Origin: a virus
IMG/VR virus record: IMGVR_UViG_3300001681_000071
Location: 15,173 to 79,172 of that record
Length of the DNA: 64,000 nt
Reading direction: 5' to 3' (one strand)
The first letter of the stretch is position 1; each line of letters opens with the position of its first letter. Made by a program: the position numbers and the translations under genes. Positions 1 to 64,000 of the stretch are shown here, piece by piece. Under the pieces are notes generated by a model. That model ran no database searches and was not told the DNA's origin. It worked only from the letters and a program-made list of their open reading frames with translations.

Positions 1-52
1 ATTTCCGGTTCCTTGTTTATGGCAAGAAGCGCAACGGTCTTAGGAGGTAATT

Positions 53-1711
53 ATGTATAAACCAACACAGCTATTGAGAGTTAAAAAAGATAAAGACCCA
101 AACCTAGCTTATCAAACTAGCCGAATGAGTAATTTTAGGTTTAGTGTGAGATGTGCTTACCGTGGAAACTCACAGTTATCGGAGGCGGTTGACGGGTTTG
201 TTGATTGTATAGAGAGTGGCGAAGACTACTCTGATCCAACTAACAACCCAGATACTTATAGCCAGGAGACTCCCAGAACCCATGCAGAACAGTTTGGCAA
301 AGAACTGTTCAACCAGATGTTAGAGAACCCTGACCCGGTAGGCGATGATGACGGGGAACAATGGGCAAAAGACGCAATGGGTGTAATAAATGAACTAACT
401 TCATTCAAAGACCTGAAATACACCGTGAAGGGTGACGCTGACTTCTCAGCACTTGCGACTGCTCAACTCTTGCATGAAGGGAAAGAGTCTATAAGCGAAC
501 TGCGAAGGCAACAAAAGGAAGAAGAGAATGAAGAACAACCACCTGATCCTAACGGCCCTCCGGGTGGAGGAGGTGGCGAAGGCGATGATAGCGGAGAAGG
601 CGAAGACGCTCCAGATGGAAAAGGAAAGCCCAAAGAAGATAGCAAGCAACAAGAAGATAAGAAAGAACGCCAGAAGCAACGTGAGAAGGAAAGGGAGAGG
701 TCAAAAGATAAACTGCGCTCTAAGGTCTTTAAGAAAGTAAAGGAAATCAATGAAGACTTTGAGGATGCTATGTCCTGTATGTCTACCATCCCAGGAATGG
801 AGGACGGAGATATTCTTAACGGAGAAGATTCCGCTAAACGAATGGAGATAGCCAAAAGACTTCTTAACGACAAACGCTTCCGCGCCATTATGGACATGGC
901 GGGTCGTATGGAGATAGTTAGCTCCGGTGTTCCTTTAATGTCAAAAATGGCTAAAGAGAAAGTTGTTGGAGTGGAGACAGGAAACGATCTTCCATTCGTT
1001 CTTAATAGCGAGATAGGAAACTTAGCTGATCCAGAGACAGAGGACATATTCTACAATCGCTTCATAAGGTCAGAATTGCTTCAATATGAAATGGAAGGAG
1101 AAGACACTAAGGGGAAAGGTCCGTTGGTGGTCATGCTCGATGCTTCCAGTAGTATGCGGGGGCGTCGTAATGAATTCACTCAGGGTATGGCTGCTGCCAT
1201 ACTAAGTAGCTGCTATAAAGAAAAGCGAACAGTTATCTTCGCTGACTTCAATTACAGTGTCAAAGCTATCTATTCGTATAATGGAGATACAGGGTATTGC
1301 AACGTTGGTAATAGTAACTTTGCGAACGTTAAAACAACCGATTGTATAACGCTTATTGAAAAGCTATTATCGCGTGGTTGTAGTGGTGGTACGTCCTTTG
1401 ATTCCGCACTTGTATGGGCAATGGCTAACTCAGCTTGGGATGGCTGCGATAAAGACAGTGGCCCAGATATAATCATGCTAACTGATGGAGATTGCCATAT
1501 CTCCACAAGTACAAGTGAGAAAGCTAACGAAATAAAAGAAGAAAACGGAGTACGCTTTTGGGGAATACTTGTAGACCCAAGCCTTAGAGGTAACGATATA
1601 CCAGATGAATTCTGTAAGGTTTTCAATCACAGCGTAATAGTTGATACCAGTAATATTGAACAGGGTATTGGAGCTATAGGCGAACTGATAGGCAAAGCGA
1701 ACGATAGATAA
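53..1711 (+). CDS. VWA (von Willebrand A) domain protein, MoxR AAA-ATPase partner type
   Basis: MIDAS motif VMLDASSSM, GGTSFD and MLTDGD in the C-terminal domain; acidic Gly/Pro linker (PPDPNGPPGGGGGEG) and coiled coil; AGGAGG RBS upstream. Confidence 0.85.
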   Translation: MYKPTQLLRVKKDKDPNLAYQTSRMSNFRFSVRCAYRGNSQLSEAVDGFVDCIESGEDYSDPTNNPDTYSQETPRTHAEQFGKELFNQMLENPDPVGDDDGEQWAKDAMGVINELTSFKDLKYTVKGDADFSALATAQLLHEGKESISELRRQQKEEENEEQPPDPNGPPGGGGGEGDDSGEGEDAPDGKGKPKEDSKQQEDKKERQKQREKERERSKDKLRSKVFKKVKEINEDFEDAMSCMSTIPGMEDGDILNGEDSAKRMEIAKRLLNDKRFRAIMDMAGRMEIVSSGVPLMSKMAKEKVVGVETGNDLPFVLNSEIGNLADPETEDIFYNRFIRSELLQYEMEGEDTKGKGPLVVMLDASSSMRGRRNEFTQGMAAAILSSCYKEKRTVIFADFNYSVKAIYSYNGDTGYCNVGNSNFANVKTTDCITLIEKLLSRGCSGGTSFDSALVWAMANSAWDGCDKDSGPDIIMLTDGDCHISTSTSEKANEIKEENGVRFWGILVDPSLRGNDIPDEFCKVFNHSVIVDTSNIEQGIGAIGELIGKANDR

Positions 1712-1738
1712 CTAACCAACAAACCAGAAGGAAAACCA

Positions 1739-2377
1739 ATGCGACCAACAACAATAGATAAAACATTAGCCGAAAAGAAGGTGGGCATGTTGTGGTGTGA
1801 CCACGGCAAGCACGAATTCAGCGACTATGCGTCATTTGAAATAGACGAAAGCATCTCTCCTAACCATATTATATGCTTTGAATGTAGCAGGGTTATTGCC
1901 AATGAAGAGGTGATGCCCAAACGAACGAAAGACATAGCCCTCTCAGAAGAGCTATGGATACCTGTAGAAGAGGTGGATGAAGCCTTAGCTTTCTTTTACG
2001 AAGAAAACCCCAACCATAGCAGAGAATATGAGGAAGCTGATTGGGATAGTAGCTGCATAGAAGTAGCTATGGAACAAGACCTCGACGTATGCAATCTGGT
2101 TAGCAACGAAACCGTAATCTATTACCGAGATATGGGTAATGGCGGTGGGCTTACAGAAGATGAGATGGTGGAAAAGATAGTAGAACACTTGGAGTTCGAT
2201 ATAAAAAGACCACCACACACTGTAGATTTAGTATCTATGGAGATTGGTGCGGAGTCTGAGATAGTTTCAGCAGATAAATACGCTATCGTTACGATAACTT
2301 GTTCGCTTGATAAGGATTTGAAAGACTTCCACACTAAGTTGGTTCAAATGGTTCGCGAACGAAGGAGTCAATTGTAA
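1739..2377 (+). CDS. hypothetical protein with possible N-terminal zinc-binding motif
   Basis: 212-aa ORF, CDHGKH...CFEC; preceded by AAACCAGAAGGA leader. Confidence 0.6.
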   Translation: MRPTTIDKTLAEKKVGMLWCDHGKHEFSDYASFEIDESISPNHIICFECSRVIANEEVMPKRTKDIALSEELWIPVEEVDEALAFFYEENPNHSREYEEADWDSSCIEVAMEQDLDVCNLVSNETVIYYRDMGNGGGLTEDEMVEKIVEHLEFDIKRPPHTVDLVSMEIGAESEIVSADKYAIVTITCSLDKDLKDFHTKLVQMVRERRSQL

Positions 2378-2498
2378 TGGAAGACATTCTTTTTGAAGAC
2401 GTAGGCAGAATGGCCCTATTGATTGGCTTCATGTTCTTAATTGGATATGTTTGTCAAGAGATATACAGAAAATTCAATCCTTGGGAAGAGGAAGACCT

Positions 2499-3056
2499 AT
2501 GAACTTCGATATATTTAAGATAGCTGATGAGTATCACACGAAGCATAAGATACCACAGCACAAGACAAGACCTAAGACATGGAATTTCAACATAGATGAC
2601 CTTATAGAGTTTCACTCAGAGAAGGATGAGTATAAAGAACTGGTAAAGCATCTAAAATCCACACAGAAGAAAGATAAAGAACAAAAAACGCTAATAGCTT
2701 GCCCATCGGACAATAAGATTCATGGTCTTTTGAATGAAAGCACAGGATCATGTTTATGGATATTCGGTCCACAGTGGTATATTGAAAACGCCAATCTTGG
2801 TTATTTATTCGACGTTAAGCTCTTCACAAAGACCAAAACCGTAAAGAAGAAGAAGGCTAACGTCAAAATGGTAGCCGCTATCTTCATAGCCGGGATTAAG
2901 GGCCGCGAAGTAGCACATGTTCTTAGTTTTGAAGCCGCTAACCCAGGAAGCAGCTTGAACTCAGTCAGGAGATTTGGTGTTAGCGACACATTTAAAACAA
3001 AAAAGCGAACATGTGTTGGAACTGACGCAGCACACACCTATTGGCATAGCCTATAA
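2499..3056 (+). CDS. hypothetical protein
   Basis: ORF 2451..3056; in-frame ATG at 2499 follows GAGGAAG. Confidence 0.6.
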   Translation: MNFDIFKIADEYHTKHKIPQHKTRPKTWNFNIDDLIEFHSEKDEYKELVKHLKSTQKKDKEQKTLIACPSDNKIHGLLNESTGSCLWIFGPQWYIENANLGYLFDVKLFTKTKTVKKKKANVKMVAAIFIAGIKGREVAHVLSFEAANPGSSLNSVRRFGVSDTFKTKKRTCVGTDAAHTYWHSL

Positions 3057-3066
3057 AGGAAGTAAA

Positions 3067-3675
3067 ATGAACACAACCGAACCAGAAGTAAAAGTATTGA
3101 ACCATCCAGTAGAACCATATCTTTTCAAGGTGACAATAGACTACGGGAGCCATACCGACGATGTTAGCGGCTGGGTAGACCAGAGCCAACTTAACAACCT
3201 CATTGAATTGGGGAATATATTTATAAACAACGAAAGGTTCAAAGAAGACAAACCTAAGCCCGGAGCTATGTCTTCCCATTCATTCAATTTTGCAAACGAG
3301 ATAACCAGAGAATCTTTCTTATTGGTTCTTCCGGAGCTATCTATATTAGACTCGAAGAAGGCGAGAGAGATTATACTTAACGAAGTAGAAAACTCGTTGG
3401 TTAGAGCCGGTTGGAAAAGAAGTCACGTTAAAAGAAAAGATAATGATTATGGTCAACCAATGCGGGGATGGAAGATAGGTAAAGCATTACCGCAAAAGTG
3501 TGTGGTATTTAGGTGTAGACATAGCAAGCGCAAGCATCCACCAAAGCCACCCCATACCTTATCTTCACCAAGCATAACACAGCACTCCTGTACAGAGATA
3601 GTGGTTTCACACTTAGCGTGGCCTTACCTTATGGAAGCTATGAAAGAATTATCCAAACGTGTGCTCTCGCTATGA
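3067..3675 (+). CDS. hypothetical protein
   Basis: ORF 2974..3675; in-frame ATG at 3067 after AAGGA. Confidence 0.6.
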   Translation: MNTTEPEVKVLNHPVEPYLFKVTIDYGSHTDDVSGWVDQSQLNNLIELGNIFINNERFKEDKPKPGAMSSHSFNFANEITRESFLLVLPELSILDSKKAREIILNEVENSLVRAGWKRSHVKRKDNDYGQPMRGWKIGKALPQKCVVFRCRHSKRKHPPKPPHTLSSPSITQHSCTEIVVSHLAWPYLMEAMKELSKRVLSL

Positions 3676-4022
3676 GCGTTTATGCCACTAAGGATGGTTT
3701 TATTTTGACCGTGACCAAGGGTGATGTTGATTATGGCTTGCGTATAGAGGACTCAAACGGTGTGACTCTCTATTTTTCGTCTGTTGCTTTTTCTTCTGAG
3801 GAATATGGCAGTAAACCAGCGGAACGGTACGAAGATTACGATGAGGCCGATATGGCTTATTTGGATGGGGATAAAGATGCTTTTATTGAGTGGGATGATG
3901 AGGATTGGGAACAAGTATTAGAAGACGAGGCAGATGAACTTCTTAATAGATTAGCCGGTATAGACGGTGGCGTTATTGAGAGAACGGACAACCCTATAAG
4001 GACAGTTATTTCAAGATTATAA
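3672..4022 (+). CDS. acidic hypothetical protein
   Basis: ATGA overlap with upstream stop; very Asp/Glu-rich C-terminal half. Confidence 0.6.
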   Translation: MSVYATKDGFILTVTKGDVDYGLRIEDSNGVTLYFSSVAFSSEEYGSKPAERYEDYDEADMAYLDGDKDAFIEWDDEDWEQVLEDEADELLNRLAGIDGGVIERTDNPIRTVISRL

Positions 4023-4032
4023 GGAAGCAACC

Positions 4033-4431
4033 ATGATAGAAAGAACCGAAACCAGAATTACTAACCACAACCCTAAGTTTGGCCTTGGTCAAGTTGTAGT
4101 TACATGTGGAATAGGTGTGTTGATAGAAGCAGATGATGATTTCAAGGAGCAAATTAATATATCTATTGGCAAACACCATCGCGGAGAATGGGGAACTTTG
4201 ACCAATGAGGATAGAAATCAAAATGAAAAGCATTTAAGAAGCGGGGAACGCTTAATGTCAATCTATTATCTTGCTTATGGATCACCAATTCCCGACCCCT
4301 TCGGAACGGGGTTATTCCGAACTGATAATAAAATAAAGATATACGTTATCACAGAACGTGTAACTCCTAATGAAGCAAAAGGTATTGCGGAACGTCCTTG
4401 TACTACGGTATTGCTACCAACCGAATACTAA
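4033..4431 (+). CDS. conserved small protein of plasmids/ICEs/phages, function unknown
   Basis: FGLGQVVVT..HHRGEWG..EDRNQNE..GERLMSIY..IYVITE..TTVLLPTEY matches the pattern of a widespread mobile-element family. Confidence 0.7.
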   Translation: MIERTETRITNHNPKFGLGQVVVTCGIGVLIEADDDFKEQINISIGKHHRGEWGTLTNEDRNQNEKHLRSGERLMSIYYLAYGSPIPDPFGTGLFRTDNKIKIYVITERVTPNEAKGIAERPCTTVLLPTEY

Positions 4432-4685
4432 TCATGGACACAAATTACAATAGCCGGAGAAATACTCATGGTGTCACCGTCATGTTTATGGGTTTGGTGC
4501 CTATAGATTTAAGTGGTGATGGTATTATGAGAGACTGCTCCCTAAACGGGATGCGCTACCGTCGCCAAGGCCGACAAATAGAAAGCCACTTGGTAGAATG
4601 AAGGATTACGAAAGAACTAACAAAGCTATGGGTATAAGATTTGTTATTCAAGTTCATAGGAACCAATACAATAACTAATAGAGTT

Positions 4686-4730
4686 TACACGCACAAGGAA
4701 TACACGCACAAGTAATACCCGCACAGACAA
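4686..4730. repeat. three tandem 15-bp direct repeats (TACACGCACAAGNAA)
   Basis: tacacgcacaaggaa / tacacgcacaagtaa / tacccgcacagacaa, intergenic. Confidence 0.8.
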
Positions 4731-4757
4731 CCACAAACCAACTAGAAGGAAGACAAC

Positions 4758-5081
4758 ATGAAACCGATTGATTTACTTTTTGCCAACCTTGCGGAAATGA
4801 TCCGTGATGGAATGGCTGACGGTCAGAGCAACATGGATAAACTCGTTTCCAATATTTACATGGAGATAGGCGAGTATCACTCTGAACCAGACGTATACGG
4901 TCTGCCTATGGATCCAGAAGAACAAGAGGACTGCGAGCTAACAGGATTTGAAGACTATGAACTCTGTCCGTTGTGTCAGAACTCAATCCCAATTGGTAGC
5001 AATTGTTCATTCTGTGAAGAAACGACACGCAGAGACGAAAAGAACGGATTGTATCCAGATAAATCTGACGACTGCAACTAA
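4758..5081 (+). CDS. hypothetical protein with CxxC..CxxC zinc ribbon
   Basis: CPLC..CSFC; leader AACCA..GAAGGAAG. Confidence 0.65.
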   Translation: MKPIDLLFANLAEMIRDGMADGQSNMDKLVSNIYMEIGEYHSEPDVYGLPMDPEEQEDCELTGFEDYELCPLCQNSIPIGSNCSFCEETTRRDEKNGLYPDKSDDCN

Positions 5082-5109
5082 ACAACCATAAACCCGAAGG
5101 AAGACAGAA

Positions 5110-5391
5110 ATGAAAAAATCAAAACAGAAAGCTCGATATAGGGAGCGTAAAGCTATCTTTAATATAGCAGACCAATTGGTTAAAGATGAGGGTAGCCGAA
5201 AACTTCTCTTAGCACTTCTGATCCCACTTAAAGGATCAAACAGTGGGGTTCTAACTCAAAAAGAATGCTACTCCTGTAATGAACTACGAACCGCATTAAT
5301 TCTCATCTTAAAGAGGGGCGCTTCTGCCGATGGGTATATGCCCAAAAAGACGGAGAAGGAATTCCTTAAAACGTGGAGGGGTGATGCCTAA
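5110..5391 (+). CDS. hypothetical protein
   Basis: 93-aa ORF with shared leader motif. Confidence 0.6.
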   Translation: MKKSKQKARYRERKAIFNIADQLVKDEGSRKLLLALLIPLKGSNSGVLTQKECYSCNELRTALILILKRGASADGYMPKKTEKEFLKTWRGDA

Positions 5392-5632
5392 ACTCCAAAC
5401 CTATCAGCAACCATAAAACCAAAGGAAGATAGACATGAAGACATTTCAAAGATGGTGCGAAGACCAAGGAAGGCGATGGATAGGCTCCACTACTTACGAA
5501 GAATTTGAAAAGAATGCACAAGACTATGAAGCTTACCGAAAGGCAGAAGCAGAGAGGAAGGAGAAAGAAAATGACAGGCGATGATGTGAAGAGGACAAGC
5601 CACAGATTTATAGGATCAAAAGGAGATATGAC

Positions 5633-5824
5633 ATGGTTAAAGTAACGGATAAAAATGGAAACGAGATGTGGATTAACCCAAGCCGGGTTGACTGGATCAG
5701 TAAACATATCGACGGAAACACGATCCTGTGCCTCGGTGAAAAGCATATATTCTTCACGGAATCCCCGGAAGAAATACTGCGCCTCCTCAGAGAGCCCCAC
5801 AAAACTTGGTGCGAGAATGACTGA
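5633..5824 (+). CDS. FlbD/SwrD-like small protein
   Basis: MVKVTDKNGNEMWINPSRVDWI...FTESPEEIL resembles the FlbD family pattern; AAGGAG RBS. Confidence 0.6.
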   Translation: MVKVTDKNGNEMWINPSRVDWISKHIDGNTILCLGEKHIFFTESPEEILRLLREPHKTWCEND

Positions 5825-6161
5825 TTTCACCTATTACACCTATTACACATACTATCAATGCGACTCTACTGAGGGGTTTTCAACAGAGGTAAAGGGGAGC
5901 AATGGAAATACCTACACGGTAAGATACGTAGCATCCAACCACAAAGAACATGACTGCTCTCATGGGTATAGCTGTACGTGTCCTGTCTATAAATCCACCA
6001 AAACAGCACTATGCAAGCATATTGAACAAGCACGAAAAGAAGGGAGGCACTGTACTTGGATGCAGTTTCTCGACGGAGGGCAACCTACCGTAGAACCTGA
6101 TGGAACACACTTGTGTCCTGAGTGTGGAAGCGATGTAACCAAAAGACAATGGGCTTGCTAA
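5817..6161 (+). CDS. SWIM zinc-finger protein, copy 1
   Basis: YSCTCP..LCKHI SWIM motif plus C-terminal CPECG; start overlaps upstream stop. Confidence 0.8.
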   Translation: MTDFTYYTYYTYYQCDSTEGFSTEVKGSNGNTYTVRYVASNHKEHDCSHGYSCTCPVYKSTKTALCKHIEQARKEGRHCTWMQFLDGGQPTVEPDGTHLCPECGSDVTKRQWAC

Positions 6162-6200
6162 GAAGACAACAATAAACAATCAAACCAGTAGGAAAACAAG

Positions 6201-6536
6201 ATGCATGATTTTACATACCATACATATTACCAATGTAACTCAACCGAAGGCTTTTCAACAGAGGTAAAGGGAAGCAATGGAAACGCCTATACCGTAAGAT
6301 ACGGATCGTCCGGTCACAAAGAACATGATTATTCTCATGGATATAGTTGTACTTGCCCTTCATACAAGTTCGATAAAAAAGCAACATGCAAGCACATTGA
6401 ACAGGTAAAAAAAGAAGGTCGGCACTGTAATTGGATGCAATTTACCGATGGTAACACGCCTACGATAGAACCTGATGGAACACAAGTCTGTCCTGAGTGT
6501 GGGAACGGTATAACTGCAAGAGAATGGGCTTGCTAA
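6201..6536 (+). CDS. SWIM zinc-finger protein, copy 2 (tandem paralog)
   Basis: YSCTCP..TCKHI, CPECG; alignable end to end with 5817..6161. Confidence 0.8.
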   Translation: MHDFTYHTYYQCNSTEGFSTEVKGSNGNAYTVRYGSSGHKEHDYSHGYSCTCPSYKFDKKATCKHIEQVKKEGRHCNWMQFTDGNTPTIEPDGTQVCPECGNGITAREWAC

Positions 6537-6546
6537 GGATACAACC

Positions 6547-6834
6547 ATGAACGATACACAATCATTAGTTAAAGCCATACAAAAAGTACAAGCTACAAGT
6601 GCTGATAATTATGACGGTTTCGATGGGGTACGACCAAACCAAAGAATAACAAATTATCTTAATGCTGTAGACGATCTTAGAGACTTATTGCTTTCGACAT
6701 TTAGTGAGAGGGAACTCGGAAGATTGACCGAATTGCTAATTGATATGCAAAGTGATTCACTTTCGGTATTTGATATGGATGGAAATGAAATACCTAAAAC
6801 TATAGAGTCATTTTTGTTGGATGACTTGATCTAA
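6547..6834 (+). CDS. hypothetical protein
   Basis: 95-aa ORF with AAGGA RBS. Confidence 0.55.
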   Translation: MNDTQSLVKAIQKVQATSADNYDGFDGVRPNQRITNYLNAVDDLRDLLLSTFSERELGRLTELLIDMQSDSLSVFDMDGNEIPKTIESFLLDDLI

Positions 6835-6920
6835 ATACAATGCAAACAGACCCATTATCAGATGACAATCAAACCATAGGCTCATTTATAGATGAGCTTT
6901 CAAACCAGTAGGAGAATAAA

Positions 6921-7256
6921 ATGAGAATTAGATTAGCAAACACGAAACAATTCTTAGCACTTGAAAAGGATTCACGCGGTAGAAATCAAGGACCAAGTAA
7001 AAAGTTATTAAAGATAATTGACCCAAGTGGCATTCATGTAGTTGAGTTTCTGATGATTCATAACGATTGTGAATGTAGGTGCCGTTGGGTGGTCAAGGTT
7101 AAAGACCAGAAATTGCCCATAACGGTGACCATGGACAATTCATTTGAAGCCTTAGATCAAAATAGCTCCTTAGTTGACAACGAAGACATAAAGGAAGCAA
7201 TCGAAAGAGAAGCTTTGGAAGAAATACCAGCATTAGACCCATGCAGATTGAATTAA
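6921..7256 (+). CDS. hypothetical protein
   Basis: 111-aa ORF, leader AAACCAGTAGGAG. Confidence 0.6.
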   Translation: MRIRLANTKQFLALEKDSRGRNQGPSKKLLKIIDPSGIHVVEFLMIHNDCECRCRWVVKVKDQKLPITVTMDNSFEALDQNSSLVDNEDIKEAIEREALEEIPALDPCRLN

Positions 7257-7265
7257 AGGAGGTGA

Positions 7266-7583
7266 ATGATGAAGTGCTATCAAGTGCGTTATGAAGAGTC
7301 TGACCGATGGTCGCCAACTGGATTCCGAATTGTCTGGACAAATGAATTTCATGCCACCAAGGAAGGTGCAATGAATTCTGCTCAGACAAAGACCACAGAG
7401 GTAGTCGTTTCTGAATGTAAGATACCTACTGATAAACAGTCGGTAATTGCATATCTTAATGGAGCCCCTCCAATCTTGCATGGTATGGAGGTACGCCACC
7501 TGTTCTGGAATGAAGACGGCAAATCTGACACATTACTTCCGTATGGTGAAAAACGAACGGAGATGTATAATGAGAAACCCTAA
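7266..7583 (+). CDS. hypothetical protein
   Basis: AAGGAGGTG RBS, 105 aa. Confidence 0.6.
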   Translation: MMKCYQVRYEESDRWSPTGFRIVWTNEFHATKEGAMNSAQTKTTEVVVSECKIPTDKQSVIAYLNGAPPILHGMEVRHLFWNEDGKSDTLLPYGEKRTEMYNEKP

Positions 7584-7872
7584 CGAAATTTTCATTACTG
7601 GCAGATGCGGAGAAGTCTGTGAAGACGCCTATAAATGTTTAGTGTTTGGCGAATGCCTAAATCCTATAAAAGATGATGCTGAGATTGATGTTTCTGAACT
7701 AAGGAAACCTCTACTTATACTCAAAGAGTTACGATATGATCAGGCGTTGAAGCCTGATATATATTACTCAACTCAACTTGATAGAGCTATTCACTACTTA
7801 GAAGTATTTTTGGCGGCAGTGAATGAAAAGAATGAGAGTCTTAAAACAAAAGAAGATGGATTTCCTAAGTAG
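7570..7872 (+). CDS. hypothetical protein
   Basis: in-frame ATG at 7570 overlapping the upstream gene end. Confidence 0.5.
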   Translation: MRNPNEIFITGRCGEVCEDAYKCLVFGECLNPIKDDAEIDVSELRKPLLILKELRYDQALKPDIYYSTQLDRAIHYLEVFLAAVNEKNESLKTKEDGFPK

Positions 7873-8137
7873 GATTTTCTTAGTTACTCATTGTATTGAA
7901 GCCAAGTCAAAGGGCCTTATCTTATTATTCCCCAAGGATAAGGCTTTTTTTTATTCAGAAGAGCCTATCAAAAAAGGGATACCTGAGATATATACAGAGA
8001 CAGAGTGCGGCAAGTATTTTACTGTTGATGGCTCTAAGAATGTCATAGAACTAAAGAACAGAAGATTCCTACGCTATGGGGTTAATGTTTACAACAAAGA
8101 GGACGTATTTTTCTATGTTGAAGAAGGATTGCTTTAG
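7823..8137 (+). CDS. hypothetical protein
   Basis: 104-aa ORF in a packed + strand cluster. Confidence 0.5.
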   Translation: MKRMRVLKQKKMDFLSRIFLVTHCIEAKSKGLILLFPKDKAFFYSEEPIKKGIPEIYTETECGKYFTVDGSKNVIELKNRRFLRYGVNVYNKEDVFFYVEEGLL

Positions 8138-8165
8138 GTCAAAGACAGAACCATATTGGAGGAGC

Positions 8166-8474
8166 ATGAACACATGGATTTGCACAAATCATCTCCCCAG
8201 CATCTCTCTTCCGGCTAATGCTACTGAATGTTGGTATATAACTTGCCCATGTAAGAGGCCGACATTTGAAGAAAGAGATGCCAAATTCAAAGTATCGTTA
8301 TGTGGTTGGGAAAAATGTAAGCGTGGATTTGAAGGAGGTCATGGCAGAAAGAAACAAGGAAGGAAGTATTGTTCCCACGAATGTAGAAAGGACAGGGCGA
8401 GACACACGTATAATATGAAGAAAAAACGAGCCCAAAGCACAGAGAATATAGTGTTACACAAACTGCATCAATAA
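8166..8474 (+). CDS. zinc-finger protein
   Basis: CGWEKC...RKYCSHECR; GGAGG RBS before ATG 8166. Confidence 0.6.
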   Translation: MNTWICTNHLPSISLPANATECWYITCPCKRPTFEERDAKFKVSLCGWEKCKRGFEGGHGRKKQGRKYCSHECRKDRARHTYNMKKKRAQSTENIVLHKLHQ

Positions 8475-8475
8475 T

Positions 8476-9348
8476 ATGGAAAGGACGATAAGAATTGGCT
8501 CATTGTTTTCTGGTATTGGGGGGATTGAGCTTGGGTTAGAGTATGGTATTCAAAACTCTATAACTATTTGGCAAGTCGAGTCGAACGAATTTTGTCGCCA
8601 GGTGCTAAAGCGGCACTGGCCCAAGTCAAAAATCTATAACGATGTAAAGAAGGTAGGAAAACATAACTTAGAGCCTGTAGACATTATTTGTGGTGGCTTT
8701 CCGTGCCAAGATATTTCAATAGCCGGGAAAAGAGAGGGGATAAATGACGGTGCCAAATCGAGTCTTTGGTGGGAAATGTGGCGGGTTGTTAGCGAGCTAC
8801 GACCCCGAATCGTCGTCATTGAGAATGTCTCAGCTATCACTTTTTCCGATGGCGGGGGATGGGAGTTACTACATTCCCTTGCCCAAATCGGGTACTCTTG
8901 CGAATGGATTGATTTACGAGCAAGTGATCCCCCGTTCAACGCGCCACACGAACGAGAACGCATATTCTTTGTTGCCTACACCGACACCAGCACTGAATAT
9001 GACCTCTCCTTCAATGATGAAACACCAAGGGCATCAGAACTTTCGTGCGCTATTGCCGACACCAACAACGAACGATTGCAAAAACACACCGGGCGGTGTA
9101 GCCCAATGGGAAAGGCACAGCAGCTTAAATATAGAAGCCGCGAAGATGGCGGGACGAACAAAGACGACAATTGGAAAGGATTTCCGATTGAACCCCCGCT
9201 TTGTCGAAGAGATGATGGGATTTCCGATAGGGTGGACAGACTTAGAGCGTTAGGGAACTCAGTTGTTCCGGCATGTAGTAGGTGGATTGGTAAGCGAATA
9301 CAAGAGTCAGGTCTTTTAAGGAGAAGAGATGCATCAACACTTCCATAA
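8476..9348 (+). CDS. DNA cytosine-C5 methyltransferase, large polypeptide lacking motif IX
   Basis: motif I LFSGIGG, IV GGFPCQD, VI IENV, VIII RERIF, X LGNSVV. Confidence 0.92.
   Translation: MERTIRIGSLFSGIGGIELGLEYGIQNSITIWQVESNEFCRQVLKRHWPKSKIYNDVKKVGKHNLEPVDIICGGFPCQDISIAGKREGINDGAKSSLWWEMWRVVSELRPRIVVIENVSAITFSDGGGWELLHSLAQIGYSCEWIDLRASDPPFNAPHERERIFFVAYTDTSTEYDLSFNDETPRASELSCAIADTNNERLQKHTGRCSPMGKAQQLKYRSREDGGTNKDDNWKGFPIEPPLCRRDDGISDRVDRLRALGNSVVPACSRWIGKRIQESGLLRRRDASTLP
8744..9253 (+). CDS. internal +1-frame polypeptide carrying C5-MTase motif IX (putative beta subunit)
   Basis: 169-aa ORF nested in the MTase; GAGGGG SD just upstream of ATG 8744; ends RLNPRFVEEMMGFPIGWTDL. Confidence 0.75.
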   Translation: MTVPNRVFGGKCGGLLASYDPESSSLRMSQLSLFPMAGDGSYYIPLPKSGTLANGLIYEQVIPRSTRHTNENAYSLLPTPTPALNMTSPSMMKHQGHQNFRALLPTPTTNDCKNTPGGVAQWERHSSLNIEAAKMAGRTKTTIGKDFRLNPRFVEEMMGFPIGWTDLER

Positions 9349-9877
9349 AAATTTAAACGTTAAGAATATATTGTCACGATATAAACCATCGACAATTGTA
9401 GAACTTGGTGGGCTTAATGGAGCCAATACTTTACAGTTACTCACGATGGGCAAAGTCATCACTATAAGTGATAATAAGATGCCCGATAAGCTCTCTCCTT
9501 TCGTTAAGAAAGGCGAACTAAAATGGATACAAGCACTATCGTTTAACGCTCTCAAATCATTTGCTGATGGCTCTATTGAATTCGCTAGTGTTGACACTGA
9601 CCACAATTACACCACTCTAAAGTTAGAACTTATAGAATTAAAAAGAGCAATGAAGAAAGATGGTGTTGTTGTTTTACATGATGTTGAAACCTTTAAGAAT
9701 AGAAACAACCAACATTATACTCTTGAATATGCCAACGGAGAGCCATATAACTTTGCTCTAATGACACAAGGCCATAGCTACACAGCGGCTTTGACAGAAG
9801 AAATACAAGAGGGCGAATGGAAACTGTTGGATTGGTCAGAAGCGAGCAACGGAGCAGCGGCTATTATCAAAACTTAG
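9329..9877 (+). CDS. class I SAM-dependent methyltransferase (Methyltransf_24-like)
   Basis: IVELGGLNG, IEFASVDTDHNY, GVVVLHD. Confidence 0.75.
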   Translation: MHQHFHKNLNVKNILSRYKPSTIVELGGLNGANTLQLLTMGKVITISDNKMPDKLSPFVKKGELKWIQALSFNALKSFADGSIEFASVDTDHNYTTLKLELIELKRAMKKDGVVVLHDVETFKNRNNQHYTLEYANGEPYNFALMTQGHSYTAALTEEIQEGEWKLLDWSEASNGAAAIIKT

Positions 9878-9878
9878 G

Positions 9879-10349
9879 TTACCTCTCCATCGCAGAGAAG
9901 CGAGGTGTTCTTCTTTTTTCATCGAAGATCAATAGACAAGAAGGAGCCGGTGCTGAATTTGGTGCCTTTTGAAATTTGATACGTCCCCTCACAAGCCTAA
10001 TTTCAGCCGCCCTCATAGCCCAATCGTGCCACCACTTGGTGTCTGTACGGGCAAATGTCAAGCAAACCACCGTACAGCCTTTGGTACTCTCCCAATACGA
10101 TTTCTCAATCCATTTGCCCACTTCTCTCCCGTAAGGAGGGTTGAGCCACACTGCCTCTCCGCGAGAAATTTTATGCCATGGCAAACTCAAAGCATTCCGG
10201 GTCAGGTATAGAACACATTTATGGTTCTCAGCAGAGGCAGCAGCGTCCAATACAAAATTGAATTCATCATTGATCTTATTAAAGAAAGACCACGGAGTTC
10301 CCCAATCTTGTTTTTTGCTACTGAACAGTTTATCCTCGGACCAACTCAT
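9879..10349 (-). CDS. phage Dam-type DNA N6-adenine methyltransferase
   Basis: DWGTP, LDAAAS, WLNPPYG, ARTDTKWWH, GRIKF. Confidence 0.9.
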   Translation of the reverse strand: MSWSEDKLFSSKKQDWGTPWSFFNKINDEFNFVLDAAASAENHKCVLYLTRNALSLPWHKISRGEAVWLNPPYGREVGKWIEKSYWESTKGCTVVCLTFARTDTKWWHDWAMRAAEIRLVRGRIKFQKAPNSAPAPSCLLIFDEKRRTPRFSAMER

Positions 10350-10678
10350 ATTACTCCCACTTAACTTTCAGTCCTGGTCGCCATGCTGGTTCCCATGGAA
10401 GTCTCCAATCTCTTTGTATCTCCCCTGATTGCTTTTCCGGCTTATGTTTGGGTTCTTCCTTCTGCGCGATCTCCGCCTGAGTTACCTTTTTTTCCTTTTT
10501 CATTTTCATTCCTTATAGAGTATTTGGTTTAACCATAAATGCTCAACGCCCAGGCGATGGCCTACGCGAACTTGGCTTATTATATTTATAGGTGAAATAC
10601 ACCCATGCCTTTAGAGGCTGAAGTGGGGCGGAGCGTAGAATTTTCTGGGCCATAAAATATCACTGGTTTATAGATTGT

Positions 10679-11629
10679 TTAGAAGAAGTTGTCTGCGTAG
10701 TCGGCTATTATTCCAAAATCTCTGAATAGTTTGCACCTATCAAGGTCTATGCCAACAATCCTTCCATTTAATTCTGACAAGTATTCTCTGCCAAATACAG
10801 CCTGTCTTGCCCTGTAAAGCACACCAAAGCTTTCACCTGTCTGAGACACCACCTTTTGTATCCTCATGTGCATACGGTCTATGTCTCGACCCACGTAGTA
10901 TCTTCCTTTCTTCAATCCATGGAAGTCACACAGCAAACTCTCTGTTATTGCCATATCTACGCCTAATCTTGCGTATTCTGGGTACTCAACTACACTCATT
11001 GATAGCTGTTTATGTATCCATCTGGCATATTCTTCCAAAACAACGCTTGGCGATGAGTTTGCCATACCAGTAATGTCGCATACTCCCCTCCTTGGGCCAG
11101 AGGCTTCGTCTATTTCCATGGTGGATGGTATTACATCGAAAACGTTAACCTTATGAAACATATCGGCAGATGTATAAGCAGCCCATCTGCCATTACCCCA
11201 CACAGTTCTCAGATTGTTAAGAAGTGTTTTCCAATTGTCTTCTTTGGAATTGGTAAAGTCCTTCGTAAGATATTCTTTAGCACCACCGTTCTTAGATAAT
11301 TCAACCAAGCTATTTATATGTTTCGTAACACTGGTTGTTATAAGATTTCTGCGCTGTTTGCCTATATGAAGCTTATCGTAGTCCTCTGGTATACGTGTTG
11401 GATAAGGGTAGCGGAGGAACGTATAATAGGCAGAAGCCGGATTATAGAAGGCCATATAAAGAAATGATAACCACACTGCCTGTTCTGGATCCAGCCCTTT
11501 CTGTACCTCTATTAAAAGACCATGGAACGGATCATAGTCCTTTGTTTTCAACTGCTTTCTCGCAAAGTCGTTAAAGTAAAACCACGTATCCGACTTTTTT
11601 ACGCTGTCTGGATTTATGGTAGTTATCAT
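10679..11629 (-). CDS. amino acid:DNA transferase / aGPT-PPlase (clade 2-like), base hypermodification
   Basis: DYDP, WLSFLYMAFYN, QRR, HhH-like WGNGRWAAY..AD, SGPRRG, ESLLCDF, GRYYVGRDID. Confidence 0.8.
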   Translation of the reverse strand: MITTINPDSVKKSDTWFYFNDFARKQLKTKDYDPFHGLLIEVQKGLDPEQAVWLSFLYMAFYNPASAYYTFLRYPYPTRIPEDYDKLHIGKQRRNLITTSVTKHINSLVELSKNGGAKEYLTKDFTNSKEDNWKTLLNNLRTVWGNGRWAAYTSADMFHKVNVFDVIPSTMEIDEASGPRRGVCDITGMANSSPSVVLEEYARWIHKQLSMSVVEYPEYARLGVDMAITESLLCDFHGLKKGRYYVGRDIDRMHMRIQKVVSQTGESFGVLYRARQAVFGREYLSELNGRIVGIDLDRCKLFRDFGIIADYADNFF

Positions 11630-12531
11630 TCTTTTCCCATTGGTTCTCTACATATTGGAAGAGTTAGACAAGCAAAACCACCCCCTAATTTCCTTATCTC
11701 GTTCATTTTGCTTTTATAAACTACTATTCCATTGTCTTCTAATATAGACTCGGTTTCAGGACAGTCATCTGGCATCAAAACAGAGTTTGGCGAAAGTGTA
11801 ATCCAATTCATGGATAGTTTCTCGTTGACCTCCTTGCTCGGTTTTAGATGTATAATCTCACCCGACCACTTAAAATTCTCTGTATCACTTCTGGTAAATA
11901 ATCGTGTCCCAACAATGCGGTTTCCACCAAGTAAATGTTGTGGAATAGATGGGCCGAACTTATCAACATACTGCACTATACATCGTGTCTCATGGGACCA
12001 GAATTCAATTGCCTTTTTCTGGCTTCTGCCACCACAAGCAACACTAAAGGAGCCATCATTCATTATTAAGATGTCAGAAGCCTCAACAAAACCAATCATC
12101 AGTTTCATTGGAGAAGAATAATTACACCGAAACCACTTCATAATATAGTCAGCTTCACTACTCCTATGGGCTAACCCAGAGCGTGTAACATAAATCACAT
12201 CACCAACTATTTTCGCCATATCGCGAACAAACATTGAGTCAATGCTTTTACCACTACAAGCCTCATTTATATCCAAAACCTCTACTCCCAGACCCCGTAG
12301 CTTGGAAGTTAAAGAATCGAATTCCGTCAGTAATGTGTCATGGTTTGGAAGCTTAATCCAAGATGGCGGAGGCAAAGATGGCGGAGGCAAAGATGTACGT
12401 GAAGATAGAGTCATACGTGTATGCGAAAACACTTCTGCATGAAATTTCAGATTGGTTGGGCGATTGACCAACACCGTAAACAGGTTCCCTGTTTCGTTTG
12501 TAATAAATGCACGCTTTTTATGTCCAATCAT
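11626..12531 (-). CDS. amidinotransferase / arginine deiminase / DDAH (pentein) family enzyme
   Basis: VLVNRP, MFVRD, EASD (EGGD-like), HLL, C-terminal GGGFACLT with catalytic Cys. Confidence 0.8.
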   Translation of the reverse strand: MIGHKKRAFITNETGNLFTVLVNRPTNLKFHAEVFSHTRMTLSSRTSLPPPSLPPPSWIKLPNHDTLLTEFDSLTSKLRGLGVEVLDINEACSGKSIDSMFVRDMAKIVGDVIYVTRSGLAHRSSEADYIMKWFRCNYSSPMKLMIGFVEASDILIMNDGSFSVACGGRSQKKAIEFWSHETRCIVQYVDKFGPSIPQHLLGGNRIVGTRLFTRSDTENFKWSGEIIHLKPSKEVNEKLSMNWITLSPNSVLMPDDCPETESILEDNGIVVYKSKMNEIRKLGGGFACLTLPICREPMGKE

Positions 12532-13615
12532 TTGAAGTCATCGGATATAAAAGCTGTTTCATAATCGTTCGTATTCTTTCTTTTTTTGCGAAAAGTAGTA
12601 TTTCCTCTTTTCTTTTGTGCCATCTATACTTCTTAGGGGAACTTGTTGCCATAGTGAGTTTAAGATCAATCGGATGCGGGGGCTCTATACCAATGTCCCT
12701 GCAAATCGTATGAATCATTCTTTGGGGATGGGCTACAACTTCTTCAAACTTATAAGATAATGATATATTATATTTAAGTGCCATCGAATGTGCGTTTGCC
12801 CACTGGTTCAAACAAACCTCGATCAGCCTTTTGTTTTTGTCGTCATACCAGCCTGGGTAAAGGTCAAAACACCACCAATTATAATAATTGTAATTCTTAA
12901 TATTAAGCCCTCCGACCTTGTAAGCAAAAAAGGCCCTTTTGTGCAACCATCCATCCATAAGTCCATTAACAGTAGCCGCAAAAGAACGTTTGAGATGTAT
13001 ATATTGAATCTCGCTAACGGGGAATAGTTCTTTAAATAAGCTTGGCCTATACACATTTTGCGGTGTTTTAAAGATGATGACCTTGCCACTTAAAGACAAT
13101 GGATAAGAACATGCTGTTGGCATGACAAATGGCGGTTCTTCCAGTATCACCTTGTGTTTTTGTGCTTCGCGGTCTTCCAATTTTCCATCGTACCAACTTT
13201 GGTCTACATCTTCAAATCTTGCCGTATCCTTGCCAGGCCATTGTAGTATCTTTCTTATGTGTATAGAATTTATAAGATGAGACTCTACACTAATATGCTT
13301 GTGACAAAGTTCTCCGCGCACAAGCGTTTTCAATTCTAATATATTATCAATTTTATCTAGTCTGTTCCCGCACAAGTAATCCTCATTCACAGCATTGCCA
13401 GTTAGCTTTAAATAAGGCTCTATCTCGCCTTGTAGGCTCACTACACTTGGGCTTCTGCTCAATACATCGAATAAACAACTACTCCCACTCCTTGAGGCCG
13501 TAAGAATTACAACTACTTTCTTTGGTTCGCCTATTGGGGAGTTGAGCAGTTTTCGGATATTGTTTTTTGCTGCCCCTATTTGATGATCATTCGGTTTCAA
13601 CAATAGTTCTGGCAT
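12518..13615 (-). CDS. PAPS-dependent sulfotransferase family protein
   Basis: 5'-PSB loop ILTASRSGSSCL, FKTP, 3'-PB IHLKRSFAATVNG, YKFEEVV..P. Confidence 0.8.
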   Translation of the reverse strand: MPELLLKPNDHQIGAAKNNIRKLLNSPIGEPKKVVVILTASRSGSSCLFDVLSRSPSVVSLQGEIEPYLKLTGNAVNEDYLCGNRLDKIDNILELKTLVRGELCHKHISVESHLINSIHIRKILQWPGKDTARFEDVDQSWYDGKLEDREAQKHKVILEEPPFVMPTACSYPLSLSGKVIIFKTPQNVYRPSLFKELFPVSEIQYIHLKRSFAATVNGLMDGWLHKRAFFAYKVGGLNIKNYNYYNWWCFDLYPGWYDDKNKRLIEVCLNQWANAHSMALKYNISLSYKFEEVVAHPQRMIHTICRDIGIEPPHPIDLKLTMATSSPKKYRWHKRKEEILLFAKKERIRTIMKQLLYPMTSNDWT

Positions 13616-14141
13616 TTGTATTGATCCAATCTATTACTATCTCTGAAAGGGCTTTGGGGCTTTGCTTGCCATCTAAAATCAAACGGTCTCTATTCTTAAA
13701 CATGTTAAAAAAGTTCTTTGCCTTTGTCTCCCTTCCCTTTAACCAATTTGCATTTTGATTGGACCCACGTTCTTTCCTACGTTCCACAAGAACATCATTT
13801 GGCAAATCTATCAATATACAAAAGCACCCGTCAGCGAATTCATTAACATATTCAAGACAGTATTTTGTAGAGAACCTATCGCCATCAAATATGGTGACAG
13901 AGTATTTTTCATTAGCCAGAAGAAAGCTACTCCAATACTGCAAAGACTCTTTGAAGGCATTGTATGGAACGGTATCGCCACCATCGAACGTCTTCCCCAA
14001 GTAATGACCAGACAGTATGATGTTGTTTGTAAGGGTCCACTTTGGCTTAACTACAAACTCTGTATCGAATGGGTCAATATAGTTTCTTAGCATGGTTGTT
14101 TTTCCACAACCAGGAGAACCAACAACCCAAACTCCTATCAC
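13587..14141 (-). CDS. P-loop nucleotide kinase, putative hydroxymethylpyrimidine-DNA kinase
   Basis: Walker A GSPGCGKTT, GHY..TFDGGD, FDGDRF, lid ERRKERGSNQ..WLKGRETK; in the same operon as the aGPT-PPlase. Confidence 0.75.
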   Translation of the reverse strand: MIGVWVVGSPGCGKTTMLRNYIDPFDTEFVVKPKWTLTNNIILSGHYLGKTFDGGDTVPYNAFKESLQYWSSFLLANEKYSVTIFDGDRFSTKYCLEYVNEFADGCFCILIDLPNDVLVERRKERGSNQNANWLKGRETKAKNFFNMFKNRDRLILDGKQSPKALSEIVIDWINTNARTIVETE

Positions 14142-15067
14142 AATGACTCCAGCTTTCTGGTGTTGTATTTCTTGGCCCTTTTAAGCTCCTCTTCTGGGGA
14201 TAAGCAGCCAAGGATACGGTTTCTAAGATACATAACTACGCTAACTCGATACCAATCCTTATTCTTTTTTCCTTCGGCTTTTGGAGGAATATTGCCGTGC
14301 CATACAGCAGGGTTAAAAAGTATAAAATCGCCATGCCGCATATTTACAGCCAAGCTAAATTCTGGAAGGACCAATTCAAATCCAGAATAATCTCCGTGTC
14401 TCATGGCAAACATGCAACCAAAACCTTCTTTAAGGTCGCCACTGTCTTGATGATAAGCAGCACACACCGTATTATTGACGGAGATTGTTGAAAATGGTGT
14501 GCCAGGTACTACCCAAGCTGGATGAGCTTTGTTTGCAAATTCTGTTTGTATCTCATGGAAGTTTGGCAGCAAAGACTTATAGATCCGCGAACACTTCCGC
14601 AAGTGTTTGGCAATTTTTGCCCATTCCTCTGGGTGGTCGCGTGTATACGTTGTTGCTCTACAATATGGGAAGCGACCTCCAACGCTCTCATAAAATCCAC
14701 CTATAGAGCTGTAGACGGAGACCATTCTGCCATTTTCATCTAATGATCTCTCTGATTTAGATAATGTGCCATCCTTTTTGATTACCCGACTTTGCTTGTA
14801 TCCGGCATATGCCGCCCTTGCATCTGATGGGTATCTCATAAATTCCCTATATGGCTTTCTCACTTCTTCCAGTTCTTCGTCAGTGAAACATCCACGCCTC
14901 ATAAGTATAATGGGTATACCATTGCTGCTATATACATCACAATTGCCGTCTATTATTAGACCATAATGGTTAGGTCTTGGATGGGTAGATTTCCAAGGCT
15001 CTATCTTTTCAGCCGATACTTTCGACCTTACCACTATCTTCATTGTTTTCATTATCATCACCACCAA
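14138..15067 (-). CDS. TET/JBP-family 2-oxoglutarate-Fe(II) dioxygenase
   Basis: GTPFSTISVN, HQD (HxD), LVLPE, GDFILF, WHGN, RVSVVMY; true start probably an ATG at 15058-15043. Confidence 0.88.
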   Translation of the reverse strand: MVVMIMKTMKIVVRSKVSAEKIEPWKSTHPRPNHYGLIIDGNCDVYSSNGIPIILMRRGCFTDEELEEVRKPYREFMRYPSDARAAYAGYKQSRVIKKDGTLSKSERSLDENGRMVSVYSSIGGFYESVGGRFPYCRATTYTRDHPEEWAKIAKHLRKCSRIYKSLLPNFHEIQTEFANKAHPAWVVPGTPFSTISVNNTVCAAYHQDSGDLKEGFGCMFAMRHGDYSGFELVLPEFSLAVNMRHGDFILFNPAVWHGNIPPKAEGKKNKDWYRVSVVMYLRNRILGCLSPEEELKRAKKYNTRKLESL

Positions 15068-15791
15068 GACGCTTGTACTCTGCCATTACCGCTTCATAAA
15101 CTGTATCTGGCATATTATCCGTGTCATATGCGTATGATAACGACTTACAAGCCATCTTGAATTTTTGGCACTTCTCGTTTTCAAATATAAGCTGAATCAT
15201 TCTGGAAGTAGAAATAGTTGGATTATCTATCGTGATTACATCTTCGGCAATTGCGTCTTCATCTCCAGAATCCCAGACATTAGTAACGGTAGAATTTTCT
15301 GTTCTTCCACCAGCACCAGCATTGGCATCATTGCCACTATACTTTTCATCGGGAGGAGCAAAGAAGTCTAAGGAGTCGTCTATTCCCCCAAAGGAATTGA
15401 TCAAATCATCCATTTCACTACCAGTGAAGCCAAGCATCGTTGGATCAAAATCTGCAAGTTTGGCTAACTCTTCTAAGTGGTGTGCAAGCATAGCCTCATC
15501 CCATCCGGACAGTTCTCCAGAACGATTGAGCCTAATAGATAATTTTCTTGCTACCTCATCGGATACGTCCAAATAAACTATATTTGTTGTTTCGTATCCG
15601 AGTTCCTTTAAAACCTTTAGCCTTGCATTCCCAGCAATAACCATTTGGGTTGTTTTCTGAACAATTAACGGCTCTACCTGCCCATGATCTTCAATGCTAT
15701 CTCGTATAGCTGCATAGTTTTGTTCATTGTGTTTTCTTGGGTTTTGCGGATCATAGACAAGTAAATCAACTTCAACTTCGGCATATTCCAT
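15009..15791 (-). CDS. ParB/Srx N-terminal domain protein
   Basis: NPRKH, SIEDHGQVEPLIV, VIAGNARL, LSIRLNR..WD. Confidence 0.85.
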   Translation of the reverse strand: MEYAEVEVDLLVYDPQNPRKHNEQNYAAIRDSIEDHGQVEPLIVQKTTQMVIAGNARLKVLKELGYETTNIVYLDVSDEVARKLSIRLNRSGELSGWDEAMLAHHLEELAKLADFDPTMLGFTGSEMDDLINSFGGIDDSLDFFAPPDEKYSGNDANAGAGGRTENSTVTNVWDSGDEDAIAEDVITIDNPTISTSRMIQLIFENEKCQKFKMACKSLSYAYDTDNMPDTVYEAVMAEYKRLGGDDNENNEDSGKVESIG

Positions 15792-15800
15792 CTTTAAACC

Positions 15801-16067
15801 TCACAAGTTTCTAATTATCATATATGCTAATTCCGAGATCAACACGAATAGAAATACAAGTATTATCCTGGGATAGAACAAATAATCAGAATTTTCTTCT
15901 TCGGGAGGTGGAGACATAATCAATAAAAGGTAAGGGGTATCATTATCGGAAACAGGGACAGATGAAATTATCATCCATTTCTTTTCTAATAAAGACAAAA
16001 GCTGTGGTTGGTTTATAGACTGTTCCAAATTCAACAGGTCTATCCTAATTATAGCGTTGGTAGCCAA
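15801..16067 (-). CDS. hypothetical membrane protein
   Basis: C-terminal hydrophobic segment. Confidence 0.45.
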   Translation of the reverse strand: MATNAIIRIDLLNLEQSINQPQLLSLLEKKWMIISSVPVSDNDTPYLLLIMSPPPEEENSDYLFYPRIILVFLFVLISELAYMIIRNL

Positions 16068-16114
16068 TAGTGACCTCCATGACTTACTGAATTAGTATAA
16101 CTACTTATTATTTT

Positions 16115-16360
16115 TTATCCACTTTTTGGGTATACAGCCGTACAATCCTTCCCAATACAAAACATTCGATGCTGTCCTTCTGCATCTAATACTATCCATC
16201 TCTCTGTATGTATACTATGTCGCATAGTCTCATCAATGCACAGTTTCATAGCATCATCAAGCGATGATGAAGGAACCACAGTGTATAAAGATCCTTTCTT
16301 GATTGTAAGATACTTCCCTTTGTTGTTGAACAAACAGTCTTTTATGATTTCATACTTCAT
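16115..16360 (-). CDS. hypothetical protein
   Basis: 81-aa ORF directly after the primase-helicase. Confidence 0.5.
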   Translation of the reverse strand: MKYEIIKDCLFNNKGKYLTIKKGSLYTVVPSSSLDDAMKLCIDETMRHSIHTERWIVLDAEGQHRMFCIGKDCTAVYPKSG

Positions 16361-16368
16361 GTGCCACC

Positions 16369-18297
16369 CTACTTTGGTATAACGACCCTTGCGTTTCTCT
16401 TACCGGCTGGCGTTAAATTCCAACTATCAGCATAGATACAGGCCAATGGATCAAAAGCCATTACACAGTGAGAGCCAGCCTTTCCAAACTCACTTCTAAC
16501 TTTATCAAGGTATACAACTGTTGATGGTTTAGAGTCTTCGCTTTTTATAGGCAGTCGCTGAACAACAATCCCAACGTGAGCATCTTGTCTAATCGCACTT
16601 GCTCCCTTTAGGTCAGTTATCTTCACCCTGCGTTGCTGACTAACGGACAGATTATTAGGATGGCAAACGAGAACAATCGTTATATTGTCATTGATAGCAA
16701 TAGTAGCCAATCGTCTGACTGTACTTTCTATAGCTAACCTCTCATCCATATTGCTTTCTGGTTTCGTTAAGAACCCAAGGTGATCTATTAAAGCTATCTT
16801 TAGATCGTGTCTGCGAACAGAATATCGGATAGTTGAAATTACCTTCTCAACATCGAGTTCTCCATAGTGGTCTAAAATCATAATGGGCAACTTGCCAAGT
16901 TCTTCACACGCAATACGCCTTTGTGCCTCGGAATGTCTTGTGAAGTCATTGCCTAATTGATGGCGCAATAATTTCTGCACTGTTCCTATTGGCCTTTGTT
17001 CAAACGATGTAAGCAGAACCGGAACACCACGTAATGCCTGTTCCCACATCAACCATGTAGCCCATGTGGTTTTACCGTGTCCAGTATCCCCCGTAACCAC
17101 CCATAAGCCGGGTCTGATACCTCCAAATATGGCATCCAACTTTTGACTTCCCATAGGCAAACCAGCAAGACTCTGTGGATTTTTTATGAGTTCTTCTATG
17201 TCATCGCTATAGCTATCAACATTGCGAAGTGTTGCCTCAAAGTAATCCTCATAGTTCGATAATATGTCTCCTATTGTGGATGCTTTTGCCTTTTGTTGTA
17301 ATGCTTCGCCAGGGTCATTATACTGCTTACTTCTTATGCGGAAACAACGAAATTTCCCAAGTTTAGAGGCCAATTTCTCAGACCCTTCATCACCTGCTTT
17401 ATCGTTGTCATACCAGAGATAGAACCCCTGATAAGGCTCCATAGAATCGAGCCATTGGGTACACCAGTTTGCGCTCGCTCCAGTTGTGCCAGAAACCACT
17501 GTAGAACCGTATCCATACGTCCTAAGAGCCAATACATCAAGTTCTCCTTCTGTCACTATTACAAACTTACTTTTATCTTCCGATAACTGATCGAAGCCGT
17601 ATAAAGGCATTGGCCTTGAAGGACAGACTCTATAGGTTTTCATATCTGGAGGTACAGACCTAAACCTCATGTTAACTATCTTCCCAAATCGGTCCTTCAA
17701 CGGTATAACGAGCCAATTCTTTCCCCTTGACTTCATATATCCTAAATTAGCATCACGAATAACGCTTTCACTTATACGCCTAGTCTCTATTAGATAGTCA
17801 AGTACAGGTTTTCCTTCATTGCTAAATAAGTTACCAGCATAAATATCTGGCAATTTTTCATCCCAGCGAAAGATGCTTGAACCTGACGGGTCGGGTGGAG
17901 ATGTAAACTCTTTTCTTACCGTATTATCAAGCAAACCGTCTATCGTTACAATCTTCTCTTTTGCCTTTTCTAAAGAAAATCCATTCTCTAGCGCCCAATT
18001 TAGTACCTTTTTCTTCTGACCTGGCCCAGAAGACCTGTATAGGTTTCCAACAACCTTACACGACACTAAGTCCGTCATGCTTCCGTGTGATTTACAAACA
18101 TGACAACACCAGCCACTACCATTGGACGTTACTCCAATTGGGAATCTGCCATCCTCACTTCCTCTTTTCATTGCACGACATTTTGGGCATGGACCCCAAC
18201 TTCCGGCCTTTCCTGATTTTAGGCCAATTTTAGGCCCAATCTTAACTATACCAGCCTTGTTCATAATCTCAAACGCAGTCATCATTAGCCTCAACAA
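16369..18297 (-). CDS. DNA primase-helicase (T7 gp4/Twinkle-like)
   Basis: N-terminal CPKC..CHVC zinc finger; TOPRIM VTEGELD, YDNDKAG; SF4 helicase GDTGHGKTT, LIDHL, LVCHP, LKGASAIRQDA. Confidence 0.92.
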   Translation of the reverse strand: MLRLMMTAFEIMNKAGIVKIGPKIGLKSGKAGSWGPCPKCRAMKRGSEDGRFPIGVTSNGSGWCCHVCKSHGSMTDLVSCKVVGNLYRSSGPGQKKKVLNWALENGFSLEKAKEKIVTIDGLLDNTVRKEFTSPPDPSGSSIFRWDEKLPDIYAGNLFSNEGKPVLDYLIETRRISESVIRDANLGYMKSRGKNWLVIPLKDRFGKIVNMRFRSVPPDMKTYRVCPSRPMPLYGFDQLSEDKSKFVIVTEGELDVLALRTYGYGSTVVSGTTGASANWCTQWLDSMEPYQGFYLWYDNDKAGDEGSEKLASKLGKFRCFRIRSKQYNDPGEALQQKAKASTIGDILSNYEDYFEATLRNVDSYSDDIEELIKNPQSLAGLPMGSQKLDAIFGGIRPGLWVVTGDTGHGKTTWATWLMWEQALRGVPVLLTSFEQRPIGTVQKLLRHQLGNDFTRHSEAQRRIACEELGKLPIMILDHYGELDVEKVISTIRYSVRRHDLKIALIDHLGFLTKPESNMDERLAIESTVRRLATIAINDNITIVLVCHPNNLSVSQQRRVKITDLKGASAIRQDAHVGIVVQRLPIKSEDSKPSTVVYLDKVRSEFGKAGSHCVMAFDPLACIYADSWNLTPAGKRNARVVIPK

Positions 18298-18643
18298 TCA
18301 TATAAGGTATATATACTTCGCTTATTTCCGAAGCCTTATTATGTTTCTGCCAATTCACTGCTCTGTCATATTTGTCATCGAACTTCCGTTCTCTAAACAA
18401 ATTGTCTAACGTTGTATACGACACCCCAGAAGAACCACGCATAAATTGTGAGTAGTTGTCTTCTGACTCAGAGATATACTTTATAACTAATAGAACCCTA
18501 TCCTTTCCGAACTTCTTTACAGCACGAAGTATCTTTTGTTCTATTTTTGCGGTCATTCTCAATGATGGGTCATACCCACATTTTTTTCTTAATGACTTCC
18601 ATTGATTGAAAATTTCTCTAACTTGCCTCGTTAAGTTCTCCAC
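18269..18643 (-). CDS. hypothetical replication-module protein
   Basis: EIFNQW..TLDNLFRERKFDDKY resembles phage replication-initiator C-terminal domains. Confidence 0.5.
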   Translation of the reverse strand: MENLTRQVREIFNQWKSLRKKCGYDPSLRMTAKIEQKILRAVKKFGKDRVLLVIKYISESEDNYSQFMRGSSGVSYTTLDNLFRERKFDDKYDRAVNWQKHNKASEISEVYIPYMIVEANDDCV

Positions 18644-19316
18644 TTAGTAACTCCGGTTCTGGTTTATATGGTTGTTGTTCGTCTGTTTCTTCTCTTTTAG
18701 ACCACAAAGCAACGCCAGCAGCGTCAGAGATATGGTCCTGTCTTCCTTGTTGGTATAGGGCTATGCCAAGATGCGGCAATAGTTTAGGCATTATTTCAAG
18801 AGATAATCTTTTAGCCTCTTCCCGTTTTATTCTTCTATTGACTCCAAGAACATCTTTTCTCCAAGTCATTACAGGAACAAATCTTACATCAACATCATGG
18901 TAAAGTTCTATTCCTCCAAGCAAAGCACCTGTGAATCTAGCCAAGTGAAGAGCAGTTCTTCCTGATCCGGCACGGATATATATATCTTCACAAGCGAGTT
19001 TGAATGGAGTTTTTTCTAGCTCTGGCAAGTGTGCAATTACAGACCCTATTTTTGAAGGGCGATCTACTATAATCAATTGTTCTGTTCGCTTTATCATTCT
19101 TACGATTGACACTTTCCAAACACGTTTCTTTTTTCTTACTCTCTTATTCCACAGAACGGATATAGCGGCAGTGCCGTTGATTAGCACCACCGCTGATCCG
19201 TTATTAGCGGGGTCTATGCCTATATAAATTTCATTAGAATGGCAATTCTTCCCAAGACTCATTTGTTTCTTCCCCACCGATATTTTTATCATCGTGTGGT
19301 TGGACTTGCTCATCAA
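18618..19316 (-). CDS. RuvC-like Holliday junction resolvase
   Basis: YIGIDP, LACED, PVMTWRK, DHISDAAG. Confidence 0.8.
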   Translation of the reverse strand: MMSKSNHTMIKISVGKKQMSLGKNCHSNEIYIGIDPANNGSAVVLINGTAAISVLWNKRVRKKKRVWKVSIVRMIKRTEQLIIVDRPSKIGSVIAHLPELEKTPFKLACEDIYIRAGSGRTALHLARFTGALLGGIELYHDVDVRFVPVMTWRKDVLGVNRRIKREEAKRLSLEIMPKLLPHLGIALYQQGRQDHISDAAGVALWSKREETDEQQPYKPEPELLSGELNEAS

Positions 19317-19839
19317 ATGAATTTAAGAACTTGATTTTGTGATAAATATCGCCATATTCAATTCTTTTATCAATCATCTTCTGGATGCTAACTACAGCCT
19401 TAGCTATCACTTCCTTTTGTTGGTCTGTGACTTTTGATGACCGTGCAACATTGTAATATTTAATGTTCAGATATGTTTTTTCGTTGTAAGTTCTTTCGGC
19501 AAATGTGCCTTTGAAAACCTTTCCTTCGCGAACGATAGAAATAATATCTTCCATCCTCTCTGGATCAAACGGTATCTCACATCCCATTGCAGCCGCAAAC
19601 TTTCCAATTTTCCAGGTAGCATTTTCAGTAAGGTAGAATTTATCAGAATGGATTATACCCACATCGTTACTGTCCTCTAAATCCTCAACGACAACATAAG
19701 TTATCTCCAACACGTTCTTCTCAAAGGACTCCTTAAACCCAATCGCTATTGGGGATAGGATTTTACGCCCTTCGTGTATAATTCGTTTGATTTGCTCATT
19801 ATCGCCATCTGTTTTCCAATCATTCGGATTGACTTTCAT
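19234..19839 (-). CDS. putative single-stranded DNA-binding protein
   Basis: beta-rich core, acidic tail ending WEELPF, downstream of the Sak4-like ATPase. Confidence 0.65.
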   Translation of the reverse strand: MKVNPNDWKTDGDNEQIKRIIHEGRKILSPIAIGFKESFEKNVLEITYVVVEDLEDSNDVGIIHSDKFYLTENATWKIGKFAAAMGCEIPFDPERMEDIISIVREGKVFKGTFAERTYNEKTYLNIKYYNVARSSKVTDQQKEVIAKAVVSIQKMIDKRIEYGDIYHKIKFLNSFDEQVQPHDDKNIGGEETNESWEELPF

Positions 19840-20659
19840 TTTCTTTCTCCACGGTTTCGGTTTCTATATTTATACTGGTTATTACTCTATCTATTATCTC
19901 TTCCATGTTGGGATTGGTTATTACTGACTCCAATCCGAAACAAGGCTTACACATATAATTCTCAGGCCCATCGAACATTAACTTTCTAATTGCTACGTCT
20001 TCTGGGTTCTTAGCTCTTGTTCTATATAGGAATCCAACAGCCGAGAAGAATTGCATAACTTCGTTGCCTGTTTTCTTTCCTTCAAACATTGGTCCGACAT
20101 ATCTAACATCATCACCACCAGTGGTAACTTCAGATAGGCACGTACAGACAACATGGGCTGGAACATCACGTATCCATCGAATTAGTCTTCTCATTCTGTC
20201 AGCTAATCTGCCCCAATCTTGAATTCTAAACTCAGGATTGTCTTCGCCTTTGGCTTCAAGAATTTCAGTTTTAATTAAACGCTGTACCTCAGTTAAAGAA
20301 TCAATGACCAAAGTATCGAACATATGCTCTATTCCATCAGAATCTTTTAGACTTCCAGATTGAACTTGCATAAGAATATTGCGTAGATCATTCGCTGTAG
20401 TGCAAGTGATTATTAAAGCGTCCTTATTTGAATGAACAGCACTAACAGCACCGTTCGCCTCAGTTAAGATTATTAAAGGGTTTTTAGAACCCGCAGCAAG
20501 AAATGTCTTACCTGATCCAGAATCGCCTATTACAAGTATCTTTGCTTTGGCTTGCTTATCTCGGAAAGCATTAGCAGCCTTAACTACGATGATAGGTTTT
20601 GTTTCTGGCTTATGGTTTGAATCGTCCTTTGGTCGTTTCTTGTTATTTTTTGGTGGCAT
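19820..20659 (-). CDS. Sak4-like / AAA_24 recombination ATPase
   Basis: GDSGSGKT, LVIDSLTE, QDWG. Confidence 0.85.
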   Translation of the reverse strand: MPPKNNKKRPKDDSNHKPETKPIIVVKAANAFRDKQAKAKILVIGDSGSGKTFLAAGSKNPLIILTEANGAVSAVHSNKDALIITCTTANDLRNILMQVQSGSLKDSDGIEHMFDTLVIDSLTEVQRLIKTEILEAKGEDNPEFRIQDWGRLADRMRRLIRWIRDVPAHVVCTCLSEVTTGGDDVRYVGPMFEGKKTGNEVMQFFSAVGFLYRTRAKNPEDVAIRKLMFDGPENYMCKPCFGLESVITNPNMEEIIDRVITSINIETETVEKENESQSE

Positions 20660-20674
20660 AATGCTCCATTGGTT

Positions 20675-21922
20675 TTATGTTTGGTTGTTGATAACCCACC
20701 TCATAGTGGGAAGCTGTGGATACTGTATGACCTCTAAAGGAGTGTTAGCAATGCAATTAGCACCGAATTGGCACTTTCCCCATCTGTCACACAATGGATG
20801 ACGTAAAGAAGCAAAATCAAACTGTCTTTTTGAATGTGGATTTATCCTGACTAGTTCATTCCGCTTTTCTGATAGCTTTTTTGCTACCGCGTAGTCTTCA
20901 ACTGTAGTTCTTTCTATGTCTTCTTCCGTTATCCATCCGTATTCTATTCCAAAGTAATCGCTGTCCTTCTGTTCTTTACATTCACGGTAGTGTTCTTCAT
21001 AGTCAGAAAAATCAAGATCATTTTCTATTACCGCTTTCTTGAATTGCCAAGAAGGACCAAGCCTTGCTGTACTAAGCTTTCCAGACTTTAGCGGTTTTGG
21101 TGGGTTCGGTATTTTTGAACTACATATATCCCACAAGTATCCAGCAACCCGCTCGCATTTTAAAGAGCTAAAACAACCATGCTCCAGTTCATACTGTAAT
21201 AAGCGACAATATGATGGAAGTTGTAAATCGTAAGAGAGCTTGTTCCTGTATGTCGAAAGAGAAGAGGTTGTTTTGTGGTCAATTATCCATAAATAGCCGT
21301 TGTCATTATCCATAAGAATAGCGTCAGCTTTCCCTATTTTATACCACGGCATTTGCATCTCAAAAGAATCGTGAATTTCCCCTACTTTTGCCAACCTATA
21401 TTGTTTTACACCCTTGATTTCTTCTTCTATAAATCTCTCGTTGCTTACAAAATGGTCGCCTTGTAAATCAAAAACAGGTGCAATTAATTCTTGTTCGATG
21501 GCTATAAGTGTATATTTACCAGATATATGCTTGTTCCAACTTGCAACCCAACCCTCGGTGGAGTTTGCCATTCGTTGTTGAATCTCTTGGTGGAAATCTT
21601 CGTATTCATAGTCATTCAAATCATACTTACTGAGTTCGTCAGAGATGAATTTCATATGAACACCACAGTCCATCTCTTTTTTTACCCTGTCAAACTGTAA
21701 ATTTGAACCAAATCTAAAGAGTAGATATTCAAGCCAGGAGTGCCAAATTATTCCATAAGCCCGTGGTTTGGACATACCTTTAGTATTGAATTCTTGAACG
21801 TATTTATATGTCCATAGTCGGTTACACCCAAACACGGACCTTTCCGTCTGACTAAAGACCATAGCTTGGCCCAATTGTGAGACTCGTTCACTTTTTTCGT
21901 ACCGATTTACTATTAATTTCAA
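20675..21922 (-). CDS. PD-(D/E)XK exonuclease (RecB/Cas4-like)
   Basis: GIIWH, IEQEL, GKADAI, IIDHKT, QLPSY, terminal CDRWGKCQF..C. Confidence 0.85.
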   Translation of the reverse strand: MKLIVNRYEKSERVSQLGQAMVFSQTERSVFGCNRLWTYKYVQEFNTKGMSKPRAYGIIWHSWLEYLLFRFGSNLQFDRVKKEMDCGVHMKFISDELSKYDLNDYEYEDFHQEIQQRMANSTEGWVASWNKHISGKYTLIAIEQELIAPVFDLQGDHFVSNERFIEEEIKGVKQYRLAKVGEIHDSFEMQMPWYKIGKADAILMDNDNGYLWIIDHKTTSSLSTYRNKLSYDLQLPSYCRLLQYELEHGCFSSLKCERVAGYLWDICSSKIPNPPKPLKSGKLSTARLGPSWQFKKAVIENDLDFSDYEEHYRECKEQKDSDYFGIEYGWITEEDIERTTVEDYAVAKKLSEKRNELVRINPHSKRQFDFASLRHPLCDRWGKCQFGANCIANTPLEVIQYPQLPTMRWVINNQT

Positions 21923-22020
21923 TTGGTTCTCAAGTTATAGAATAATTTTATTACTCAAATCAGGATATTTATTATACAAATAAGATAACAACATTTCGAG
22001 GAAATAGCCACACAAACATC

Positions 22021-22087
22021 ATTAATTTAATTAATTAATTATAACTCTATAACTGAAGAAGGGAGGGGAACCAATCCCTCCCTTCAG
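22021..22087. promoter_or_regulatory. AT-only tract followed by a 10-bp GC-rich inverted repeat
   Basis: attaatttaattaattaattataa then gaagggaggg-N8-ccctcccttc (22058-22085), upstream of the replication operon. Confidence 0.55.
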
Positions 22088-22202
22088 GGGTAAAGTAAAA
22101 ACTTTACACAACCATAAAACCAGTATTATAAGCCAAGCGGCACAATCCTAGGAAGTTGAACGTCTTGGCTGTATTTGGATAGTATCATAATTATTATCAA
22201 AA

Positions 22203-22511
22203 TCAAGAACTTTGTTCGTCTTTTTGGATAAACCCGCTTTTCGCCATTGCTGCCCGTACAAAAGCATCCACGGCAGATTGACCCCCCAAGTACAACGCCT
22301 GTACTGTACCAGCGGCATAAACCATTGCAGATAGAACATTGGCGTCAATACCCTTTCGTATTCCGAACCAAATCAAACCCAACCAGCCGATGTTCCAAAT
22401 CATTGCTGCCAAGAATTTCTTGGAGCCTAAAGGCGTTTTCTTGATCTCATCCAACCATTTATCATTATTTCCGTTTTTCAAAGATTCGCTCACAGTCTTC
22501 ACTCCCTTCAC
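22203..22511 (-). CDS. putative holin-like membrane protein
   Basis: two hydrophobic segments, SKKF motif, basic C-terminus, near the putative endolysin. Confidence 0.5.
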   Translation of the reverse strand: MKGVKTVSESLKNGNNDKWLDEIKKTPLGSKKFLAAMIWNIGWLGLIWFGIRKGIDANVLSAMVYAAGTVQALYLGGQSAVDAFVRAAMAKSGFIQKDEQSS

Positions 22512-22884
22512 ATGCTTTAAGTATCACAACTGAATTCAAAATATTTCCTATAGACTCACACTCTTGACCAGAAGTCTTGCTATCAATGCCTCTTGTGGTC
22601 ATACGGCAAAACATTTCTCTACACAAACCATCTTCGTGTTTGTCTATATATTCCATAGAACAAGGTATTTCCAATAAGTCTATGTTTGTAAGCTGTTTCT
22701 GAACAGCTATTTGTTCCTCGGCTACTTTGTTATCAGGAACTATCACTACAGGTACAATGTCGGGCCTTCTATTCAAGGCCATGAATGTGCCAGCCGTTCC
22801 ACCGCCACCAACAATAGTACCAATCAAAATCCATCCCCACCAAGTCATATTAACCTCTGCTATTTTTTCTAAATCTACTTTCAT
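22465..22884 (-). CDS. membrane-anchored Cys-rich protein (possible lysis accessory)
   Basis: N-terminal TM (WWGWILIGTIVGG), six Cys in the soluble part. Confidence 0.45.
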   Translation of the reverse strand: MKVDLEKIAEVNMTWWGWILIGTIVGGGGTAGTFMALNRRPDIVPVVIVPDNKVAEEQIAVQKQLTNIDLLEIPCSMEYIDKHEDGLCREMFCRMTTRGIDSKTSGQECESIGNILNSVVILKACEGSEDCERIFEKRK

Positions 22885-23432
22885 ACTATATCCAAACTTA
22901 CATCCGAAATGACTTCATCACCCCAACAATCCCAACCATCAACTCTTCTTCTTGCGAACAATTCTATTTTGTTTTGAACAGGGAACATATCCTCTATCCT
23001 TTGACGTACTTCTTCCGGCTTCTGGCTGTGTTTTGTGCGCTTTGAGTATACATACTGCCTTGCGTTCCTTATGCCTCTTGGTTGCGGAATACGCCCCCTT
23101 TTACCCAGCAAACAGAGTTCGCACTGAGACATTGTGTAAAATCCTGGGTTTACTCTTACTTTATCCCACACAAAACCGACTGTAGCCCACTTGAAACCCC
23201 AAGACCTCATAAGGTCTACCGCTTGGTCTAAATGCGGGTTAGTTGTCCACATGAATAGCAAACAATCATCGTCACAGATAGAAGTAACATTAAGACGTTT
23301 AAGGTCTTTGAGCTTTATGGTCGAATAATGAGAGATAGCTCCTCCGGTATCTATCCCACCTTCACCGTTATGTTGTTTTTGTCCTTTGTAATCCCATGGT
23401 GGGTCCACATAAATGACTTGGTACTTTTTCAT
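22881..23432 (-). CDS. MT-A70 family adenine methyltransferase
   Basis: VIYVDPPW, LFMWTT, WGFK, ELCLLG, HSQKP, KIELFAR, GWDCWG. Confidence 0.9.
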   Translation of the reverse strand: MKKYQVIYVDPPWDYKGQKQHNGEGGIDTGGAISHYSTIKLKDLKRLNVTSICDDDCLLFMWTTNPHLDQAVDLMRSWGFKWATVGFVWDKVRVNPGFYTMSQCELCLLGKRGRIPQPRGIRNARQYVYSKRTKHSQKPEEVRQRIEDMFPVQNKIELFARRRVDGWDCWGDEVISDVSLDIV

Positions 23433-24073
23433 TCTTCAATCAATGTATACGAAAAGCTATTTCCATAAAGTGATGCCGAAAGCCTACAGAAAGACATAAA
23501 AACATCAAACTCCTTTGGATGAGCAAATACTTGGCAACCTGCTGACCACTTTTCTACTACGGTAGACTCCCTACGAGAATTGGACCTATGAATGTTTATT
23601 CCGAACCATCCCTCAGATACGCTACTGGCATCCATATCCAACACATTGTCTCTGTTAGAATCCCTATAGACCTTAACCTTCCCATTACGTTGGCATAAAG
23701 CATCATAGCGACCTCTATGTTTGTCTATTTTCCATACCCCGCGATACTGACCAGGAACGAGTATAGCTGTGCCTTCTATTCTGCTTGGGTTTTGTAAATG
23801 ATATAAACCGGGGTCAGTGGTAATTTGGAAGCATATATCTATCCAATTCCCAATCTCATCCTTACAAACAACATGCAAACTATCGTTATAAGTATTTGAT
23901 ATATTGTCCTGAGAGCGAACACCGATGAGGTTTAAATTCCACACCCCTGTTTCAAATACAGTGTGTCCAAGGTCTTTAGATTTTTGAAGAATAGCAGGTA
24001 TAGGCATAGTTTTCTCCGTTTTACAGTAGCCGAAGAAAAGATAATGCAGCCAAGGTCTGTTGTCGATTACCAT
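23429..24073 (-). CDS. putative endolysin with YkuD-like His..SxGC motif
   Basis: NLIGVR, TTDPG, GTAIL, GINIH..WSAGCQV; near holin-like gene. Confidence 0.6.
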   Translation of the reverse strand: MVIDNRPWLHYLFFGYCKTEKTMPIPAILQKSKDLGHTVFETGVWNLNLIGVRSQDNISNTYNDSLHVVCKDEIGNWIDICFQITTDPGLYHLQNPSRIEGTAILVPGQYRGVWKIDKHRGRYDALCQRNGKVKVYRDSNRDNVLDMDASSVSEGWFGINIHRSNSRRESTVVEKWSAGCQVFAHPKEFDVFMSFCRLSASLYGNSFSYTLIEE

Positions 24074-24100
24074 AAACCACCGCCAACTTTAATCACATTT

Positions 24101-24526
24101 CTATTTTCCTATATAAACAATGTCAGGATTTGGGTCAGGTGCATTTTCCCATTTACGGATATTTTTATTGGCCTCAAACTCCCTGATCTCTTTAAGAGTT
24201 GTTGTTCCTCCATTGTCTTCAAAAAACTTTTCCAATTCAAAGGAACTTCCCCTCATAGAAACAAGAAGAACAAAAGAACCGTCTGCTTCAGAATTCATTT
24301 TCTCTACCCATGTTTTCATAAAATTATAGTTAATCCAATTTGTGGCACCATAATCTAATCCGACATGCAGCGTTCGTGGCTCTGAGATAACCATTCCTCC
24401 ATTTGAGCCAATACACTTATAGATTGTAAGATTTACATCGTATAGTACGAATAGCAGTTCTTTATTCTCTAAGAAGTCGAATTCTGCATGAATCGCATTG
24501 CTTAGTTTTATTCGTTTAGCTATCAT
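24101..24526 (-). CDS. hypothetical protein
   Basis: 141-aa ORF in a packed operon. Confidence 0.55.
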   Translation of the reverse strand: MIAKRIKLSNAIHAEFDFLENKELLFVLYDVNLTIYKCIGSNGGMVISEPRTLHVGLDYGATNWINYNFMKTWVEKMNSEADGSFVLLVSMRGSSFELEKFFEDNGGTTTLKEIREFEANKNIRKWENAPDPNPDIVYIGK

Positions 24527-24739
24527 CTATCTCTTCTTCATAGCTATCAAATCTTCTGGATCTTCCCAACTCAGACCAGTAAAGGACCAAAGAACAACTA
24601 TATGATCTCCGTCTATTTTCTCTACTGCGCCTGTCTCTGTTTCTTCTTCGATTTTTAGATAAGCGTCCTCTTTGATCTCCTTTATCCATTCGGCACTTCT
24701 CTTTACTTTTTCTCCTATGAGAATGTCGGCTATCTTCAT
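24527..24739 (-). CDS. hypothetical protein
   Basis: 70 aa, ATGA overlap with upstream gene. Confidence 0.5.
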   Translation of the reverse strand: MKIADILIGEKVKRSAEWIKEIKEDAYLKIEEETETGAVEKIDGDHIVVLWSFTGLSWEDPEDLIAMKKR

Positions 24740-25551
24740 CTGTTATCCCCACTATTCTCAAGCGGCTGAACTGGAACAAAATTGGTATACAGAACATATT
24801 CTTTATAAGAATTCATTAGCTCTTCGTAATCAAAATGGTTTCCACAAACATCTGCGAACGAGATCATAACAGAAGATTGGTCAATCCTTGTAACGTCACC
24901 GTTATAAGTGAATAGATGCTTATAAACTTTGACCTTTCCACTTATAAAGTCCAAACCCAATTCCGTTGGTTTCCATAGCCCTGTCATGCGCTTTTTCCTG
25001 GTTTTATCGCGGTTGGTAACAGCCAATCCCCACCAAGCTAGAGCCGGGTAGTCCCTTGAAGAGAATTCACAGTCTTTGTAGTGAATCCAGCCATCATTAT
25101 CATCAACATGGCCCATTATATTCTCCATATACTTCTTAGTTAATGAGCCGAGAAATTTGGCACTATTGCTGCTTAGTGACCTTCTGTATTCCTTCACATG
25201 TTGGTCACAGCATGGACAAACAGTTCCTTTAATCCTTGTAGTTATCAAGTCACTTCTTGCGGAACGTATAAGCTCACTCCTAAGTTCAAACTCAGATATA
25301 ATTCCTGTCTTATGAAGACCCAGAAAGAACAAGAATTCATCCTCACTGTTTTTGAAAACATGGGGGTTCTTTTCCATTACTTGTGTAAATCGTGCCAACC
25401 ATTGTTTGACTTTCTGCTTTTTAGGTGGCGGAATCTTGGGTGTATAGCCGGGACGATGCCCGATTTGCGCTGATGGCTTGCAAACATCTATAAAAAACAT
25501 GACCTTCCTCACATCATCCGGTGTAAGGAAGCTAAATCTATCGTGGTTCAT
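24736..25551 (-). CDS. hypothetical protein
   Basis: 271 aa, CPCC motif; leader AAAACCAAAGGA. Confidence 0.6.
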   Translation of the reverse strand: MNHDRFSFLTPDDVRKVMFFIDVCKPSAQIGHRPGYTPKIPPPKKQKVKQWLARFTQVMEKNPHVFKNSEDEFLFFLGLHKTGIISEFELRSELIRSARSDLITTRIKGTVCPCCDQHVKEYRRSLSSNSAKFLGSLTKKYMENIMGHVDDNDGWIHYKDCEFSSRDYPALAWWGLAVTNRDKTRKKRMTGLWKPTELGLDFISGKVKVYKHLFTYNGDVTRIDQSSVMISFADVCGNHFDYEELMNSYKEYVLYTNFVPVQPLENSGDNR

Positions 25552-25566
25552 TGTGGTCCTTTGGTT

Positions 25567-25902
25567 TTATTGTTCGTTTTCCCCGTCAAGTATGTCTTGA
25601 AGTGAATCTACTGGAATACACACAACGCCATCGCCATGAATGGCAAGAGCCAGGTCTAACTCATAGCATAGTCTGATAATGGCCCATAACGGGGCAGAGC
25701 GACCTGTCGGGCTATTATTTGCGTAAGCAGCGCAAGCTTGCGGTGTAATCTCTAAAATTTCAGCCAAAGCAGAGGCAGTTCTTCCTGTTTTGAATTGCCA
25801 TCTTTTCCGCAGTTCTCTAAACAAGTCCTTACGGGGCAAATCATTGTTCTTCGTGCCATAATAAGGAGCTTTTTCCTCTTCATTTGTAGCTATCGACGAC
25901 AT
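25567..25902 (-). CDS. helix-turn-helix (XRE-like) regulator
   Basis: TASALAEILEITPQACAAYAN..P..AIIRLCYELD. Confidence 0.65.
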   Translation of the reverse strand: MSSIATNEEEKAPYYGTKNNDLPRKDLFRELRKRWQFKTGRTASALAEILEITPQACAAYANNSPTGRSAPLWAIIRLCYELDLALAIHGDGVVCIPVDSLQDILDGENEQ

Positions 25903-26027
25903 TCTAACTCCTAAAAAAAACTAGACTCGTACAGACATAGTATAGCACATTATTACACGGTCTGTGTTACAAATCAAGCCAATTCAGTAAGATAATTTAC
26001 TTCCGATAGAATATATTTGGCGACAAT

Positions 26028-27452
26028 TTAAACAGTTGGTGCCTGACTTTTATAAGGGTGTGTGGGTTGCAATAGCCCCTGAAGTCCGTATCGCCAAGCC
26101 AAGTATCCTTCAAACTTCTGCCTATCTGGTATAGACAATTCACCACGAACAAGTATAACCTCCGCAATTCGTCCCTCAAATCTCGTTGTTGAGCTACCAA
26201 TCCCCATATACAACGCATCTGCATTATCTGCCCCAACGGGAGCGGTTGTAAAATTACCGTATTGACTACCATTACGCCAAAATCCAAACTTCTGTGCTGT
26301 TACGGTACTATCTTTATTGGTGACAATTCCTTGAAGTTGGAATGTGCCAAGAGAAGTGGCGTTATCACTACTTGTCTCTTTATCACTACCCCCTGTTCCC
26401 CATCTGTATTGCAAACATTCATCATTGACACCCCCATTATCATAGATCGAAGCCTCATAACTGTCTCCTTTCCATACTATCCCACTTCTTAACGGTGCTA
26501 CTGAGCCAGGAGAAGCCCATGCGTCGTTCTTTGCCACCCATAAAACGCTAAGACCAGTGGAATTAAGGTCAAGTGAAGTGGAATCAATAGCCGTAAGAAA
26601 GGAAGCTAAACCATCAAATTCAATAGCCGGTAATGAGTTTACCGCATTTGAAATGTATTCTGGCCTAGAACCAGGAACGGCTTGAGAAAGATCATTACTA
26701 TAGGCTGTATTATCCGTCCAAGCAGAAACACGATCTTTACCATCTACAGACACTGTAGTTACATTTGCGGCATCAGCTCTCCACCAAGCAGCAAGTGTTC
26801 CAGTAAAGTCTCCGGGTGCCCACAATGCGGGAGACTCACCCGTTGCGGTGTATTCATACGTTGTAAAGTTATCAATATATGTAGTCCCGCTTTCAATATG
26901 CATACCGGGCTGACCAGTTACAAGCCTCTCCGCTGTAGTGTCACCAGTATTTATGACCACTTCTTCATCAATCAATAATTGCAGTGTGACTTGGGTTGTT
27001 CCATAACAGCGGAATTCCATGGTGTGCTTAGAGCCAACCGAAGTAGCATCAGAAGAGATAGAAGAAGCAGCAATAGTTAAATCTACGTCATCAATCCTTC
27101 TAACAATCTTAAACGAAGCGTCAGAATTATCAAACCCTCCAAAGTACCCATACTTGGCACTATTCAAGCCAGCACTGGAACTTGTGAACGTATGCGTTCT
27201 AGCCATAAGCGATAGATTTCCAGCAGTAAACAAAGCGGTATTAGAAGGCCAAGCATATTCAATCTGAACCGAGTAATGGTCTTTAGCCCAAGCTGTAGAG
27301 GTATTTAGATAAGTGGACAGGTAGTCTTCATTCGTTGCCGAAACTCCGGAGCTACCCACCAGAACCTTGCCGGTCAGGACACCAGTTGGGTCATCTATGG
27401 TTCCCCATCCACCAATACCATGCCAATTGCTCTTAGCCATTTTAGACTCCAA
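26028..27452 (-). CDS. virion protein with ConA/LamG-like lectin domains (receptor-binding candidate)
   Basis: LAAWWRAD, VSAWTD, PAIEFDG, FEGRIAEVIL, EGYLAWRYGL. Confidence 0.7.
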   Translation of the reverse strand: MESKMAKSNWHGIGGWGTIDDPTGVLTGKVLVGSSGVSATNEDYLSTYLNTSTAWAKDHYSVQIEYAWPSNTALFTAGNLSLMARTHTFTSSSAGLNSAKYGYFGGFDNSDASFKIVRRIDDVDLTIAASSISSDATSVGSKHTMEFRCYGTTQVTLQLLIDEEVVINTGDTTAERLVTGQPGMHIESGTTYIDNFTTYEYTATGESPALWAPGDFTGTLAAWWRADAANVTTVSVDGKDRVSAWTDNTAYSNDLSQAVPGSRPEYISNAVNSLPAIEFDGLASFLTAIDSTSLDLNSTGLSVLWVAKNDAWASPGSVAPLRSGIVWKGDSYEASIYDNGGVNDECLQYRWGTGGSDKETSSDNATSLGTFQLQGIVTNKDSTVTAQKFGFWRNGSQYGNFTTAPVGADNADALYMGIGSSTTRFEGRIAEVILVRGELSIPDRQKFEGYLAWRYGLQGLLQPTHPYKSQAPTV

Positions 27453-27502
27453 ACTTTATTTGAAAGTATATCCTTTTGTTTTCCAATTCACACACGCCAA
27501 TC

Positions 27503-27739
27503 TCAATGTTTGCTATCCTTCCCCTTTTTCTTCCCGGCTTTTGGATTTGTTTTTTCCCCAACATAAATCTTGTCTACGCATTCCGACCATATCAGAATGT
27601 ACTTAGCAGTAGTATTGGGAACAATATTATCAACCACACCATACGGAAGATCCAAGCGTAGCATATCTGTTGTAGGGCATTTAGAATACCCCTGGCACAC
27701 TATGGCTGAACCACCTTTAAGGTAAACAACGACCATCAT
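27503..27739 (-). CDS. hypothetical protein
   Basis: 78-aa ORF between tail genes. Confidence 0.45.
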   Translation of the reverse strand: MMVVVYLKGGSAIVCQGYSKCPTTDMLRLDLPYGVVDNIVPNTTAKYILIWSECVDKIYVGEKTNPKAGKKKGKDSKH

Positions 27740-27752
27740 TTCATTTTAATAA

Positions 27753-29513
27753 TTATGTTTTAACAATGTCATACACGAACAGTAAGACTTCCGTATTTAG
27801 ATCACCACCAGATCCGCCAAATGTAACAGTTGTAGTGCCAAGGGAACTTGCAACAGTATATTCTGAGGAATCTACCGGACCAGAAGCAACCAGCTTGCAG
27901 AAAACACCGTTCACGAACGCCATCACACTATTAACATCTACAGTATCCGTAAGAAGTGCATATGCGAGATTAGCATTACCCACCGTTGCCTCTTGCTTTC
28001 TTTTAATTCCCATCTTGACATAAGTGACAGCATTATTAGCCAGTTTGGCTGTGCTAACAGACCCATCTGCGAGACTACTTCCACCAGTAAACTGAGAGAA
28101 TCCCATGGCAGTTGTACCAACAGTTACAGTGCTATCATTAGTTGAGATGAAGCCCTGATCTGCACCGGCTGTTCCTTCACGAACGAAAACAGCCCCACCG
28201 ATAATCTTAGCGGAGGTATCGAAATCGGTGGCTCGTGTCAAAATAAACGCAGCACCCACCGCGCCAGCATTGGTAACTACATAAATACCGTTTCTTAGAG
28301 CGTTACCAGCAGTTTCATTCTTAATCAATACACGAGTTGTTCCAGCGACAAAAGCAGTAACAGCATCAATTGTAAGTGTTCCACTTGCATTGGCTGTAAT
28401 GGTCGCTCCAACCCCACTGGCTCCGTTAGCGTAGGTATTTGCCGGTAACACGGCAGCAGTTGCACATTTCACTGAATCTTTCCAGTGTACTCCAGTAAGT
28501 AGTGAAGCCACATATCCGACTGTTGCAACATCATTATCATTAGGAGATGCGGAGGGAGTTGGGGAACGAAGGTATGTTGCCCCAGAGAGATCCCAATTCT
28601 GACCAGAAATGTTCAGGTTTCCGGAAGTGATAGCAGCAGTGGCAATCTTTCCCGCTGTAACAGCACTACCACTAATCCTATCTGCCGTTACACAGTTATC
28701 GGCTAATTCTCCACCAGTAACACAGTTTGCTGCTAGTTCGGAAGTACCAACAGCACCAGTGCCAATGCCAGCAGCAAGAACCGCGCCAGCGGCTATCTGA
28801 GTTGATGTAACCGCTCCAGTAGCGAGTTGAACGTTTGTGATTGTAGCATTTACAATCTTTGCTGCTGTTATTGTAGTGTTTGCAATCTGGGTGGCTGTGA
28901 TTGTAGCATTTGCAATCTTTGCTGCTGTTATTGTAGTATTAGCGATCTGAGTGTCTGTAATTGTAGTATTCGCAATCTGACCGGCTGTGATTGTAAGGTT
29001 TGCGATCTTTGCTGATGTGACAGCTAAGTTATTGATAGCATCGGTGCCAACCGCACTACTAGCAATACTAGCAGCGATAACCGCGCCAGCACCAAGCTTC
29101 GTTGAAGTTACAGCACCAGTGGCAAGTTCGGTTGCTGTGATCGTAGTAGCTGCTATCTGCGCAGATGTGACTGTATTATCTGCTATCTGTCCGGCTGTAA
29201 CTGTCTTATTCGCAAGCTGCGTGGATGTGATTGTATTATTCGCAATCTGCGTAGCTGTGATTGTAAGATTTGCGATCTTACCACCTGTGACAGCTAGGTT
29301 ATTGATTGCAAGAGTGCCAACGGCATTATTAGCAATACCAGCAGCGACAACTGCGCCATTCGCAAGCTTCGTTGAAGTTACAGCGCCAGTGGCAATAGCA
29401 TCAGCAACAACGGCATCATCTGCCAGTTCGGCTGATCCTACTGCATTGGAGGCAATTAAAGCCTGAGTGACTGCATTATTCTTAATCTGGAAGGTGCTAA
29501 GTTGAATAGCCAT
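27753..29513 (-). CDS. tail fibre-like protein with decapeptide repeats
   Basis: many ITAxKIANxT repeats; C-terminal WKDSVKCAT..RVLIKNE..NGIYVVT..LTRATDFD domain typical of phage fibres. Confidence 0.75.
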   Translation of the reverse strand: MAIQLSTFQIKNNAVTQALIASNAVGSAELADDAVVADAIATGAVTSTKLANGAVVAAGIANNAVGTLAINNLAVTGGKIANLTITATQIANNTITSTQLANKTVTAGQIADNTVTSAQIAATTITATELATGAVTSTKLGAGAVIAASIASSAVGTDAINNLAVTSAKIANLTITAGQIANTTITDTQIANTTITAAKIANATITATQIANTTITAAKIVNATITNVQLATGAVTSTQIAAGAVLAAGIGTGAVGTSELAANCVTGGELADNCVTADRISGSAVTAGKIATAAITSGNLNISGQNWDLSGATYLRSPTPSASPNDNDVATVGYVASLLTGVHWKDSVKCATAAVLPANTYANGASGVGATITANASGTLTIDAVTAFVAGTTRVLIKNETAGNALRNGIYVVTNAGAVGAAFILTRATDFDTSAKIIGGAVFVREGTAGADQGFISTNDSTVTVGTTAMGFSQFTGGSSLADGSVSTAKLANNAVTYVKMGIKRKQEATVGNANLAYALLTDTVDVNSVMAFVNGVFCKLVASGPVDSSEYTVASSLGTTTVTFGGSGGDLNTEVLLFVYDIVKT

Positions 29514-29605
29514 GGTATTCCCCGGTGTAAATCATTCATTCAATGAATTATTATCACATATAATCGTCATGCCCACTCAATATGTAGAATCTCAACAACT
29601 TGTTG

Positions 29606-30658
29606 TTAGACAAGCTCTTGGTAGTCCACGAGCAATTCATCTCCAAAAGCCGGTAAAAAGGTGGTCGTAAAAGTGGTGTTATTATTTATTATGATCTCTG
29701 GCGAAGCTCCAGAAGAACTCTGGCGTACACCGTTCCAATATACATGTATTGGGCAATCGGCTCTAAAACTCTGCGTTGTTGTAAACGAAGTGGCTATTCC
29801 ATCGGCTTGTGCGCTAAGGTTCTCCGTTTCAATACTACAATTCGCAGTAACAGAGCCAGGAATACTTGGAGCTACGCCTTCTGACCATAAATCTCCGCCA
29901 AAGCCTTCAATACCCATGGGAACTATTGTCTGAGGTTCTTGTAGCTTATTGGATGCGACGGTCCATTCCACGCTTGTGCCAGCATACCAATTCTCAACAC
30001 TGGCTTCTGGGGATCCGCTTATATTCTCTTGTATGAAATTGCTGTACGAGATCGTTGTAGCGGTTCCGGCATACCATTCTGTATAGCCTTTTGTACTATT
30101 GAAGAATTCAACCCCTTGGTTATTAGATGTTCTCCACCCCAAACCACTATTGCTAACTATCTTCACGCTCTCAAAAACTGGAGTTCCAGTGGTAATGGCG
30201 TATGTTCTTGCCTGTGCCACCCGATCCTGTTGGCTGTTAGAGCTATTCATGCTAAACCTTTTAGACCATGCAGCAAGTGTAAGTGGTGTCGTAGAAGTCG
30301 CTATGTCCACCTTTGAGGTATAAGAATCAGTAACAAGCACCAACCACTCATAATCGTCCCTAATCAATGTAAAGTCCTCAACCCGACCCATTGGGGTGGA
30401 CTTACGAAGAATAAACGAGCCTTCGCCATTTGTTCTATCGTTTGCAAGAAACATTAACGCTTCCATAGTTGTTGCCGGATCTACGATTGTAGAAGACAAC
30501 GAATCGTACTCTACAAGAGACAATGAATCGAATGACGTTCCACCATCAGGATTTCGTATATCAGGAGGAAGCACTTGTTTTAAACTGTCTTTCAGGCCAT
30601 CAAACACAGAGTTTAGTTCTGCTGCCGTGTAATCCTCTCTATCTTGTGTAAGTGCCAT
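29606..30658 (-). CDS. putative virion structural protein
   Basis: position in tail operon; C-terminal VYWNGVRQ beta domain. Confidence 0.55.
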   Translation of the reverse strand: MALTQDREDYTAAELNSVFDGLKDSLKQVLPPDIRNPDGGTSFDSLSLVEYDSLSSTIVDPATTMEALMFLANDRTNGEGSFILRKSTPMGRVEDFTLIRDDYEWLVLVTDSYTSKVDIATSTTPLTLAAWSKRFSMNSSNSQQDRVAQARTYAITTGTPVFESVKIVSNSGLGWRTSNNQGVEFFNSTKGYTEWYAGTATTISYSNFIQENISGSPEASVENWYAGTSVEWTVASNKLQEPQTIVPMGIEGFGGDLWSEGVAPSIPGSVTANCSIETENLSAQADGIATSFTTTQSFRADCPIHVYWNGVRQSSSGASPEIIINNNTTFTTTFLPAFGDELLVDYQELV

Positions 30659-30667
30659 CTTATAATC

Positions 30668-32338
30668 CTATGCTATACGGTCATACAACAACCACATCCT
30701 CAAACCTATAACAAGCCTACCACGTTGATACTCAATCTTCTCTATTGTGGATTTAATCTCGGAAAGACCTAATTTTTCGTCAGTAATCTTTACATTATCT
30801 CCCAATTGAACCATAAACATCAATGCCGGAGATCCTTCGTATTCTACATAATAAGATGGAAGACTAAAATGAGATGCCAGCCAATCAGCAACGTATTGGG
30901 CGGTAGCATCATCATGGATAATCACACTTTCTAACGGTTCTCTTTCTCTAAGACCCAATCGGCTTTCTGAAATTTTGCAAAACACATTGTTCGATGAATT
31001 GACCGTTATAATCTTTTCATGGTTATTGGTAATACCGTTAAATGAATATTTCAGAACATATGAATTGTAAATGTCTTCTTTAGAGGACTCTTGTACGGAA
31101 GAGGCCCTATCATACAAGAGATTTTGTCCAACTATCAGTTCCTCAACATACACAGGGCTACTTCTATTTGTAAATACAGGCCCATAACCACGACCACTGT
31201 AGGCCATACTAATCATTGGAAAACTACTACATATTGTGGACTCGATATAATCTATCGCTGTAGCTATATCGTTCTCTCCGCTGGCGTTTATCAGCAATTG
31301 TGCCAGTAATGTCGGACATTTCGTCTTGGCTCTTGAAAAAAGGTTCTCGTCTACACCAACAGGGCCATATAAAGTCATTGTCCGTATAATATCTTCTATT
31401 AATTCAATAACAATTCTCTCTGACCCATCAGAGCGTTCAACATAAACGTAGACCGATACATCTTTGTAGTAGCTATGGCTTTGGTTTAGAATGCTAACTT
31501 CCAGATACTTTATTCCATTAGCCGAGAAAGCATCACTAACAGTTACGATATTGAGAACCTGTGGAAGCTCTTCTCCATCAACAAAAACAGTCGTTACTCG
31601 ATGTTGGTGCCCTAAACAAACAACAAATTTATGTTGATACGAGCCAGTTGATAGGTCTTCTCTAAGAACACCAATACATGGCACACCAGAAGTATTTCTG
31701 TCCATTACAATTGGGAATCTAAACCCAATGGAATCTTCTGGTATTGATGCTCCTTTAGTATAATTTCCGAAGGAATTTTCGTCACAGATGTATTGTGGCT
31801 GGATCTTATCAAATGTTATCTTTGGATCAATAACATCAAATTCCAATGGCTCATCACTTGTGCCAAAGACCACACCACCAGACATATCTCCTTTCAACAA
31901 AACGTAACGAGACTCATATTCTCCATCTGGTATTTGCAAACTTATCTCAGCAAACCCAGTTATTAAATCACCACCAAGAACAACCGCCATTGGATCAAGC
32001 GTCCTGGCATCAATACTAACAACAAAAGAACGCTGAGATGCAGCACCAGAACCCAATGTGTAGGAAGAGCTTATGGTTGGCTCTGCTATGAGCTTAGGCG
32101 CATAATAGTGACTTTTTGAGTTCTTATCTATCGTTGAAATGCTATCGGTTGCGACTGAAATTCTATGACCGTTCCCGAAAACAAAATCCATAGTCATGAC
32201 AACATTGGTCATGCCGGGGTCTTTCGTTATAATATCTAACCAATAAGAATTGATGACATTTACTGAAAAAACACGATTAAACACAATAGATCGCAAGTCT
32301 CTAAAACTATAGACCCCACCAGCACTAGTAACCGTCAT
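30668..32338 (-). CDS. putative tail tip/hub protein
   Basis: downstream of tape measure; C-terminal VQLGDNVKITD motif. Confidence 0.6.
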   Translation of the reverse strand: MTVTSAGGVYSFRDLRSIVFNRVFSVNVINSYWLDIITKDPGMTNVVMTMDFVFGNGHRISVATDSISTIDKNSKSHYYAPKLIAEPTISSSYTLGSGAASQRSFVVSIDARTLDPMAVVLGGDLITGFAEISLQIPDGEYESRYVLLKGDMSGGVVFGTSDEPLEFDVIDPKITFDKIQPQYICDENSFGNYTKGASIPEDSIGFRFPIVMDRNTSGVPCIGVLREDLSTGSYQHKFVVCLGHQHRVTTVFVDGEELPQVLNIVTVSDAFSANGIKYLEVSILNQSHSYYKDVSVYVYVERSDGSERIVIELIEDIIRTMTLYGPVGVDENLFSRAKTKCPTLLAQLLINASGENDIATAIDYIESTICSSFPMISMAYSGRGYGPVFTNRSSPVYVEELIVGQNLLYDRASSVQESSKEDIYNSYVLKYSFNGITNNHEKIITVNSSNNVFCKISESRLGLREREPLESVIIHDDATAQYVADWLASHFSLPSYYVEYEGSPALMFMVQLGDNVKITDEKLGLSEIKSTIEKIEYQRGRLVIGLRMWLLYDRIA

Positions 32339-35300
32339 TAAACAACTTCCTGTAAGCTAATGGACATATTGCCAATTGGTTTCCATTGAAGATTGCGTTG
32401 ATCATAGTACCAACCTTCATTATCCAGAGAAGTAGAGCCGTTATACTTAGATAAAATTAGATTGTCCGTCCTTTCCTTCGTAAAACCATTGAAGAACACA
32501 ATTGGCCTTTTAGAATAGCTAGATAAACTTCTCAACGAATCTCTTATTTTAAGTCTTTCCTCTTCACTCACATCGCCAACGATACTGAGGGTTAACTCTC
32601 GATTTGGTGGCCCTTCGTTGTAGCACCAGTAAACCCCACTACGGGTGGTGAATTCTGTTTGGTTAGGGGTCTCCTCGTCTGAATATGCCCAATCAAGAGG
32701 AACATTAAAGTCAAACTTCTGACCACCTACAATGGTTCCTATTCGCACATGCCCTTCATATGTATAAGGCGTAGTAGATGCCAACCTAAAGATAGGCAAA
32801 TGAACCATATTATCAAATTCAACTACAGAACGGTCTGCAAAAATCGCAACTGAAGTTCCAACCATAGATGCTTGAGAAATCTTACTTACATCTGGTGCTT
32901 CAAACGTGAAAGAGTCGGATCCAATATGATTATCAATCTTAAACACAGCATTTGTTGGATAATAAAAGGTATCTGCCGTATTTGTTATTTCTAAGTAGAA
33001 CGATCTTTTATCGGAAGAAGATAATGACCCACCACGAACAATGTCCTCGTTTTCAGTACCAGCATATCCGGCACCAAAATAATCAATGACCCAAACTCCT
33101 TCCGTTACACTGGAAACACGACCAGTAATGATTGTTGCATCAAAATCTTTAGATGTTGTAATCACAGTAGCAGCAGTAGAACGATAGGAAACTGTCCCCC
33201 TACGAATGTTTGTATTGAATAAAGCAACACACCGATGACTAAATACCTTGTCATTTGGTGCTTTAAAATCCAACACTACACTTGAAGGAGAGGTCTCTGA
33301 TCTAAACATGGTTCTTGGAGAAGCAAAAGCGACAGCATTTTTAGAACTATATGAAAAGGCATTTGAGGCAGAGTAAGAGTCTCCATCCATTCCACCTGTT
33401 CCTCCCCACACAATCTCTATCTTATCGTTCATTAATACAGGTTCTCCTGTCATTAGCTTTCCGCGTGGAACATCTTTACGTTCCACATACTTCCATGGGC
33501 TTGTTGCGATACCGCTAAAATCACTATGTAGCTGACACATCAAGGCAGAGGAAGTTAAATCATTCGACCTATGAACACCGAAGTTTTGGAATTCAATAAC
33601 AGTAGGGCCGCTAGGAGCAACAGTCGGTGTGTGTGGAAATAATCCGAATGAAACTGCTTGGTGCCACGGATTTGTTGTAGTGGAATTAACAAAAGATGGA
33701 GCAACATAATCGCTATCTGATGTTGTAGTTGATGACTTTGGGTAAACCATTGGAGTAGAGTACCAAGTCTCTGTTCCCTTTTTCCGAGCCATTAAAAGAC
33801 ACGCAGTTCTAATATTGGGATTGGCCTTAGTTGCCGACCAAACGCCTTGAACGGATAATGGATACCATCCCCACCTAAATTCAACAAAGCTGTCTTTAAA
33901 GAAATCAGTGCTTGGGCTTATAGTAGCTAATGCTATGTTCTGTCTTTCATCCCAAATTATTGCATAGCTTTTTCTAAGTCGAACACTACATCTAACTAGT
34001 GCGCCCTTAAAGTATGGTGGTGTCGTTACTGGCGGTTCCCATATACTCATAGAATCTAACATAAAACTATTGAGACTAATCCCAGCAATCAGTGTAGTAT
34101 TTTGAACTACAGAAGATGTATTTTCACGACGGATTTTTGAGGTCCATACTATACAAGAGCCATGCCCATTAGTTGCTGGGATACTTACATCTGGTGGCGG
34201 TGCCGTACTCCACCAATAACCAGAATTATACGGACTTATTGTCCCCGCATTATCTGGTACAAAGCACCAATTAACATCTGGCGTGGCCTGGTTTCTATAG
34301 ATCCCAAGTGGATTAACAGCACTGACGCTCGCGTCATAATCATACTGACATATACCGGCAGAAGGGGACCAAACTGTGTTGTTGTTCCATGTAGATCCAT
34401 TTCTGAAAGGGTATGCACCAACCCCCGGATCTTGGAATGTATATGCTGCATATGTTTCAACATTGTATGCAATATTAGCTAATTTCAAGCTTTCGGTAGT
34501 TAGATTTTGTGTGCAATATCTAATGCTTCTCTTAAAAGGAGTATTAAGGGAAGAGTTGGTTGGAGTATTGTTCTCAGCCGGTGAGCCAATTGTTATGTCC
34601 CAATAAGGAGCGAAAATAGCGCCTTTTGGTTGCCAAGGATTTAATTCATCTAAAGACTTCTTACCCATTAGAAAAGAGTCAGGATAGTTACCAGCATTAA
34701 ATGACCGTACAGGAGCTATTGACCATCCACCCATCTTGTAATAAAAAATAAGAGCTAAGTTTGAATTTATGCCGGTGTTTCTATCGTATGCCTTATGAAA
34801 GAAAGAGAGAGATCCACCAGCCCAAAAGAGTTTTCCAACAGCCGGTAAATGGCGTATAGCACAGTTAAACCCAGTAATTCCGAACTCCGTGTCGCTACTG
34901 TCTACTGACCCAAGTGCTGTCCAGTTTACTTCTTGGAGGTTAGATCCTAACGGTATCCTCTCCATATTATATTCTATGGCATCACTGGTATTCTCAACAT
35001 TCAAATAATTATTCCTCTGACATAGATGAGAATAATAAATGACTAAATGAGCATCGGTTTTGCACATAAAGGGCTTCTCCGACCCCCACGAACCACGATG
35101 ATGTATGTTTAGATTTTCTTGACCCTGAAAAGCACCTGATCCGGTAGCCATATACCCGGTATAGGCCATAATCCCATTTTGGCTAAGATTTATATAGCTA
35201 TCATAATCTTCTAAAAATGGATTTGGATCTGCTGATTCTGTTCTCTCAAACCATACATCAACATCTGGCTTAACCATTAGAACAAAGGTTCCGCTATCGT

Positions 35301-36351
35301 CTGCCGATGAAACATCGAACGACCACTTTGGGCCATTAAAATCAACTGTGCCCGGAACTATATCAAATTGATTTGTTAGACCCCAACTGGATCCACCATC
35401 AATACTAACCAACCCCAATAGATACCAAGAGTCAATAAACTCCAAATCAGACCTGCTACCAAACGGAGTAGAAGCTACGGTAACATCTTCTCGTCCAGCT
35501 ACTGTTTCTGTATTTTTAGATGACGGGTCTTTGACTTCTCTTGCTGTATTAGCCGATACATACTCAACACACACAATTCGCAAGTAGTAACCGCTTGATA
35601 CAAGCCTTATCTCGTCAAGTCCAGCAGCTTTTCTACCAAGAAATCTTGATGTGACCCTATCGCAAATTGCTGTCCACTCCAATCCGTCTTCAGAAGAAAA
35701 AATAGTTATGTCATTATTGCTTATGATTGCCATTCTGAACGTACCGTCAGGCATTACGCAAACATCAATACCGTGATATGGCAATTTATGTTGTGATAAC
35801 TGTTTTGACGATGTTCTTATCTGCCAATTGCTTGCTGTTGTCCAAGACTGTTCGTAATTAGACGCCCCTGCATTTCGGTATCGCGTCTGAATAGATCCAG
35901 TAGGATAGCGCGTTGAAGCCAAGTTCTTATATGTGTATAAGTATTCTTTTTTCAATTTGGGATTGTATACAGCAGCCAGCGAATTCATTTGAAAACTTGC
36001 TGCCCCACTATCAAACGGGTCTGAAAAGTCATGGCGATACCGTATATCGTGCTGACCATAGTAGTTATCGTCGCTCTTGGTCTTGTCTTTCCACGTCCAA
36101 GTTGCTTCTCCCAACGAACCGCTTGTTTGTGCTCTTAAATCATACTCTGTAGACTGTGTTGGTACTCCCATAGCAAAAGCTGAGTTGTTGCCTAAATTCG
36201 TGCTTGCTGGCGTTATGCTGGGTGAAATCAATGCTGGCTTGGTTGGAACCGCTAAAGGAGCATTTGCCGAAGTCATCACCTCTGCTTCCGTTAGCAGTGG
36301 GTCTGGAAGAATAAAGAACTGAGTAACATTATTTGACGAAAATAGTGGCAT
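32338..36351 (-). CDS. large tail/baseplate protein
   Basis: 1337 aa, beta-rich, immediately after tape measure. Confidence 0.6.
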   Translation of the reverse strand: MPLFSSNNVTQFFILPDPLLTEAEVMTSANAPLAVPTKPALISPSITPASTNLGNNSAFAMGVPTQSTEYDLRAQTSGSLGEATWTWKDKTKSDDNYYGQHDIRYRHDFSDPFDSGAASFQMNSLAAVYNPKLKKEYLYTYKNLASTRYPTGSIQTRYRNAGASNYEQSWTTASNWQIRTSSKQLSQHKLPYHGIDVCVMPDGTFRMAIISNNDITIFSSEDGLEWTAICDRVTSRFLGRKAAGLDEIRLVSSGYYLRIVCVEYVSANTAREVKDPSSKNTETVAGREDVTVASTPFGSRSDLEFIDSWYLLGLVSIDGGSSWGLTNQFDIVPGTVDFNGPKWSFDVSSADDSGTFVLMVKPDVDVWFERTESADPNPFLEDYDSYINLSQNGIMAYTGYMATGSGAFQGQENLNIHHRGSWGSEKPFMCKTDAHLVIYYSHLCQRNNYLNVENTSDAIEYNMERIPLGSNLQEVNWTALGSVDSSDTEFGITGFNCAIRHLPAVGKLFWAGGSLSFFHKAYDRNTGINSNLALIFYYKMGGWSIAPVRSFNAGNYPDSFLMGKKSLDELNPWQPKGAIFAPYWDITIGSPAENNTPTNSSLNTPFKRSIRYCTQNLTTESLKLANIAYNVETYAAYTFQDPGVGAYPFRNGSTWNNNTVWSPSAGICQYDYDASVSAVNPLGIYRNQATPDVNWCFVPDNAGTISPYNSGYWWSTAPPPDVSIPATNGHGSCIVWTSKIRRENTSSVVQNTTLIAGISLNSFMLDSMSIWEPPVTTPPYFKGALVRCSVRLRKSYAIIWDERQNIALATISPSTDFFKDSFVEFRWGWYPLSVQGVWSATKANPNIRTACLLMARKKGTETWYSTPMVYPKSSTTTSDSDYVAPSFVNSTTTNPWHQAVSFGLFPHTPTVAPSGPTVIEFQNFGVHRSNDLTSSALMCQLHSDFSGIATSPWKYVERKDVPRGKLMTGEPVLMNDKIEIVWGGTGGMDGDSYSASNAFSYSSKNAVAFASPRTMFRSETSPSSVVLDFKAPNDKVFSHRCVALFNTNIRRGTVSYRSTAATVITTSKDFDATIITGRVSSVTEGVWVIDYFGAGYAGTENEDIVRGGSLSSSDKRSFYLEITNTADTFYYPTNAVFKIDNHIGSDSFTFEAPDVSKISQASMVGTSVAIFADRSVVEFDNMVHLPIFRLASTTPYTYEGHVRIGTIVGGQKFDFNVPLDWAYSDEETPNQTEFTTRSGVYWCYNEGPPNRELTLSIVGDVSEEERLKIRDSLRSLSSYSKRPIVFFNGFTKERTDNLILSKYNGSTSLDNEGWYYDQRNLQWKPIGNMSISLQEVV

Positions 36352-36353
36352 TA

Positions 36354-39300
36354 TTAACTCGCAAATTTATTGAAACGGCCTCTACTGTAGCCAACGGTTA
36401 CACCGCTTGCTCGTCTTAGCCTTTTTGTCATTTCTGGGGCATGTCCCCTCTTCATTGCTGTTATCTGAACAGCATCTAACAACCGTCCTTCCGCTATAAT
36501 AGCTATATCTATCGGGGCAGACCCACCATATGTTGGTGGAACAACAGGTGGCCCAGCAGCAGCAGCAGAAAGACTAGTAGCATATGACCCAATACTATTG
36601 GTTGCAGCCATAAGCGATTGGCGTATCAGTTCAGATGGTTGCTGTGCAGCTATAATGTAGTCTCCAGCAGCAAATGAAGCCATTAAGCCCTCTTGCCCAA
36701 CCCGTATAGGAGCAGGTGTATCGTTAAACATAGACCAATTTGATGGCTTGAGCCTTGAGTCCTCCCACCACTCTGAAACAGATTTATCCTCAGAAGGATG
36801 CTCCTCATCCCAAGCATCAGCTTCGGCTTGTTTCTCCTTTAGCTTCTCTATAAGCGGAAACATGCTTAGAATCGCTTTACCAAATACCTCTGCCATATGA
36901 ACGGCTACTCCAAACACAGCCTTCCTAAACGTTTCGCTACCAAGAGTTGCCTCCAGTATGCCTTGGAGAATATTGCCAAAAATATCCATTACGGCTTCAA
37001 AGGCAGAAGAGCTAACCACCCTCTCCATTGTTGCGGTCAGGAGTTCTGAAACCGCATCTATTAAGCTTTTTATTAGCTTCTGCATTGGGCCACTAATCTG
37101 GTTCAATACGTCAGAAGACCCCTCAACTACTCTTTTTAATATATGGAGATTGCTTATTATTGAGCGTATTGCGTCAGCTATCCTTCCAGAGTTGGAAGAT
37201 ATACTACTTACAAACGTCTTAACAATAGTAGGAAGCGCAGTTGCAACTGCATCTATAACGCCACCAGCACCTTCAATTGCTGTTCTAAAGAAATTCGGAA
37301 GTCCAGTAGCCAGAGAAGAGAGGACCTTTGGTGCCGCAGAACTAACGGCTGCAAATAACTTGGGCAGTCCAGCTATTAAAGCGTCCAAAACGGCTGGGGT
37401 TACCGCGACAAGTGACGTTGCGAAGTCTGTTGCAGCCTCTATCTTTGCTCCAACCCCTTTTTTCGCTGTTTCACGTGTAAAGGAGGCAGAACGAGCCTCA
37501 CCTATGCGACGTTCACGGTCTGCTGCGCTTATCTCTCCTTCCTCGAATAATTTACTTGCTTCGTCTATTTGCTTTTGACGTTCAGACGCCACACTCGCTG
37601 CAATTCCTTTAATCATTGACAATGGATTTAAATCAAGGCCACCCGTCATAAATGACAAAGACGATTTAAAGACGCCCACGACCTTCTTTATTCCGGCTAT
37701 TGCTACTTTTACAATCTTAACTGTTAGCCGTATCATGCCACCAATAACTTTAGCTGCTACCACTCCTATAGCAAGAACACCAGCAGCAATAACTGCAAGT
37801 GGGCCAGCAAGACCCGCAAGAGCCACAGCACCATCCTTTCCAAGCGACTTAAATAATGGGCCTAACTTCTTCAAACCCGTTGCTGTATCTGTCCCTTTAG
37901 TGGCAAATTCACCAATCCCACGTTTCCAATCTTTCCAGGCACTACGAAGACCCGATTCTTTCCACGCATTACGAAAACCCGATTCTTTCCACGCGCTACT
38001 AAGACCCGATACACTGTTTTTAGCTAACTCAATAATATCAACCAACCCACGTAGGCCAGCCCCTGCCGATTGTGCTGCTTTTCCAATATCTACAATCCCT
38101 TGTGGCAACACGGACGTTAGCAGGTCACCCATAGCTGCTTGGGAGTCAATATCTCTGAGGTTTTCTAAAAACTTAATTGCAGCTTTCTTTTTTTCTTCGT
38201 CTTTTATGCCCCTAGTCGTCTTCTCCCTAGTCTCAAACTCTTCATTCACTTCAGTTAATTTTTCATAATACTGTCTAAACGCACCTATCTTCTCTTTGAA
38301 GGACGCAGACCTTATGTTCGTTTCTAAGGTGGTAAGACGCTGAACTTTTTTAATGTATTGCAACTCTACATTGTACAGGTCTTCTAAAATCTGTTCTTCA
38401 AGCCGTGCCCTTTCTTCCCACTGTTCGAGATTCAGCGCGGCTACAAGGTAAAGGGTTTCTTTCCTTTTATAGTCCTCCTTTGTTTTCTCCATGCTTTTGC
38501 GGTGTGTCTCATCGAGAATTTCCAATTCGCTTTTAGAAGCGTTCTCATTTACCGCTTTTATTTTCTTAACAAGCTCCTCTTCCAATCGTAAAAGCTCTTC
38601 ATCGCGTATAGCAGCAGCAAGAACAATTTCCTTAGTTATCTGTTCTTGCTTTTTCCTTTCGCCCTCTATTTCGTTTAGTGCGTTCTCTTTCGCAAGATTT
38701 GCTTCTTCCTTTGCTATCTTTTTCTCTCCTTCTAACCTTTCAAGTTGCAACGCTAAAACCTCTCTTGAGGCCTTAGTACCAGCAAGCGTCCTTACGGTTT
38801 TCTTTGATGATGCTATCTCTTTTTCAAGATGACTAATGTGTTCTTCAAGATCACTTAAATCAGGACTTAAATCAATCTTCTTCATCTCCTTTTCTAGCTC
38901 AGTCATTAGACCTATCTGCTTCTCGTTCATTGCATTTAGATCAATAATTCTCTGATCATATGACTTTTTTATTTTAGTCTCTTCACTGTCTGTCATTCCA
39001 GCAAATGTATCGGATAGGTCTTTGCGTACAGCTTTTACATTTTCGTTATACTCTGCGATTAGTATTTTCGCTTCTCCTGACAGACCCGCGAGCAAGGCGG
39101 CCTCATGCCCACCACCTAACTCTTGAACAATCCCAATAGGCGCGTCTTCTATCTTGTGCCTAAATGCTATTGCCGCTCTCTCTGCCTCGTTTAGAGCAAG
39201 AGCGAGTTCGACTCTTCTCGCTAACTCCTTGTTGTATTGGGAAAGGGCCTTGGTTGACTTTTTAAGAGCCTGTTCTTGTTTTCTTGTTGCCCCAGGACCT

Positions 39301-42300
39301 ATGTTTTTATCTCGGAGTTCACCCAGCTTTTTTTCTGCGTGGATTTGATTTTTTACTTGCTGTCCCGCTGTCTTTGCTCCCTGTTCATATCCACGTAGAT
39401 GCTTTCGGTTTACTTCAAGCTGTGCGTCAACTGCTGCCGCATTTCTTTGTATTATTGTATATAGGTCTTTGAGGTCAGCGTGTTCACTAGGTAAGTCAAA
39501 TGCTTTCATCCCCAGCCGCATACGCTCCGTATTTAATGATTTAAAGGATGCGATCATTGCAGCGTGGGTGGTTCTATTGTTCTCGCCATACTTATGTTCA
39601 GCGGCAGCGACCTCCTTTATTGTCTTATGATACATCTCTTGTCTAGCAGTAAGAGTTTCAATAGTACCAGCAAAAAACTTACTTCTCTTTGAAGCATTCT
39701 CTTGTATTTTAAGACCGTCAGCCATACCCTCTTGAAGTAATCTCTGAGCAGCAGACCAAGACAAAACAGCAATTTTTCCTTTATGAATTATTTTAGTCAG
39801 ATGGCCCTTTGATAAACCGTTCGCTATCTGTTCTGCTGTAAGTGTAGATAACGTATCGAGTTCATTTCTAAGAACACCTCCAAGTTTATGCCGCGACTCT
39901 AATTCTTTCTTCAAATTCACCAGAGTTTTGTTCTGGACTTTCTCAATTTTTACACCCTGCTTACGATATGTTTCCGCATCATCCTCCTGAATTTTCTGTA
40001 TGGCCTTAGCTCCACCAAGAGCCCTTGCGCCAGCCAATGCAGCATTATCAGCAGCGGTTTCATACATGACCCAAGCAGCGATAGTGGCAACTATGGCTGC
40101 AACAATTCCCAATGGGCCTAACATGGCTGCTCTAAGTCGTACCATCGCGGAAGCAGTACCATCAGCAGCCACTCTAGCCGCTATAAATGCTTTTGATAGC
40201 TTATCTACGACTGTTATCAGCGAAGCAACCCCTGCTAATATGCTTGAAGATACAAACACAAACAGCAGAGATTTCCCTAAAAACTTAATTGCATCTCTCG
40301 CTTGATATACAAACCGTACAAATTCAAGTAGCGCAGCAACCATAGAAGTTGCACCCGCAGCAAATTGATCTGCAAAATCCTCCGAGCTTTTTGTCATATC
40401 AGAAAACAACAATGTGAGTTGAGTTCCGATTACAAGTTTCATTCCTCTAAAAGCTTCAGCGGTTCTATCTATGATAACTTTAAGTCCACCTATGAAGTCG
40501 CCAAGATTTGATTGGTCTCCACTACCGCCTTCGTTCATTAGTTCAAAAACAGTTATTAAAAGCTCTTCAAAGGCAGAACGCAAGATAAGGGCTCTGTTGC
40601 TTACAGCCGTTATCTGCTGTTCATATGTTCTTTTAGTAAGTCCTTCTGCGATCCCCTTATCAATTTCGACCATTATCATATTGAAACTATTGGACTCTTC
40701 AGAGGCAGTAGCAAACTCCTTGGAAATTTGAGCGATACTACCAGCAGCTCTCTTTGAGACAAGACTAACAATGTCTCCCATCTTCATGTTAGCCTTTCCA
40801 ATCGTTGTCATTATCTCAGCAAAAGAATTGGAAACAGGGTTTACCTCTTCCATTGTAATGCCGTATTTTTCCAACGCTTCTTGGGCTCTTGCTGTTGGTC
40901 GAGATAGTGCCAACATTGCCTGTCTAAACTGTGTACCCGCGATGGAGCCTTCAAGTCCCAGGTCTCTAAACAACGCTAACGCTGTAGTTGTATCTTTCAG
41001 GCTCATTCCAAGCGCAGCACCAACCGAACCCCCGTATCTCATAGCAATAGTTAAACTTTCAACATCTAAAAGAGAGTTTTGTAGTGCCCCGGTAAATGTA
41101 TCTACAACCTCAGTAGACTTATCGGAAGTCAGGTTGAACTGAGCCATTGTTGCTGCAAGTAGCTGAGTAGCATTCGACATTGACGTTGCATTAGCACCAG
41201 CAAAGTTAAGAGCATCACCAGACACTTCCAAAATAGAGTTAGCATCCATACCAGCTCGCGCCAACGCTTGCATGGCATCAGCAGCCTCAGTAGCCGTAAA
41301 AAGGGTGGTCCTACCGAGTTGTCGCGCTGTGTCCTCCATATCTTGCATCTGTTGGATGCCTTCGGAAGTGCCCAAATTAATTCCACGTATCGAAGCAAGT
41401 GTGATGATTGATTTCTCAAAATCAGAACCAACTTTCAATACAGCAACGCCTAGTGCTGCTGCCGCAAACGCAGCAACCTGGAAGGCCATTACAAGTGGTC
41501 CCATCATAAACGAATGTAAGGATTTCACAGAACCGTGGAAGTCTTCCATGGCTCTTTTCTTCGCTGCTGCTTCACGTTTATGAATAGCAGCTATTTTCTT
41601 CGATGTAGCCTTTTCTTCTCGTTCTCTACGATTTCGTGCCGCCTTTTCTACTCTTACTCGCTTTTTAATTCCGGCTAGCCGGTCTTTTTCTAGCCTCGAC
41701 CAAAACTCATTTAGGGCCGTTTCGTTGGCCTTTTCTTTCTTGCGATTTGCATCCTTTACTCTTTCCAGCTTTTTAATTCCGGCTATCCGGTCTTTTTCGA
41801 GCCCGTCCCAAATGCTTTCCAGCGCTTCTGCCGTAGCTTTTTGTGACGCTAATACTTTCTTGTCTGCTGCCTTAGCGCGTTTTATATGTTCTGCTTTGAG
41901 CTTCTTCGAGTAGCTTTCCCACGCTTCTGCTGTAGCTTTTTGTGACGCTAAGTTTTTCTTATCTGCTGCCTTAGAATCTCGTTCCTCCTTACTCTTAATA
42001 GCCCTTTTCGCTGCCCTGGCCTCTTTATCCAGTTGTATTTCTTTTAAAACCGTACCTTTATACGCTTCTAAGAGTTTTTCATTTGTTAGCTTTACTTCTG
42101 CAAGTTCTTTTCTGTGTGCCTGTAGTTTCTTGTCCCTGCGTTTTTTGTCGCGCCTTGCCCTCTTTTCCCTGCCCTTTTCAAGCTTATTCTCTTCTCTCTT
42201 TTGCTTCTTCATTAGATCAAGAAGCTTATCAAAGCTTTGTGATACCTCAGTGGCGTCAACCTTAATAGAGATGCCAAGATCAGCAATATTTATAACAGCC

Positions 42301-42302
42301 AT
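36354..42302 (-). CDS. tail tape measure protein
   Basis: 1982 aa; TP901-type core (ARQLGRTTLFTATEAADAMQALARAG, GLEGSIAGTQFR), coiled coils, Trp-spaced repeats. Confidence 0.93.
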   Translation of the reverse strand: MAVINIADLGISIKVDATEVSQSFDKLLDLMKKQKREENKLEKGREKRARRDKKRRDKKLQAHRKELAEVKLTNEKLLEAYKGTVLKEIQLDKEARAAKRAIKSKEERDSKAADKKNLASQKATAEAWESYSKKLKAEHIKRAKAADKKVLASQKATAEALESIWDGLEKDRIAGIKKLERVKDANRKKEKANETALNEFWSRLEKDRLAGIKKRVRVEKAARNRREREEKATSKKIAAIHKREAAAKKRAMEDFHGSVKSLHSFMMGPLVMAFQVAAFAAAALGVAVLKVGSDFEKSIITLASIRGINLGTSEGIQQMQDMEDTARQLGRTTLFTATEAADAMQALARAGMDANSILEVSGDALNFAGANATSMSNATQLLAATMAQFNLTSDKSTEVVDTFTGALQNSLLDVESLTIAMRYGGSVGAALGMSLKDTTTALALFRDLGLEGSIAGTQFRQAMLALSRPTARAQEALEKYGITMEEVNPVSNSFAEIMTTIGKANMKMGDIVSLVSKRAAGSIAQISKEFATASEESNSFNMIMVEIDKGIAEGLTKRTYEQQITAVSNRALILRSAFEELLITVFELMNEGGSGDQSNLGDFIGGLKVIIDRTAEAFRGMKLVIGTQLTLLFSDMTKSSEDFADQFAAGATSMVAALLEFVRFVYQARDAIKFLGKSLLFVFVSSSILAGVASLITVVDKLSKAFIAARVAADGTASAMVRLRAAMLGPLGIVAAIVATIAAWVMYETAADNAALAGARALGGAKAIQKIQEDDAETYRKQGVKIEKVQNKTLVNLKKELESRHKLGGVLRNELDTLSTLTAEQIANGLSKGHLTKIIHKGKIAVLSWSAAQRLLQEGMADGLKIQENASKRSKFFAGTIETLTARQEMYHKTIKEVAAAEHKYGENNRTTHAAMIASFKSLNTERMRLGMKAFDLPSEHADLKDLYTIIQRNAAAVDAQLEVNRKHLRGYEQGAKTAGQQVKNQIHAEKKLGELRDKNIGPGATRKQEQALKKSTKALSQYNKELARRVELALALNEAERAAIAFRHKIEDAPIGIVQELGGGHEAALLAGLSGEAKILIAEYNENVKAVRKDLSDTFAGMTDSEETKIKKSYDQRIIDLNAMNEKQIGLMTELEKEMKKIDLSPDLSDLEEHISHLEKEIASSKKTVRTLAGTKASREVLALQLERLEGEKKIAKEEANLAKENALNEIEGERKKQEQITKEIVLAAAIRDEELLRLEEELVKKIKAVNENASKSELEILDETHRKSMEKTKEDYKRKETLYLVAALNLEQWEERARLEEQILEDLYNVELQYIKKVQRLTTLETNIRSASFKEKIGAFRQYYEKLTEVNEEFETREKTTRGIKDEEKKKAAIKFLENLRDIDSQAAMGDLLTSVLPQGIVDIGKAAQSAGAGLRGLVDIIELAKNSVSGLSSAWKESGFRNAWKESGLRSAWKDWKRGIGEFATKGTDTATGLKKLGPLFKSLGKDGAVALAGLAGPLAVIAAGVLAIGVVAAKVIGGMIRLTVKIVKVAIAGIKKVVGVFKSSLSFMTGGLDLNPLSMIKGIAASVASERQKQIDEASKLFEEGEISAADRERRIGEARSASFTRETAKKGVGAKIEAATDFATSLVAVTPAVLDALIAGLPKLFAAVSSAAPKVLSSLATGLPNFFRTAIEGAGGVIDAVATALPTIVKTFVSSISSNSGRIADAIRSIISNLHILKRVVEGSSDVLNQISGPMQKLIKSLIDAVSELLTATMERVVSSSAFEAVMDIFGNILQGILEATLGSETFRKAVFGVAVHMAEVFGKAILSMFPLIEKLKEKQAEADAWDEEHPSEDKSVSEWWEDSRLKPSNWSMFNDTPAPIRVGQEGLMASFAAGDYIIAAQQPSELIRQSLMAATNSIGSYATSLSAAAAGPPVVPPTYGGSAPIDIAIIAEGRLLDAVQITAMKRGHAPEMTKRLRRASGVTVGYSRGRFNKFAS

Positions 42303-42305
42303 GTA

Positions 42306-42584
42306 TCACCCATTAACGACAGGAACATTTCCATAGACCTTACTTAATTTAGCCAATAATTCCGCCTTCTTTTGCTCCTTACTAACTCCCTTATTGGATT
42401 TTCTGGTCTTTGGTGGTTTTTTAGCTCCAAATGCAGAGGCAACAGGGTCCATTACCATCTCTATCATCGAGAGCTTGTGACGCATTGCGGCTCTTGAAGC
42501 CAAGCCAATCTGGTCAAAGCTCATATCAAGTATTTGTTCAAAACTTAAACCACAAGAAAGCAACGTTCCTAATGAACGCTCCAA
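42306..42584 (-). CDS. tail assembly chaperone C-terminal (T) segment, likely reached by -1 frameshift
   Basis: lies in the -1 frame of the upstream chaperone, open from the slippery site; only a TTG start. Confidence 0.7.
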   Translation of the reverse strand: MERSLGTLLSCGLSFEQILDMSFDQIGLASRAAMRHKLSMIEMVMDPVASAFGAKKPPKTRKSNKGVSKEQKKAELLAKLSKVYGNVPVVNG

Positions 42585-42607
42585 CGACTCAACTTTTTCT
42601 TCTTCTG

Positions 42608-43153
42608 TTACATGTTCGCTGTTATTGATTTCACTGCTTGGCTCGCCTTTCTCGCCAGCCGTATAAACAAAGGGATTATGGCGGCTATCATCTCCTCTAG
42701 TGGAAATAGGTCTGCTGCTGCCAAATCACTGTCCTCAAAAGGAAAGCCTTGTTCAGTCGCCTTCTTCTTTACGCTGGCGATTAAAAGTGGTTGAGACACC
42801 GAAAAGCAATTGGAGATCACCCTTAGCACATCATCATTATCAGCAACCGACATAATCAAATCAAACATAGAAGAAGCGTCATTCGCAAATGGCATCTCCG
42901 TAAAGCTAAGAGACTTCAATTTTTCAAACTGTCTTAGCACTTTTATCTGAACACGTGCGCTGGCGACTGTCCTTACCATGTGCTTTCCGCCTAATACATC
43001 TTGAACCTCGATTTCATCATCAGGTATCAATGTTTTCAACACGTTTTGAAGCGTATAACCAGCATCGGCTATTGTCAGTTGTTCTTCTACTTCTTCTACT
43101 TCTTCTTTTGGGATTTCTGGTTCAGAGGCGTGTGCCACTTCTGGATCTGTCAT
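42608..43153 (-). CDS. tail assembly chaperone (G)
   Basis: upstream of tape measure; AGGAG RBS; slippery heptamer near 3' end. Confidence 0.7.
   Translation of the reverse strand: MTDPEVAHASEPEIPKEEVEEVEEQLTIADAGYTLQNVLKTLIPDDEIEVQDVLGGKHMVRTVASARVQIKVLRQFEKLKSLSFTEMPFANDASSMFDLIMSVADNDDVLRVISNCFSVSQPLLIASVKKKATEQGFPFEDSDLAAADLFPLEEMIAAIIPLFIRLARKASQAVKSITANM
42668..42674 (-). other. -1 programmed ribosomal frameshift heptamer C CCT TTG
   Basis: X XXY YYZ correctly phased (ATC CCT TTG); -1 frame runs without a stop into ORF 42306..42584. Confidence 0.75.
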
Positions 43154-43290
43154 TGTTTACTCCTACGTCATGCGTATTTTTGGGTAATAATTTTATATTA
43201 CCTTATCATAACGGATACCAAAAAACCTACAAATTACACCGATAGTAAACAAAAAAAGAACGGAAAAGACCCCCCGAACCCGATTCAATA

Positions 43291-43299
43291 TGTTATACT
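43291..43299 (+). promoter_or_regulatory. extended -10 promoter candidate (TGnTATACT)
   Basis: tgttatact about 50 bp upstream of ATG 43351. Confidence 0.45.
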
Positions 43300-43350
43300 A
43301 TATGAGTAACCAGAAGTGTAATTAATCATACTCATAACCAGGGAAGAACA

Positions 43351-43995
43351 ATGGACCTCGTAACTATTACGTCCACGCTCAAAGGGGCTGTACGTGGCAG
43401 AAGACCAAACCGGAAAGCATACGGAAGACACAGAGTTATATCTGCAATCGACGTAGGTTTCCGATACAGAGAGGTATTAAAAACCTCTTGCGACATTATT
43501 TATAGCGATAGATTTTATGACCTTTTAATGGACAAATTGGACGCTGAAGGCATATTTGTAAAACGGGAAGATTGTGATTCGTTAATAGAGGCACAACACG
43601 ACAAAATGAAATCCCAAATGACCGATAATTGGGGGGTTAAAGAGTCAATTTATGCTCCAGCCCCATACTTCGGCATGGGATTCAAACGCCACAAGGAAAC
43701 AGGTGGAATATACGTTGCTGGGCTACAAATTTGCGAGAAAGTGGTAAACCATGACCCGAACGGAAGTATACCTGCTCCGAATTCCAAGGCAGCAACAATC
43801 GTAAAACGGTCAATAAGTGGCTTGATCCCGTTGGGAATATATAGAACCTATAAAGTAATAGACGTAGTAGAGGGGATAAGAATTCCAACAGCCGAGTGGA
43901 AAACAGGTCAAGATGCTTTGGAAATGCTCCTTATCAACGGTCTAAACCAAGCCAACAAACAATACAAAACTTTTTTAACACTGAAAGGGGAATAA
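43351..43995 (+). CDS. hypothetical protein (opposite-strand island)
   Basis: 214-aa ORF with AACCAGGGAAG leader. Confidence 0.65.
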   Translation: MDLVTITSTLKGAVRGRRPNRKAYGRHRVISAIDVGFRYREVLKTSCDIIYSDRFYDLLMDKLDAEGIFVKREDCDSLIEAQHDKMKSQMTDNWGVKESIYAPAPYFGMGFKRHKETGGIYVAGLQICEKVVNHDPNGSIPAPNSKAATIVKRSISGLIPLGIYRTYKVIDVVEGIRIPTAEWKTGQDALEMLLINGLNQANKQYKTFLTLKGE

Positions 43996-43998
43996 GCA

Positions 43999-44352
43999 AT
44001 GGACCGGAATTATTCAGAAATATTTAAAGACTTAAACCAAATATTAACCAAGATAAAAGGACTAGGGCTCCTTGGCTATGAAGACAAATTTGCAATGTCA
44101 CTATCATTTGGGCATGGAGTGAACAGGCGTAGTGGATATATAAATATCCATGTATTTGAAAAAGTGTTCACAGATATAGTTAGCAAGTTCAATCTTGCAA
44201 GTAAGGTTGAATTTTGCAATAGCTCTGGCAGTAGCGGACACCATGTTGAATTATATTTAGAAGAATACGATATAATGCTCACATCTATTCTCCCCTTTAA
44301 AGAAAAACCCGAAGACTTAAAGACCGAATACTTTGGTGTATCCAATGTATGA
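43999..44352 (+). CDS. hypothetical protein
   Basis: 117 aa, coupled to upstream gene. Confidence 0.55.
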   Translation: MDRNYSEIFKDLNQILTKIKGLGLLGYEDKFAMSLSFGHGVNRRSGYINIHVFEKVFTDIVSKFNLASKVEFCNSSGSSGHHVELYLEEYDIMLTSILPFKEKPEDLKTEYFGVSNV

Positions 44353-44617
44353 AGTAGGAAAGATAATACAAAGTCCCGATAGATTTTTTGTCTGCGTAAG
44401 AATTAGAAACAAATGGGGCGTTCCATACAGTCTCCGGAAAAGGATTGGTCCTTTGGAGATTAAAGAAGCGCACCAAACTCTTTCTAAATCCATAGAGAAA
44501 TATGGCTGCAACTACGAGATAGTAATTGAGCCAGCAACACATGTAGATAGAACTGCTGATAGCTGTCATAACAGCATCATCCAAAACCATGAGGTTAACA
44601 ATGACTCATCCCCTTAA
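44333..44617 (+). CDS. hypothetical protein
   Basis: 94-aa ORF in island. Confidence 0.5.
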   Translation: MVYPMYEVGKIIQSPDRFFVCVRIRNKWGVPYSLRKRIGPLEIKEAHQTLSKSIEKYGCNYEIVIEPATHVDRTADSCHNSIIQNHEVNNDSSP

Positions 44618-44804
44618 TTCTATGCGCTATGTGAGATTAGCAGAGCGCCTAAACGAAACATTGCGCTTGGTGAATACATATCTGCAACTTCGCATAGAAG
44701 AAGTAAAAACAAATTTGTCAGCACGACAGCTTGCCGACCTAACAAAGATAACGAACATAGATGAAGTTATCAAAGACTGCGACCAAGCAAGCCCTATAAA
44801 TTGA
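44589..44804 (+). CDS. hypothetical protein
   Basis: 71-aa ORF in island. Confidence 0.45.
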   Translation: MRLTMTHPLNSMRYVRLAERLNETLRLVNTYLQLRIEEVKTNLSARQLADLTKITNIDEVIKDCDQASPIN

Positions 44805-44957
44805 TAAATATTTCCGTGAATAGAGCCAGCGATTGGTCGCCTCATCATATGGTGTCTATGCAAGGCTTAACAGCCTTACCTTCCCCAAAGACTCCAGTTG
44901 GATACGGAGTTTGCGAAAGCTAAACGTAATGAGGTCTATCCATAAAGGCCAGCAGGT

Positions 44958-45641
44958 TTGCTTCATGTAGCCTGTTGGTCTTTTAAATTTTATAAACAAA
45001 CCACAAACGAGACAGCCATGATAAAAAACATTAGCCGGAAAAAAAGGGGGGTAACTACAACGTGTGACTTCAAGGAGTACGAACCACACGGTAAGGGCGA
45101 GCTATTGCCACCAGAACTGCGCGAACGGATGGACCTAACAACATGGGATTGGGACACACTCAGATACTTTCAAAGCTCTGTTTACCGTGTCTCCTTTTAT
45201 GTTCAGCCTCCGGTGGAAGATGTACGACCATTCCACTTTGGTCTACTAAGTTATAGGCGTAGAGATGGAAAGACCATCGGATCTTGGAGGGAAAAGCAGC
45301 TTATAAAAGATTGTATCGCTGGCACATTATGTGAAGGAGCAGAACTATTCCCCTCTCATCTACGGCTACTGGATACCGCTAACCAGTATCATCTCTGGCT
45401 TATGCCTAGTGCGTCCCTAATGCCGTTTGGATACTTTCAGCTACGGTGTACTGACCAAGACGAAGAGGTAGTTAAGATGGGATCACTGGTAACAAAAAAC
45501 AGATGCCCACAACAACCACGAAAGAGCCGCCATGACTATACCGAAGATGCCGGGTTTGGGCCGTATGGTCTTCTCGGTAAATGGTGGGAAGAATATGGGT
45601 ATCCCACAACAGATTGGGACAAAAAGATAGGGGCTAAATAG
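44958..45641 (+). CDS. conserved phage protein of unknown function
   Basis: LSYRRRDGK..SWREKQLIKD..G..EGAELFP..RLLDTANQYHLW is a recurring phage motif. Confidence 0.7.
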   Translation: MLHVACWSFKFYKQTTNETAMIKNISRKKRGVTTTCDFKEYEPHGKGELLPPELRERMDLTTWDWDTLRYFQSSVYRVSFYVQPPVEDVRPFHFGLLSYRRRDGKTIGSWREKQLIKDCIAGTLCEGAELFPSHLRLLDTANQYHLWLMPSASLMPFGYFQLRCTDQDEEVVKMGSLVTKNRCPQQPRKSRHDYTEDAGFGPYGLLGKWWEEYGYPTTDWDKKIGAK

Positions 45642-45689
45642 CCCCTTAGATAACTGATGTAGCAAATTACAGCATCTCAGCCCAAGATT

Positions 45690-46328
45690 CTAAATCTTAG
45701 TATATCTGTCGATACGGATTAAGCTTTGATGGTCAGACAATGCTAGACCATCCCAAGATTTTGTAACACCAAGGGCAGTAAATCCAAACCCAAATGAGTG
45801 TTCATCTTGACCAAACGGAGCAGTAAACCCGGTAGTTGACTGACATTTCCAAACATAACAGTTGAGAGTATCGCCTGTAACTCCCATTTGGTGACGTATA
45901 CTCATTGAAATATCAACATTCGTAGGATCTCCGCCAAACCAAAACGCTTCGCCAGTGGCAAGAGCGGGTATATCCCAACCAGGAGGCTCTGATGACCCGG
46001 CTCCATACAAGAGTTCATCTTCATCATTGATACCAGAACCTAATGCCATCTTGAACCGAAGAAAATCCCATTCAATAGAGGTAAAGGTGATGTTTACCAT
46101 TTGTTGTTGTTGAAAAGTGTAGACTACCTGACGAGGATTTCCTTGCATGATCTGTTTCTTCTCTGAAACCATCTCAAGGGATACGCCATCGTCACCAATA
46201 AATCCAACATCAACGGTGGGAGTTAATCCATTCGGAGAAGTCCCGCTTCCAGTGAATAAGGCCATCTTTAAGGTGGCAGGTCCGAAACTAATGTCATTGG
46301 TAGTTCCGCTTGGTAGATTAAGAGCCAT
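45690..46328 (-). CDS. major tail (tube) protein
   Basis: ISFGPA, DVGFIGDDGVSLE; follows terminator-like gene; strong RBS. Confidence 0.75.
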   Translation of the reverse strand: MALNLPSGTTNDISFGPATLKMALFTGSGTSPNGLTPTVDVGFIGDDGVSLEMVSEKKQIMQGNPRQVVYTFQQQQMVNITFTSIEWDFLRFKMALGSGINDEDELLYGAGSSEPPGWDIPALATGEAFWFGGDPTNVDISMSIRHQMGVTGDTLNCYVWKCQSTTGFTAPFGQDEHSFGFGFTALGVTKSWDGLALSDHQSLIRIDRYTKI

Positions 46329-46360
46329 GATCTTCTCCCAAAAAAGATTTCATTTCAAAT

Positions 46361-46711
46361 TTATAAAGGATTTTCTTTAGTATATCGTACAACATTAACA
46401 TGTGAACAAGAACGACAAATAATTTTTAGCTTGCCGCCAACGCCAGCAGTCCAGTAAGCATAAAAATCTTTGTATCTTATTCTCAATTCATCGCCCTCTG
46501 TATCGTATATCCCAAGCCTAAAGCTGCACTTCTCACAATTCCATATCACATCATTGGTATGTAATGCATCAGTGCCATCAAGTTCTTGATTGCCATCTGT
46601 ATTTTGCTGAGAAAGAACAGCCATTTGGATTATCGTTGCAAGCTCTGACTCTATTGCTTGAATTTGTCGCTCTAATCTTTCTATGGATTTTCGTTCAGAC
46701 ATATTAACCAA
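46361..46711 (-). CDS. zinc-ribbon protein (Mu Com-like spacing)
   Basis: CEKCSFRLG...KIICRSCSHVN. Confidence 0.6.
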   Translation of the reverse strand: MVNMSERKSIERLERQIQAIESELATIIQMAVLSQQNTDGNQELDGTDALHTNDVIWNCEKCSFRLGIYDTEGDELRIRYKDFYAYWTAGVGGKLKIICRSCSHVNVVRYTKENPL

Positions 46712-47117
46712 CAGTAACGGCTCTATATATCCCTCTAACAGCCCAACACTTCATCGCATCATTAAAAAGACCAAAGGGTCGCTCAGTCTCATACATGTAT
46801 CCCTTCATGCTAATTCCAGTATGCGAAAGTCGTACACAATTAAGAGACTTGTATGCCAGGTCATAAACCGACTTGCTTTGAGAGGCAGAAATACGGCTAT
46901 ATGTGTATATCTGGATCTCAATATTCTGACTACACATGGCGTAATTGGCTCTACCGCTACGGTTTTCTATGATAATCAATGGCATCTTAACTGTAGGTAT
47001 ATCGTAATCCATGAAGTGATCAGTATAAATACGATCTTCCACAACAGAGTTTATGTTCGGATCAAGAAGCAATTGCATACGAATTAACTGGTCTACTATC
47101 TCTATCTCGTTTGACAT
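46704..47117 (-). CDS. tail terminator/completion protein
   Basis: VEDRIY..MPLIII..IQIYTYS pattern, size and position. Confidence 0.65.
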   Translation of the reverse strand: MSNEIEIVDQLIRMQLLLDPNINSVVEDRIYTDHFMDYDIPTVKMPLIIIENRSGRANYAMCSQNIEIQIYTYSRISASQSKSVYDLAYKSLNCVRLSHTGISMKGYMYETERPFGLFNDAMKCWAVRGIYRAVTVG

Positions 47118-47611
47118 TATCCCCTTCCCTGACGCTTAATATGCCGTATAAGAGTCTTTTCAAATACCGAAGCTAGCTTTTGTTGTACGACAGGTTTAGT
47201 GGCCTCTCCACGAACCGGATCACGCGCAACCATTATCTTGGTGCCTTCCCAAACATACAGCCTTGATTTCGGGATCCCAGAAGTAGGCCCAACCCGACCT
47301 TCTAATGTAAGACTGTTAACGTCAAAACCAAGATACTTTAGAAAAACACCCTTTCTTTTATGAACCATGTGTGGCTCTAAATTTCCGGGTAAAGGAAAGC
47401 CTCCAGCCCACTTTGTGGCGTATGGGTGGTTAAGATACCGTAGTCGCATTTCCGATATATCTGTTCTGGAAGACGCTTCAACCGAATACTGTAGAAGCCT
47501 TTTTGTTGTAGCCCTTAGAGCAAGAACAACAGCAAGATTTACACCTCTTTTAGACTTGCGAAGCTGATCACTTAGCCCCGATACATTTATTCTCAACTCT
47601 ATCTTCGGCAT
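47117..47611 (-). CDS. putative neck/tail completion protein (HK97 gp10-like)
   Basis: basic, EGTKIMVARD motif, position. Confidence 0.6.
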   Translation of the reverse strand: MPKIELRINVSGLSDQLRKSKRGVNLAVVLALRATTKRLLQYSVEASSRTDISEMRLRYLNHPYATKWAGGFPLPGNLEPHMVHKRKGVFLKYLGFDVNSLTLEGRVGPTSGIPKSRLYVWEGTKIMVARDPVRGEATKPVVQQKLASVFEKTLIRHIKRQGRG

Positions 47612-50522
47612 CTTCTATCTCAATTGGCTTTACAAAAAACGTACCCTTCTCATCTACTTCTATTCTATCATAAGGAAAATCAGGAAGGTCTTGTTCTATC
47701 GTCGGTCTGAATTCTCCGGTATCTATGATTGATTGAAGAGGAAATACTGACTCTAACTTCTCAATAAGTTCAAAACAGACTTTATGAAACGGGTGGCCTG
47801 GACCGAGCCTTTCAAATGTATGTTTAAACATCAGATTCGACTTCCTACCAAGATGGTAAGCATATTCTTTGTATGGCAAAAAGGCTGTTCCAGCACACAT
47901 ACAGGCTCTTTCATAACAAGTTTCTGCCTTAGCCATTTGACCATCATTCACACATTGAAGACCCAAAGCAACCCAAGACCCACAATCCAAGGGATTCTTC
48001 TTCAATTCATTGAACAACATTGAATTGTATTTTCCTAACTTGTGTGCCATATCTTTTGGTTTCCGCATTAGGCCGGTATTCACAGTGATAAACGGAGCAT
48101 ATTGAACATTGGGGAAAATCCCCATATCCATTAGTCTATTGAAAGCTTTTTCATACCCCTCATGCACTGAGCCTTCTACTTTTACAAGCCCAACATCATC
48201 CAATTTTACCATTCGTATCGTTTCGCTTCTTGACTCTTTCTTGTCTCCAGCATTTGTAGGATTGGTAAATCTAAACATCCATCCCCACACATCGTTAACC
48301 TCTGCCATCCGTTTGACAGCAGCAGTGAATGGAGGTTGATCTTGTGGCACAATCTCATCAGGGTCCATTGATAGTACCCATCCAATTGTGCCTTTGTTTG
48401 TTTGCCTAAAGTGATCTATAGCTGCATTCCTACACGCGCCAAGACCTCCTTCAATGACAGCAAGCTCTTTATGTATGACCTCCACCCTGAATAACCTCAT
48501 AAGTTGAGCCAAATTCCATGATGGGCCGGTCTTATACTTTTTGCTCCATTCTTCTTCTGTAGGCCAAGAAGCATGATTATCATCTTTAGCCCACTCCATA
48601 TCTTCCTCTTCCCACTTGCCTGTCCATACAAGAGCCAACCTATCGCAGATCCCGTAAAGCTCTATAAACCATCGTCCAATATGCGGGATTATCTCATCTT
48701 CATATGCCAACATGTACGCTGCAATACCGTTCCTTGGATTGTAAACAGAAACCGGGACATTCTCTTGCCTGACGATATGACTGTAATTCCCATCCAAGCC
48801 CACAAGCTTTGGGTTTTTTTCCTTGTCTAAATCTTGGTAGAATTTAAACTTGTCGGCTCGATCAACAGAACGAACATGAGATAAATGCCTCATTCTAATG
48901 CTTGTGTCGTACCTTTTTACCTTGCTGTGTTCTGGACAGTTTCCGCAATGCAAACCTATGTCAGTGCCAGCAAATACTTTCTGAGGGAACTTCTTAATAA
49001 CCCTCCAAATCCTTGGGCCAGCCATTGCAGACGTATAGCCATTTGCAAATGGATAATCTGTTCGGATTAGATTTGTGTTCTCCCAATGATTTAGGAATGA
49101 CACATTACCGCAAGTCTTATCTGGATCTGGGTGGTGGATGGTTCTCCTAAAGGTATATTTACTAATCCTGTCTTCTGGAACCTCATCGCCATCTACCGAA
49201 AAGATATAGTCAGCGTCCATTTCATGCGCTATCTGGTACGATAAATTGCGCTCATCTCTTTCGTTAAAGTCACCGCCCCAAGGAGCGCAACGAACCTTAA
49301 ATTCAGGGTTGTTGCTTTTAGCGATTCTTAAAATCCATTCTTCCAGCAGTTTGGCCCTGGCAGTAGAGTCTTGTTCTTCTTTACAGCTATCGAAAATCGC
49401 CTTGTTCTCATCGGATAGAGAGCCATACATTGGATTGTCGTATGAGGACAATGCGTCTGCCGGATTATTCGTAAGAACAAAAGATATGCCATCCACAAGC
49501 TGAGACACACGAGTAACGCTCATCTCCAATTGTATAAGTTCGTTTATATTCTTTATAGAAACTCTATATGCAGCAATTACATTCTTTTCACTTTGAGTGT
49601 ATTCTTCCCACTTGAGCATGTACCGGATTAGATTTTTTGTGCCGTGGTATTGACCAGGAAATATCTCTTTAAGGGTTTGATGCATCATGTGACCAATGAC
49701 AGTATGGAAAGACAAGGAAGAACGCCACCCCATCTCTTGGGCTCTTAGGCATAAATCATTGTCTTCATACCCACCAACCGGAAACGAAACATCATCGAAA
49801 GGACCATAATACTGGTTTTCAACCCCTGTATTCTGGGCAAGGTCTTCAGCACAATCACGCTTCAACATAATACAAAAGCCATAAACTATATTCTGTAGGA
49901 TGGTTCTATTGCCATGCAACTCCCTCCAATCTGTAGAAAACGCCTGTATGCCCAATCGAATTATTTCAGACTTCACCCACTCGAAGTCCCTTCCAAATAA
50001 ACCACTTTCCCCATATGCCCCAGGAGACAGTGGGCCTGTAATGCCAATCTTACCGATCTCTTCTACTGGAAATGGGGCCTTTTTTGTTTCTAAGAGAGAG
50101 TATGTGTAAACTTCTTTTGTTTCCAAAGAAGAAGCCAAACTCTCCATCCAACCGGGCGTTACATGCAGGTCGTCATTCGCAATAGTGATATATTCTGGAA
50201 TACCGTAGTTCTCTTTCGCGAATTCATACCCTTTGTTTACAGCGGCACCAAAACCAATTGGTTCGTCTGACCATACATATTCAATCGTTACGTTTTCCTT
50301 GGGACTCAATAATGCTTGTGCGCCAATTAGTCCTTTAAGGGCCTCTATGTTCTTCTTTGCGTCTTCCATCTTGTGTGGATTTACACTCACTACAAATAAT
50401 GTATTCGACTCAGAATATTTATAGAAAGCCCCAAATGTTCTCATTAGAGTGCTTTCTAAGGCCAATGTTGGAATGATAACCAAGTGTTTATATTGGTCTG
50501 ACATATTTGCCCCTGGCGTCAT
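47568..50522 (-). CDS. multidomain glycosyltransferase (three GT-A/GT2-like domains plus TPR)
   Basis: GFGAAVNKG..IANDD..GGYEDNDLCLR; DYIFSVDGDE..LHCGNCP; CRNAAI..WVLSMDPDE..VHE; TPR-like SWVALG..AETCYERA. Confidence 0.8.
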   Translation of the reverse strand: MTPGANMSDQYKHLVIIPTLALESTLMRTFGAFYKYSESNTLFVVSVNPHKMEDAKKNIEALKGLIGAQALLSPKENVTIEYVWSDEPIGFGAAVNKGYEFAKENYGIPEYITIANDDLHVTPGWMESLASSLETKEVYTYSLLETKKAPFPVEEIGKIGITGPLSPGAYGESGLFGRDFEWVKSEIIRLGIQAFSTDWRELHGNRTILQNIVYGFCIMLKRDCAEDLAQNTGVENQYYGPFDDVSFPVGGYEDNDLCLRAQEMGWRSSLSFHTVIGHMMHQTLKEIFPGQYHGTKNLIRYMLKWEEYTQSEKNVIAAYRVSIKNINELIQLEMSVTRVSQLVDGISFVLTNNPADALSSYDNPMYGSLSDENKAIFDSCKEEQDSTARAKLLEEWILRIAKSNNPEFKVRCAPWGGDFNERDERNLSYQIAHEMDADYIFSVDGDEVPEDRISKYTFRRTIHHPDPDKTCGNVSFLNHWENTNLIRTDYPFANGYTSAMAGPRIWRVIKKFPQKVFAGTDIGLHCGNCPEHSKVKRYDTSIRMRHLSHVRSVDRADKFKFYQDLDKEKNPKLVGLDGNYSHIVRQENVPVSVYNPRNGIAAYMLAYEDEIIPHIGRWFIELYGICDRLALVWTGKWEEEDMEWAKDDNHASWPTEEEWSKKYKTGPSWNLAQLMRLFRVEVIHKELAVIEGGLGACRNAAIDHFRQTNKGTIGWVLSMDPDEIVPQDQPPFTAAVKRMAEVNDVWGWMFRFTNPTNAGDKKESRSETIRMVKLDDVGLVKVEGSVHEGYEKAFNRLMDMGIFPNVQYAPFITVNTGLMRKPKDMAHKLGKYNSMLFNELKKNPLDCGSWVALGLQCVNDGQMAKAETCYERACMCAGTAFLPYKEYAYHLGRKSNLMFKHTFERLGPGHPFHKVCFELIEKLESVFPLQSIIDTGEFRPTIEQDLPDFPYDRIEVDEKGTFFVKPIEIEDAEDRVENKCIGAK

Positions 50523-50582
50523 GCGCTGTTTTAAGGTTCGATAATAACTTAATATGTATAATGTATAAGCACAAAAAAGTAA

Positions 50583-50951
50583 TTATGAAGTCTTGCGTAA
50601 TCTTCTGTTTTCTTTTTCTAATGATTCTATACGTGCCTTGAAAATAGCCAATTGTTCTTTCAGGTCCACCAATTGTTCTTGAAGCCTCATTCTGTCTTCA
50701 TAAATGCCTGTAATTTCACCACGAAGCCTCTGTATTTCTTCTCGCAAGTCATCTCTGTAAACCAATATCTCCGTGCGCTCTATGTCGATTTGTCTCTGTT
50801 TCAATCTAAGGCTATCTTTCCAAAAATCCCACGCCTTATTAGATCCAAGTGCTGCAACACAAGCCAATGCGACGGTTAAAATAGATTCGTTCTCCATTTC
50901 TCTATCACGTATTAGTGAGTGCCTGTTTTGCAAGATTGCGTAATCGTTCAT
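50583..50951 (-). CDS. membrane-anchored coiled-coil protein (holin-like)
   Basis: N-terminal TM then heptad repeats. Confidence 0.5.
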   Translation of the reverse strand: MNDYAILQNRHSLIRDREMENESILTVALACVAALGSNKAWDFWKDSLRLKQRQIDIERTEILVYRDDLREEIQRLRGEITGIYEDRMRLQEQLVDLKEQLAIFKARIESLEKENRRLRKTS

Positions 50952-51381
50952 TCTCTTTCATCTCGTTCATTATTGATAAACACTGCTCAACCTTTTTTGT
51001 CGTGCCGTCCAATTCTTCTTTAATAGATGAAGATACCTTCGATATATCCACAACAGCACTTATACTCTCAGACTGAGACAACGACATAATCTCCACATTA
51101 TTGTCCACCCCGTCTATTCTTGTTCCTATAGCCCTTATTTCAGTTGATATATTCGATCTTAAATCCAAACTATCTTTATTTAGCCCTTCAATCACCTCGT
51201 CATATCGGTTCCGCATGTCGGTAACGTCTTCTTTATACTCCTTTCTAATCTCAACCAATTGCTTCTGAAAACTCTCAACCAATAAATCCATCCTCTTTTG
51301 CATAGAGGTATACAACCAGATTAAAAAAGCCGCAAAGACACCAAGCGAGCCGTGGTCTAATAGTAAATCCATTATTTCCAT
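50905..51381 (-). CDS. membrane-anchored coiled-coil protein (BhlA/UviB holin-like)
   Basis: GSLGVFAAFLIWLY TM followed by coiled coil. Confidence 0.5.
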   Translation of the reverse strand: MEIMDLLLDHGSLGVFAAFLIWLYTSMQKRMDLLVESFQKQLVEIRKEYKEDVTDMRNRYDEVIEGLNKDSLDLRSNISTEIRAIGTRIDGVDNNVEIMSLSQSESISAVVDISKVSSSIKEELDGTTKKVEQCLSIMNEMKENERLRNLAKQALTNT

Positions 51382-51447
51382 ACGATACCCACAAACAAAT
51401 AAATTATACCAGCTTATCTATAGTGGGATTAGCCACATATAGATAAA

Positions 51448-52077
51448 TTATCTCATCTCCATAATAATTCGCCAGTAGTTTTCGTACCCAACAGAGTATT
51501 GAATGTACTGAACACCAAGCACGAAATACTTTTCATTTGTGTCTGCATCAACAATAAAATCTGATACGGCTGGAGTAAAAGATTCATCATAAGCCATAAA
51601 AATAAGGGGTTTCTCCGTCTGGAAAGAGCCAAAAGAGTCAACCCGATAGTCTTGTGTGCTTATAGAATTACCAAGGGGCCGGTTTATAAAACAAGGCCAA
51701 CCAGAAACAACAGCATATTCGCTACTTGCAGAGCCACCGCCCTTTCCAAAATACTTCACTTCAATAGTAGATCCGGACGATACAAGCGTTGCATCACAAG
51801 CAATACTGGTGACAGTATCAAAGTCTTTTACTGTAATGCCAAGAGAGGAAGAAGAAAAGGATATGGTGTCCGTTATACCAGACAAATTCTTGGTCCCGTT
51901 AACAGTTAGAACCCCTGTAGAGGCTTGATTTAGTTTGACCTGTACCACAGAGGAATTGCTTGGATTCCTTGTCACCGAAATAGAAGAGGCAGCAGCCTGA
52001 ACATCAAAAAGAAGCTGAGTTTGACGGGTAATATCTACCCTGTTTCTCAATACACTCATCATCATGGCAACCTCCAA
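51448..52077 (-). CDS. putative head closure protein
   Basis: position after connector; SDFIVD..KYFVLGV C-terminal pattern. Confidence 0.5.
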   Translation of the reverse strand: MEVAMMMSVLRNRVDITRQTQLLFDVQAAASSISVTRNPSNSSVVQVKLNQASTGVLTVNGTKNLSGITDTISFSSSSLGITVKDFDTVTSIACDATLVSSGSTIEVKYFGKGGGSASSEYAVVSGWPCFINRPLGNSISTQDYRVDSFGSFQTEKPLIFMAYDESFTPAVSDFIVDADTNEKYFVLGVQYIQYSVGYENYWRIIMEMR

Positions 52078-52083
52078 TCATAG

Positions 52084-52854
52084 TCATCTACCAAATACTA
52101 TAACTTCAGGAGATTTAGTTATCCTTCTCCTTTTGCGAGTTCTTGATGCGCCATAAGCAATTTGCGCTTCATTGGCGTTGGGTATCTTTTCCGGCTTTTG
52201 TGGCTTTACCTCTTCCAACTGCACGATAGTTGGCTTTCTCTTGTTATTTACATCTACAACGATACGACGCTTAGTCCCTGCTCTTTTAACGCTTACACCA
52301 AGCTCGCCAATTAGATATTCAGCCAAAGAAGAAGAGATATTTGAAGCAGTAGAGTCTGTTAACTGACCGTCAGTAAAGCGAATTTGAGTCTCTACTTTAT
52401 CTATAAGATTGTTTTGTAAAACAACATCCAATGACCGCTGTAAAAAACACAAATTATCATAGACTTGCTTTTTCATGCGCTTTTCACACGATGGATATAC
52501 AAGTATTGTCTCCAACCCCATAAATTCCGAGCATCTAACAACGGTATCTATAAACCGTGACGCCCAAAGTCGGTCCACACCGCACAATATCTCGTTCAAA
52601 CCAGAGCAAATAACACAGTATGTCTTATCAAACTGCTTAGAAAAATGCTCTATCTGGCTCATGCAAGACATAAGCCGAGAATATATACTCTTCAAATCCT
52701 TGCAGTGAACCACATAAACATACGGCTCTATGCTTCCGTCTGTCTTCTCCGCTATGGTGTTCACAATCTCATGGTCAATCGGCACAGCGTTTCTTGGGAA
52801 AGACCCATATCTGTCTGATACATATACAATACCTATTTTCATTTTAGTAACCAC
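52084..52854 (-). CDS. hypothetical protein
   Basis: 256 aa; weak SGNH-like SGLNE block; basic tail. Confidence 0.5.
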   Translation of the reverse strand: MVTKMKIGIVYVSDRYGSFPRNAVPIDHEIVNTIAEKTDGSIEPYVYVVHCKDLKSIYSRLMSCMSQIEHFSKQFDKTYCVICSGLNEILCGVDRLWASRFIDTVVRCSEFMGLETILVYPSCEKRMKKQVYDNLCFLQRSLDVVLQNNLIDKVETQIRFTDGQLTDSTASNISSSLAEYLIGELGVSVKRAGTKRRIVVDVNNKRKPTIVQLEEVKPQKPEKIPNANEAQIAYGASRTRKRRRITKSPEVIVFGR

Positions 52855-53026
52855 ACCTGATTTTCGAGTTTAAGATACCAATCTATTGTTTCTTTGGGCA
52901 ATAGTTCTTCTGGATGCCCACCAAACTTATACCAAGAGCATATCGGAAGGTATGCCCAGACCTGGACAAGTAGTTGCTACTGGATAGTACACCATACTAA
53001 CTCAAAAGAGGTAATGTGTAAAAAGA

Positions 53027-53374
53027 CTATCTGTTTGAATGGCTTTTCTTCGTATAAGAACTTTTAGTAGACAGCTTTTTGTTGGCTACTTTCTTAGCTG
53101 CTGCTTTTATCGTTGCCTGTGACGGTGTTGCAGTCGGTGTTGCCTTTACCATTGTTCGTGGAGGCGTCTTCTTAACGGCAGTTGTTGGCCTGACAGGGGT
53201 ATACTCTTTGAACTTTAAACGTCTGGTAACGAACGTGTAGACATTAACGTCATCAGTAGAGCATACCAAAAATCCATTATCAATAGTGCATTGTATCACT
53301 ACGCCCATAGGAAGTATCCATTGGGTTCTACCACCATGGTATCTCTTTTTAAGATGATAAGTCATTCTATCCAC
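53027..53374 (-). CDS. hypothetical basic protein
   Basis: Lys/Thr/Ala-rich tail. Confidence 0.55.
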   Translation of the reverse strand: MDRMTYHLKKRYHGGRTQWILPMGVVIQCTIDNGFLVCSTDDVNVYTFVTRRLKFKEYTPVRPTTAVKKTPPRTMVKATPTATPSQATIKAAAKKVANKKLSTKSSYTKKSHSNR

Positions 53375-53948
53375 CCAATCCTCTAGCGAATACTCGCCTA
53401 TGTTTATTTAAAATGCGTTGCGCTATTAAAGGTATGGTGCTTCCGGTGGCCCCGTCAAATTTCACCATGTAATCCCCAATCCTTTGCTCCTTAATACCCG
53501 CAGAAGACTGTTGATTGAAGAGACTTGTCGCTATTAGATTGCCAGCATAAATAACATCTTCTGGAACCGAAGAAAAACCAGCGGTGTAATCCACTTCTAC
53601 AATACCGCGACCAGTTGAAAAGAGAGCGGAAAGGGGCTTCAACTTTATTATGCCAAGACCTGAATCAAGCTCATATCCAGTAGCCGACATTAGCGAACCA
53701 GAGATTGTTAGAGCGGTAATGGATGCAACAGGTCTGTACGTCAAGGCCACCTCGCTCATTCCACCCGCAGTTACATCTATCTTTTCAGAATAAGCAATCA
53801 CACCAGAAGAAGTTAAGCCCAATTCATCCAACACCATCTGTTCCACAGCACCCTGCAAATCTTCTATGGCAGCATCATTCCTTGTGACGACAGTTGGTAT
53901 CCCCATCATGCGTTTAATGCGGTCTTTATCGGTGAAGACGTATGGCAT
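53367..53948 (-). CDS. head-tail connector/adaptor protein
   Basis: RPVASIT, VEVDYTAGF..VPEDV, IGDYMVKF, ILNKHRR. Confidence 0.8.
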   Translation of the reverse strand: MPYVFTDKDRIKRMMGIPTVVTRNDAAIEDLQGAVEQMVLDELGLTSSGVIAYSEKIDVTAGGMSEVALTYRPVASITALTISGSLMSATGYELDSGLGIIKLKPLSALFSTGRGIVEVDYTAGFSSVPEDVIYAGNLIATSLFNQQSSAGIKEQRIGDYMVKFDGATGSTIPLIAQRILNKHRRVFARGLGG

Positions 53949-53954
53949 TATTCA

Positions 53955-54251
53955 TTAGTCCTTTGTTTGACTTTTCCGTGGTCTTCCTGGCTTTCTCTTA
54001 TTCAAGATTGACCTGAAAACGTCTTTCGTCGCTTCTGTCCATCCTAATTTAGACGCCCTTTCTACAGCGGATTTATTTTTAAGAAAGATTGTTGCTGCCA
54101 TTACCCCATCAACACTGATTGGTTGGCTGTGACAACTATCTGTATAACAATAAAACGACTGACCAACCTGTGGGTCAATGTCATACCTTCGCATCGCAAA
54201 CTTGAAATTGTCTTTAAGGAACTTTGGGTCCGTGCCGAGTGCAGTCGTCAT
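53955..54251 (-). CDS. hypothetical protein
   Basis: 98 aa, AT-hook-like KPGRPRK tail; GAGGTG RBS. Confidence 0.6.
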   Translation of the reverse strand: MTTALGTDPKFLKDNFKFAMRRYDIDPQVGQSFYCYTDSCHSQPISVDGVMAATIFLKNKSAVERASKLGWTEATKDVFRSILNKRKPGRPRKSQTKD

Positions 54252-54285
54252 TTATTCACCTCTGTAATTATTTTACACTGTATCA

Positions 54286-54317
54286 AATAAAAAAGGGGGC
54301 CGCAAATGCAGCCCCCC
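54286..54317 (-). terminator. rho-independent terminator after capsid gene
   Basis: GGGGGC-TGCATTTGCG-GCCCCC stem followed by TTTTTTATTT on - strand. Confidence 0.8.
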
Positions 54318-54352
54318 AACATAGTGTTCCGATTATCTGAAACTTAGGTTGA

Positions 54353-55351
54353 TTACAAGACGTTCGTAAGCATAGAAGCACCGAATGTATTTGAGATGCA
54401 AAGAGCCCCATCCCAAAACATATCGAACTTATCAAACTGACTGTCAGTCTTAGCCAATGGCATAACTGTCATTGGGGTAAGCTCACTTATATAGGCGTAT
54501 CTCTTGTTAAGGACCAAGATAGACGTTCCAGTTCCACTAGTATAAGACTGAATGAGGGCACCAGCAGGGTTCAGTGCAATGGTATCTGGAATTGCAGTAG
54601 AGCCAACAATAGGAATTCCATCATAAGTTCTTACACGAAATCCAGCAGCAATTTCAGTCTCGTTAACAAACTGTTGTGTCGCTTGAAGAGCCCCATTGAT
54701 AGATCGAAGTCCTTTAAGCGACCCACAAATCACCAAGTCACTACGCCTACCAGAACCCTTGACAGCATCAATAGCTCTATCCAAGTTCGAGAGGTTTAGA
54801 GCAGCAGGTGTAGCGCCAGTGTTATTGTTGATCAATTGGGCACCTTGGATCTGTGTCATAAATCCATTGATTGCCTGGGTGGTATCTATGTTGGCAGAGG
54901 CAGCAGCATTTCCTTGACCCAGAACCAGCGCTTTTTCCATGGCGTTAGCAAAATCTTCTGCCTTCATTGCCATTTCAAGAGCCAAAATATCGGTATAGCT
55001 CCGACCAGTGGCTTGAATTTTGCGGGTAACGTTACCTTGTGTGACCAACGTTTTATAGTCGAAGTTAATTTGAGCGTATTCACCAACTTCATCATAGGTG
55101 CTAGAAGCAGTAGTGTCCAAGACCCACGCCCCACCAGATTGTCCGGCAGTTCGTTGATTGATATACTCTGCATTACCAGTGCCACGACGACGATCAAGAA
55201 CAGCCTGAAGGCCGAACTCGCGAAGCGTTAGCTGCTGAACAGTGCGGTTAATAAATTTCTGAAGGAGTGTTGTTCCGTCAGAACTAACTGTAATTTGAGT
55301 CGCCCGTTCAAATGCTTGACGGGTTGCCTCAGTAGGTGACCATTGTGACAT
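54353..55351 (-). CDS. major capsid protein (HK97 fold)
   Basis: 332 aa after protease; EKALVLG, INGFMTQI, LDRAID, TYDGIPI, PLAKTD; followed by terminator. Confidence 0.85.
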   Translation of the reverse strand: MSQWSPTEATRQAFERATQITVSSDGTTLLQKFINRTVQQLTLREFGLQAVLDRRRGTGNAEYINQRTAGQSGGAWVLDTTASSTYDEVGEYAQINFDYKTLVTQGNVTRKIQATGRSYTDILALEMAMKAEDFANAMEKALVLGQGNAAASANIDTTQAINGFMTQIQGAQLINNNTGATPAALNLSNLDRAIDAVKGSGRRSDLVICGSLKGLRSINGALQATQQFVNETEIAAGFRVRTYDGIPIVGSTAIPDTIALNPAGALIQSYTSGTGTSILVLNKRYAYISELTPMTVMPLAKTDSQFDKFDMFWDGALCISNTFGASMLTNVL

Positions 55352-55361
55352 TGTATTCCCC

Positions 55362-57179
55362 TTAGTTCCAGCTCATTTGTTTAGTAGATAGCAAACCGTC
55401 AGCTTCTGCGGAACGAAGTCCAGCACCGAGTAGGTCTACAAGTTTTGAGTGCGATACTTGCTTTTCTCCAAGCAACTGTTCAACGTTCTCTTCGATTACA
55501 GTAGCCAGAGCCGTGCTACCACTTTTCCGAGCAGCGTCAATACTGCGGCTAAATTCATGCCGAGCCAGAGGGCCAGAGCCAATATGTCGAGAATGAATTC
55601 CAGTGCGTACTGGTTCCGACATAAGCTTTGTTATCATTCCTTCCGCTTTTGAAAGCCGATCACGCAACATAGTTACATCTTCGGGTTCTTTGATTTCAGT
55701 TTTCTCAGGCTCACTTGGGGCCTCTGTCGATGCAGATGCCTTTGGTAGAGCTTCAAGAACTGATCGAGTAACGATTTCAGCAATCGCCTTCATTTCATTT
55801 TCAGTCATGTCTTCTCCATGTCTGGTTCTGCTATCGACATTTTCATTCTCAGCAGAAGATTTAGTGTTTGGGTTATTTTCCGTATCGGAAATTGATTTAA
55901 GTTCTGGTGCGTCCTTGCCAAATTTTTCATAGTATTTAACAAGGTGGGCGTGTGCTTTTGGTTTCTCGTTGTCGGGCATATCTACACCGCCCCTGGCTCC
56001 ATTTAAAGCAGCCATAGCCGCAACGACACCACGAAATACAACCCTAAGTTCCCCATTTATCATTCTGGCAAATGGAAGTTTATAGGCTGACTTGGAGTCC
56101 TGTGCTTTCTCCGGATCTAAATAAAGATGGGCTCTCTTATAACGGTCCCAATTATCCAACCCTTTCCCCAAGACCTCATCTTGCGCTGTAGTGTTCCAAT
56201 CCCACGGAACATCTTCCGCAGCGAGTGGCAAATCAGCAAACCCCGTAATCGTTCTCTCTTCGGTGCTGGCTTCTACTGACTTCTCTTCCTTAGACACTTT
56301 AAGAGTGGCATATTCTTCTTCAAGAAGATCAAACGCTTTTTTCAGCTTTGCATGTTCTTCTTTCAAGCTGTAATATTCGTTGTCTTCTTCATCTTTTGCT
56401 CTCTCGATGACCTCGACAACTTCCTCTGTCTTATCAAGAACAGTTGTTTCTACAGTTTTAGGCATAACCTCATCATCCCCCGTGTTGTTTTTGATAGCTT
56501 GATCAATAATACTACGTATTGACATATTAGCCAATCCACTACTGTCGGGATTTGCAGGGGCTCTTGTAATTGCAACATGGTCAAGGGTTACATCTTGGAT
56601 AATAATGCGCTCTATCTCGCCACCTTCATTTTCCAAGACCGTTATATCTTCAAACCAACCACCAATAGACTGACCAATTGGCTCGCCACGATCAAGGCGT
56701 TTTACTAATTCCTTAGAACGCTTGTCATCTGCGTACAATTGGGAACGAACAACTAAAACAAAGTTATCGCTTCCTTTTCCCTTTTTAACTGCCTCGGCCC
56801 TAATCTCTGCATCTATTGTGCGTCCAATTACCTCATCCCATTCCGCTATTCCTCCAGACGCAAAACTATTGTGTCTCGGAAGGATTGGGATACCCGCTTT
56901 AATTTGGTTACACATATTATTTAGGGCACCAATTGACATTTCAGTTCCATAATGGTCAACAGAAGTGCTACTTGCTATGCCTTCGATAGCGTAAACCGTA
57001 CCAACATTGCCGACATTACCAACGTCTATCTCGGAATCTGCGAATGAATTAAGTTGTTTTATATGATAGTTCGTCCTAAATCTTCCTTTAAGTCTATGAA
57101 CGGTTCCCCCGTTCACATCTGTCTTAGAAGATTGACAAACAAAACCGTCAAACGCCTCTTCATTTTTGTTATTTTTCAT
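55362..57179 (-). CDS. prohead protease fused to extra domain and scaffold-like region
   Basis: IEGIASSTSVD, H, GQSIGG, LDHVAITRAPANP; coiled coils. Confidence 0.85.
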   Translation of the reverse strand: MKNNKNEEAFDGFVCQSSKTDVNGGTVHRLKGRFRTNYHIKQLNSFADSEIDVGNVGNVGTVYAIEGIASSTSVDHYGTEMSIGALNNMCNQIKAGIPILPRHNSFASGGIAEWDEVIGRTIDAEIRAEAVKKGKGSDNFVLVVRSQLYADDKRSKELVKRLDRGEPIGQSIGGWFEDITVLENEGGEIERIIIQDVTLDHVAITRAPANPDSSGLANMSIRSIIDQAIKNNTGDDEVMPKTVETTVLDKTEEVVEVIERAKDEEDNEYYSLKEEHAKLKKAFDLLEEEYATLKVSKEEKSVEASTEERTITGFADLPLAAEDVPWDWNTTAQDEVLGKGLDNWDRYKRAHLYLDPEKAQDSKSAYKLPFARMINGELRVVFRGVVAAMAALNGARGGVDMPDNEKPKAHAHLVKYYEKFGKDAPELKSISDTENNPNTKSSAENENVDSRTRHGEDMTENEMKAIAEIVTRSVLEALPKASASTEAPSEPEKTEIKEPEDVTMLRDRLSKAEGMITKLMSEPVRTGIHSRHIGSGPLARHEFSRSIDAARKSGSTALATVIEENVEQLLGEKQVSHSKLVDLLGAGLRSAEADGLLSTKQMSWN

Positions 57180-57351
57180 ACAGATACCTTACAGCAAAAC
57201 CCATACATATGTTTATACCAAACACCCTGAATCGTCAAAACCGTACATTAACCCAAACAATATGTAGCAAAACACTAACATTAGAAATGTCTATAGCATA
57301 TTATTATTTTAAGTGTAAAAGCTAACGCAACATCTTGTTAAAGGCGCGATA

Positions 57352-58860
57352 ATGAAATTTGTCACAGAATCCCTAAGTATAACTAAGAAAATTGACACCG
57401 TACAGCCGGGCTCTTGGTCTTCTAGCAACTATATAGCAAGAAAACGAAAGGGCCTTCACTTCAATAATGAAGTATTCTCTCAAACGTCCATCCCATCTAT
57501 GGGTGGCTCGTATACCCGTTCAAATGAACGGGTACTGTCCGATGAAGAGCTATGGACCGTTTACTTGAAGTGTAGCGACGTTCGCGCAAGCGTTGACTCC
57601 ATAGTTCGTAGGGTTGCCACGTTCGATTGGATGGTTTTACCTAACATTTCCCCACAAGATGAACGGTATGAGGGATTATTGAAGGTTTGCGATCAGGTGA
57701 CACGCTTTTTACAACAGCCGAACAAAAATGGGGACACGTGGCAAGAAGTGATGACCGCACTTTTAACCGATACATTGGTTATGGATGCCGGGGTGCTTGA
57801 ATTAGCATACGGGAAGAATGGCGTTCTTCAAGAATTGGTTCCATTAAGAGGATCAACCATCTTTCCACAAGTAGATGAGTTTGGCAGAATCAAAGAATAC
57901 TCCCAAAATATATACCAAGATGGCATGTACGGAACAATAAGAGAGTCAACTTCTCCACAAGATTTTCCTACATTCAAGCCTAACCAAATAATGTTTCTTA
58001 GTTTGTTCAAGAATACAGCGGAACCACGCGGAAACCCCATTATAGAATCAATAATCAACGAAGTAATAGCTATGTTGAGAGCGAATGAACACGCAATGAT
58101 AAGTCTGGATGCAGACGAGATACCGCCAGGGATACTTGTGCTAGCTGGTATTGCGGGTCGCGCTGCCGAAGAAGCACGTGCTGATATGCAAAGATTGAAG
58201 GGTCAGGACCATAAGATAAGAGTTATGACCACACCAGATCCCACAGGGATAGGCGCGAAATGGATTGAACTCAAACGAACCCCTAAAGATGTCTCTATGA
58301 TTGAGATTATCGACCAGATTAGGCGAGCTATCTACAGGGCTTTTGGAGTTATGCCCGTAGAAATGGGTATGACTGAATCTATACCACGAGCTACCGCTGT
58401 TGTTCAGATGGACGTTGCCTCGTCGCACTTGGTTACTCCAATCTTAGAGCTGCTACAAGGGAAAATAAATGGGCAAATTCTTACATCTCTTGTACAAAAT
58501 ACAGAGATAACGAACTTAATAGAGTTTAAATTCGACAGAGAAAAAAGACTTACTCCAGAAGACCAAAGGAACTTGGCTACAACGCATCAACTATACGTTA
58601 AAAGCGGTGTTATGACGCGAAATGAAGTTAGAGAAACACTAGGACTCAAGCCGGTATTAGGCGCAGACAAACTAACACATGAATATACCGGGAATATAGC
58701 AACTATTACTGCCGATACGGAAGATGTGTATGATGATACTGTAAGCGATGAGCAACTAAAAGATGACGAATCTTCGGCTGATGAAAAGATAGGGCTCGAA
58801 GAGCAAGAAGACATAGAAGTTTTTGAAACCGAAAAAGAAATAGAGAAAAAAGAAGAATGA
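57352..58860 (+). CDS. portal protein (HK97-type)
   Basis: FLQQPN, LVPLRGSTI, GNPII, PPGIL, AFGVMP, GVMTRNEVRETLGLKP. Confidence 0.9.
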   Translation: MKFVTESLSITKKIDTVQPGSWSSSNYIARKRKGLHFNNEVFSQTSIPSMGGSYTRSNERVLSDEELWTVYLKCSDVRASVDSIVRRVATFDWMVLPNISPQDERYEGLLKVCDQVTRFLQQPNKNGDTWQEVMTALLTDTLVMDAGVLELAYGKNGVLQELVPLRGSTIFPQVDEFGRIKEYSQNIYQDGMYGTIRESTSPQDFPTFKPNQIMFLSLFKNTAEPRGNPIIESIINEVIAMLRANEHAMISLDADEIPPGILVLAGIAGRAAEEARADMQRLKGQDHKIRVMTTPDPTGIGAKWIELKRTPKDVSMIEIIDQIRRAIYRAFGVMPVEMGMTESIPRATAVVQMDVASSHLVTPILELLQGKINGQILTSLVQNTEITNLIEFKFDREKRLTPEDQRNLATTHQLYVKSGVMTRNEVRETLGLKPVLGADKLTHEYTGNIATITADTEDVYDDTVSDEQLKDDESSADEKIGLEEQEDIEVFETEKEIEKKEE

Positions 58861-60512
58861 TTGACAACTACCACAGTAGTTTAGCAAACGTAATCGACAA
58901 ATATCCGGTTATAGGCCAAGCCATGCTACACCACAGGAATACCCGTGGTTTGCCTATGTCGTTTAGGGATATGCCATACCTGGCTCCACTGTATGCCGAG
59001 ATACCAAATCTACAGGGGGCAGACATAAGGAAAGCAGTACAAACAGGGCTTTCCGAACTCTTTATAATCCTCGCCCTCAACCATGCTGGGTGGGAAGGTA
59101 AAATTGTTGCCTATATTCTCCCAACATTCTCTGTTAGAGACAGATTTGTAAAGCAACGGATAAACAAAATACTAAGCGGTTCTTCAAAGTATCGTTCAAT
59201 GCTTCCAAAGGAAACAGACCTTGGGAACAACCGAATGAAAAGATTTGGCAGTGGCTCCCTTTTGTTCCTGGGCTCAAATACTACAGGTGATTTTGTCGAA
59301 TTCTCAGCAGATACTATGATAGTAGACGAGATAGACCAGTGCGAACAAGCGAATCTATCAAAGGCAAAGGACCGAATCAGGGCCTCTAAAGACCCACGAA
59401 TGTATAGACTCGGAAACCCAACGCTGCCAAACAGAGGAATCTGTGAACTATTCGATAAAAGTGACCAATCTCATTGGTTTACAAAGTGTCCAAAGTGCAA
59501 TCATTGGCAGACACTTCAATGGGACGTAAATATCGTACAGAAAAACGATGACGGTCTATGGATACCAAGAGACAAAGAAGCCATTGATGCCTTACGATGG
59601 ACAAAAGTAGAAAGTTATAAGGGCAAAATAGAACCCGTCTGCTCTAAATGCCACGGACTTTTCCCAAGACAAACGGAAGGTCAGTGGGTACAAGTGTATC
59701 CGACAAGAGATAGGCGCGGCTATACCCTTTCAAGATTGGATATATTGTCGCAAAACCTAACAAATCTATACCAAGAGTGGATAGCTGCTCAGTCAGACAT
59801 AAACAAACTATCGACGTTTTATACATCTGTGCTTGGCACTGGCTTTGAACATAGCGGAGCAAGGATCTCATCGGAGATGCTTGGCAATTGCTGTGAAACT
59901 TACACATTAGACTACGGTGGTGGGCCAGAATATAAAAAAGAAATTGTTAGCATAGGTATAGATGTTGGAACACTGCTTAACGTTGTCGTTTCTATCGCAG
60001 TGAAGAATGAGGAGGGAGAAGTTCGACGCAAAACTGTTCTGGTTTGTACTGTGCGGAAGTTTGGAGAGCTAAAAGACATAATTACACGCTACAACGTAGA
60101 CTCTGTAGTTATAGACGCAATGCCAGAGATAAGAAAATCACAAGAACTCAGAGATTGGGGCAGACTAAAAGGGCTAAACATCTGGTTGTGCCGGTTCTAT
60201 CCCACACAACGAGTAGGCGAACAGGCTTATGGAATGAAGCTGAATTGGCGAGAAAGGGTCATAACGGTAGACCGAACACAGATAATGGACGCCACTTTCG
60301 ATGAGATAAGAGACAAAAAGCACCAATTTCCAAGCGACGTTTTTAGCGTCTTGGGATTTCTTGATCAAATGAAAGCCCCTGTTAGAGTGGTAAATCCAGA
60401 AAAGGGCCGAATTGTGTGGAACGAGGGCTCTGCTGCCGACCACTATAGACTTGCAGATTGCTATGATCGGGTAGCTTTTGATATGTCTACCATGACAGGA
60501 AGTTTCGGGTAG
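58857..60512 (+). CDS. terminase large subunit (lambda GpA-like)
   Basis: KAVQTGLSE, IVDEID, GNPT, CPKC/CSKC zinc motifs, IGIDVG, DHYRLAD. Confidence 0.9.
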   Translation: MIDNYHSSLANVIDKYPVIGQAMLHHRNTRGLPMSFRDMPYLAPLYAEIPNLQGADIRKAVQTGLSELFIILALNHAGWEGKIVAYILPTFSVRDRFVKQRINKILSGSSKYRSMLPKETDLGNNRMKRFGSGSLLFLGSNTTGDFVEFSADTMIVDEIDQCEQANLSKAKDRIRASKDPRMYRLGNPTLPNRGICELFDKSDQSHWFTKCPKCNHWQTLQWDVNIVQKNDDGLWIPRDKEAIDALRWTKVESYKGKIEPVCSKCHGLFPRQTEGQWVQVYPTRDRRGYTLSRLDILSQNLTNLYQEWIAAQSDINKLSTFYTSVLGTGFEHSGARISSEMLGNCCETYTLDYGGGPEYKKEIVSIGIDVGTLLNVVVSIAVKNEEGEVRRKTVLVCTVRKFGELKDIITRYNVDSVVIDAMPEIRKSQELRDWGRLKGLNIWLCRFYPTQRVGEQAYGMKLNWRERVITVDRTQIMDATFDEIRDKKHQFPSDVFSVLGFLDQMKAPVRVVNPEKGRIVWNEGSAADHYRLADCYDRVAFDMSTMTGSFG

Positions 60513-60592
60513 GTTAAAACTCACTTGCCGCTGAATTCATTCCAACACATAGGTCATTCCGACCTAGACCTCTCACAAAAGCGGCTTTCCCC

Positions 60593-60784
60593 TTACTTTC
60601 CCGGCTTATGGTTCTCCCACCACACCTCAAATATAAAATGAGCTATGGTCTGCACAATCTGAACCAACACTGTTATTCCAGTAGCCGAGAAAAAGTCTCC
60701 GGTATAGATCCAGATAGTTAACAGCATCGTTGTGATAGATATGCCACGCCATATCGCAACCTTGAACAAGATGCCCCTATTCAT
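60593..60784 (-). CDS. DUF2061-like small membrane protein
   Basis: KVAIWRGIS..IYTG..HFIFEVWW. Confidence 0.65.
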   Translation of the reverse strand: MNRGILFKVAIWRGISITTMLLTIWIYTGDFFSATGITVLVQIVQTIAHFIFEVWWENHKPGK

Positions 60785-61349
60785 CTATCGCTTCGCCACC
60801 AACGAACAACTGCATCAAGGTCTTCGGAATGTTTCCATCCGTATGCTCCAACTTTATGCACGTTATCTCGCCAAACAAACGACGATCATTCTCGTTGTCT
60901 ACATCTATCTCTGACTTTTGAAGATAGGCGTCCCCAGCCTCGCTAACCGTATACGAACACAAATACTCCTTCAACAAATGATCAAAGGCACTTCCCTTTA
61001 ACGGCCCATGCTCCATAGCCCACGCCATCGCGGCCTTACCATACCAATCATCACTCTCACTGCAATCCAATATGTAAGTCTCGCAAATGAAAAAACAACC
61101 CACCGGATGAACACCATCACGAACCATCTTAGACGATATGCCGCGAACTATCGAAGGCCACTTCGTCTTCTCCATCGCAAAATGATACGCAACCAAATCA
61201 CCACTATCCGACACCACATACAACATAGGAGGGCACGAACCACCATCGCAATACGACAAACCACTACCCAACTCTATAACGTTACGCAATACACGCGAAG
61301 ATAACGCCACTACACTATTTATCATCTTGCTCCCTCCATAACGTACCAC
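60777..61349 (-). CDS. hypothetical protein
   Basis: 190 aa, G/T-rich codons. Confidence 0.55.
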   Translation of the reverse strand: MVRYGGSKMINSVVALSSRVLRNVIELGSGLSYCDGGSCPPMLYVVSDSGDLVAYHFAMEKTKWPSIVRGISSKMVRDGVHPVGCFFICETYILDCSESDDWYGKAAMAWAMEHGPLKGSAFDHLLKEYLCSYTVSEAGDAYLQKSEIDVDNENDRRLFGEITCIKLEHTDGNIPKTLMQLFVGGEAIDE

Positions 61350-61719
61350 CTCGTGTCTTCGTCATCACCTCTCCTACAGCTCCACCACTACCGGCACTAC
61401 CACCAACCCCACCCACAACCGAACCCGGCAACGGGGCGCTGCTACCATCACGAAGAAATACACCCACCCGACCATTCCGCATCCTACGTCGAACATAACG
61501 CTGCTCGCTAACTCCCGAACGCTCCAACCTCTCCAATACTCCCAAACATCGCTTGCAATCACAATCATCCTTCGCAAACACCATGTAATGAGCCTCATTC
61601 GGCATCCAAACTCCACAAGCAGTCCGGTAATGCTCCATACGATAACCATTACCATCTCGATATATCTCGCGGCTTTCACCAAATGTGTAATGTACCTTGC
61701 TCATAAGATAATCCCCCAA
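61315..61719 (-). CDS. hypothetical protein with H..C..CxCxxC zinc motif
   Basis: KVH..TACG..CDCKRC; Gly-rich tail. Confidence 0.55.
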   Translation of the reverse strand: MGDYLMSKVHYTFGESREIYRDGNGYRMEHYRTACGVWMPNEAHYMVFAKDDCDCKRCLGVLERLERSGVSEQRYVRRRMRNGRVGVFLRDGSSAPLPGSVVGGVGGSAGSGGAVGEVMTKTRGGTLWREQDDK

Positions 61720-61939
61720 CCCATATTAACACGTTATCCAGTAAGTGTAACTCGATCTGTAATTTTAGAAAAAATATCCGGGGGGAAGGCTGGCTGGCCC
61801 CCAAAAGCTAACATTTTGAGTCCGCTTTTCTTGACGTTCAATGATGTTAGTGCCAAGGCTCACAAATTCACGCGGTTTGAACCGGTCATGCCATGTCCGG
61901 TTTATTTTGTGGTCTGTTAGCACCCCTTCGAGCCGACCT

Positions 61940-62112
61940 GGTTCGCAGTGCATCGAATAGCCCCATTTTCGGACACTGTACAAGTGTTCAAAATTGGCGT
62001 CTAAGCTACCCCGCAAACCCCAATTCTAACGCCCAAAGTATTGACACTGCAATGGGGGCTATTCGATGTACTGCGAGCCTGTTTTGAACAGATGTACAGT
62101 GTTTTCATGGGG
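61940..62112. repeat. two interleaved long inverted repeats (A-B-A'-B')
   Basis: A 61940-61967 pairs with 62051-62079; B 61972-61994 pairs with 62081-62103. Confidence 0.8.
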
Positions 62113-62317
62113 TAATTTGCGCCCTCTAACCTACCGTACCGTAGGTTATGATACCGATTGTGTAAAATAAATGAGCAAACCCCATTCCGATTATGGTAAT
62201 TTAGGTGTGGGAAAAGTCTAATTCCAGACTGGACCCGCCCATACGGGAACCAAGGGAACCACGAAGTTAGAATCAAAACTACTTTCGCCACTTGGCCCAC
62301 AAACCAGAGAAGACACA

Positions 62318-63369
62318 ATGAAAGTCAAACAAGCTAACGTAATACCTAACACCGAAAAGGTAATTACCTCTGGTGACGCTAACACCGTCACCGATACCCC
62401 TACCCTGACCCTTGAAGACGCTAACACCGTTCGACTTGAAAGCAACCTTAACCCTTGCGCTCAACACCTTGCGCGGGAGATCCGTCTCATGATCCCCCAA
62501 CCCTCACACGTTGACGCCTATCTTATCGCTCGCATTCTGGGTGATAGCGTTCCGCAATCAGAACAGATTGAGGGACAATATAGCTTCCTTATGGGGATGG
62601 ACGTGGACGTGCTTGACAAGCAAGGAGAATGGACAGGAGAGACGGTGTTTCAAAAGCTACGGGTTTACTTTCCCGCTTGTACCATCGCCACCCTTGACAA
62701 GTTGTTCATTCAGTCGACCCATAGCAAGAAGAACGCCAAGACAGGAAAGGTTGACACTATCAAGCGCAATGGTGCTCTTACTCGCGTCTTGTTTGCGCGT
62801 AGCAAGGACTTGTGGGCTGGGTGTGAAGTGGAAGCTTGCAAGGTTGGAAACAAGACCCATCGATATATCAAGTATCTCCCCGAATTCACTATTGACGATC
62901 TCCGTGGAGCTAAGGTGTCACGCCTTGACGCTACCCTTAAGATTCTCCTTGGAACGTTGTTCACTTGTGAGGTACGAACAACGGGTGATCTGTTCGACAC
63001 TGTTAGCACTGACGGGGACTTCACTATTCTAAAGAATGGTGATCTTACCGTCGTAACAGTTCGGAAAGATTGCTTGCTCCTATCGAAGCACGTAACAACC
63101 GGGTTAACGCTCAGTCCCTTGCGGACTTCGCCATCGCTACCGGTATCATCCCGCAAAAGGATGATGAGACACTTGAGAAGGCTCACAGTCGTATCCGCAA
63201 GGAGATCCGGGATAGTGGGTTTCCTGCTTGTTCGTGGGTTGAGACTGCGCCATCCGTTGGTAACTTCAAACCCGTTATGTTCACCAAGGAAGGGATCGAA
63301 GGTATCACCGCCTATCTAACTTCAATCAAGACGATCGAAGCAGAAGCAGCAGAAGCAGAAGCAAGCTAA
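62318..63369 (+). pseudogene. hypothetical protein split by a -1 frameshift near 63043-63070 (mutation, assembly error or recoding)
   Basis: frame of 62318 turns low-complexity after ~63070 while the -1 frame (63070..63369) keeps the same codon style and ends before a terminator. Confidence 0.6.
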
Positions 63370-63414
63370 CAACCCCCTATCACGGGTGAACCCCGCGATA
63401 GTCGAAACTACCCC

Positions 63415-63445
63415 GCCCCAGTGTTAACGCACTGGGGCCTTTTTT
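63415..63445 (+). terminator. rho-independent terminator
   Basis: GCCCCAGTG-ttaacg-CACTGGGGC then C and TTTTTT. Confidence 0.85.
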
Positions 63446-64000
63446 CGTTTAACATCGGCGCCTGGCTCCCCCGGCTTACTCTTGACACGTCAAGACTTAT
63501 ACAGAATCCGCTCTGACAGTCGGTTTAAGCCACGTTTCAAAATTTGCCCCCTTGTAATACCTTGAATCGCCTACACGCCCCGTATATAGCTAACCAGGGG
63601 GATGCAATGGCCCAATTTGAGCATGACCGCTATCCGGATGTCAAATTCGCGGGAATTCCACCGGCGCCAATTTCCGTTACCACCCTTCATGTATTTTCGA
63701 GGTTGGGTGGTGGCAAGTCAACACGCCAGCAATTTTTTTCCGGATTTGCGGGGCATTAGCTCCCTCGGTTGCTAGCTTCGAGCCTGGCTCGAAGGCAATG
63801 CCAGGAAGCTAGCTCCCAGGAGCAAACACACACGCGCCAGTTTCGAATTTCTGGTGTGGTGGCATTAGCATCCCAAAAGTTCGTCCGCGATAAATCCAAG
63901 TGGAGCTAACCAGGCCATAGACACACGCGCAAGCACTTCGGTTGTTAATTTCGACGTACCGACACAACTGGCGCGTCCGTGGAAACATCGGGCGGAACGC

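What the first reader, a model, noticed from the sequence alone, without database searches (positions are those of the whole stretch)
10679..15791. Six-gene post-replicative DNA hypermodification operon with sulfotransferase and amidinotransferase tailoring enzymes
Seen: six - strand genes that overlap in a chain (ParB/TET; GTGA at 14138-14141; 29 bp; 14 bp; ATGA at 11626-11629): ParB-like, TET/JBP dioxygenase, P-loop kinase, sulfotransferase, pentein enzyme, aGPT-PPlase. Established: in thymidine hypermodification (phages M6, ViI, PhiW-14) a 5-hmU DNA kinase activates 5hmU and an aGPT-PPlase/amino-acid:DNA transferase swaps the phosphate for an amine or amino acid, which neighbouring enzymes then tailor; TET/JBP enzymes hydroxylate the 5-methyl of T or 5mC in DNA. 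Inference: the operon makes the hydroxymethyl base directly on DNA, activates and aminoacylates it, then amidinates/deiminates and sulfates it. I know of no characterised phage base built with this pair of tailoring enzymes, so the product may be a new guanidino and/or sulfated nucleobase, probably anti-restriction.
Basis: partly seen in the sequence, partly recalled or inferred. Interest (0 to 1): 0.93.

Follow-up and report, generated by a model that had tools for sequence, protein, structure and literature searches.

The report
Phage thymine-hypermodification operon with sulfotransferase
An uncultured 79-kb phage carries a six-gene operon that most likely oxidises thymine in its own DNA and rebuilds it into an undescribed, probably sulfated, arginine-derived base, using a sulfotransferase and guanidino-hydrolase pair found in dozens of uncultured phage and metagenome contigs but in no cultured phage.

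Summary

The core of ParB, dioxygenase, kinase and AADT is a published class, the ParB-dependent phage thymine dioxygenases (PNAS 2026). The sulfotransferase and pentein pair is the new part.
- It is obligate: 17 of 20 sulfotransferase-baited viral loci carry the pentein, and 27 of 27 pentein-baited metagenome loci carry the sulfotransferase.
- It sits in 5-hydroxymethyl-pyrimidine clusters.
- The whole six-gene set recurs in the same order at 34-47% identity in another complete phage, which has no C5-methyltransferase. Thymine is therefore the likely substrate.

The pentein is DDAH-like (dimethylarginine dimethylaminohydrolase-like), a hydrolase rather than an amidinotransferase. An arginase-family gene replaces it in two phage loci and follows the sulfotransferase in 80 of 80 bacterial loci. 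This points to a guanidino (arginine-type) intermediate.

The final base is unknown. No paper I searched describes the pair, and no cultured phage carries it. This scan had already noted the same trio on other DNA. Verdict: real, and a new variant of a known kind.

The parts
15009..15791 (-). ParB-like protein (260 aa, pI 4.2). It has an N-terminal ParB/Srx nucleotide-binding domain with a GNGR motif and a conserved C-terminal region. Probable activator of the adjacent dioxygenase.
   Evidence: PF02195 E 7e-8 at residues 4-86 and no other Pfam domain. phrog_620 2e-35. About 15 full-length relatives were found and aligned. Its 3' end overlaps the TET gene. The activator role is inferred from PMC13229309.
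14138..15052 (-). TET/JBP-family 5-methylpyrimidine dioxygenase (304 aa; the ORF is open from TTG 15067). Predicted to make 5-hydroxymethyluracil on phage DNA.
   Evidence: PF12851 2e-21. phrog_24024 3e-48. H201, D203, H252 and R269 are invariant in 23 homologues. The 304-aa form is the called gene product.
13587..14141 (-). Small P-loop kinase (184 aa). Predicted to phosphorylate the 5-hydroxymethyl group on DNA.
   Evidence: PF18751 Ploopntkinase3, 29.1 bits against a cutoff of 27. Walker A motif GSPGCGKT and a DGDR motif are visible. It does not match APS kinase PF01583 even at E 0.1. In L012 the gene at the same position is PF18748, a 5-hmdU DNA kinase.
12518..13615 (-). PAPS-type sulfotransferase (365 aa) of an uncharacterised Sulfotransfer_3 subfamily.
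   Evidence: PF13469. 162 homologues. AF2 model with pLDDT 89. The top fold matches are all sulfotransferases: CurM ST Z 15.0, TPST1/2 Z 14.4. R42, G44, E64, K183 and R210 are invariant (and S45 conserved in at least 90%) in 48 homologues.
11626..12531 (-). DDAH-like pentein (guanidino-group hydrolase, 301 aa). Its stop overlaps the AADT start.
   Evidence: The 15-sequence profile matches P. aeruginosa DDAH over its full length, E 1.4e-28. Human DDAH1 scores 3e-19, ADI 3e-18, ArgZ 4e-14 and AGAT 2e-10. D104, E150, D153, R169, H199 and C288 are invariant.
10679..11629 (-). Amino acid:DNA transferase (AADT, formerly aGPT-Pplase; 316 aa).
   Evidence: PF18724 E 1.2e-19, plus PF18746. E230 and C234 (ESLLCD) are invariant in 7 homologues. 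The closest cultured relatives are actinophage genes annotated aGPT-Pplase2.
8476..9348 (+). Context only: a C5-cytosine DNA methyltransferase, convergent with the operon. Probably not part of the pathway.
   Evidence: PF00145 4e-41. It lies on the opposite strand with a Dam gene in between. The syntenic phage genome has no PF00145 gene at all.

Best explanation
This is a post-replicative thymidine-hypermodification operon of a complete, uncultured 79-kb phage.

Inferred from characterised homologues:
1. The ParB-like protein activates the TET/JBP dioxygenase, which turns thymine in phage DNA into 5-hydroxymethyluracil.
2. The P-loop kinase phosphorylates the hydroxymethyl group.
3. The AADT replaces the phosphate with an amine nucleophile through an exocyclic-methylene intermediate.

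Inferred here from comparative genomics: the sulfotransferase and the DDAH-like pentein form an obligate two-enzyme module that works on a guanidino-bearing moiety. The pentein hydrolyses the guanidino group. The PAPS-dependent sulfotransferase adds a sulfonate.

My preferred chemistry, held at low confidence, runs as follows:
1. An arginine-type donor is attached through its alpha-amine.
2. Its guanidino group is hydrolysed, leaving a ureido group or a free amine.
3. The adduct is N- or O-sulfonated.

The result would be a sulfated or sulfamated amino-acid-thymine base that shields the DNA from host nucleases. It is not settled whether the pair acts on the DNA adduct or prepares the free donor before transfer.
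For: Families and catalytic residues of all six proteins:
- Pfam and PHROG matches.
- Dioxygenase H-x-D...H...R invariant.
- AADT E...C invariant. Lee et al. report an essential Cys and Glu in these enzymes (PMC8989533).
- Sulfotransferase fold, Z 15, with invariant PAPS-loop residues.
- Pentein Cys-His-Glu set, plus the arginines that align to DDAH residues.

Published class: ParB-dependent 5mYOX (5-methylpyrimidine dioxygenase, the TET/JBP enzymes) oxidises T and is 'consistently linked' with P-loop kinases and AADTs (PMC13229309).

Conserved synteny:
- The full six-gene set recurs in L007 and L115.
- L007's complete genome has the dioxygenase but no C5-methyltransferase.
- The window's own genome has no thymidylate-synthase homologue. 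The dioxygenase is therefore the only evident hydroxymethyl source.

The obligate pair:
- The pentein directly follows the sulfotransferase in 17 of 20 sulfotransferase-baited viral loci.
- The sulfotransferase sits directly upstream in 27 of 27 pentein-baited metagenome loci that have room for it.
- The neighbours are AADTs, 5-hmdU DNA kinase domains (PF18723, PF18748) and thymidylate-synthase homologues.

Guanidino inference:
- In 80 of 80 bacterial loci, the same sulfotransferase subfamily is followed by an arginase-family gene.
- The two viral loci without a pentein have an arginase-family gene after sulfotransferase and AADT instead.
- Two unrelated guanidino-hydrolase folds therefore fill one slot.
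Against: - No chemistry was measured, and the acceptor of neither tailoring enzyme is known.
- The commonest phage context of the pair shows no AADT within 8 kb. That context holds thymidylate-synthase homologues, an APH-like kinase and a P-loop kinase. One 132-kb contig of this type (70% complete) has no AADT at all. The pair may therefore not depend on an AADT adduct.
- The bacterial relatives sit in loci with no DNA-modification genes. Most phage copies of both enzymes are acidic. Both facts fit small-molecule substrates better than DNA.
- A C5-methyltransferase lies 1.3 kb from the operon. Published ParB-dependent enzymes also oxidise 5mC. Cytosine cannot be excluded.
- The kinase's Pfam score is marginal.
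- An AF2 model of the pentein failed (pLDDT 43).
Confidence: 0.68

Rival explanations
1. The same enzymes act on cytosine. The phage C5-methyltransferase makes 5mC. The dioxygenase makes 5hmC. Kinase, AADT, sulfotransferase and pentein then build a hypermodified cytosine, or both T and 5mC are modified.
For: A C5-MTase gene lies at 8476-9348, 1.3 kb from the operon. Phage TETs of other clades oxidise 5mC, and some C5-MT/TET contigs carry a P-loop kinase and an aGPT-Pplase (PMC8256090). The characterised ParB-dependent enzyme also oxidises 5mC iteratively (abstract).
Against: The methyltransferase is on the opposite strand in another transcription unit. The syntenic, complete L007 genome carries the cassette and has no PF00145 gene. 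ParB-associated 5mYOX enzymes are assigned to the thymine-oxidising clade.
Confidence: 0.13
2. The sulfotransferase and hydrolase do not touch DNA. They make an unusual free amine from a guanidino metabolite, for example a sulfonated or de-amidinated arginine or agmatine derivative, and the AADT then installs that amine on the base.
For: Bacterial homologues form a methyltransferase, sulfotransferase and arginase trio with no DNA-modification genes nearby. About 35% identity and 23 invariant residues span the phage and bacterial enzymes. Most phage copies are acidic.
Against: In every characterised thymidine pathway the tailoring is done on the DNA polymer, after a standard amino acid has been transferred (PMC8989533). 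In this window both enzymes are basic, pI 9.2 and 8.4. This reading shares the core pathway with the best explanation and differs only in step order.
Confidence: 0.25
3. The sulfotransferase is an activating enzyme. It sulfonates a hydroxyl, either 5hmU itself or a hydroxy-amino-acid adduct, to create a leaving group. No sulfate remains in the final base.
For: The best fold and sequence match is the CurM activating sulfotransferase: Z 15.0, profile E 7e-7. The commonest phage context of the pair lacks a visible AADT.
Against: TPST and Stf-type sulfotransferases score within 1 Z unit of CurM ST, so the fold does not discriminate. The operon already has a kinase to activate the hydroxymethyl group. 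The bacterial loci contain no hydroxymethyl-base system, yet they keep the sulfotransferase and guanidino-hydrolase pair.
Confidence: 0.12
4. The P-loop kinase supplies PAPS, as an APS kinase would, and is not a DNA kinase. This would echo the APS-kinase, sulfotransferase and amidinotransferase trios of cyanobacterial guanidine alkaloid clusters (my own recollection, not checked here).
For: A small P-loop kinase precedes the sulfotransferase in nearly all phage loci. There are weak PDB hits to APS kinases, E about 0.02.
Against: There is no match to PF01583 at E 0.1 anywhere in the phage genome. The kinase does hit Ploopntkinase3. In L012 the equivalent gene is PF18748, a 5-hmdU DNA kinase. 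The UMP/CMP-kinase hit scores better than APS kinase; the other nucleotide-kinase hits are about as weak.
Confidence: 0.07

Closest known systems
ParB-dependent phage thymine dioxygenase pathways (5mYOX clade C1; O'Toole et al., PNAS 2026, PMC13229309)
   Same: A ParB homologue sits directly beside a TET/JBP dioxygenase. Both are linked to a P-loop kinase and an AADT. The dioxygenase makes 5hmU post-replicatively.
   Different: The published neighbourhoods list glutamine amidotransferases, kinases and AADTs. Neither version of the paper mentions a sulfotransferase or a deiminase/pentein. The paper determined no final base for such a pathway. Here a C5-MTase also lies nearby.
Thymidine hypermodification of phages M6, ViI, PaMx11, SP10 and PhiW-14 (Lee et al. 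2018 and 2021; PMC5889632, PMC8989533)
   Same: The logic of 5hmU in DNA, then a DNA kinase, then an AADT, then tailoring enzymes encoded between or beside them.
   Different: Those phages make 5hmdU before replication with a thymidylate-synthase homologue. They use 5-HMUDK (PF18748/PF18723) as the kinase. They tailor with PLP decarboxylase, radical-SAM isomerase, flavin lyase or acetyltransferase. None has a sulfotransferase or a guanidino hydrolase. Their AADTs are too distant to hit by tblastn.
ParB, TET, AADT and kinase cassettes of cultured actinophages (for example Gordonia phage MakoManhole genes 1-5, and Mycobacterium phage Phelemich)
   Same: The closest cultured relatives of the AADT (about 32% identity), and also relatives of the dioxygenase (about 26%). 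The core has the same four genes.
   Different: The gene order is ParB, TET, AADT, kinase. The fifth gene is an unrelated hypothetical protein. There is no sulfotransferase or pentein. To my knowledge these cassettes are also uncharacterised.
Pseudomonas aeruginosa and human DDAH (pentein hydrolases)
   Same: Full-length profile match. The Cys-His-Glu triad, the guanidine-binding Asp and two Arg residues are conserved. The third residue after the catalytic His is not Asp, as in DDAH (HLK) and unlike ADI/AGAT (HLD) (the HLD comparison is from my own knowledge).
   Different: About 20-25% identity. Scores lie far below NCBIfam's DDAH equivalog cutoffs: 43.7 bits against 340. The context is phage DNA modification, so the substrate is surely not free ADMA.
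CurM/OLS activating sulfotransferases and tyrosylprotein sulfotransferases
   Same: The same PAPS-sulfotransferase fold (Z 14-15). It has an RSGSS-type 5'-phosphosulfate loop, a conserved Glu after it, and a conserved Arg in the 3'-phosphate motif (the motif naming is from my own knowledge).
   Different: 13-17% identity and large insertions. This is a separate subfamily that is always paired with a guanidino hydrolase.
Clethramycin/mediomycin late tailoring (Hong et al. 2017, PMC5704753)
   Same: A PAPS sulfotransferase and an arginase-family amidinohydrolase both tailor one guanidino-bearing molecule, in either order. This is a precedent for the enzyme pairing and for guanidine as a masked amine.
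   Different: That substrate is a polyketide, not DNA. The genes there are unlinked. No homology was tested.

Membership tests
ParB-dependent 5mYOX (phage thymine dioxygenase) subclass | TET/JBP 2OG-Fe(II) oxygenase domain with the H-x-D...H facial triad and the 2OG-binding Arg | tested here: met
   PF12851, 76 bits against a cutoff of 34.9. H201, D203, H252 and R269 are invariant in 23 sequences.
ParB-dependent 5mYOX (phage thymine dioxygenase) subclass | A cognate ParB homologue encoded next to the dioxygenase, with an N-terminal nucleotide-binding domain and a C-terminal domain | tested here: met
   ParB_N at residues 4-86. The gene overlaps the TET gene. The C-terminal region is conserved in full-length relatives. 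Only one Pfam domain was found. The absence of a DNA-binding domain is therefore not proven.
ParB-dependent 5mYOX (phage thymine dioxygenase) subclass | Linkage to thymidine-hypermodification genes (P-loop kinase, AADT) | tested here: met
   Both lie in the same overlapping operon.
ParB-dependent 5mYOX (phage thymine dioxygenase) subclass | No neighbouring C5-cytosine methyltransferase (the criterion the authors used to predict T rather than 5mC) | tested here: inconclusive
   Not met in this window: PF00145 lies at 8476-9348 on the opposite strand. Met in the syntenic complete genome of L007, which has no PF00145.
ParB-dependent 5mYOX (phage thymine dioxygenase) subclass | Activity on double-stranded DNA requires the ParB partner, and the dioxygenase has an extended C-terminus | not testable with these tools
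Amino acid:DNA transferase (AADT / aGPT-Pplase) | Match to the family profile over most of its length | tested here: met
   PF18724, 71.4 bits against a cutoff of 26.2, profile positions 2-226 of 232.
Amino acid:DNA transferase (AADT / aGPT-Pplase) | Essential active-site Cys with a neighbouring essential Glu (Lee et al. 2021) | tested here: inconclusive
   E230 and C234 are invariant in 7 homologues. I could not align them to M6 gp51 or PaMx11 gp46 to confirm that they are the same positions.
PAPS-dependent sulfotransferase | Sulfotransferase fold | tested here: met
   AF2 model with pLDDT 89. CurM ST scores Z 15.0 over 216 residues at rmsd 3.7. All 50 top rows are sulfotransferases.
PAPS-dependent sulfotransferase | 5'-phosphosulfate-binding loop, 3'-phosphate-binding Arg/Ser motif and a catalytic base | tested here: met
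   S-R42-S-G44-S45-S, G63-E64 and R210 are invariant or nearly so in 48 homologues. Assigning them to the named motifs rests on my own knowledge of TPST and CurM ST.
Pentein (guanidino-group-modifying) superfamily, DDAH-like hydrolase branch | Full-length similarity, with the catalytic Cys, His and Glu/Asp and the guanidine-binding Asp | tested here: met
   The profile scores E 1.4e-28 against P. aeruginosa DDAH residues 21-253 of 254. D104, E150, D153, H199 and C288 are invariant.
DDAH proper (dimethylargininase orthologue) | Score above the curated equivalog cutoff | tested here: not met
   NF045660 gives 43.7 bits against a cutoff of 340. NF045658 gives 33.5 bits against 450. The protein works like DDAH but is not an orthologue.
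Amidinotransferase (AGAT / StrB1 / SxtG type) | Closest similarity to amidinotransferases, and a function that a hydrolase cannot replace | tested here: not met
   AGAT scores 2e-10 and SxtG 1e-3, against 1.4e-28 for DDAH. Arginase-family hydrolases fill the slot in L012, L015 and 80 bacterial loci.
5-hmdU DNA kinase (5-HMUDK, PF18748 + PF18723) | Match to the 5-HMUDK profiles | tested here: not met
   Neither PF18748 nor PF18723 hits at E 0.01. The protein hits PF18751 Ploopntkinase3 just above its cutoff. It is inferred to be a functional analogue, not a family member.

The most novel reading that the evidence does not exclude
The virion DNA of this phage and its relatives carries a sulfonated thymine derivative, a sulfate ester or sulfamate on an arginine-derived side chain. 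It would be made by a route in which a guanidino group serves as a masked amine and is removed by a DDAH-like or an arginase-like hydrolase. I know of no naturally sulfonated DNA base, so it may be the first described. It would also give a function to a widespread, uncharacterised sulfotransferase and guanidino-hydrolase module of bacteria, CPR bacteria and archaea.
Probability: 0.3. Interest if true: 0.9.

Novelty: new variant of a known kind. Interest (0 to 1): 0.72.

Why it matters
- Every thymidine hypermodification solved so far ends in an amine, amino acid, polyamine or acetamide. A sulfonated base would add a strongly anionic group to DNA. That would bear on restriction and CRISPR evasion, DNA packaging, and enzymatic DNA labelling.
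- The operon is compact: six genes, no pre-replicative step, and a syntenic second example. It can be tested directly by co-expression in E. coli.
- The comparative result gives a concrete biochemical handle on the unknown step. One sulfotransferase subfamily is always coupled to a guanidino hydrolase of either of two unrelated folds. The same result links a phage DNA pathway to an uncharacterised bacterial operon.

Tried and rejected
The contexts of P0002 (69% identical sulfotransferase), P0122 and P0123 could not be read.
ParB and dioxygenase binding was not tested, although alignments A7 and A8 had been prepared for it.
- AF2 of the pentein from a 4-sequence alignment gave pLDDT 43 and was discarded.
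- Single-protein scans of viral contigs found nothing. A first pentein alignment was too diverse to search with.
- blastn of the operon against GenBank phages gave no match.
- I considered and rejected an APS-kinase role for the P-loop kinase. There is no PF01583 match, and the phage has no CysD/CysH-type gene.
- PDB profile searches with the kinase alignment gave only generic nucleotide-kinase and GTPase hits.
- AADT searches in the thymidylate-synthase-type contigs found nothing. Those records are 18-70% complete, so absence is not shown. Four metagenome records could not be searched at all.
- Isoelectric points were computed as a proxy for DNA binding. They are inconsistent between relatives and so carry little weight.
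- Promoter and terminator scans did not exceed shuffled controls.
- The Iyer et al. 2013 paper (PMC3763556) is not held. I could not check whether it mentions this pairing.

Full report
**What is there**

The window is bases 15173-79172 of a 79,172-bp IMG/VR virus record that CheckV rates 100% complete. Six - strand ORFs run in an unbroken, overlapping chain from 15791 down to 10679. I read the junctions directly.
- ParB's stop lies inside the dioxygenase ORF, whichever in-frame start is used. The gene caller's product starts at ATG 15052.
- GTGA lies at 14141-14138.
- There are overlaps of 29 and 14 nt.
- ATGA lies at 11629-11626.

ADDT is Pfam's name for the amino acid:DNA transferase (AADT, formerly aGPT-Pplase). 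The kinase, sulfotransferase and pentein hits were marginal on their own, so I tested the sulfotransferase and the pentein further; the kinase rests on its motifs and on the gene at the same position in L012.

The operon sits in the replication module. A primase-helicase lies upstream, with a PD-(D/E)XK nuclease and an AAA_24 ATPase beyond it. Downstream lie a Dam methylase and, on the other strand, a Methyltransf_24 gene and a C5-cytosine methyltransferase.

**The core is a published class**

O'Toole et al. (PNAS 2026, PMC13229309) showed that many phage TET/JBP enzymes (5mYOX, 5-methylpyrimidine dioxygenases) oxidise thymine in DNA after replication. One subclass needs an adjacent ParB homologue as activator. 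That subclass is 'consistently linked' with P-loop kinases and AADTs.

The present ParB-like protein and dioxygenase fit this description.
- The dioxygenase keeps H201, D203, H252 and R269 across 23 homologues.
- The ParB-like protein has the N-terminal ParB/Srx domain and a conserved C-terminal region.
- The AADT keeps an invariant Glu and Cys four residues apart. The characterised AADTs have an essential Cys and a neighbouring Glu and work through an exocyclic C5-methylene intermediate (PMC8989533).
- The closest cultured relatives of the AADT and, more distantly, the dioxygenase are actinophages such as Gordonia phage MakoManhole. Their first five genes are ParB, TET, AADT, a kinase and a hypothetical protein.

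**Thymine or 5-methylcytosine**

The nearby C5-methyltransferase raises the cytosine option. Several facts count against it.
- It lies on the opposite strand in another transcription unit.
- A second complete phage genome (the record of L007, 79,355 bp) carries the same six genes in the same order at 34-47% identity. That genome has the dioxygenase but no PF00145 gene anywhere.
- The window's own genome has no thymidylate-synthase homologue. The dioxygenase is therefore the only evident source of a hydroxymethyl pyrimidine.

I therefore favour thymine. I keep cytosine, or both bases, as a rival, because the characterised ParB-dependent enzyme also oxidises 5mC.

**The sulfotransferase**

It has 162 detectable homologues of about 35% identity. 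An AF2 model built on 48 of them is confident (pLDDT 89, pTM 0.90). Its 50 best structural matches are all PAPS sulfotransferases, led by the following.

| Match | Z | Aligned residues | rmsd (Å) |
|---|---|---|---|
| CurM activating sulfotransferase | 15.0 | 216 | 3.7 |
| Tyrosylprotein sulfotransferases | 14.4 | 221-228 | 3.5-3.8 |
| Mycobacterial Stf9 | 14.3 | 260 | 4.4 |

An S-R-S-G-S-S loop, a G-E pair after it and a downstream Arg are invariant or nearly so. From my own knowledge these correspond to the 5'-phosphosulfate loop, the catalytic base and the 3'-phosphate motif. I take it to be an active sulfotransferase. The fold does not tell the acceptor.

**The pentein**

A 15-sequence profile gives the following scores against solved structures.

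| Solved structure | E-value |
|---|---|
| P. aeruginosa DDAH (dimethylarginine dimethylaminohydrolase), residues 21-253 of 254 | 1.4e-28 |
| Human DDAH1 | 3e-19 |
| Arginine deiminase (ADI) | 3e-18 |
| Arginine dihydrolase ArgZ | 4e-14 |
| Glycine amidinotransferase (AGAT) | 2e-10 |

The catalytic Cys288, His199 and Glu150, the Asp104 and Asp153 positions, and two Arg residues that align to DDAH arginines are conserved. It is a DDAH-like hydrolase but not a DDAH orthologue. NCBIfam scores lie far below the cutoffs.

**The pair is an obligate module of phage hydroxymethyl-pyrimidine clusters**

- With the sulfotransferase as bait, 20 viral contigs were found. In 17 of them the pentein follows directly, often with overlapping stop and start.
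- With the pentein as bait, all 27 metagenome loci with more than 600 nt upstream have the sulfotransferase directly upstream. The viral scan returned the same contigs plus one truncated one.

The neighbours fall into three arrangements.
1. ParB, TET, kinase, sulfotransferase, pentein, AADT: the window, L007 and L115, with partial copies in L114, L116 and L117.
2. AADT, sulfotransferase and pentein, with 5-hmdU DNA kinase domains: L013, L014, L017, L118 and L128.
3. The commonest: a guanylate-kinase-like gene, a P-loop kinase, the sulfotransferase, the pentein, an APH-like kinase and thymidylate-synthase homologues.

The pair thus serves pathways with either a pre-replicative or a post-replicative hydroxymethyl source. 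Neither gene occurs in any of 50,697 GenBank phage records.

**What the pair probably does**

In 80 of 80 bacterial and archaeal loci, an arginase-family gene immediately follows the same sulfotransferase subfamily. These loci are mostly Oxalobacteraceae, with some CPR bacteria and a Woesearchaeote. In 75 of them a HemK/PrmC-type N-methyltransferase precedes it. None has any DNA-modification gene nearby.

The two viral loci that lack a pentein (L012, L015) have an arginase-family gene right after the sulfotransferase and AADT.

Arginase-family and pentein enzymes are unrelated folds that both hydrolyse guanidino groups. Arginase-family enzymes are hydrolases and never amidinotransferases. This non-orthologous displacement is the strongest clue available. 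The chemistry needed next to this sulfotransferase is hydrolysis of a guanidino group.

My preferred model runs in three steps.
1. The AADT installs an arginine-type donor.
2. The hydrolase converts or removes the guanidino group.
3. The sulfotransferase sulfonates the adduct.

A sulfotransferase and an amidinohydrolase tailoring one guanidino molecule in either order has a precedent in mediomycin biosynthesis (PMC5704753).

**Limits**

Nothing here measures chemistry. Three observations cut against the simple model.
- The commonest phage context shows no AADT. The contigs are fragments, so absence is not shown.
- The bacterial loci suggest a small-molecule substrate.
- Most phage copies of both enzymes are acidic.

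The pair may therefore prepare the donor before transfer. Alternatively the sulfate may serve only as a leaving group, as in CurM. The P-loop kinase is not an APS kinase by profile. The phage encodes no PAPS-supply genes, so host PAPS would be used.

**Novelty**

- The core is known (PMC13229309).
- The sulfotransferase and guanidino-hydrolase module is not mentioned in the five key papers I searched or in full-text searches.
- Iyer et al. 2013 could not be read.
- Earlier notes of this scan had already flagged the AADT, sulfotransferase and guanidino-hydrolase trio on another phage genome (e1-5746059). It is therefore a repeat sighting within the scan.

I class it as a new variant of a known kind, with a realistic chance of a chemically new DNA base.

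Noticed in passing
L021-L100 (for example L023:7234-10027): A conserved, uncharacterised three-gene unit: HemK/PrmC-type N-methyltransferase, Sulfotransfer_3 and an arginase-family protein. It occurs in Oxalobacteraceae (Massilia, Duganella, Undibacterium, Janthinobacterium, Rugamonas), in CPR bacteria and in a Woesearchaeote. It often sits beside two-component sensor kinases and an NMT1-like binding protein.
   Followed up: partly
window 8476-9348 (+), with nested ORF 8744-9253 (+): The C5-cytosine methyltransferase matches only profile positions 2-201 of 324, so its C-terminal part is missing from this ORF. A 169-aa ORF is nested in another frame.
   Followed up: no
window 9329-9877 (+), 9879-10349 (-), 22881-23432 (-): Three further methyltransferase genes lie in the same phage, in addition to the C5-MTase and the hypermodification operon: Methyltransf_24, Dam-type N6-adenine and MT-A70. 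The DNA is probably modified in several ways.
   Followed up: no
L155 (Gordonia phage MakoManhole 1-3926) and related Gordonia, Mycobacterium, Microbacterium and Rhodococcus phages: Cultured actinophages start their genomes with ParB-like, TET-like, AADT, P-loop kinase and a 290-aa hypothetical gene, next to the terminase. They are culturable models for a ParB-dependent thymine pathway whose product seems to be undescribed.
   Followed up: partly
L006, L008, L010, L011, L130, L144 and similar loci: In the commonest context of the sulfotransferase and pentein pair there are two thymidylate-synthase homologues, an APH-like kinase, a guanylate-kinase-like gene, homing-endonuclease-like inserts (NUMOD3, GIY-YIG) and a sigma factor. 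No AADT is visible.
   Followed up: partly
window 11626-12531 (-), residues about 46-56: The pentein carries a tandem SLPPP-SLPPP duplication that is absent from a 98%-identical database protein (P0121).
   Followed up: no
window 32338-42302 (-) and 47568-50522 (-): Very large ORFs of 1337, 1982 and 984 aa lie in the structural region. I did not examine them.
   Followed up: no

Follow-up and report, generated by a model that had tools for sequence, protein, structure and literature searches.

A sulfotransferase-fold gene coupled to a guanidino-group hydrolase in phage DNA-hypermodification loci

Thymine hypermodification and the window operon

The known thymine hypermodifications of phages consist of added amines or amino acids, and to our knowledge none of them involves sulfur-oxygen chemistry or arginine. 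A ParB-dependent subclass of T-dioxygenases has been described (PMC13229309), and in the pathways that combine such an enzyme with a 5-HMUDK and an AADT the base is hydroxylated, then phosphorylated and finally substituted by an amine (PMC13229309, PMC8989533). The operon considered here, which lies in a stretch of viral DNA of 64,000 nucleotides (the window), follows the same logic, and it contains the gene set described in PMC13229309, a 5mYOX gene together with genes for a ParB homologue, a kinase and an AADT. Genes 1, 3, 7 and 6 of the Rhodococcus phage Tonitrus (PMC11955845) are homologous to the ParB, TET/JBP dioxygenase, P-loop kinase and ADDT genes of the window. In contrast to all of these systems, the window operon carries two further genes inserted between the kinase and the ADDT gene, which encode a sulfotransferase-fold protein (ST) and a pentein-fold hydrolase. 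Neither of them is mentioned in the papers on the ParB-dioxygenase/5-HMUDK/AADT pathways (PMC13229309, PMC8989533, PMC11955845), and the literature search yielded no paper in which a sulfotransferase or an enzyme of the deiminase or arginase type is connected with the hypermodification of DNA. As Tonitrus possesses the ParB-TET-AADT-kinase core without ST and hydrolase, these two appear to be an add-on pair. The result is a compact module of six genes in the order ParB, TET-type dioxygenase, P-loop kinase, ST, ADI-fold enzyme and ADDT:

15009..15791, minus strand: ParB N-terminal-domain protein, first gene of the operon and partner of the dioxygenase (Pfam ParB_N, 32.9 bits; PHROG 620, E 2e-35)
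14138..15067, minus strand: TET/JBP-type 5-methylpyrimidine dioxygenase, predicted to make a 5-hydroxymethyl base in DNA (Pfam Tet_JBP, 76.2 bits)
13587..14141, minus strand: P-loop nucleotide kinase 3, candidate 5-hydroxymethyl-base DNA kinase (Pfam Ploopntkinase3, 29.1 bits, cut-off 27)
12518..13615, minus strand: ST, 365 residues (invariant 5'-PSB loop, Glu64, Lys183 and Arg210; structural Z 15-16)
11626..12531, minus strand: pentein-fold (arginine deiminase/DDAH/amidinotransferase-like) guanidino-modifying enzyme, 301 residues (Pfam ADI, 25.2 bits)
10679..11629, minus strand: amino acid:DNA transferase (ADDT, PF18724; ADDT/aGPT-Pplase family; Pfam ADDT, 71.4 bits)

To judge from its sequence, the operon is translationally coupled. 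The ParB_N and Tet_JBP genes overlap at 15009-15067, with kinase and ADDT following. The first-pass annotation of this DNA had noted overlaps of the ST gene with both neighbours, and these are indeed found: it opens with an ATG at 13615, 29 nt before the stop codon of the kinase gene (13589-13587), so that the reading frames overlap, and at the other end its stop codon (12520-12518) is reached 14 nt after the following gene has begun at 12531. The ADDT gene begins in an ATGA overlap with the gene before it. The neighbours named by that annotation are likewise correct, with the kinase upstream and the ADDT two genes downstream; the ADI-fold gene stands between ST and ADDT. When the operon was scanned for promoters and terminators, the hits did not outnumber those in shuffled sequence. 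The same gene order, from ParB to ADDT, recurs in loci L008 and L132 at 36-45% identity (44% for the dioxygenase in L008), and the ADDT is about 32% identical to actinophage aGPT-Pplase2 proteins. Among cultured relatives the four-gene core is present and the ST absent. Neither the ST nor the pentein-fold hydrolase has a homologue in 50,697 cultured-phage records, and megablast and tblastn searches of cultured phages with the operon DNA, two STs and the ADI-like and arginase-like proteins gave no match.

Fold and relatives of the sulfotransferase

The ST reading frame is, by its sequence relatives, a real gene and not a chance ORF, since 660 cluster representatives match it at E <= 1e-3 and 54 at E <= 1e-30; the closest homologue, P0002, shares 69-74% identity. 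Family assignment by profile is borderline, as Pfam Sulfotransfer_3 scores 27.1 bits against a cut-off of 27.0, while PF13469 stands in the precomputed annotation of most homologues. No matching family was found in NCBIfam or PHROGs, phmmer with the single sequence found no match in the PDB, and IMG/VR yielded no relatives when it was scanned with single sequences, whether of the ST, of the ADI-like protein or of the TET protein. The IMG/VR relatives were recovered only by alignment-based scans, of which a narrower one with the ADI-like alignment returned nothing beyond known loci and one truncated contig.

Given the borderline Pfam score, it is the structure that settles the fold, because the best matches of the AF2 model (pLDDT 82.2) are all sulfotransferases. 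Foldseek assigned the model to 4gbm with a probability of 1.00, and in VIA-align the best 50 entries were all sulfotransferases, with Z between 15.6 and 14.9 for TPST1/2, the CurM ST and the OLS ST. The top structural matches are TPST1/2 (PDB 3ap2, 5wri; Z 15.6 and 15.5, rmsd 3.8-3.9 A over 223-228 residues), TPST2 reaching Z 15.6 at 3.9 A over 228 residues; their sequence match to the ST is, however, non-significant (E about 0.4), and nothing in the gene neighbourhood of the ST points to a peptide as substrate. Among proteins of solved structure, those closest by sequence profile are instead the activating STs of CurM and OLS (PDB 4gbm, 4gox; E 8e-6 and 3e-7 with the ST family profile), at Z 15.3 (rmsd 3.6 A, 218 residues) and 14.9, although the identity in the structural alignments is just 16-17%. 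In CurM and OLS the acceptor is tethered to a macromolecule, which we count as a possible likeness to the window ST. The latter, in contrast, is a stand-alone protein without an ACP or thioesterase partner, and has a guanidino-hydrolase as partner; no thioesterase, ACP or PKS gene was found, so that the sulfate-eliminating partner of CurM/OLS-type STs is missing.

The PAPS-binding motifs reported by the first-pass annotation are intact. SRSGSS (41-46) is the 5'-phosphosulfate-binding loop and aligns with PRSGST of the CurM and OLS STs, FKTP (182-185) contains Lys183, which the profile alignment places on their KSP, and HLKRS (207-211) overlaps YIHLKR (205-210), the 3'-phosphate-binding strand that corresponds to YIHLVR/YIYLVR of 4gox/4gbm. 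An RSGS(T/S) loop, a K(S/T)P motif and a YIHLxR motif are thus common to all three, and the RSGS and K(S/T)P...YIHLxR segments are those aligned by the family profile. In an alignment of 19 viral and metagenomic homologues S41, R42, G44, K183, T184 and R210 are invariant, as is Glu64 of the GE motif. We take Glu64 to be the candidate catalytic glutamate from its spacing and by comparison with TPST2 and CurM; the PSB arginine, catalytic glutamate, lysine and 3'-PB arginine presumably correspond to R78, E99, K158 and R183 of TPST2, which are spaced in the same way. Fold and motifs together mark the ORF as a PAPS-dependent sulfotransferase, whose sulfo transfer itself is predicted. Indirect support for transfer from PAPS comes from the APS kinase that adjoins the bacterial homologues in 27 of 80 loci.

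The upstream P-loop kinase was considered as a possible APS kinase of the phage and rejected, as it scores with Ploopntkinase3 and its relatives with HMUDK; APS_kinase matches were found neither in the phage's own genome nor in five related viral records. The basic DNA-binding surface that the first-pass annotation had proposed to look for is not consistently evident and was dropped as an argument. The window ST has a pI of 9.2, but only a few close relatives are basic as well, and most viral homologues are acidic (pI 5.0-6.7).

Conserved pairing with a guanidino-group hydrolase

The survey covered about 180 loci from phages, metagenomes and bacteria (20 viral, 80 genomic and 80 metagenomic). 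Across them the ST gene is almost always followed by a gene for a guanidino-group hydrolase, which lies within 3.5 kb in 19 of 20 viral, 79 of 80 genomic and 73 of 80 metagenomic loci; the remaining loci are on contigs that end too soon, except for L124. This coupling, which was absent from the first-pass annotation, is the strongest clue to the function of the ST. Such strict pairing also marks ST and hydrolase out as an enzyme pair that awaits characterisation in Burkholderiales and in bacteria of candidate phyla. Two bacterial rows of the tree, L030 and L090, are wrongly picked ORFs on a very long branch and are to be disregarded.

The partner has either the deiminase (pentein) fold or an unrelated arginase fold, its activity in both cases being predicted. 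The pentein-fold enzyme encoded between ST and ADDT in the window (model pLDDT 82.6) superposes on arginine deiminase with Z 31.0 (rmsd 2.5 A, 276 residues); Z is 27-31 for ADI, ArgZ, SxtG, AGAT and DDAH and 20-21 for agmatine deiminase and PAD. Its invariant residues D104, R123, E150, R169, H199 and C288 align with D66, R85, E114, R132, H162 and C249 of PaDDAH, so that the Cys-His-Asp/Glu catalytic set and two carboxylate-binding arginines are kept. As these residues are retained and the closest enzymes are ADI, ArgZ, SxtG, AGAT and DDAH, the enzyme looks active and tuned to L-arginine. In L013 and L016 its place is taken by a protein of the arginase family, which is not homologous to it and carries the metal-binding motifs DAHxD and DxDxxDP.

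All 20 IMG/VR loci hold the ST among pyrimidine-C5 hypermodification genes, with proteins that are just 27-36% identical. This argues, in line with the first-pass annotation, that the ST is part of a base-modification pathway and not there by chance, and the gene linkage strongly suggests that it acts in DNA modification. Two phage cassette types can be distinguished. In one, the ST-hydrolase pair occurs with a kinase and a DNA transferase; here the window, L008, L010, L013, L018, L020, L132 and L184 have the ST in one operon or locus with genes for kinase and AADT. In the other, the ThyA-type (L002-L007, L009, L011, L012, L017), it occurs with thymidylate-synthase-like enzymes and two kinases. 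This six-gene cassette, which is of pre-replicative design, includes two or three thymidylate-synthase-like genes, an APH-like kinase and a dUTPase, and it shares with the window operon the same ST and ADI-fold pair, preceded by a P-loop kinase. TET, ParB and ADDT were not found in the ThyA-type phage records, which are 12-54% complete (a positive control was run).

The bacterial pairs are found behind a HemK-like gene, a relative of the HemK/PrmC-like protein methyltransferases, often beside an APS kinase, and ADDT, TET, hypermodification kinase and other DNA-modification genes are absent from 80 of 80 bacterial loci. The proximity to DNA-modification genes on which the first-pass annotation had staked its claim is therefore constant in phages, in favour of that claim, whereas in bacteria it is never found, which speaks against it. 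The bacterial loci also indicate that the ST-hydrolase pair is able to work outside DNA hypermodification, so that a protein or a metabolite in free form may be the direct substrate of the pair.

Possible roles of the pair

We think that the ST and the downstream guanidino-hydrolase could form a two-enzyme tailoring module on an otherwise standard post-replicative thymine hypermodification pathway, in which the pair modifies an arginine-derived side chain of thymine and the ST leaves a sulfo group on it; we would put the probability of this reading at roughly 40%. ParB and the TET-type dioxygenase would generate 5hmU in DNA, or alternatively 5hmC, the P-loop kinase would phosphorylate the hydroxymethyl group, and the ADDT would displace the phosphate by an arginine-type amine. 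The pentein-fold enzyme would then remove or convert the guanidino group, and the ST would transfer a sulfo group from host PAPS to the side chain, most simply by N-sulfonation of the unmasked amine, so that a sulfated, arginine-derived thymine would result. From the fold, the motifs, the operon structure and the conserved gene linkage, which are observed directly, we infer every one of these chemical steps, as well as which of ST and hydrolase acts first, which amino acid is used and that the sulfo group is retained on the DNA. Arginine-type chemistry is suggested by the near-invariable coupling of the ST to a guanidino-group hydrolase, and the acceptors favoured by the first-pass annotation, 5hmU, 5hmC or a generic amino-acid adduct, are not supported; its interpretation as a whole is upheld in part.

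The tailoring of one molecule by a sulfotransferase and an amidinohydrolase has a precedent in the biosynthesis of clethramycin and mediomycin, where the PAPS sulfotransferase Slf and the arginase-family amidinohydrolase Medi4948 act in either order on one guanidino-bearing molecule, whose guanidino group is a masked amine (PMC5704753). The likeness lies in the described chemistry and may go no further, as the substrate there is a polyketide, the reaction an O-sulfonation and the genes are unlinked. As the arginine adduct has no hydroxyl group, N-sulfonation must be assumed for the phage pair. Several observations count against the tailoring reading: the bacterial pairs occur without ADDT, TET and hypermodification kinase, the ThyA-type cassette lacks an ADDT in records that are 12-54% complete, a sulfo group adds negative charge to the DNA while the known thymine hypermodifications add amines, the phage has no APS kinase of its own, and the basic character of the ST is confined to the window protein and a few close relatives. 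We regard it as slightly less probable still that the phage DNA contains a sulfated base, with a side chain derived from arginine or ornithine at thymine C5 that bears the sulfo group as sulfamate or as sulfate ester, a base made by a conserved ST and guanidino-hydrolase module that serves two different hypermodification routes. If so, it would be the first case of a sulfated base in a genome of any kind, and the work of a new enzyme pair, of which the bacterial version (methyltransferase-ST-arginase) would make a related product. If the ST acts in the pathway, it would either introduce an anionic DNA modification of a new kind, which would affect the evasion of restriction and CRISPR, the packaging of the DNA and the chemistry of sequencing, or offer a new way to activate or build base adducts.

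The ST and the hydrolase could in principle also act before any contact with DNA, on a free arginine-type metabolite, giving a small molecule, sulfated or not, that the ADDT or an enzyme of the ThyA cassette joins to the activated base and that the HemK-like methyltransferase N-methylates in bacteria. This is the sole reading that covers all three contexts with one substrate, and it agrees with the bacterial trio, which occurs without any DNA transferase, and with the pentein enzyme, in which the residues for binding a free alpha-carboxylate are retained and whose nearest enzymes use free L-arginine. However, those tailoring enzymes of ADDT pathways that have been characterised use adducts already attached to DNA (PMC8989533), ornithine and citrulline are plentiful metabolites, which would make a dedicated hydrolase needless unless the substrate is unusual, and no candidate product can be named, so that we consider such donor synthesis unlikely.

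The first-pass annotation had also suggested sulfate as an alternative leaving group to phosphate. In that case 5hmU or 5hmC, either within DNA or as nucleotide, would be sulfated by the ST on its 5-hydroxymethyl group, and a nitrogen nucleophile would displace the sulfate, so that none of it stays on the DNA; the CurM and OLS STs likewise attach sulfate for the sake of its later elimination. A 5-sulfooxymethyl pyrimidine should, on chemical grounds, be a good electrophile, the ThyA-type cassette has an ST and no ADDT, and the nearest sequence relatives of solved structure are the two activating STs, which also share the top rank in the structural comparison, so that the suggestion keeps some plausibility. 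An equally good match is, however, given by the TPSTs, whose sulfate is permanent, and a thioesterase-like partner is absent, as are hydroxymethylpyrimidine genes from the bacterial loci. In the window, L008, L010, L013, L015, L018/L020, L021, L132 and L184, the ST stands with a hypermodification kinase that would already activate the same hydroxyl. In L014 no kinase was detected beside the ST, but with kinases in most loci the ST is unlikely to be a substitute for the hydroxymethyl kinase. Direct sulfation of 5hmU to create a leaving group is less likely than the tailoring pair, and we judge activating sulfation in general to be quite improbable.

Very improbable, finally, is a target unrelated to the DNA, be it a protein as for the TPSTs, a glycan or a metabolite of the host, with the ST just sharing an early operon with the DNA-modification genes: the TPSTs as top structural matches, the HemK/PrmC-like relative beside the bacterial homologues and a GT2 protein of the phage would fit it, but the linkage to hypermodification is kept in two unrelated phage cassette types down to 27-36% identity, the ST gene has its place between those of kinase and ADDT, where reading frames overlap, and the glycosyltransferase, which the first-pass annotation had rightly placed 34 kb away, is a weak GT2 match (47568-50522) among structural genes.

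Returning to the tailoring pathway and its first step, a C5-cytosine methylase gene is found near the operon. With this methylase nearby, 5mC is a possible substrate of the dioxygenase.

The operon and its added enzyme pair

The source IMG/VR virus record comprises 79,172 bp and is complete according to CheckV; the window covers its bases 15173-79172. The sulfotransferase-fold protein (ST, 365 residues) is encoded by the fourth gene of a densely packed minus-strand operon:

15009-15791, minus: ParB_N protein (Pfam ParB_N, 32.9 bits)
14138-15067, minus: Tet_JBP dioxygenase, TET (Pfam Tet_JBP, 76.2 bits)
13587-14141, minus: P-loop kinase3 (Pfam, 29.1 bits)
12518-13615, minus: ST (Pfam Sulfotransfer_3, 27.1 bits)
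11626-12531, minus: arginine-deiminase-fold (pentein) protein (Pfam ADI, 25.2 bits)
10679-11629, minus: amino acid:DNA transferase, ADDT or AADT (Pfam ADDT, 71.4 bits)

The first-pass annotation had described overlaps of the ST gene with both neighbours, and these are confirmed: the end of the kinase gene shares 29 nt with the ST start, and the ST end shares 14 nt with the start of the pentein gene. Three DNA or other methyltransferase genes lie just outside the operon:

8476-9348, plus: C5-cytosine methylase (141.9 bits)
9329-9877, plus: Methyltransf_24 protein
9879-10349, minus: Dam-type N6-adenine methylase

With its ParB/TET/kinase/AADT core, the window matches the ParB-dependent subclass of T-dioxygenases, which has been linked to P-loop kinases and AADTs (PMC13229309). 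Either T or 5mC may be the base that is modified. Because of the C5-cytosine methylase at 8476-9348 the dioxygenase might act on 5mC instead of T, but the ParB link favours T. Among cultured phages the nearest ADDTs are those of actinophages, at about 32% identity. Rhodococcus phage Tonitrus possesses homologues of ParB, TET, ADDT and kinase as in the window, but it lacks both ST and hydrolase, so the ST-hydrolase pair has been inserted into a core that was already known. The operon represents a known kind of system in a new form, with a realistic chance of a new type of DNA chemistry. No homologue of ST, of the pentein protein or of an arginase-like protein was found in 50,697 cultured-phage records, and a full-text literature search found no paper that ties sulfotransferases or guanidino-hydrolases to phage DNA hypermodification.

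The Tonitrus locus (L192, positions 1-4642 of this cultured actinophage) carries ParB, TET, aGPT-Pplase2, kinase and, in the tailoring position, an unannotated gene 8 of 293 aa, which matched none of the ST, pentein and arginase profiles. Elsewhere in the window, a 984-residue protein among the structural genes (47568-50522, minus) gives a weak GT2 match of 28 bits over residues 79-137.

Conserved linkage in three genomic contexts

The ST family is large, with 660 representatives at E <= 1e-3. For 20 viral, 80 genomic and 80 metagenomic loci, neighbourhoods were analyzed by scoring six-frame ORFs with HMMs made from the adjoining genes. The strongest pattern, which was absent from the first reading, is that a guanidino-group hydrolase follows ST nearly everywhere: it is found within 3.5 kb in 19/20 viral, 79/80 genomic and 73/80 metagenomic loci. 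The loci without it are contigs that end about 350 nt or less from ST or are cut upstream; the sole true exception is L124, in which about 1.5 kb downstream of ST contain no hydrolase. Among the 20 viral loci, 17 encode a hydrolase of the pentein (ADI/DDAH) fold, and in bacterial loci the hydrolase always belongs to the arginase family (67-82 bits). Two viral loci (L013:8314-9099 and L016:2064-2744) possess, after ST-ADDT, such a non-homologous arginase-family protein instead of the pentein hydrolase, with intact DAHxD and DxDxxDP motifs. As an enzyme for the same substrate group has been swapped for a non-homologous one, this is good evidence for a pathway that handles a guanidino compound.

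Type A phage loci (the window, L008/L010, L013-L016, L018-L021, L132, L160, L184) combine ST and hydrolase with ADDT and usually a hypermodification kinase, which is Ploopntkinase3, HMUDK plus HMUDK_hel, or of AAA_18 type; ParB and TET are present as well in three type A loci, one of which is the window. Type B phage loci (L002-L007, L009, L011, L012, L017 and at least 16 metagenomic contigs; for example L004:6575-12125) show the order Walker-A kinase, ST, pentein enzyme, thymidylate-synthase-like protein, APH-like kinase, thymidylate-synthase-like protein. The number of thymidylate-synthase-like genes per cassette is two or three, a dUTPase is present in some loci, and RecA, RNR and helicase genes lie next to these cassettes. 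A search with a positive control detected no ADDT in five type B records, all of which are fragments. The third context is a bacterial three-gene unit on one strand (L022-L101, for example L024:7231-10024 and L054:7232-10635), consisting of a HemK/PrmC-like methyltransferase, ST and an arginase-family protein. It occurs mostly in Oxalobacteraceae and Sphaerotilaceae, with a few candidate-phyla and archaeal MAG contigs, and an APS kinase adjoins it in 27/80 loci. An association of ST homologues with DNA-modification genes thus holds for both phage types but not for the bacteria, where no ADDT, TET or hypermodification kinase was found among the neighbours in 80 loci. In a quick maximum-likelihood tree of ST, rooted arbitrarily and with two mis-picked rows to be disregarded, the bacterial proteins group in a single clade with strong support (SH-aLRT 99), which lies within a more diverse set of branches from viruses and metagenomes.

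The two enzymes

The Pfam score of ST is at threshold (27.1 versus 27.0), and neither NCBIfam nor PHROGs provided a family. Stronger evidence comes from profile, structure and conservation. When 18 homologues are combined into a profile, it matches the ST of olefin synthase (OLS; 4gox, E 3e-7) and that of CurM (4gbm, E 8e-6), and the aligned parts take in the RSGS loop, K(S/T)P motif and YIHLxR strand. The AF2 model (pLDDT 82.2, pTM 0.85) finds only sulfotransferases among the matches listed by Foldseek and VIA-align; 4gbm is the best Foldseek match, and the VIA-align Z scores of TPST2 (15.6; rmsd 3.9 A, 228 residues), CurM ST (15.3) and OLS ST (14.9) are ties. The neighbours in the ESM Atlas are sulfotransferase clusters as well. 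The motifs quoted at first (SRSGSS, FKTP, HLKRS) are present and conserved, and viral and metagenomic homologues show no variation at S41, R42, G44, G63, E64, K183, T184, R210 and the RW pair 331-332. From motifs and model we take ST to be a working PAPS enzyme, in which Glu64, judged by its spacing, may be the catalytic base. A hint of DNA binding from its charge does not hold across homologues: the window ST and the proteins closest to it (P0002, P0003, P0050 and the L013 protein) are basic (pI 8.6-9.4), whereas the majority of the remaining viral homologues are acidic (5.0-6.7). At the position of a disordered loop in the window ST (residues 134-154), about 50 extra residues are inserted in the bacterial homologues.

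In the pentein protein, D104, R123, E126, E150, D153, R169, H199 and C288 are invariant. In a HMMER alignment, six invariant pentein residues correspond to D66, R85, E114, R132, H162 and C249 of P. aeruginosa DDAH, which make up its catalytic set and the pair of arginines that bind an alpha-carboxylate. The model (pLDDT 82.6) ranks arginine deiminase first (Z 31.0), followed by SxtG amidinotransferase (28.1), ArgZ dihydrolase (27.9), AGAT (27.2), DDAH (26.9), and agmatine deiminase and PAD (20-21). On account of these residues and this ranking, the substrate probably retains an L-arginine-like amino-acid end; the reaction may be that of a deiminase, dihydrolase, DDAH-type hydrolase or amidinotransferase. 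An insertion of about 25 residues (~29-52) is unique to the window protein and missing from 13/13 aligned homologues; the model has low confidence there, and a repeated SLPPPS motif closes the insertion.

Possible chemistry

It had been proposed that ST sulfates a hydroxymethyl base or its amino-acid adduct, with sulfate as a possible leaving group. The position in the operon and the linkage kept across phage loci support this proposal only in part and in a refined form: we consider a participation of ST in base modification, of whatever kind, probable. In the reading that we prefer, with a probability of roughly 0.4, ADDT would place an arginine-type amine on phosphorylated 5hmU, the hydrolase would then remove or convert the guanidino group, and ST would sulfonate the side chain, the sulfate staying on the DNA. 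That sulfate finally resides on DNA, by any route, has somewhat less than even odds. As a chemical precedent for the pair, clethramycin/mediomycin tailoring comes closest; there, sulfotransfer and amidinohydrolysis proceed in either order (PMC5704753).

The bacterial trio is best accounted for if ST and hydrolase instead produce a free small-molecule donor, which we regard as unlikely. Still less likely is that ST sulfates the 5-hydroxymethyl group to create a leaving group: its resemblance to CurM and OLS and the type B cassette without ADDT would fit, but a kinase is present almost throughout, which speaks against this role. A protein or glycan as the substrate of ST is improbable, given its place in the operon and the linkage across phage loci. 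The PAPS required by ST must be supplied by the host.
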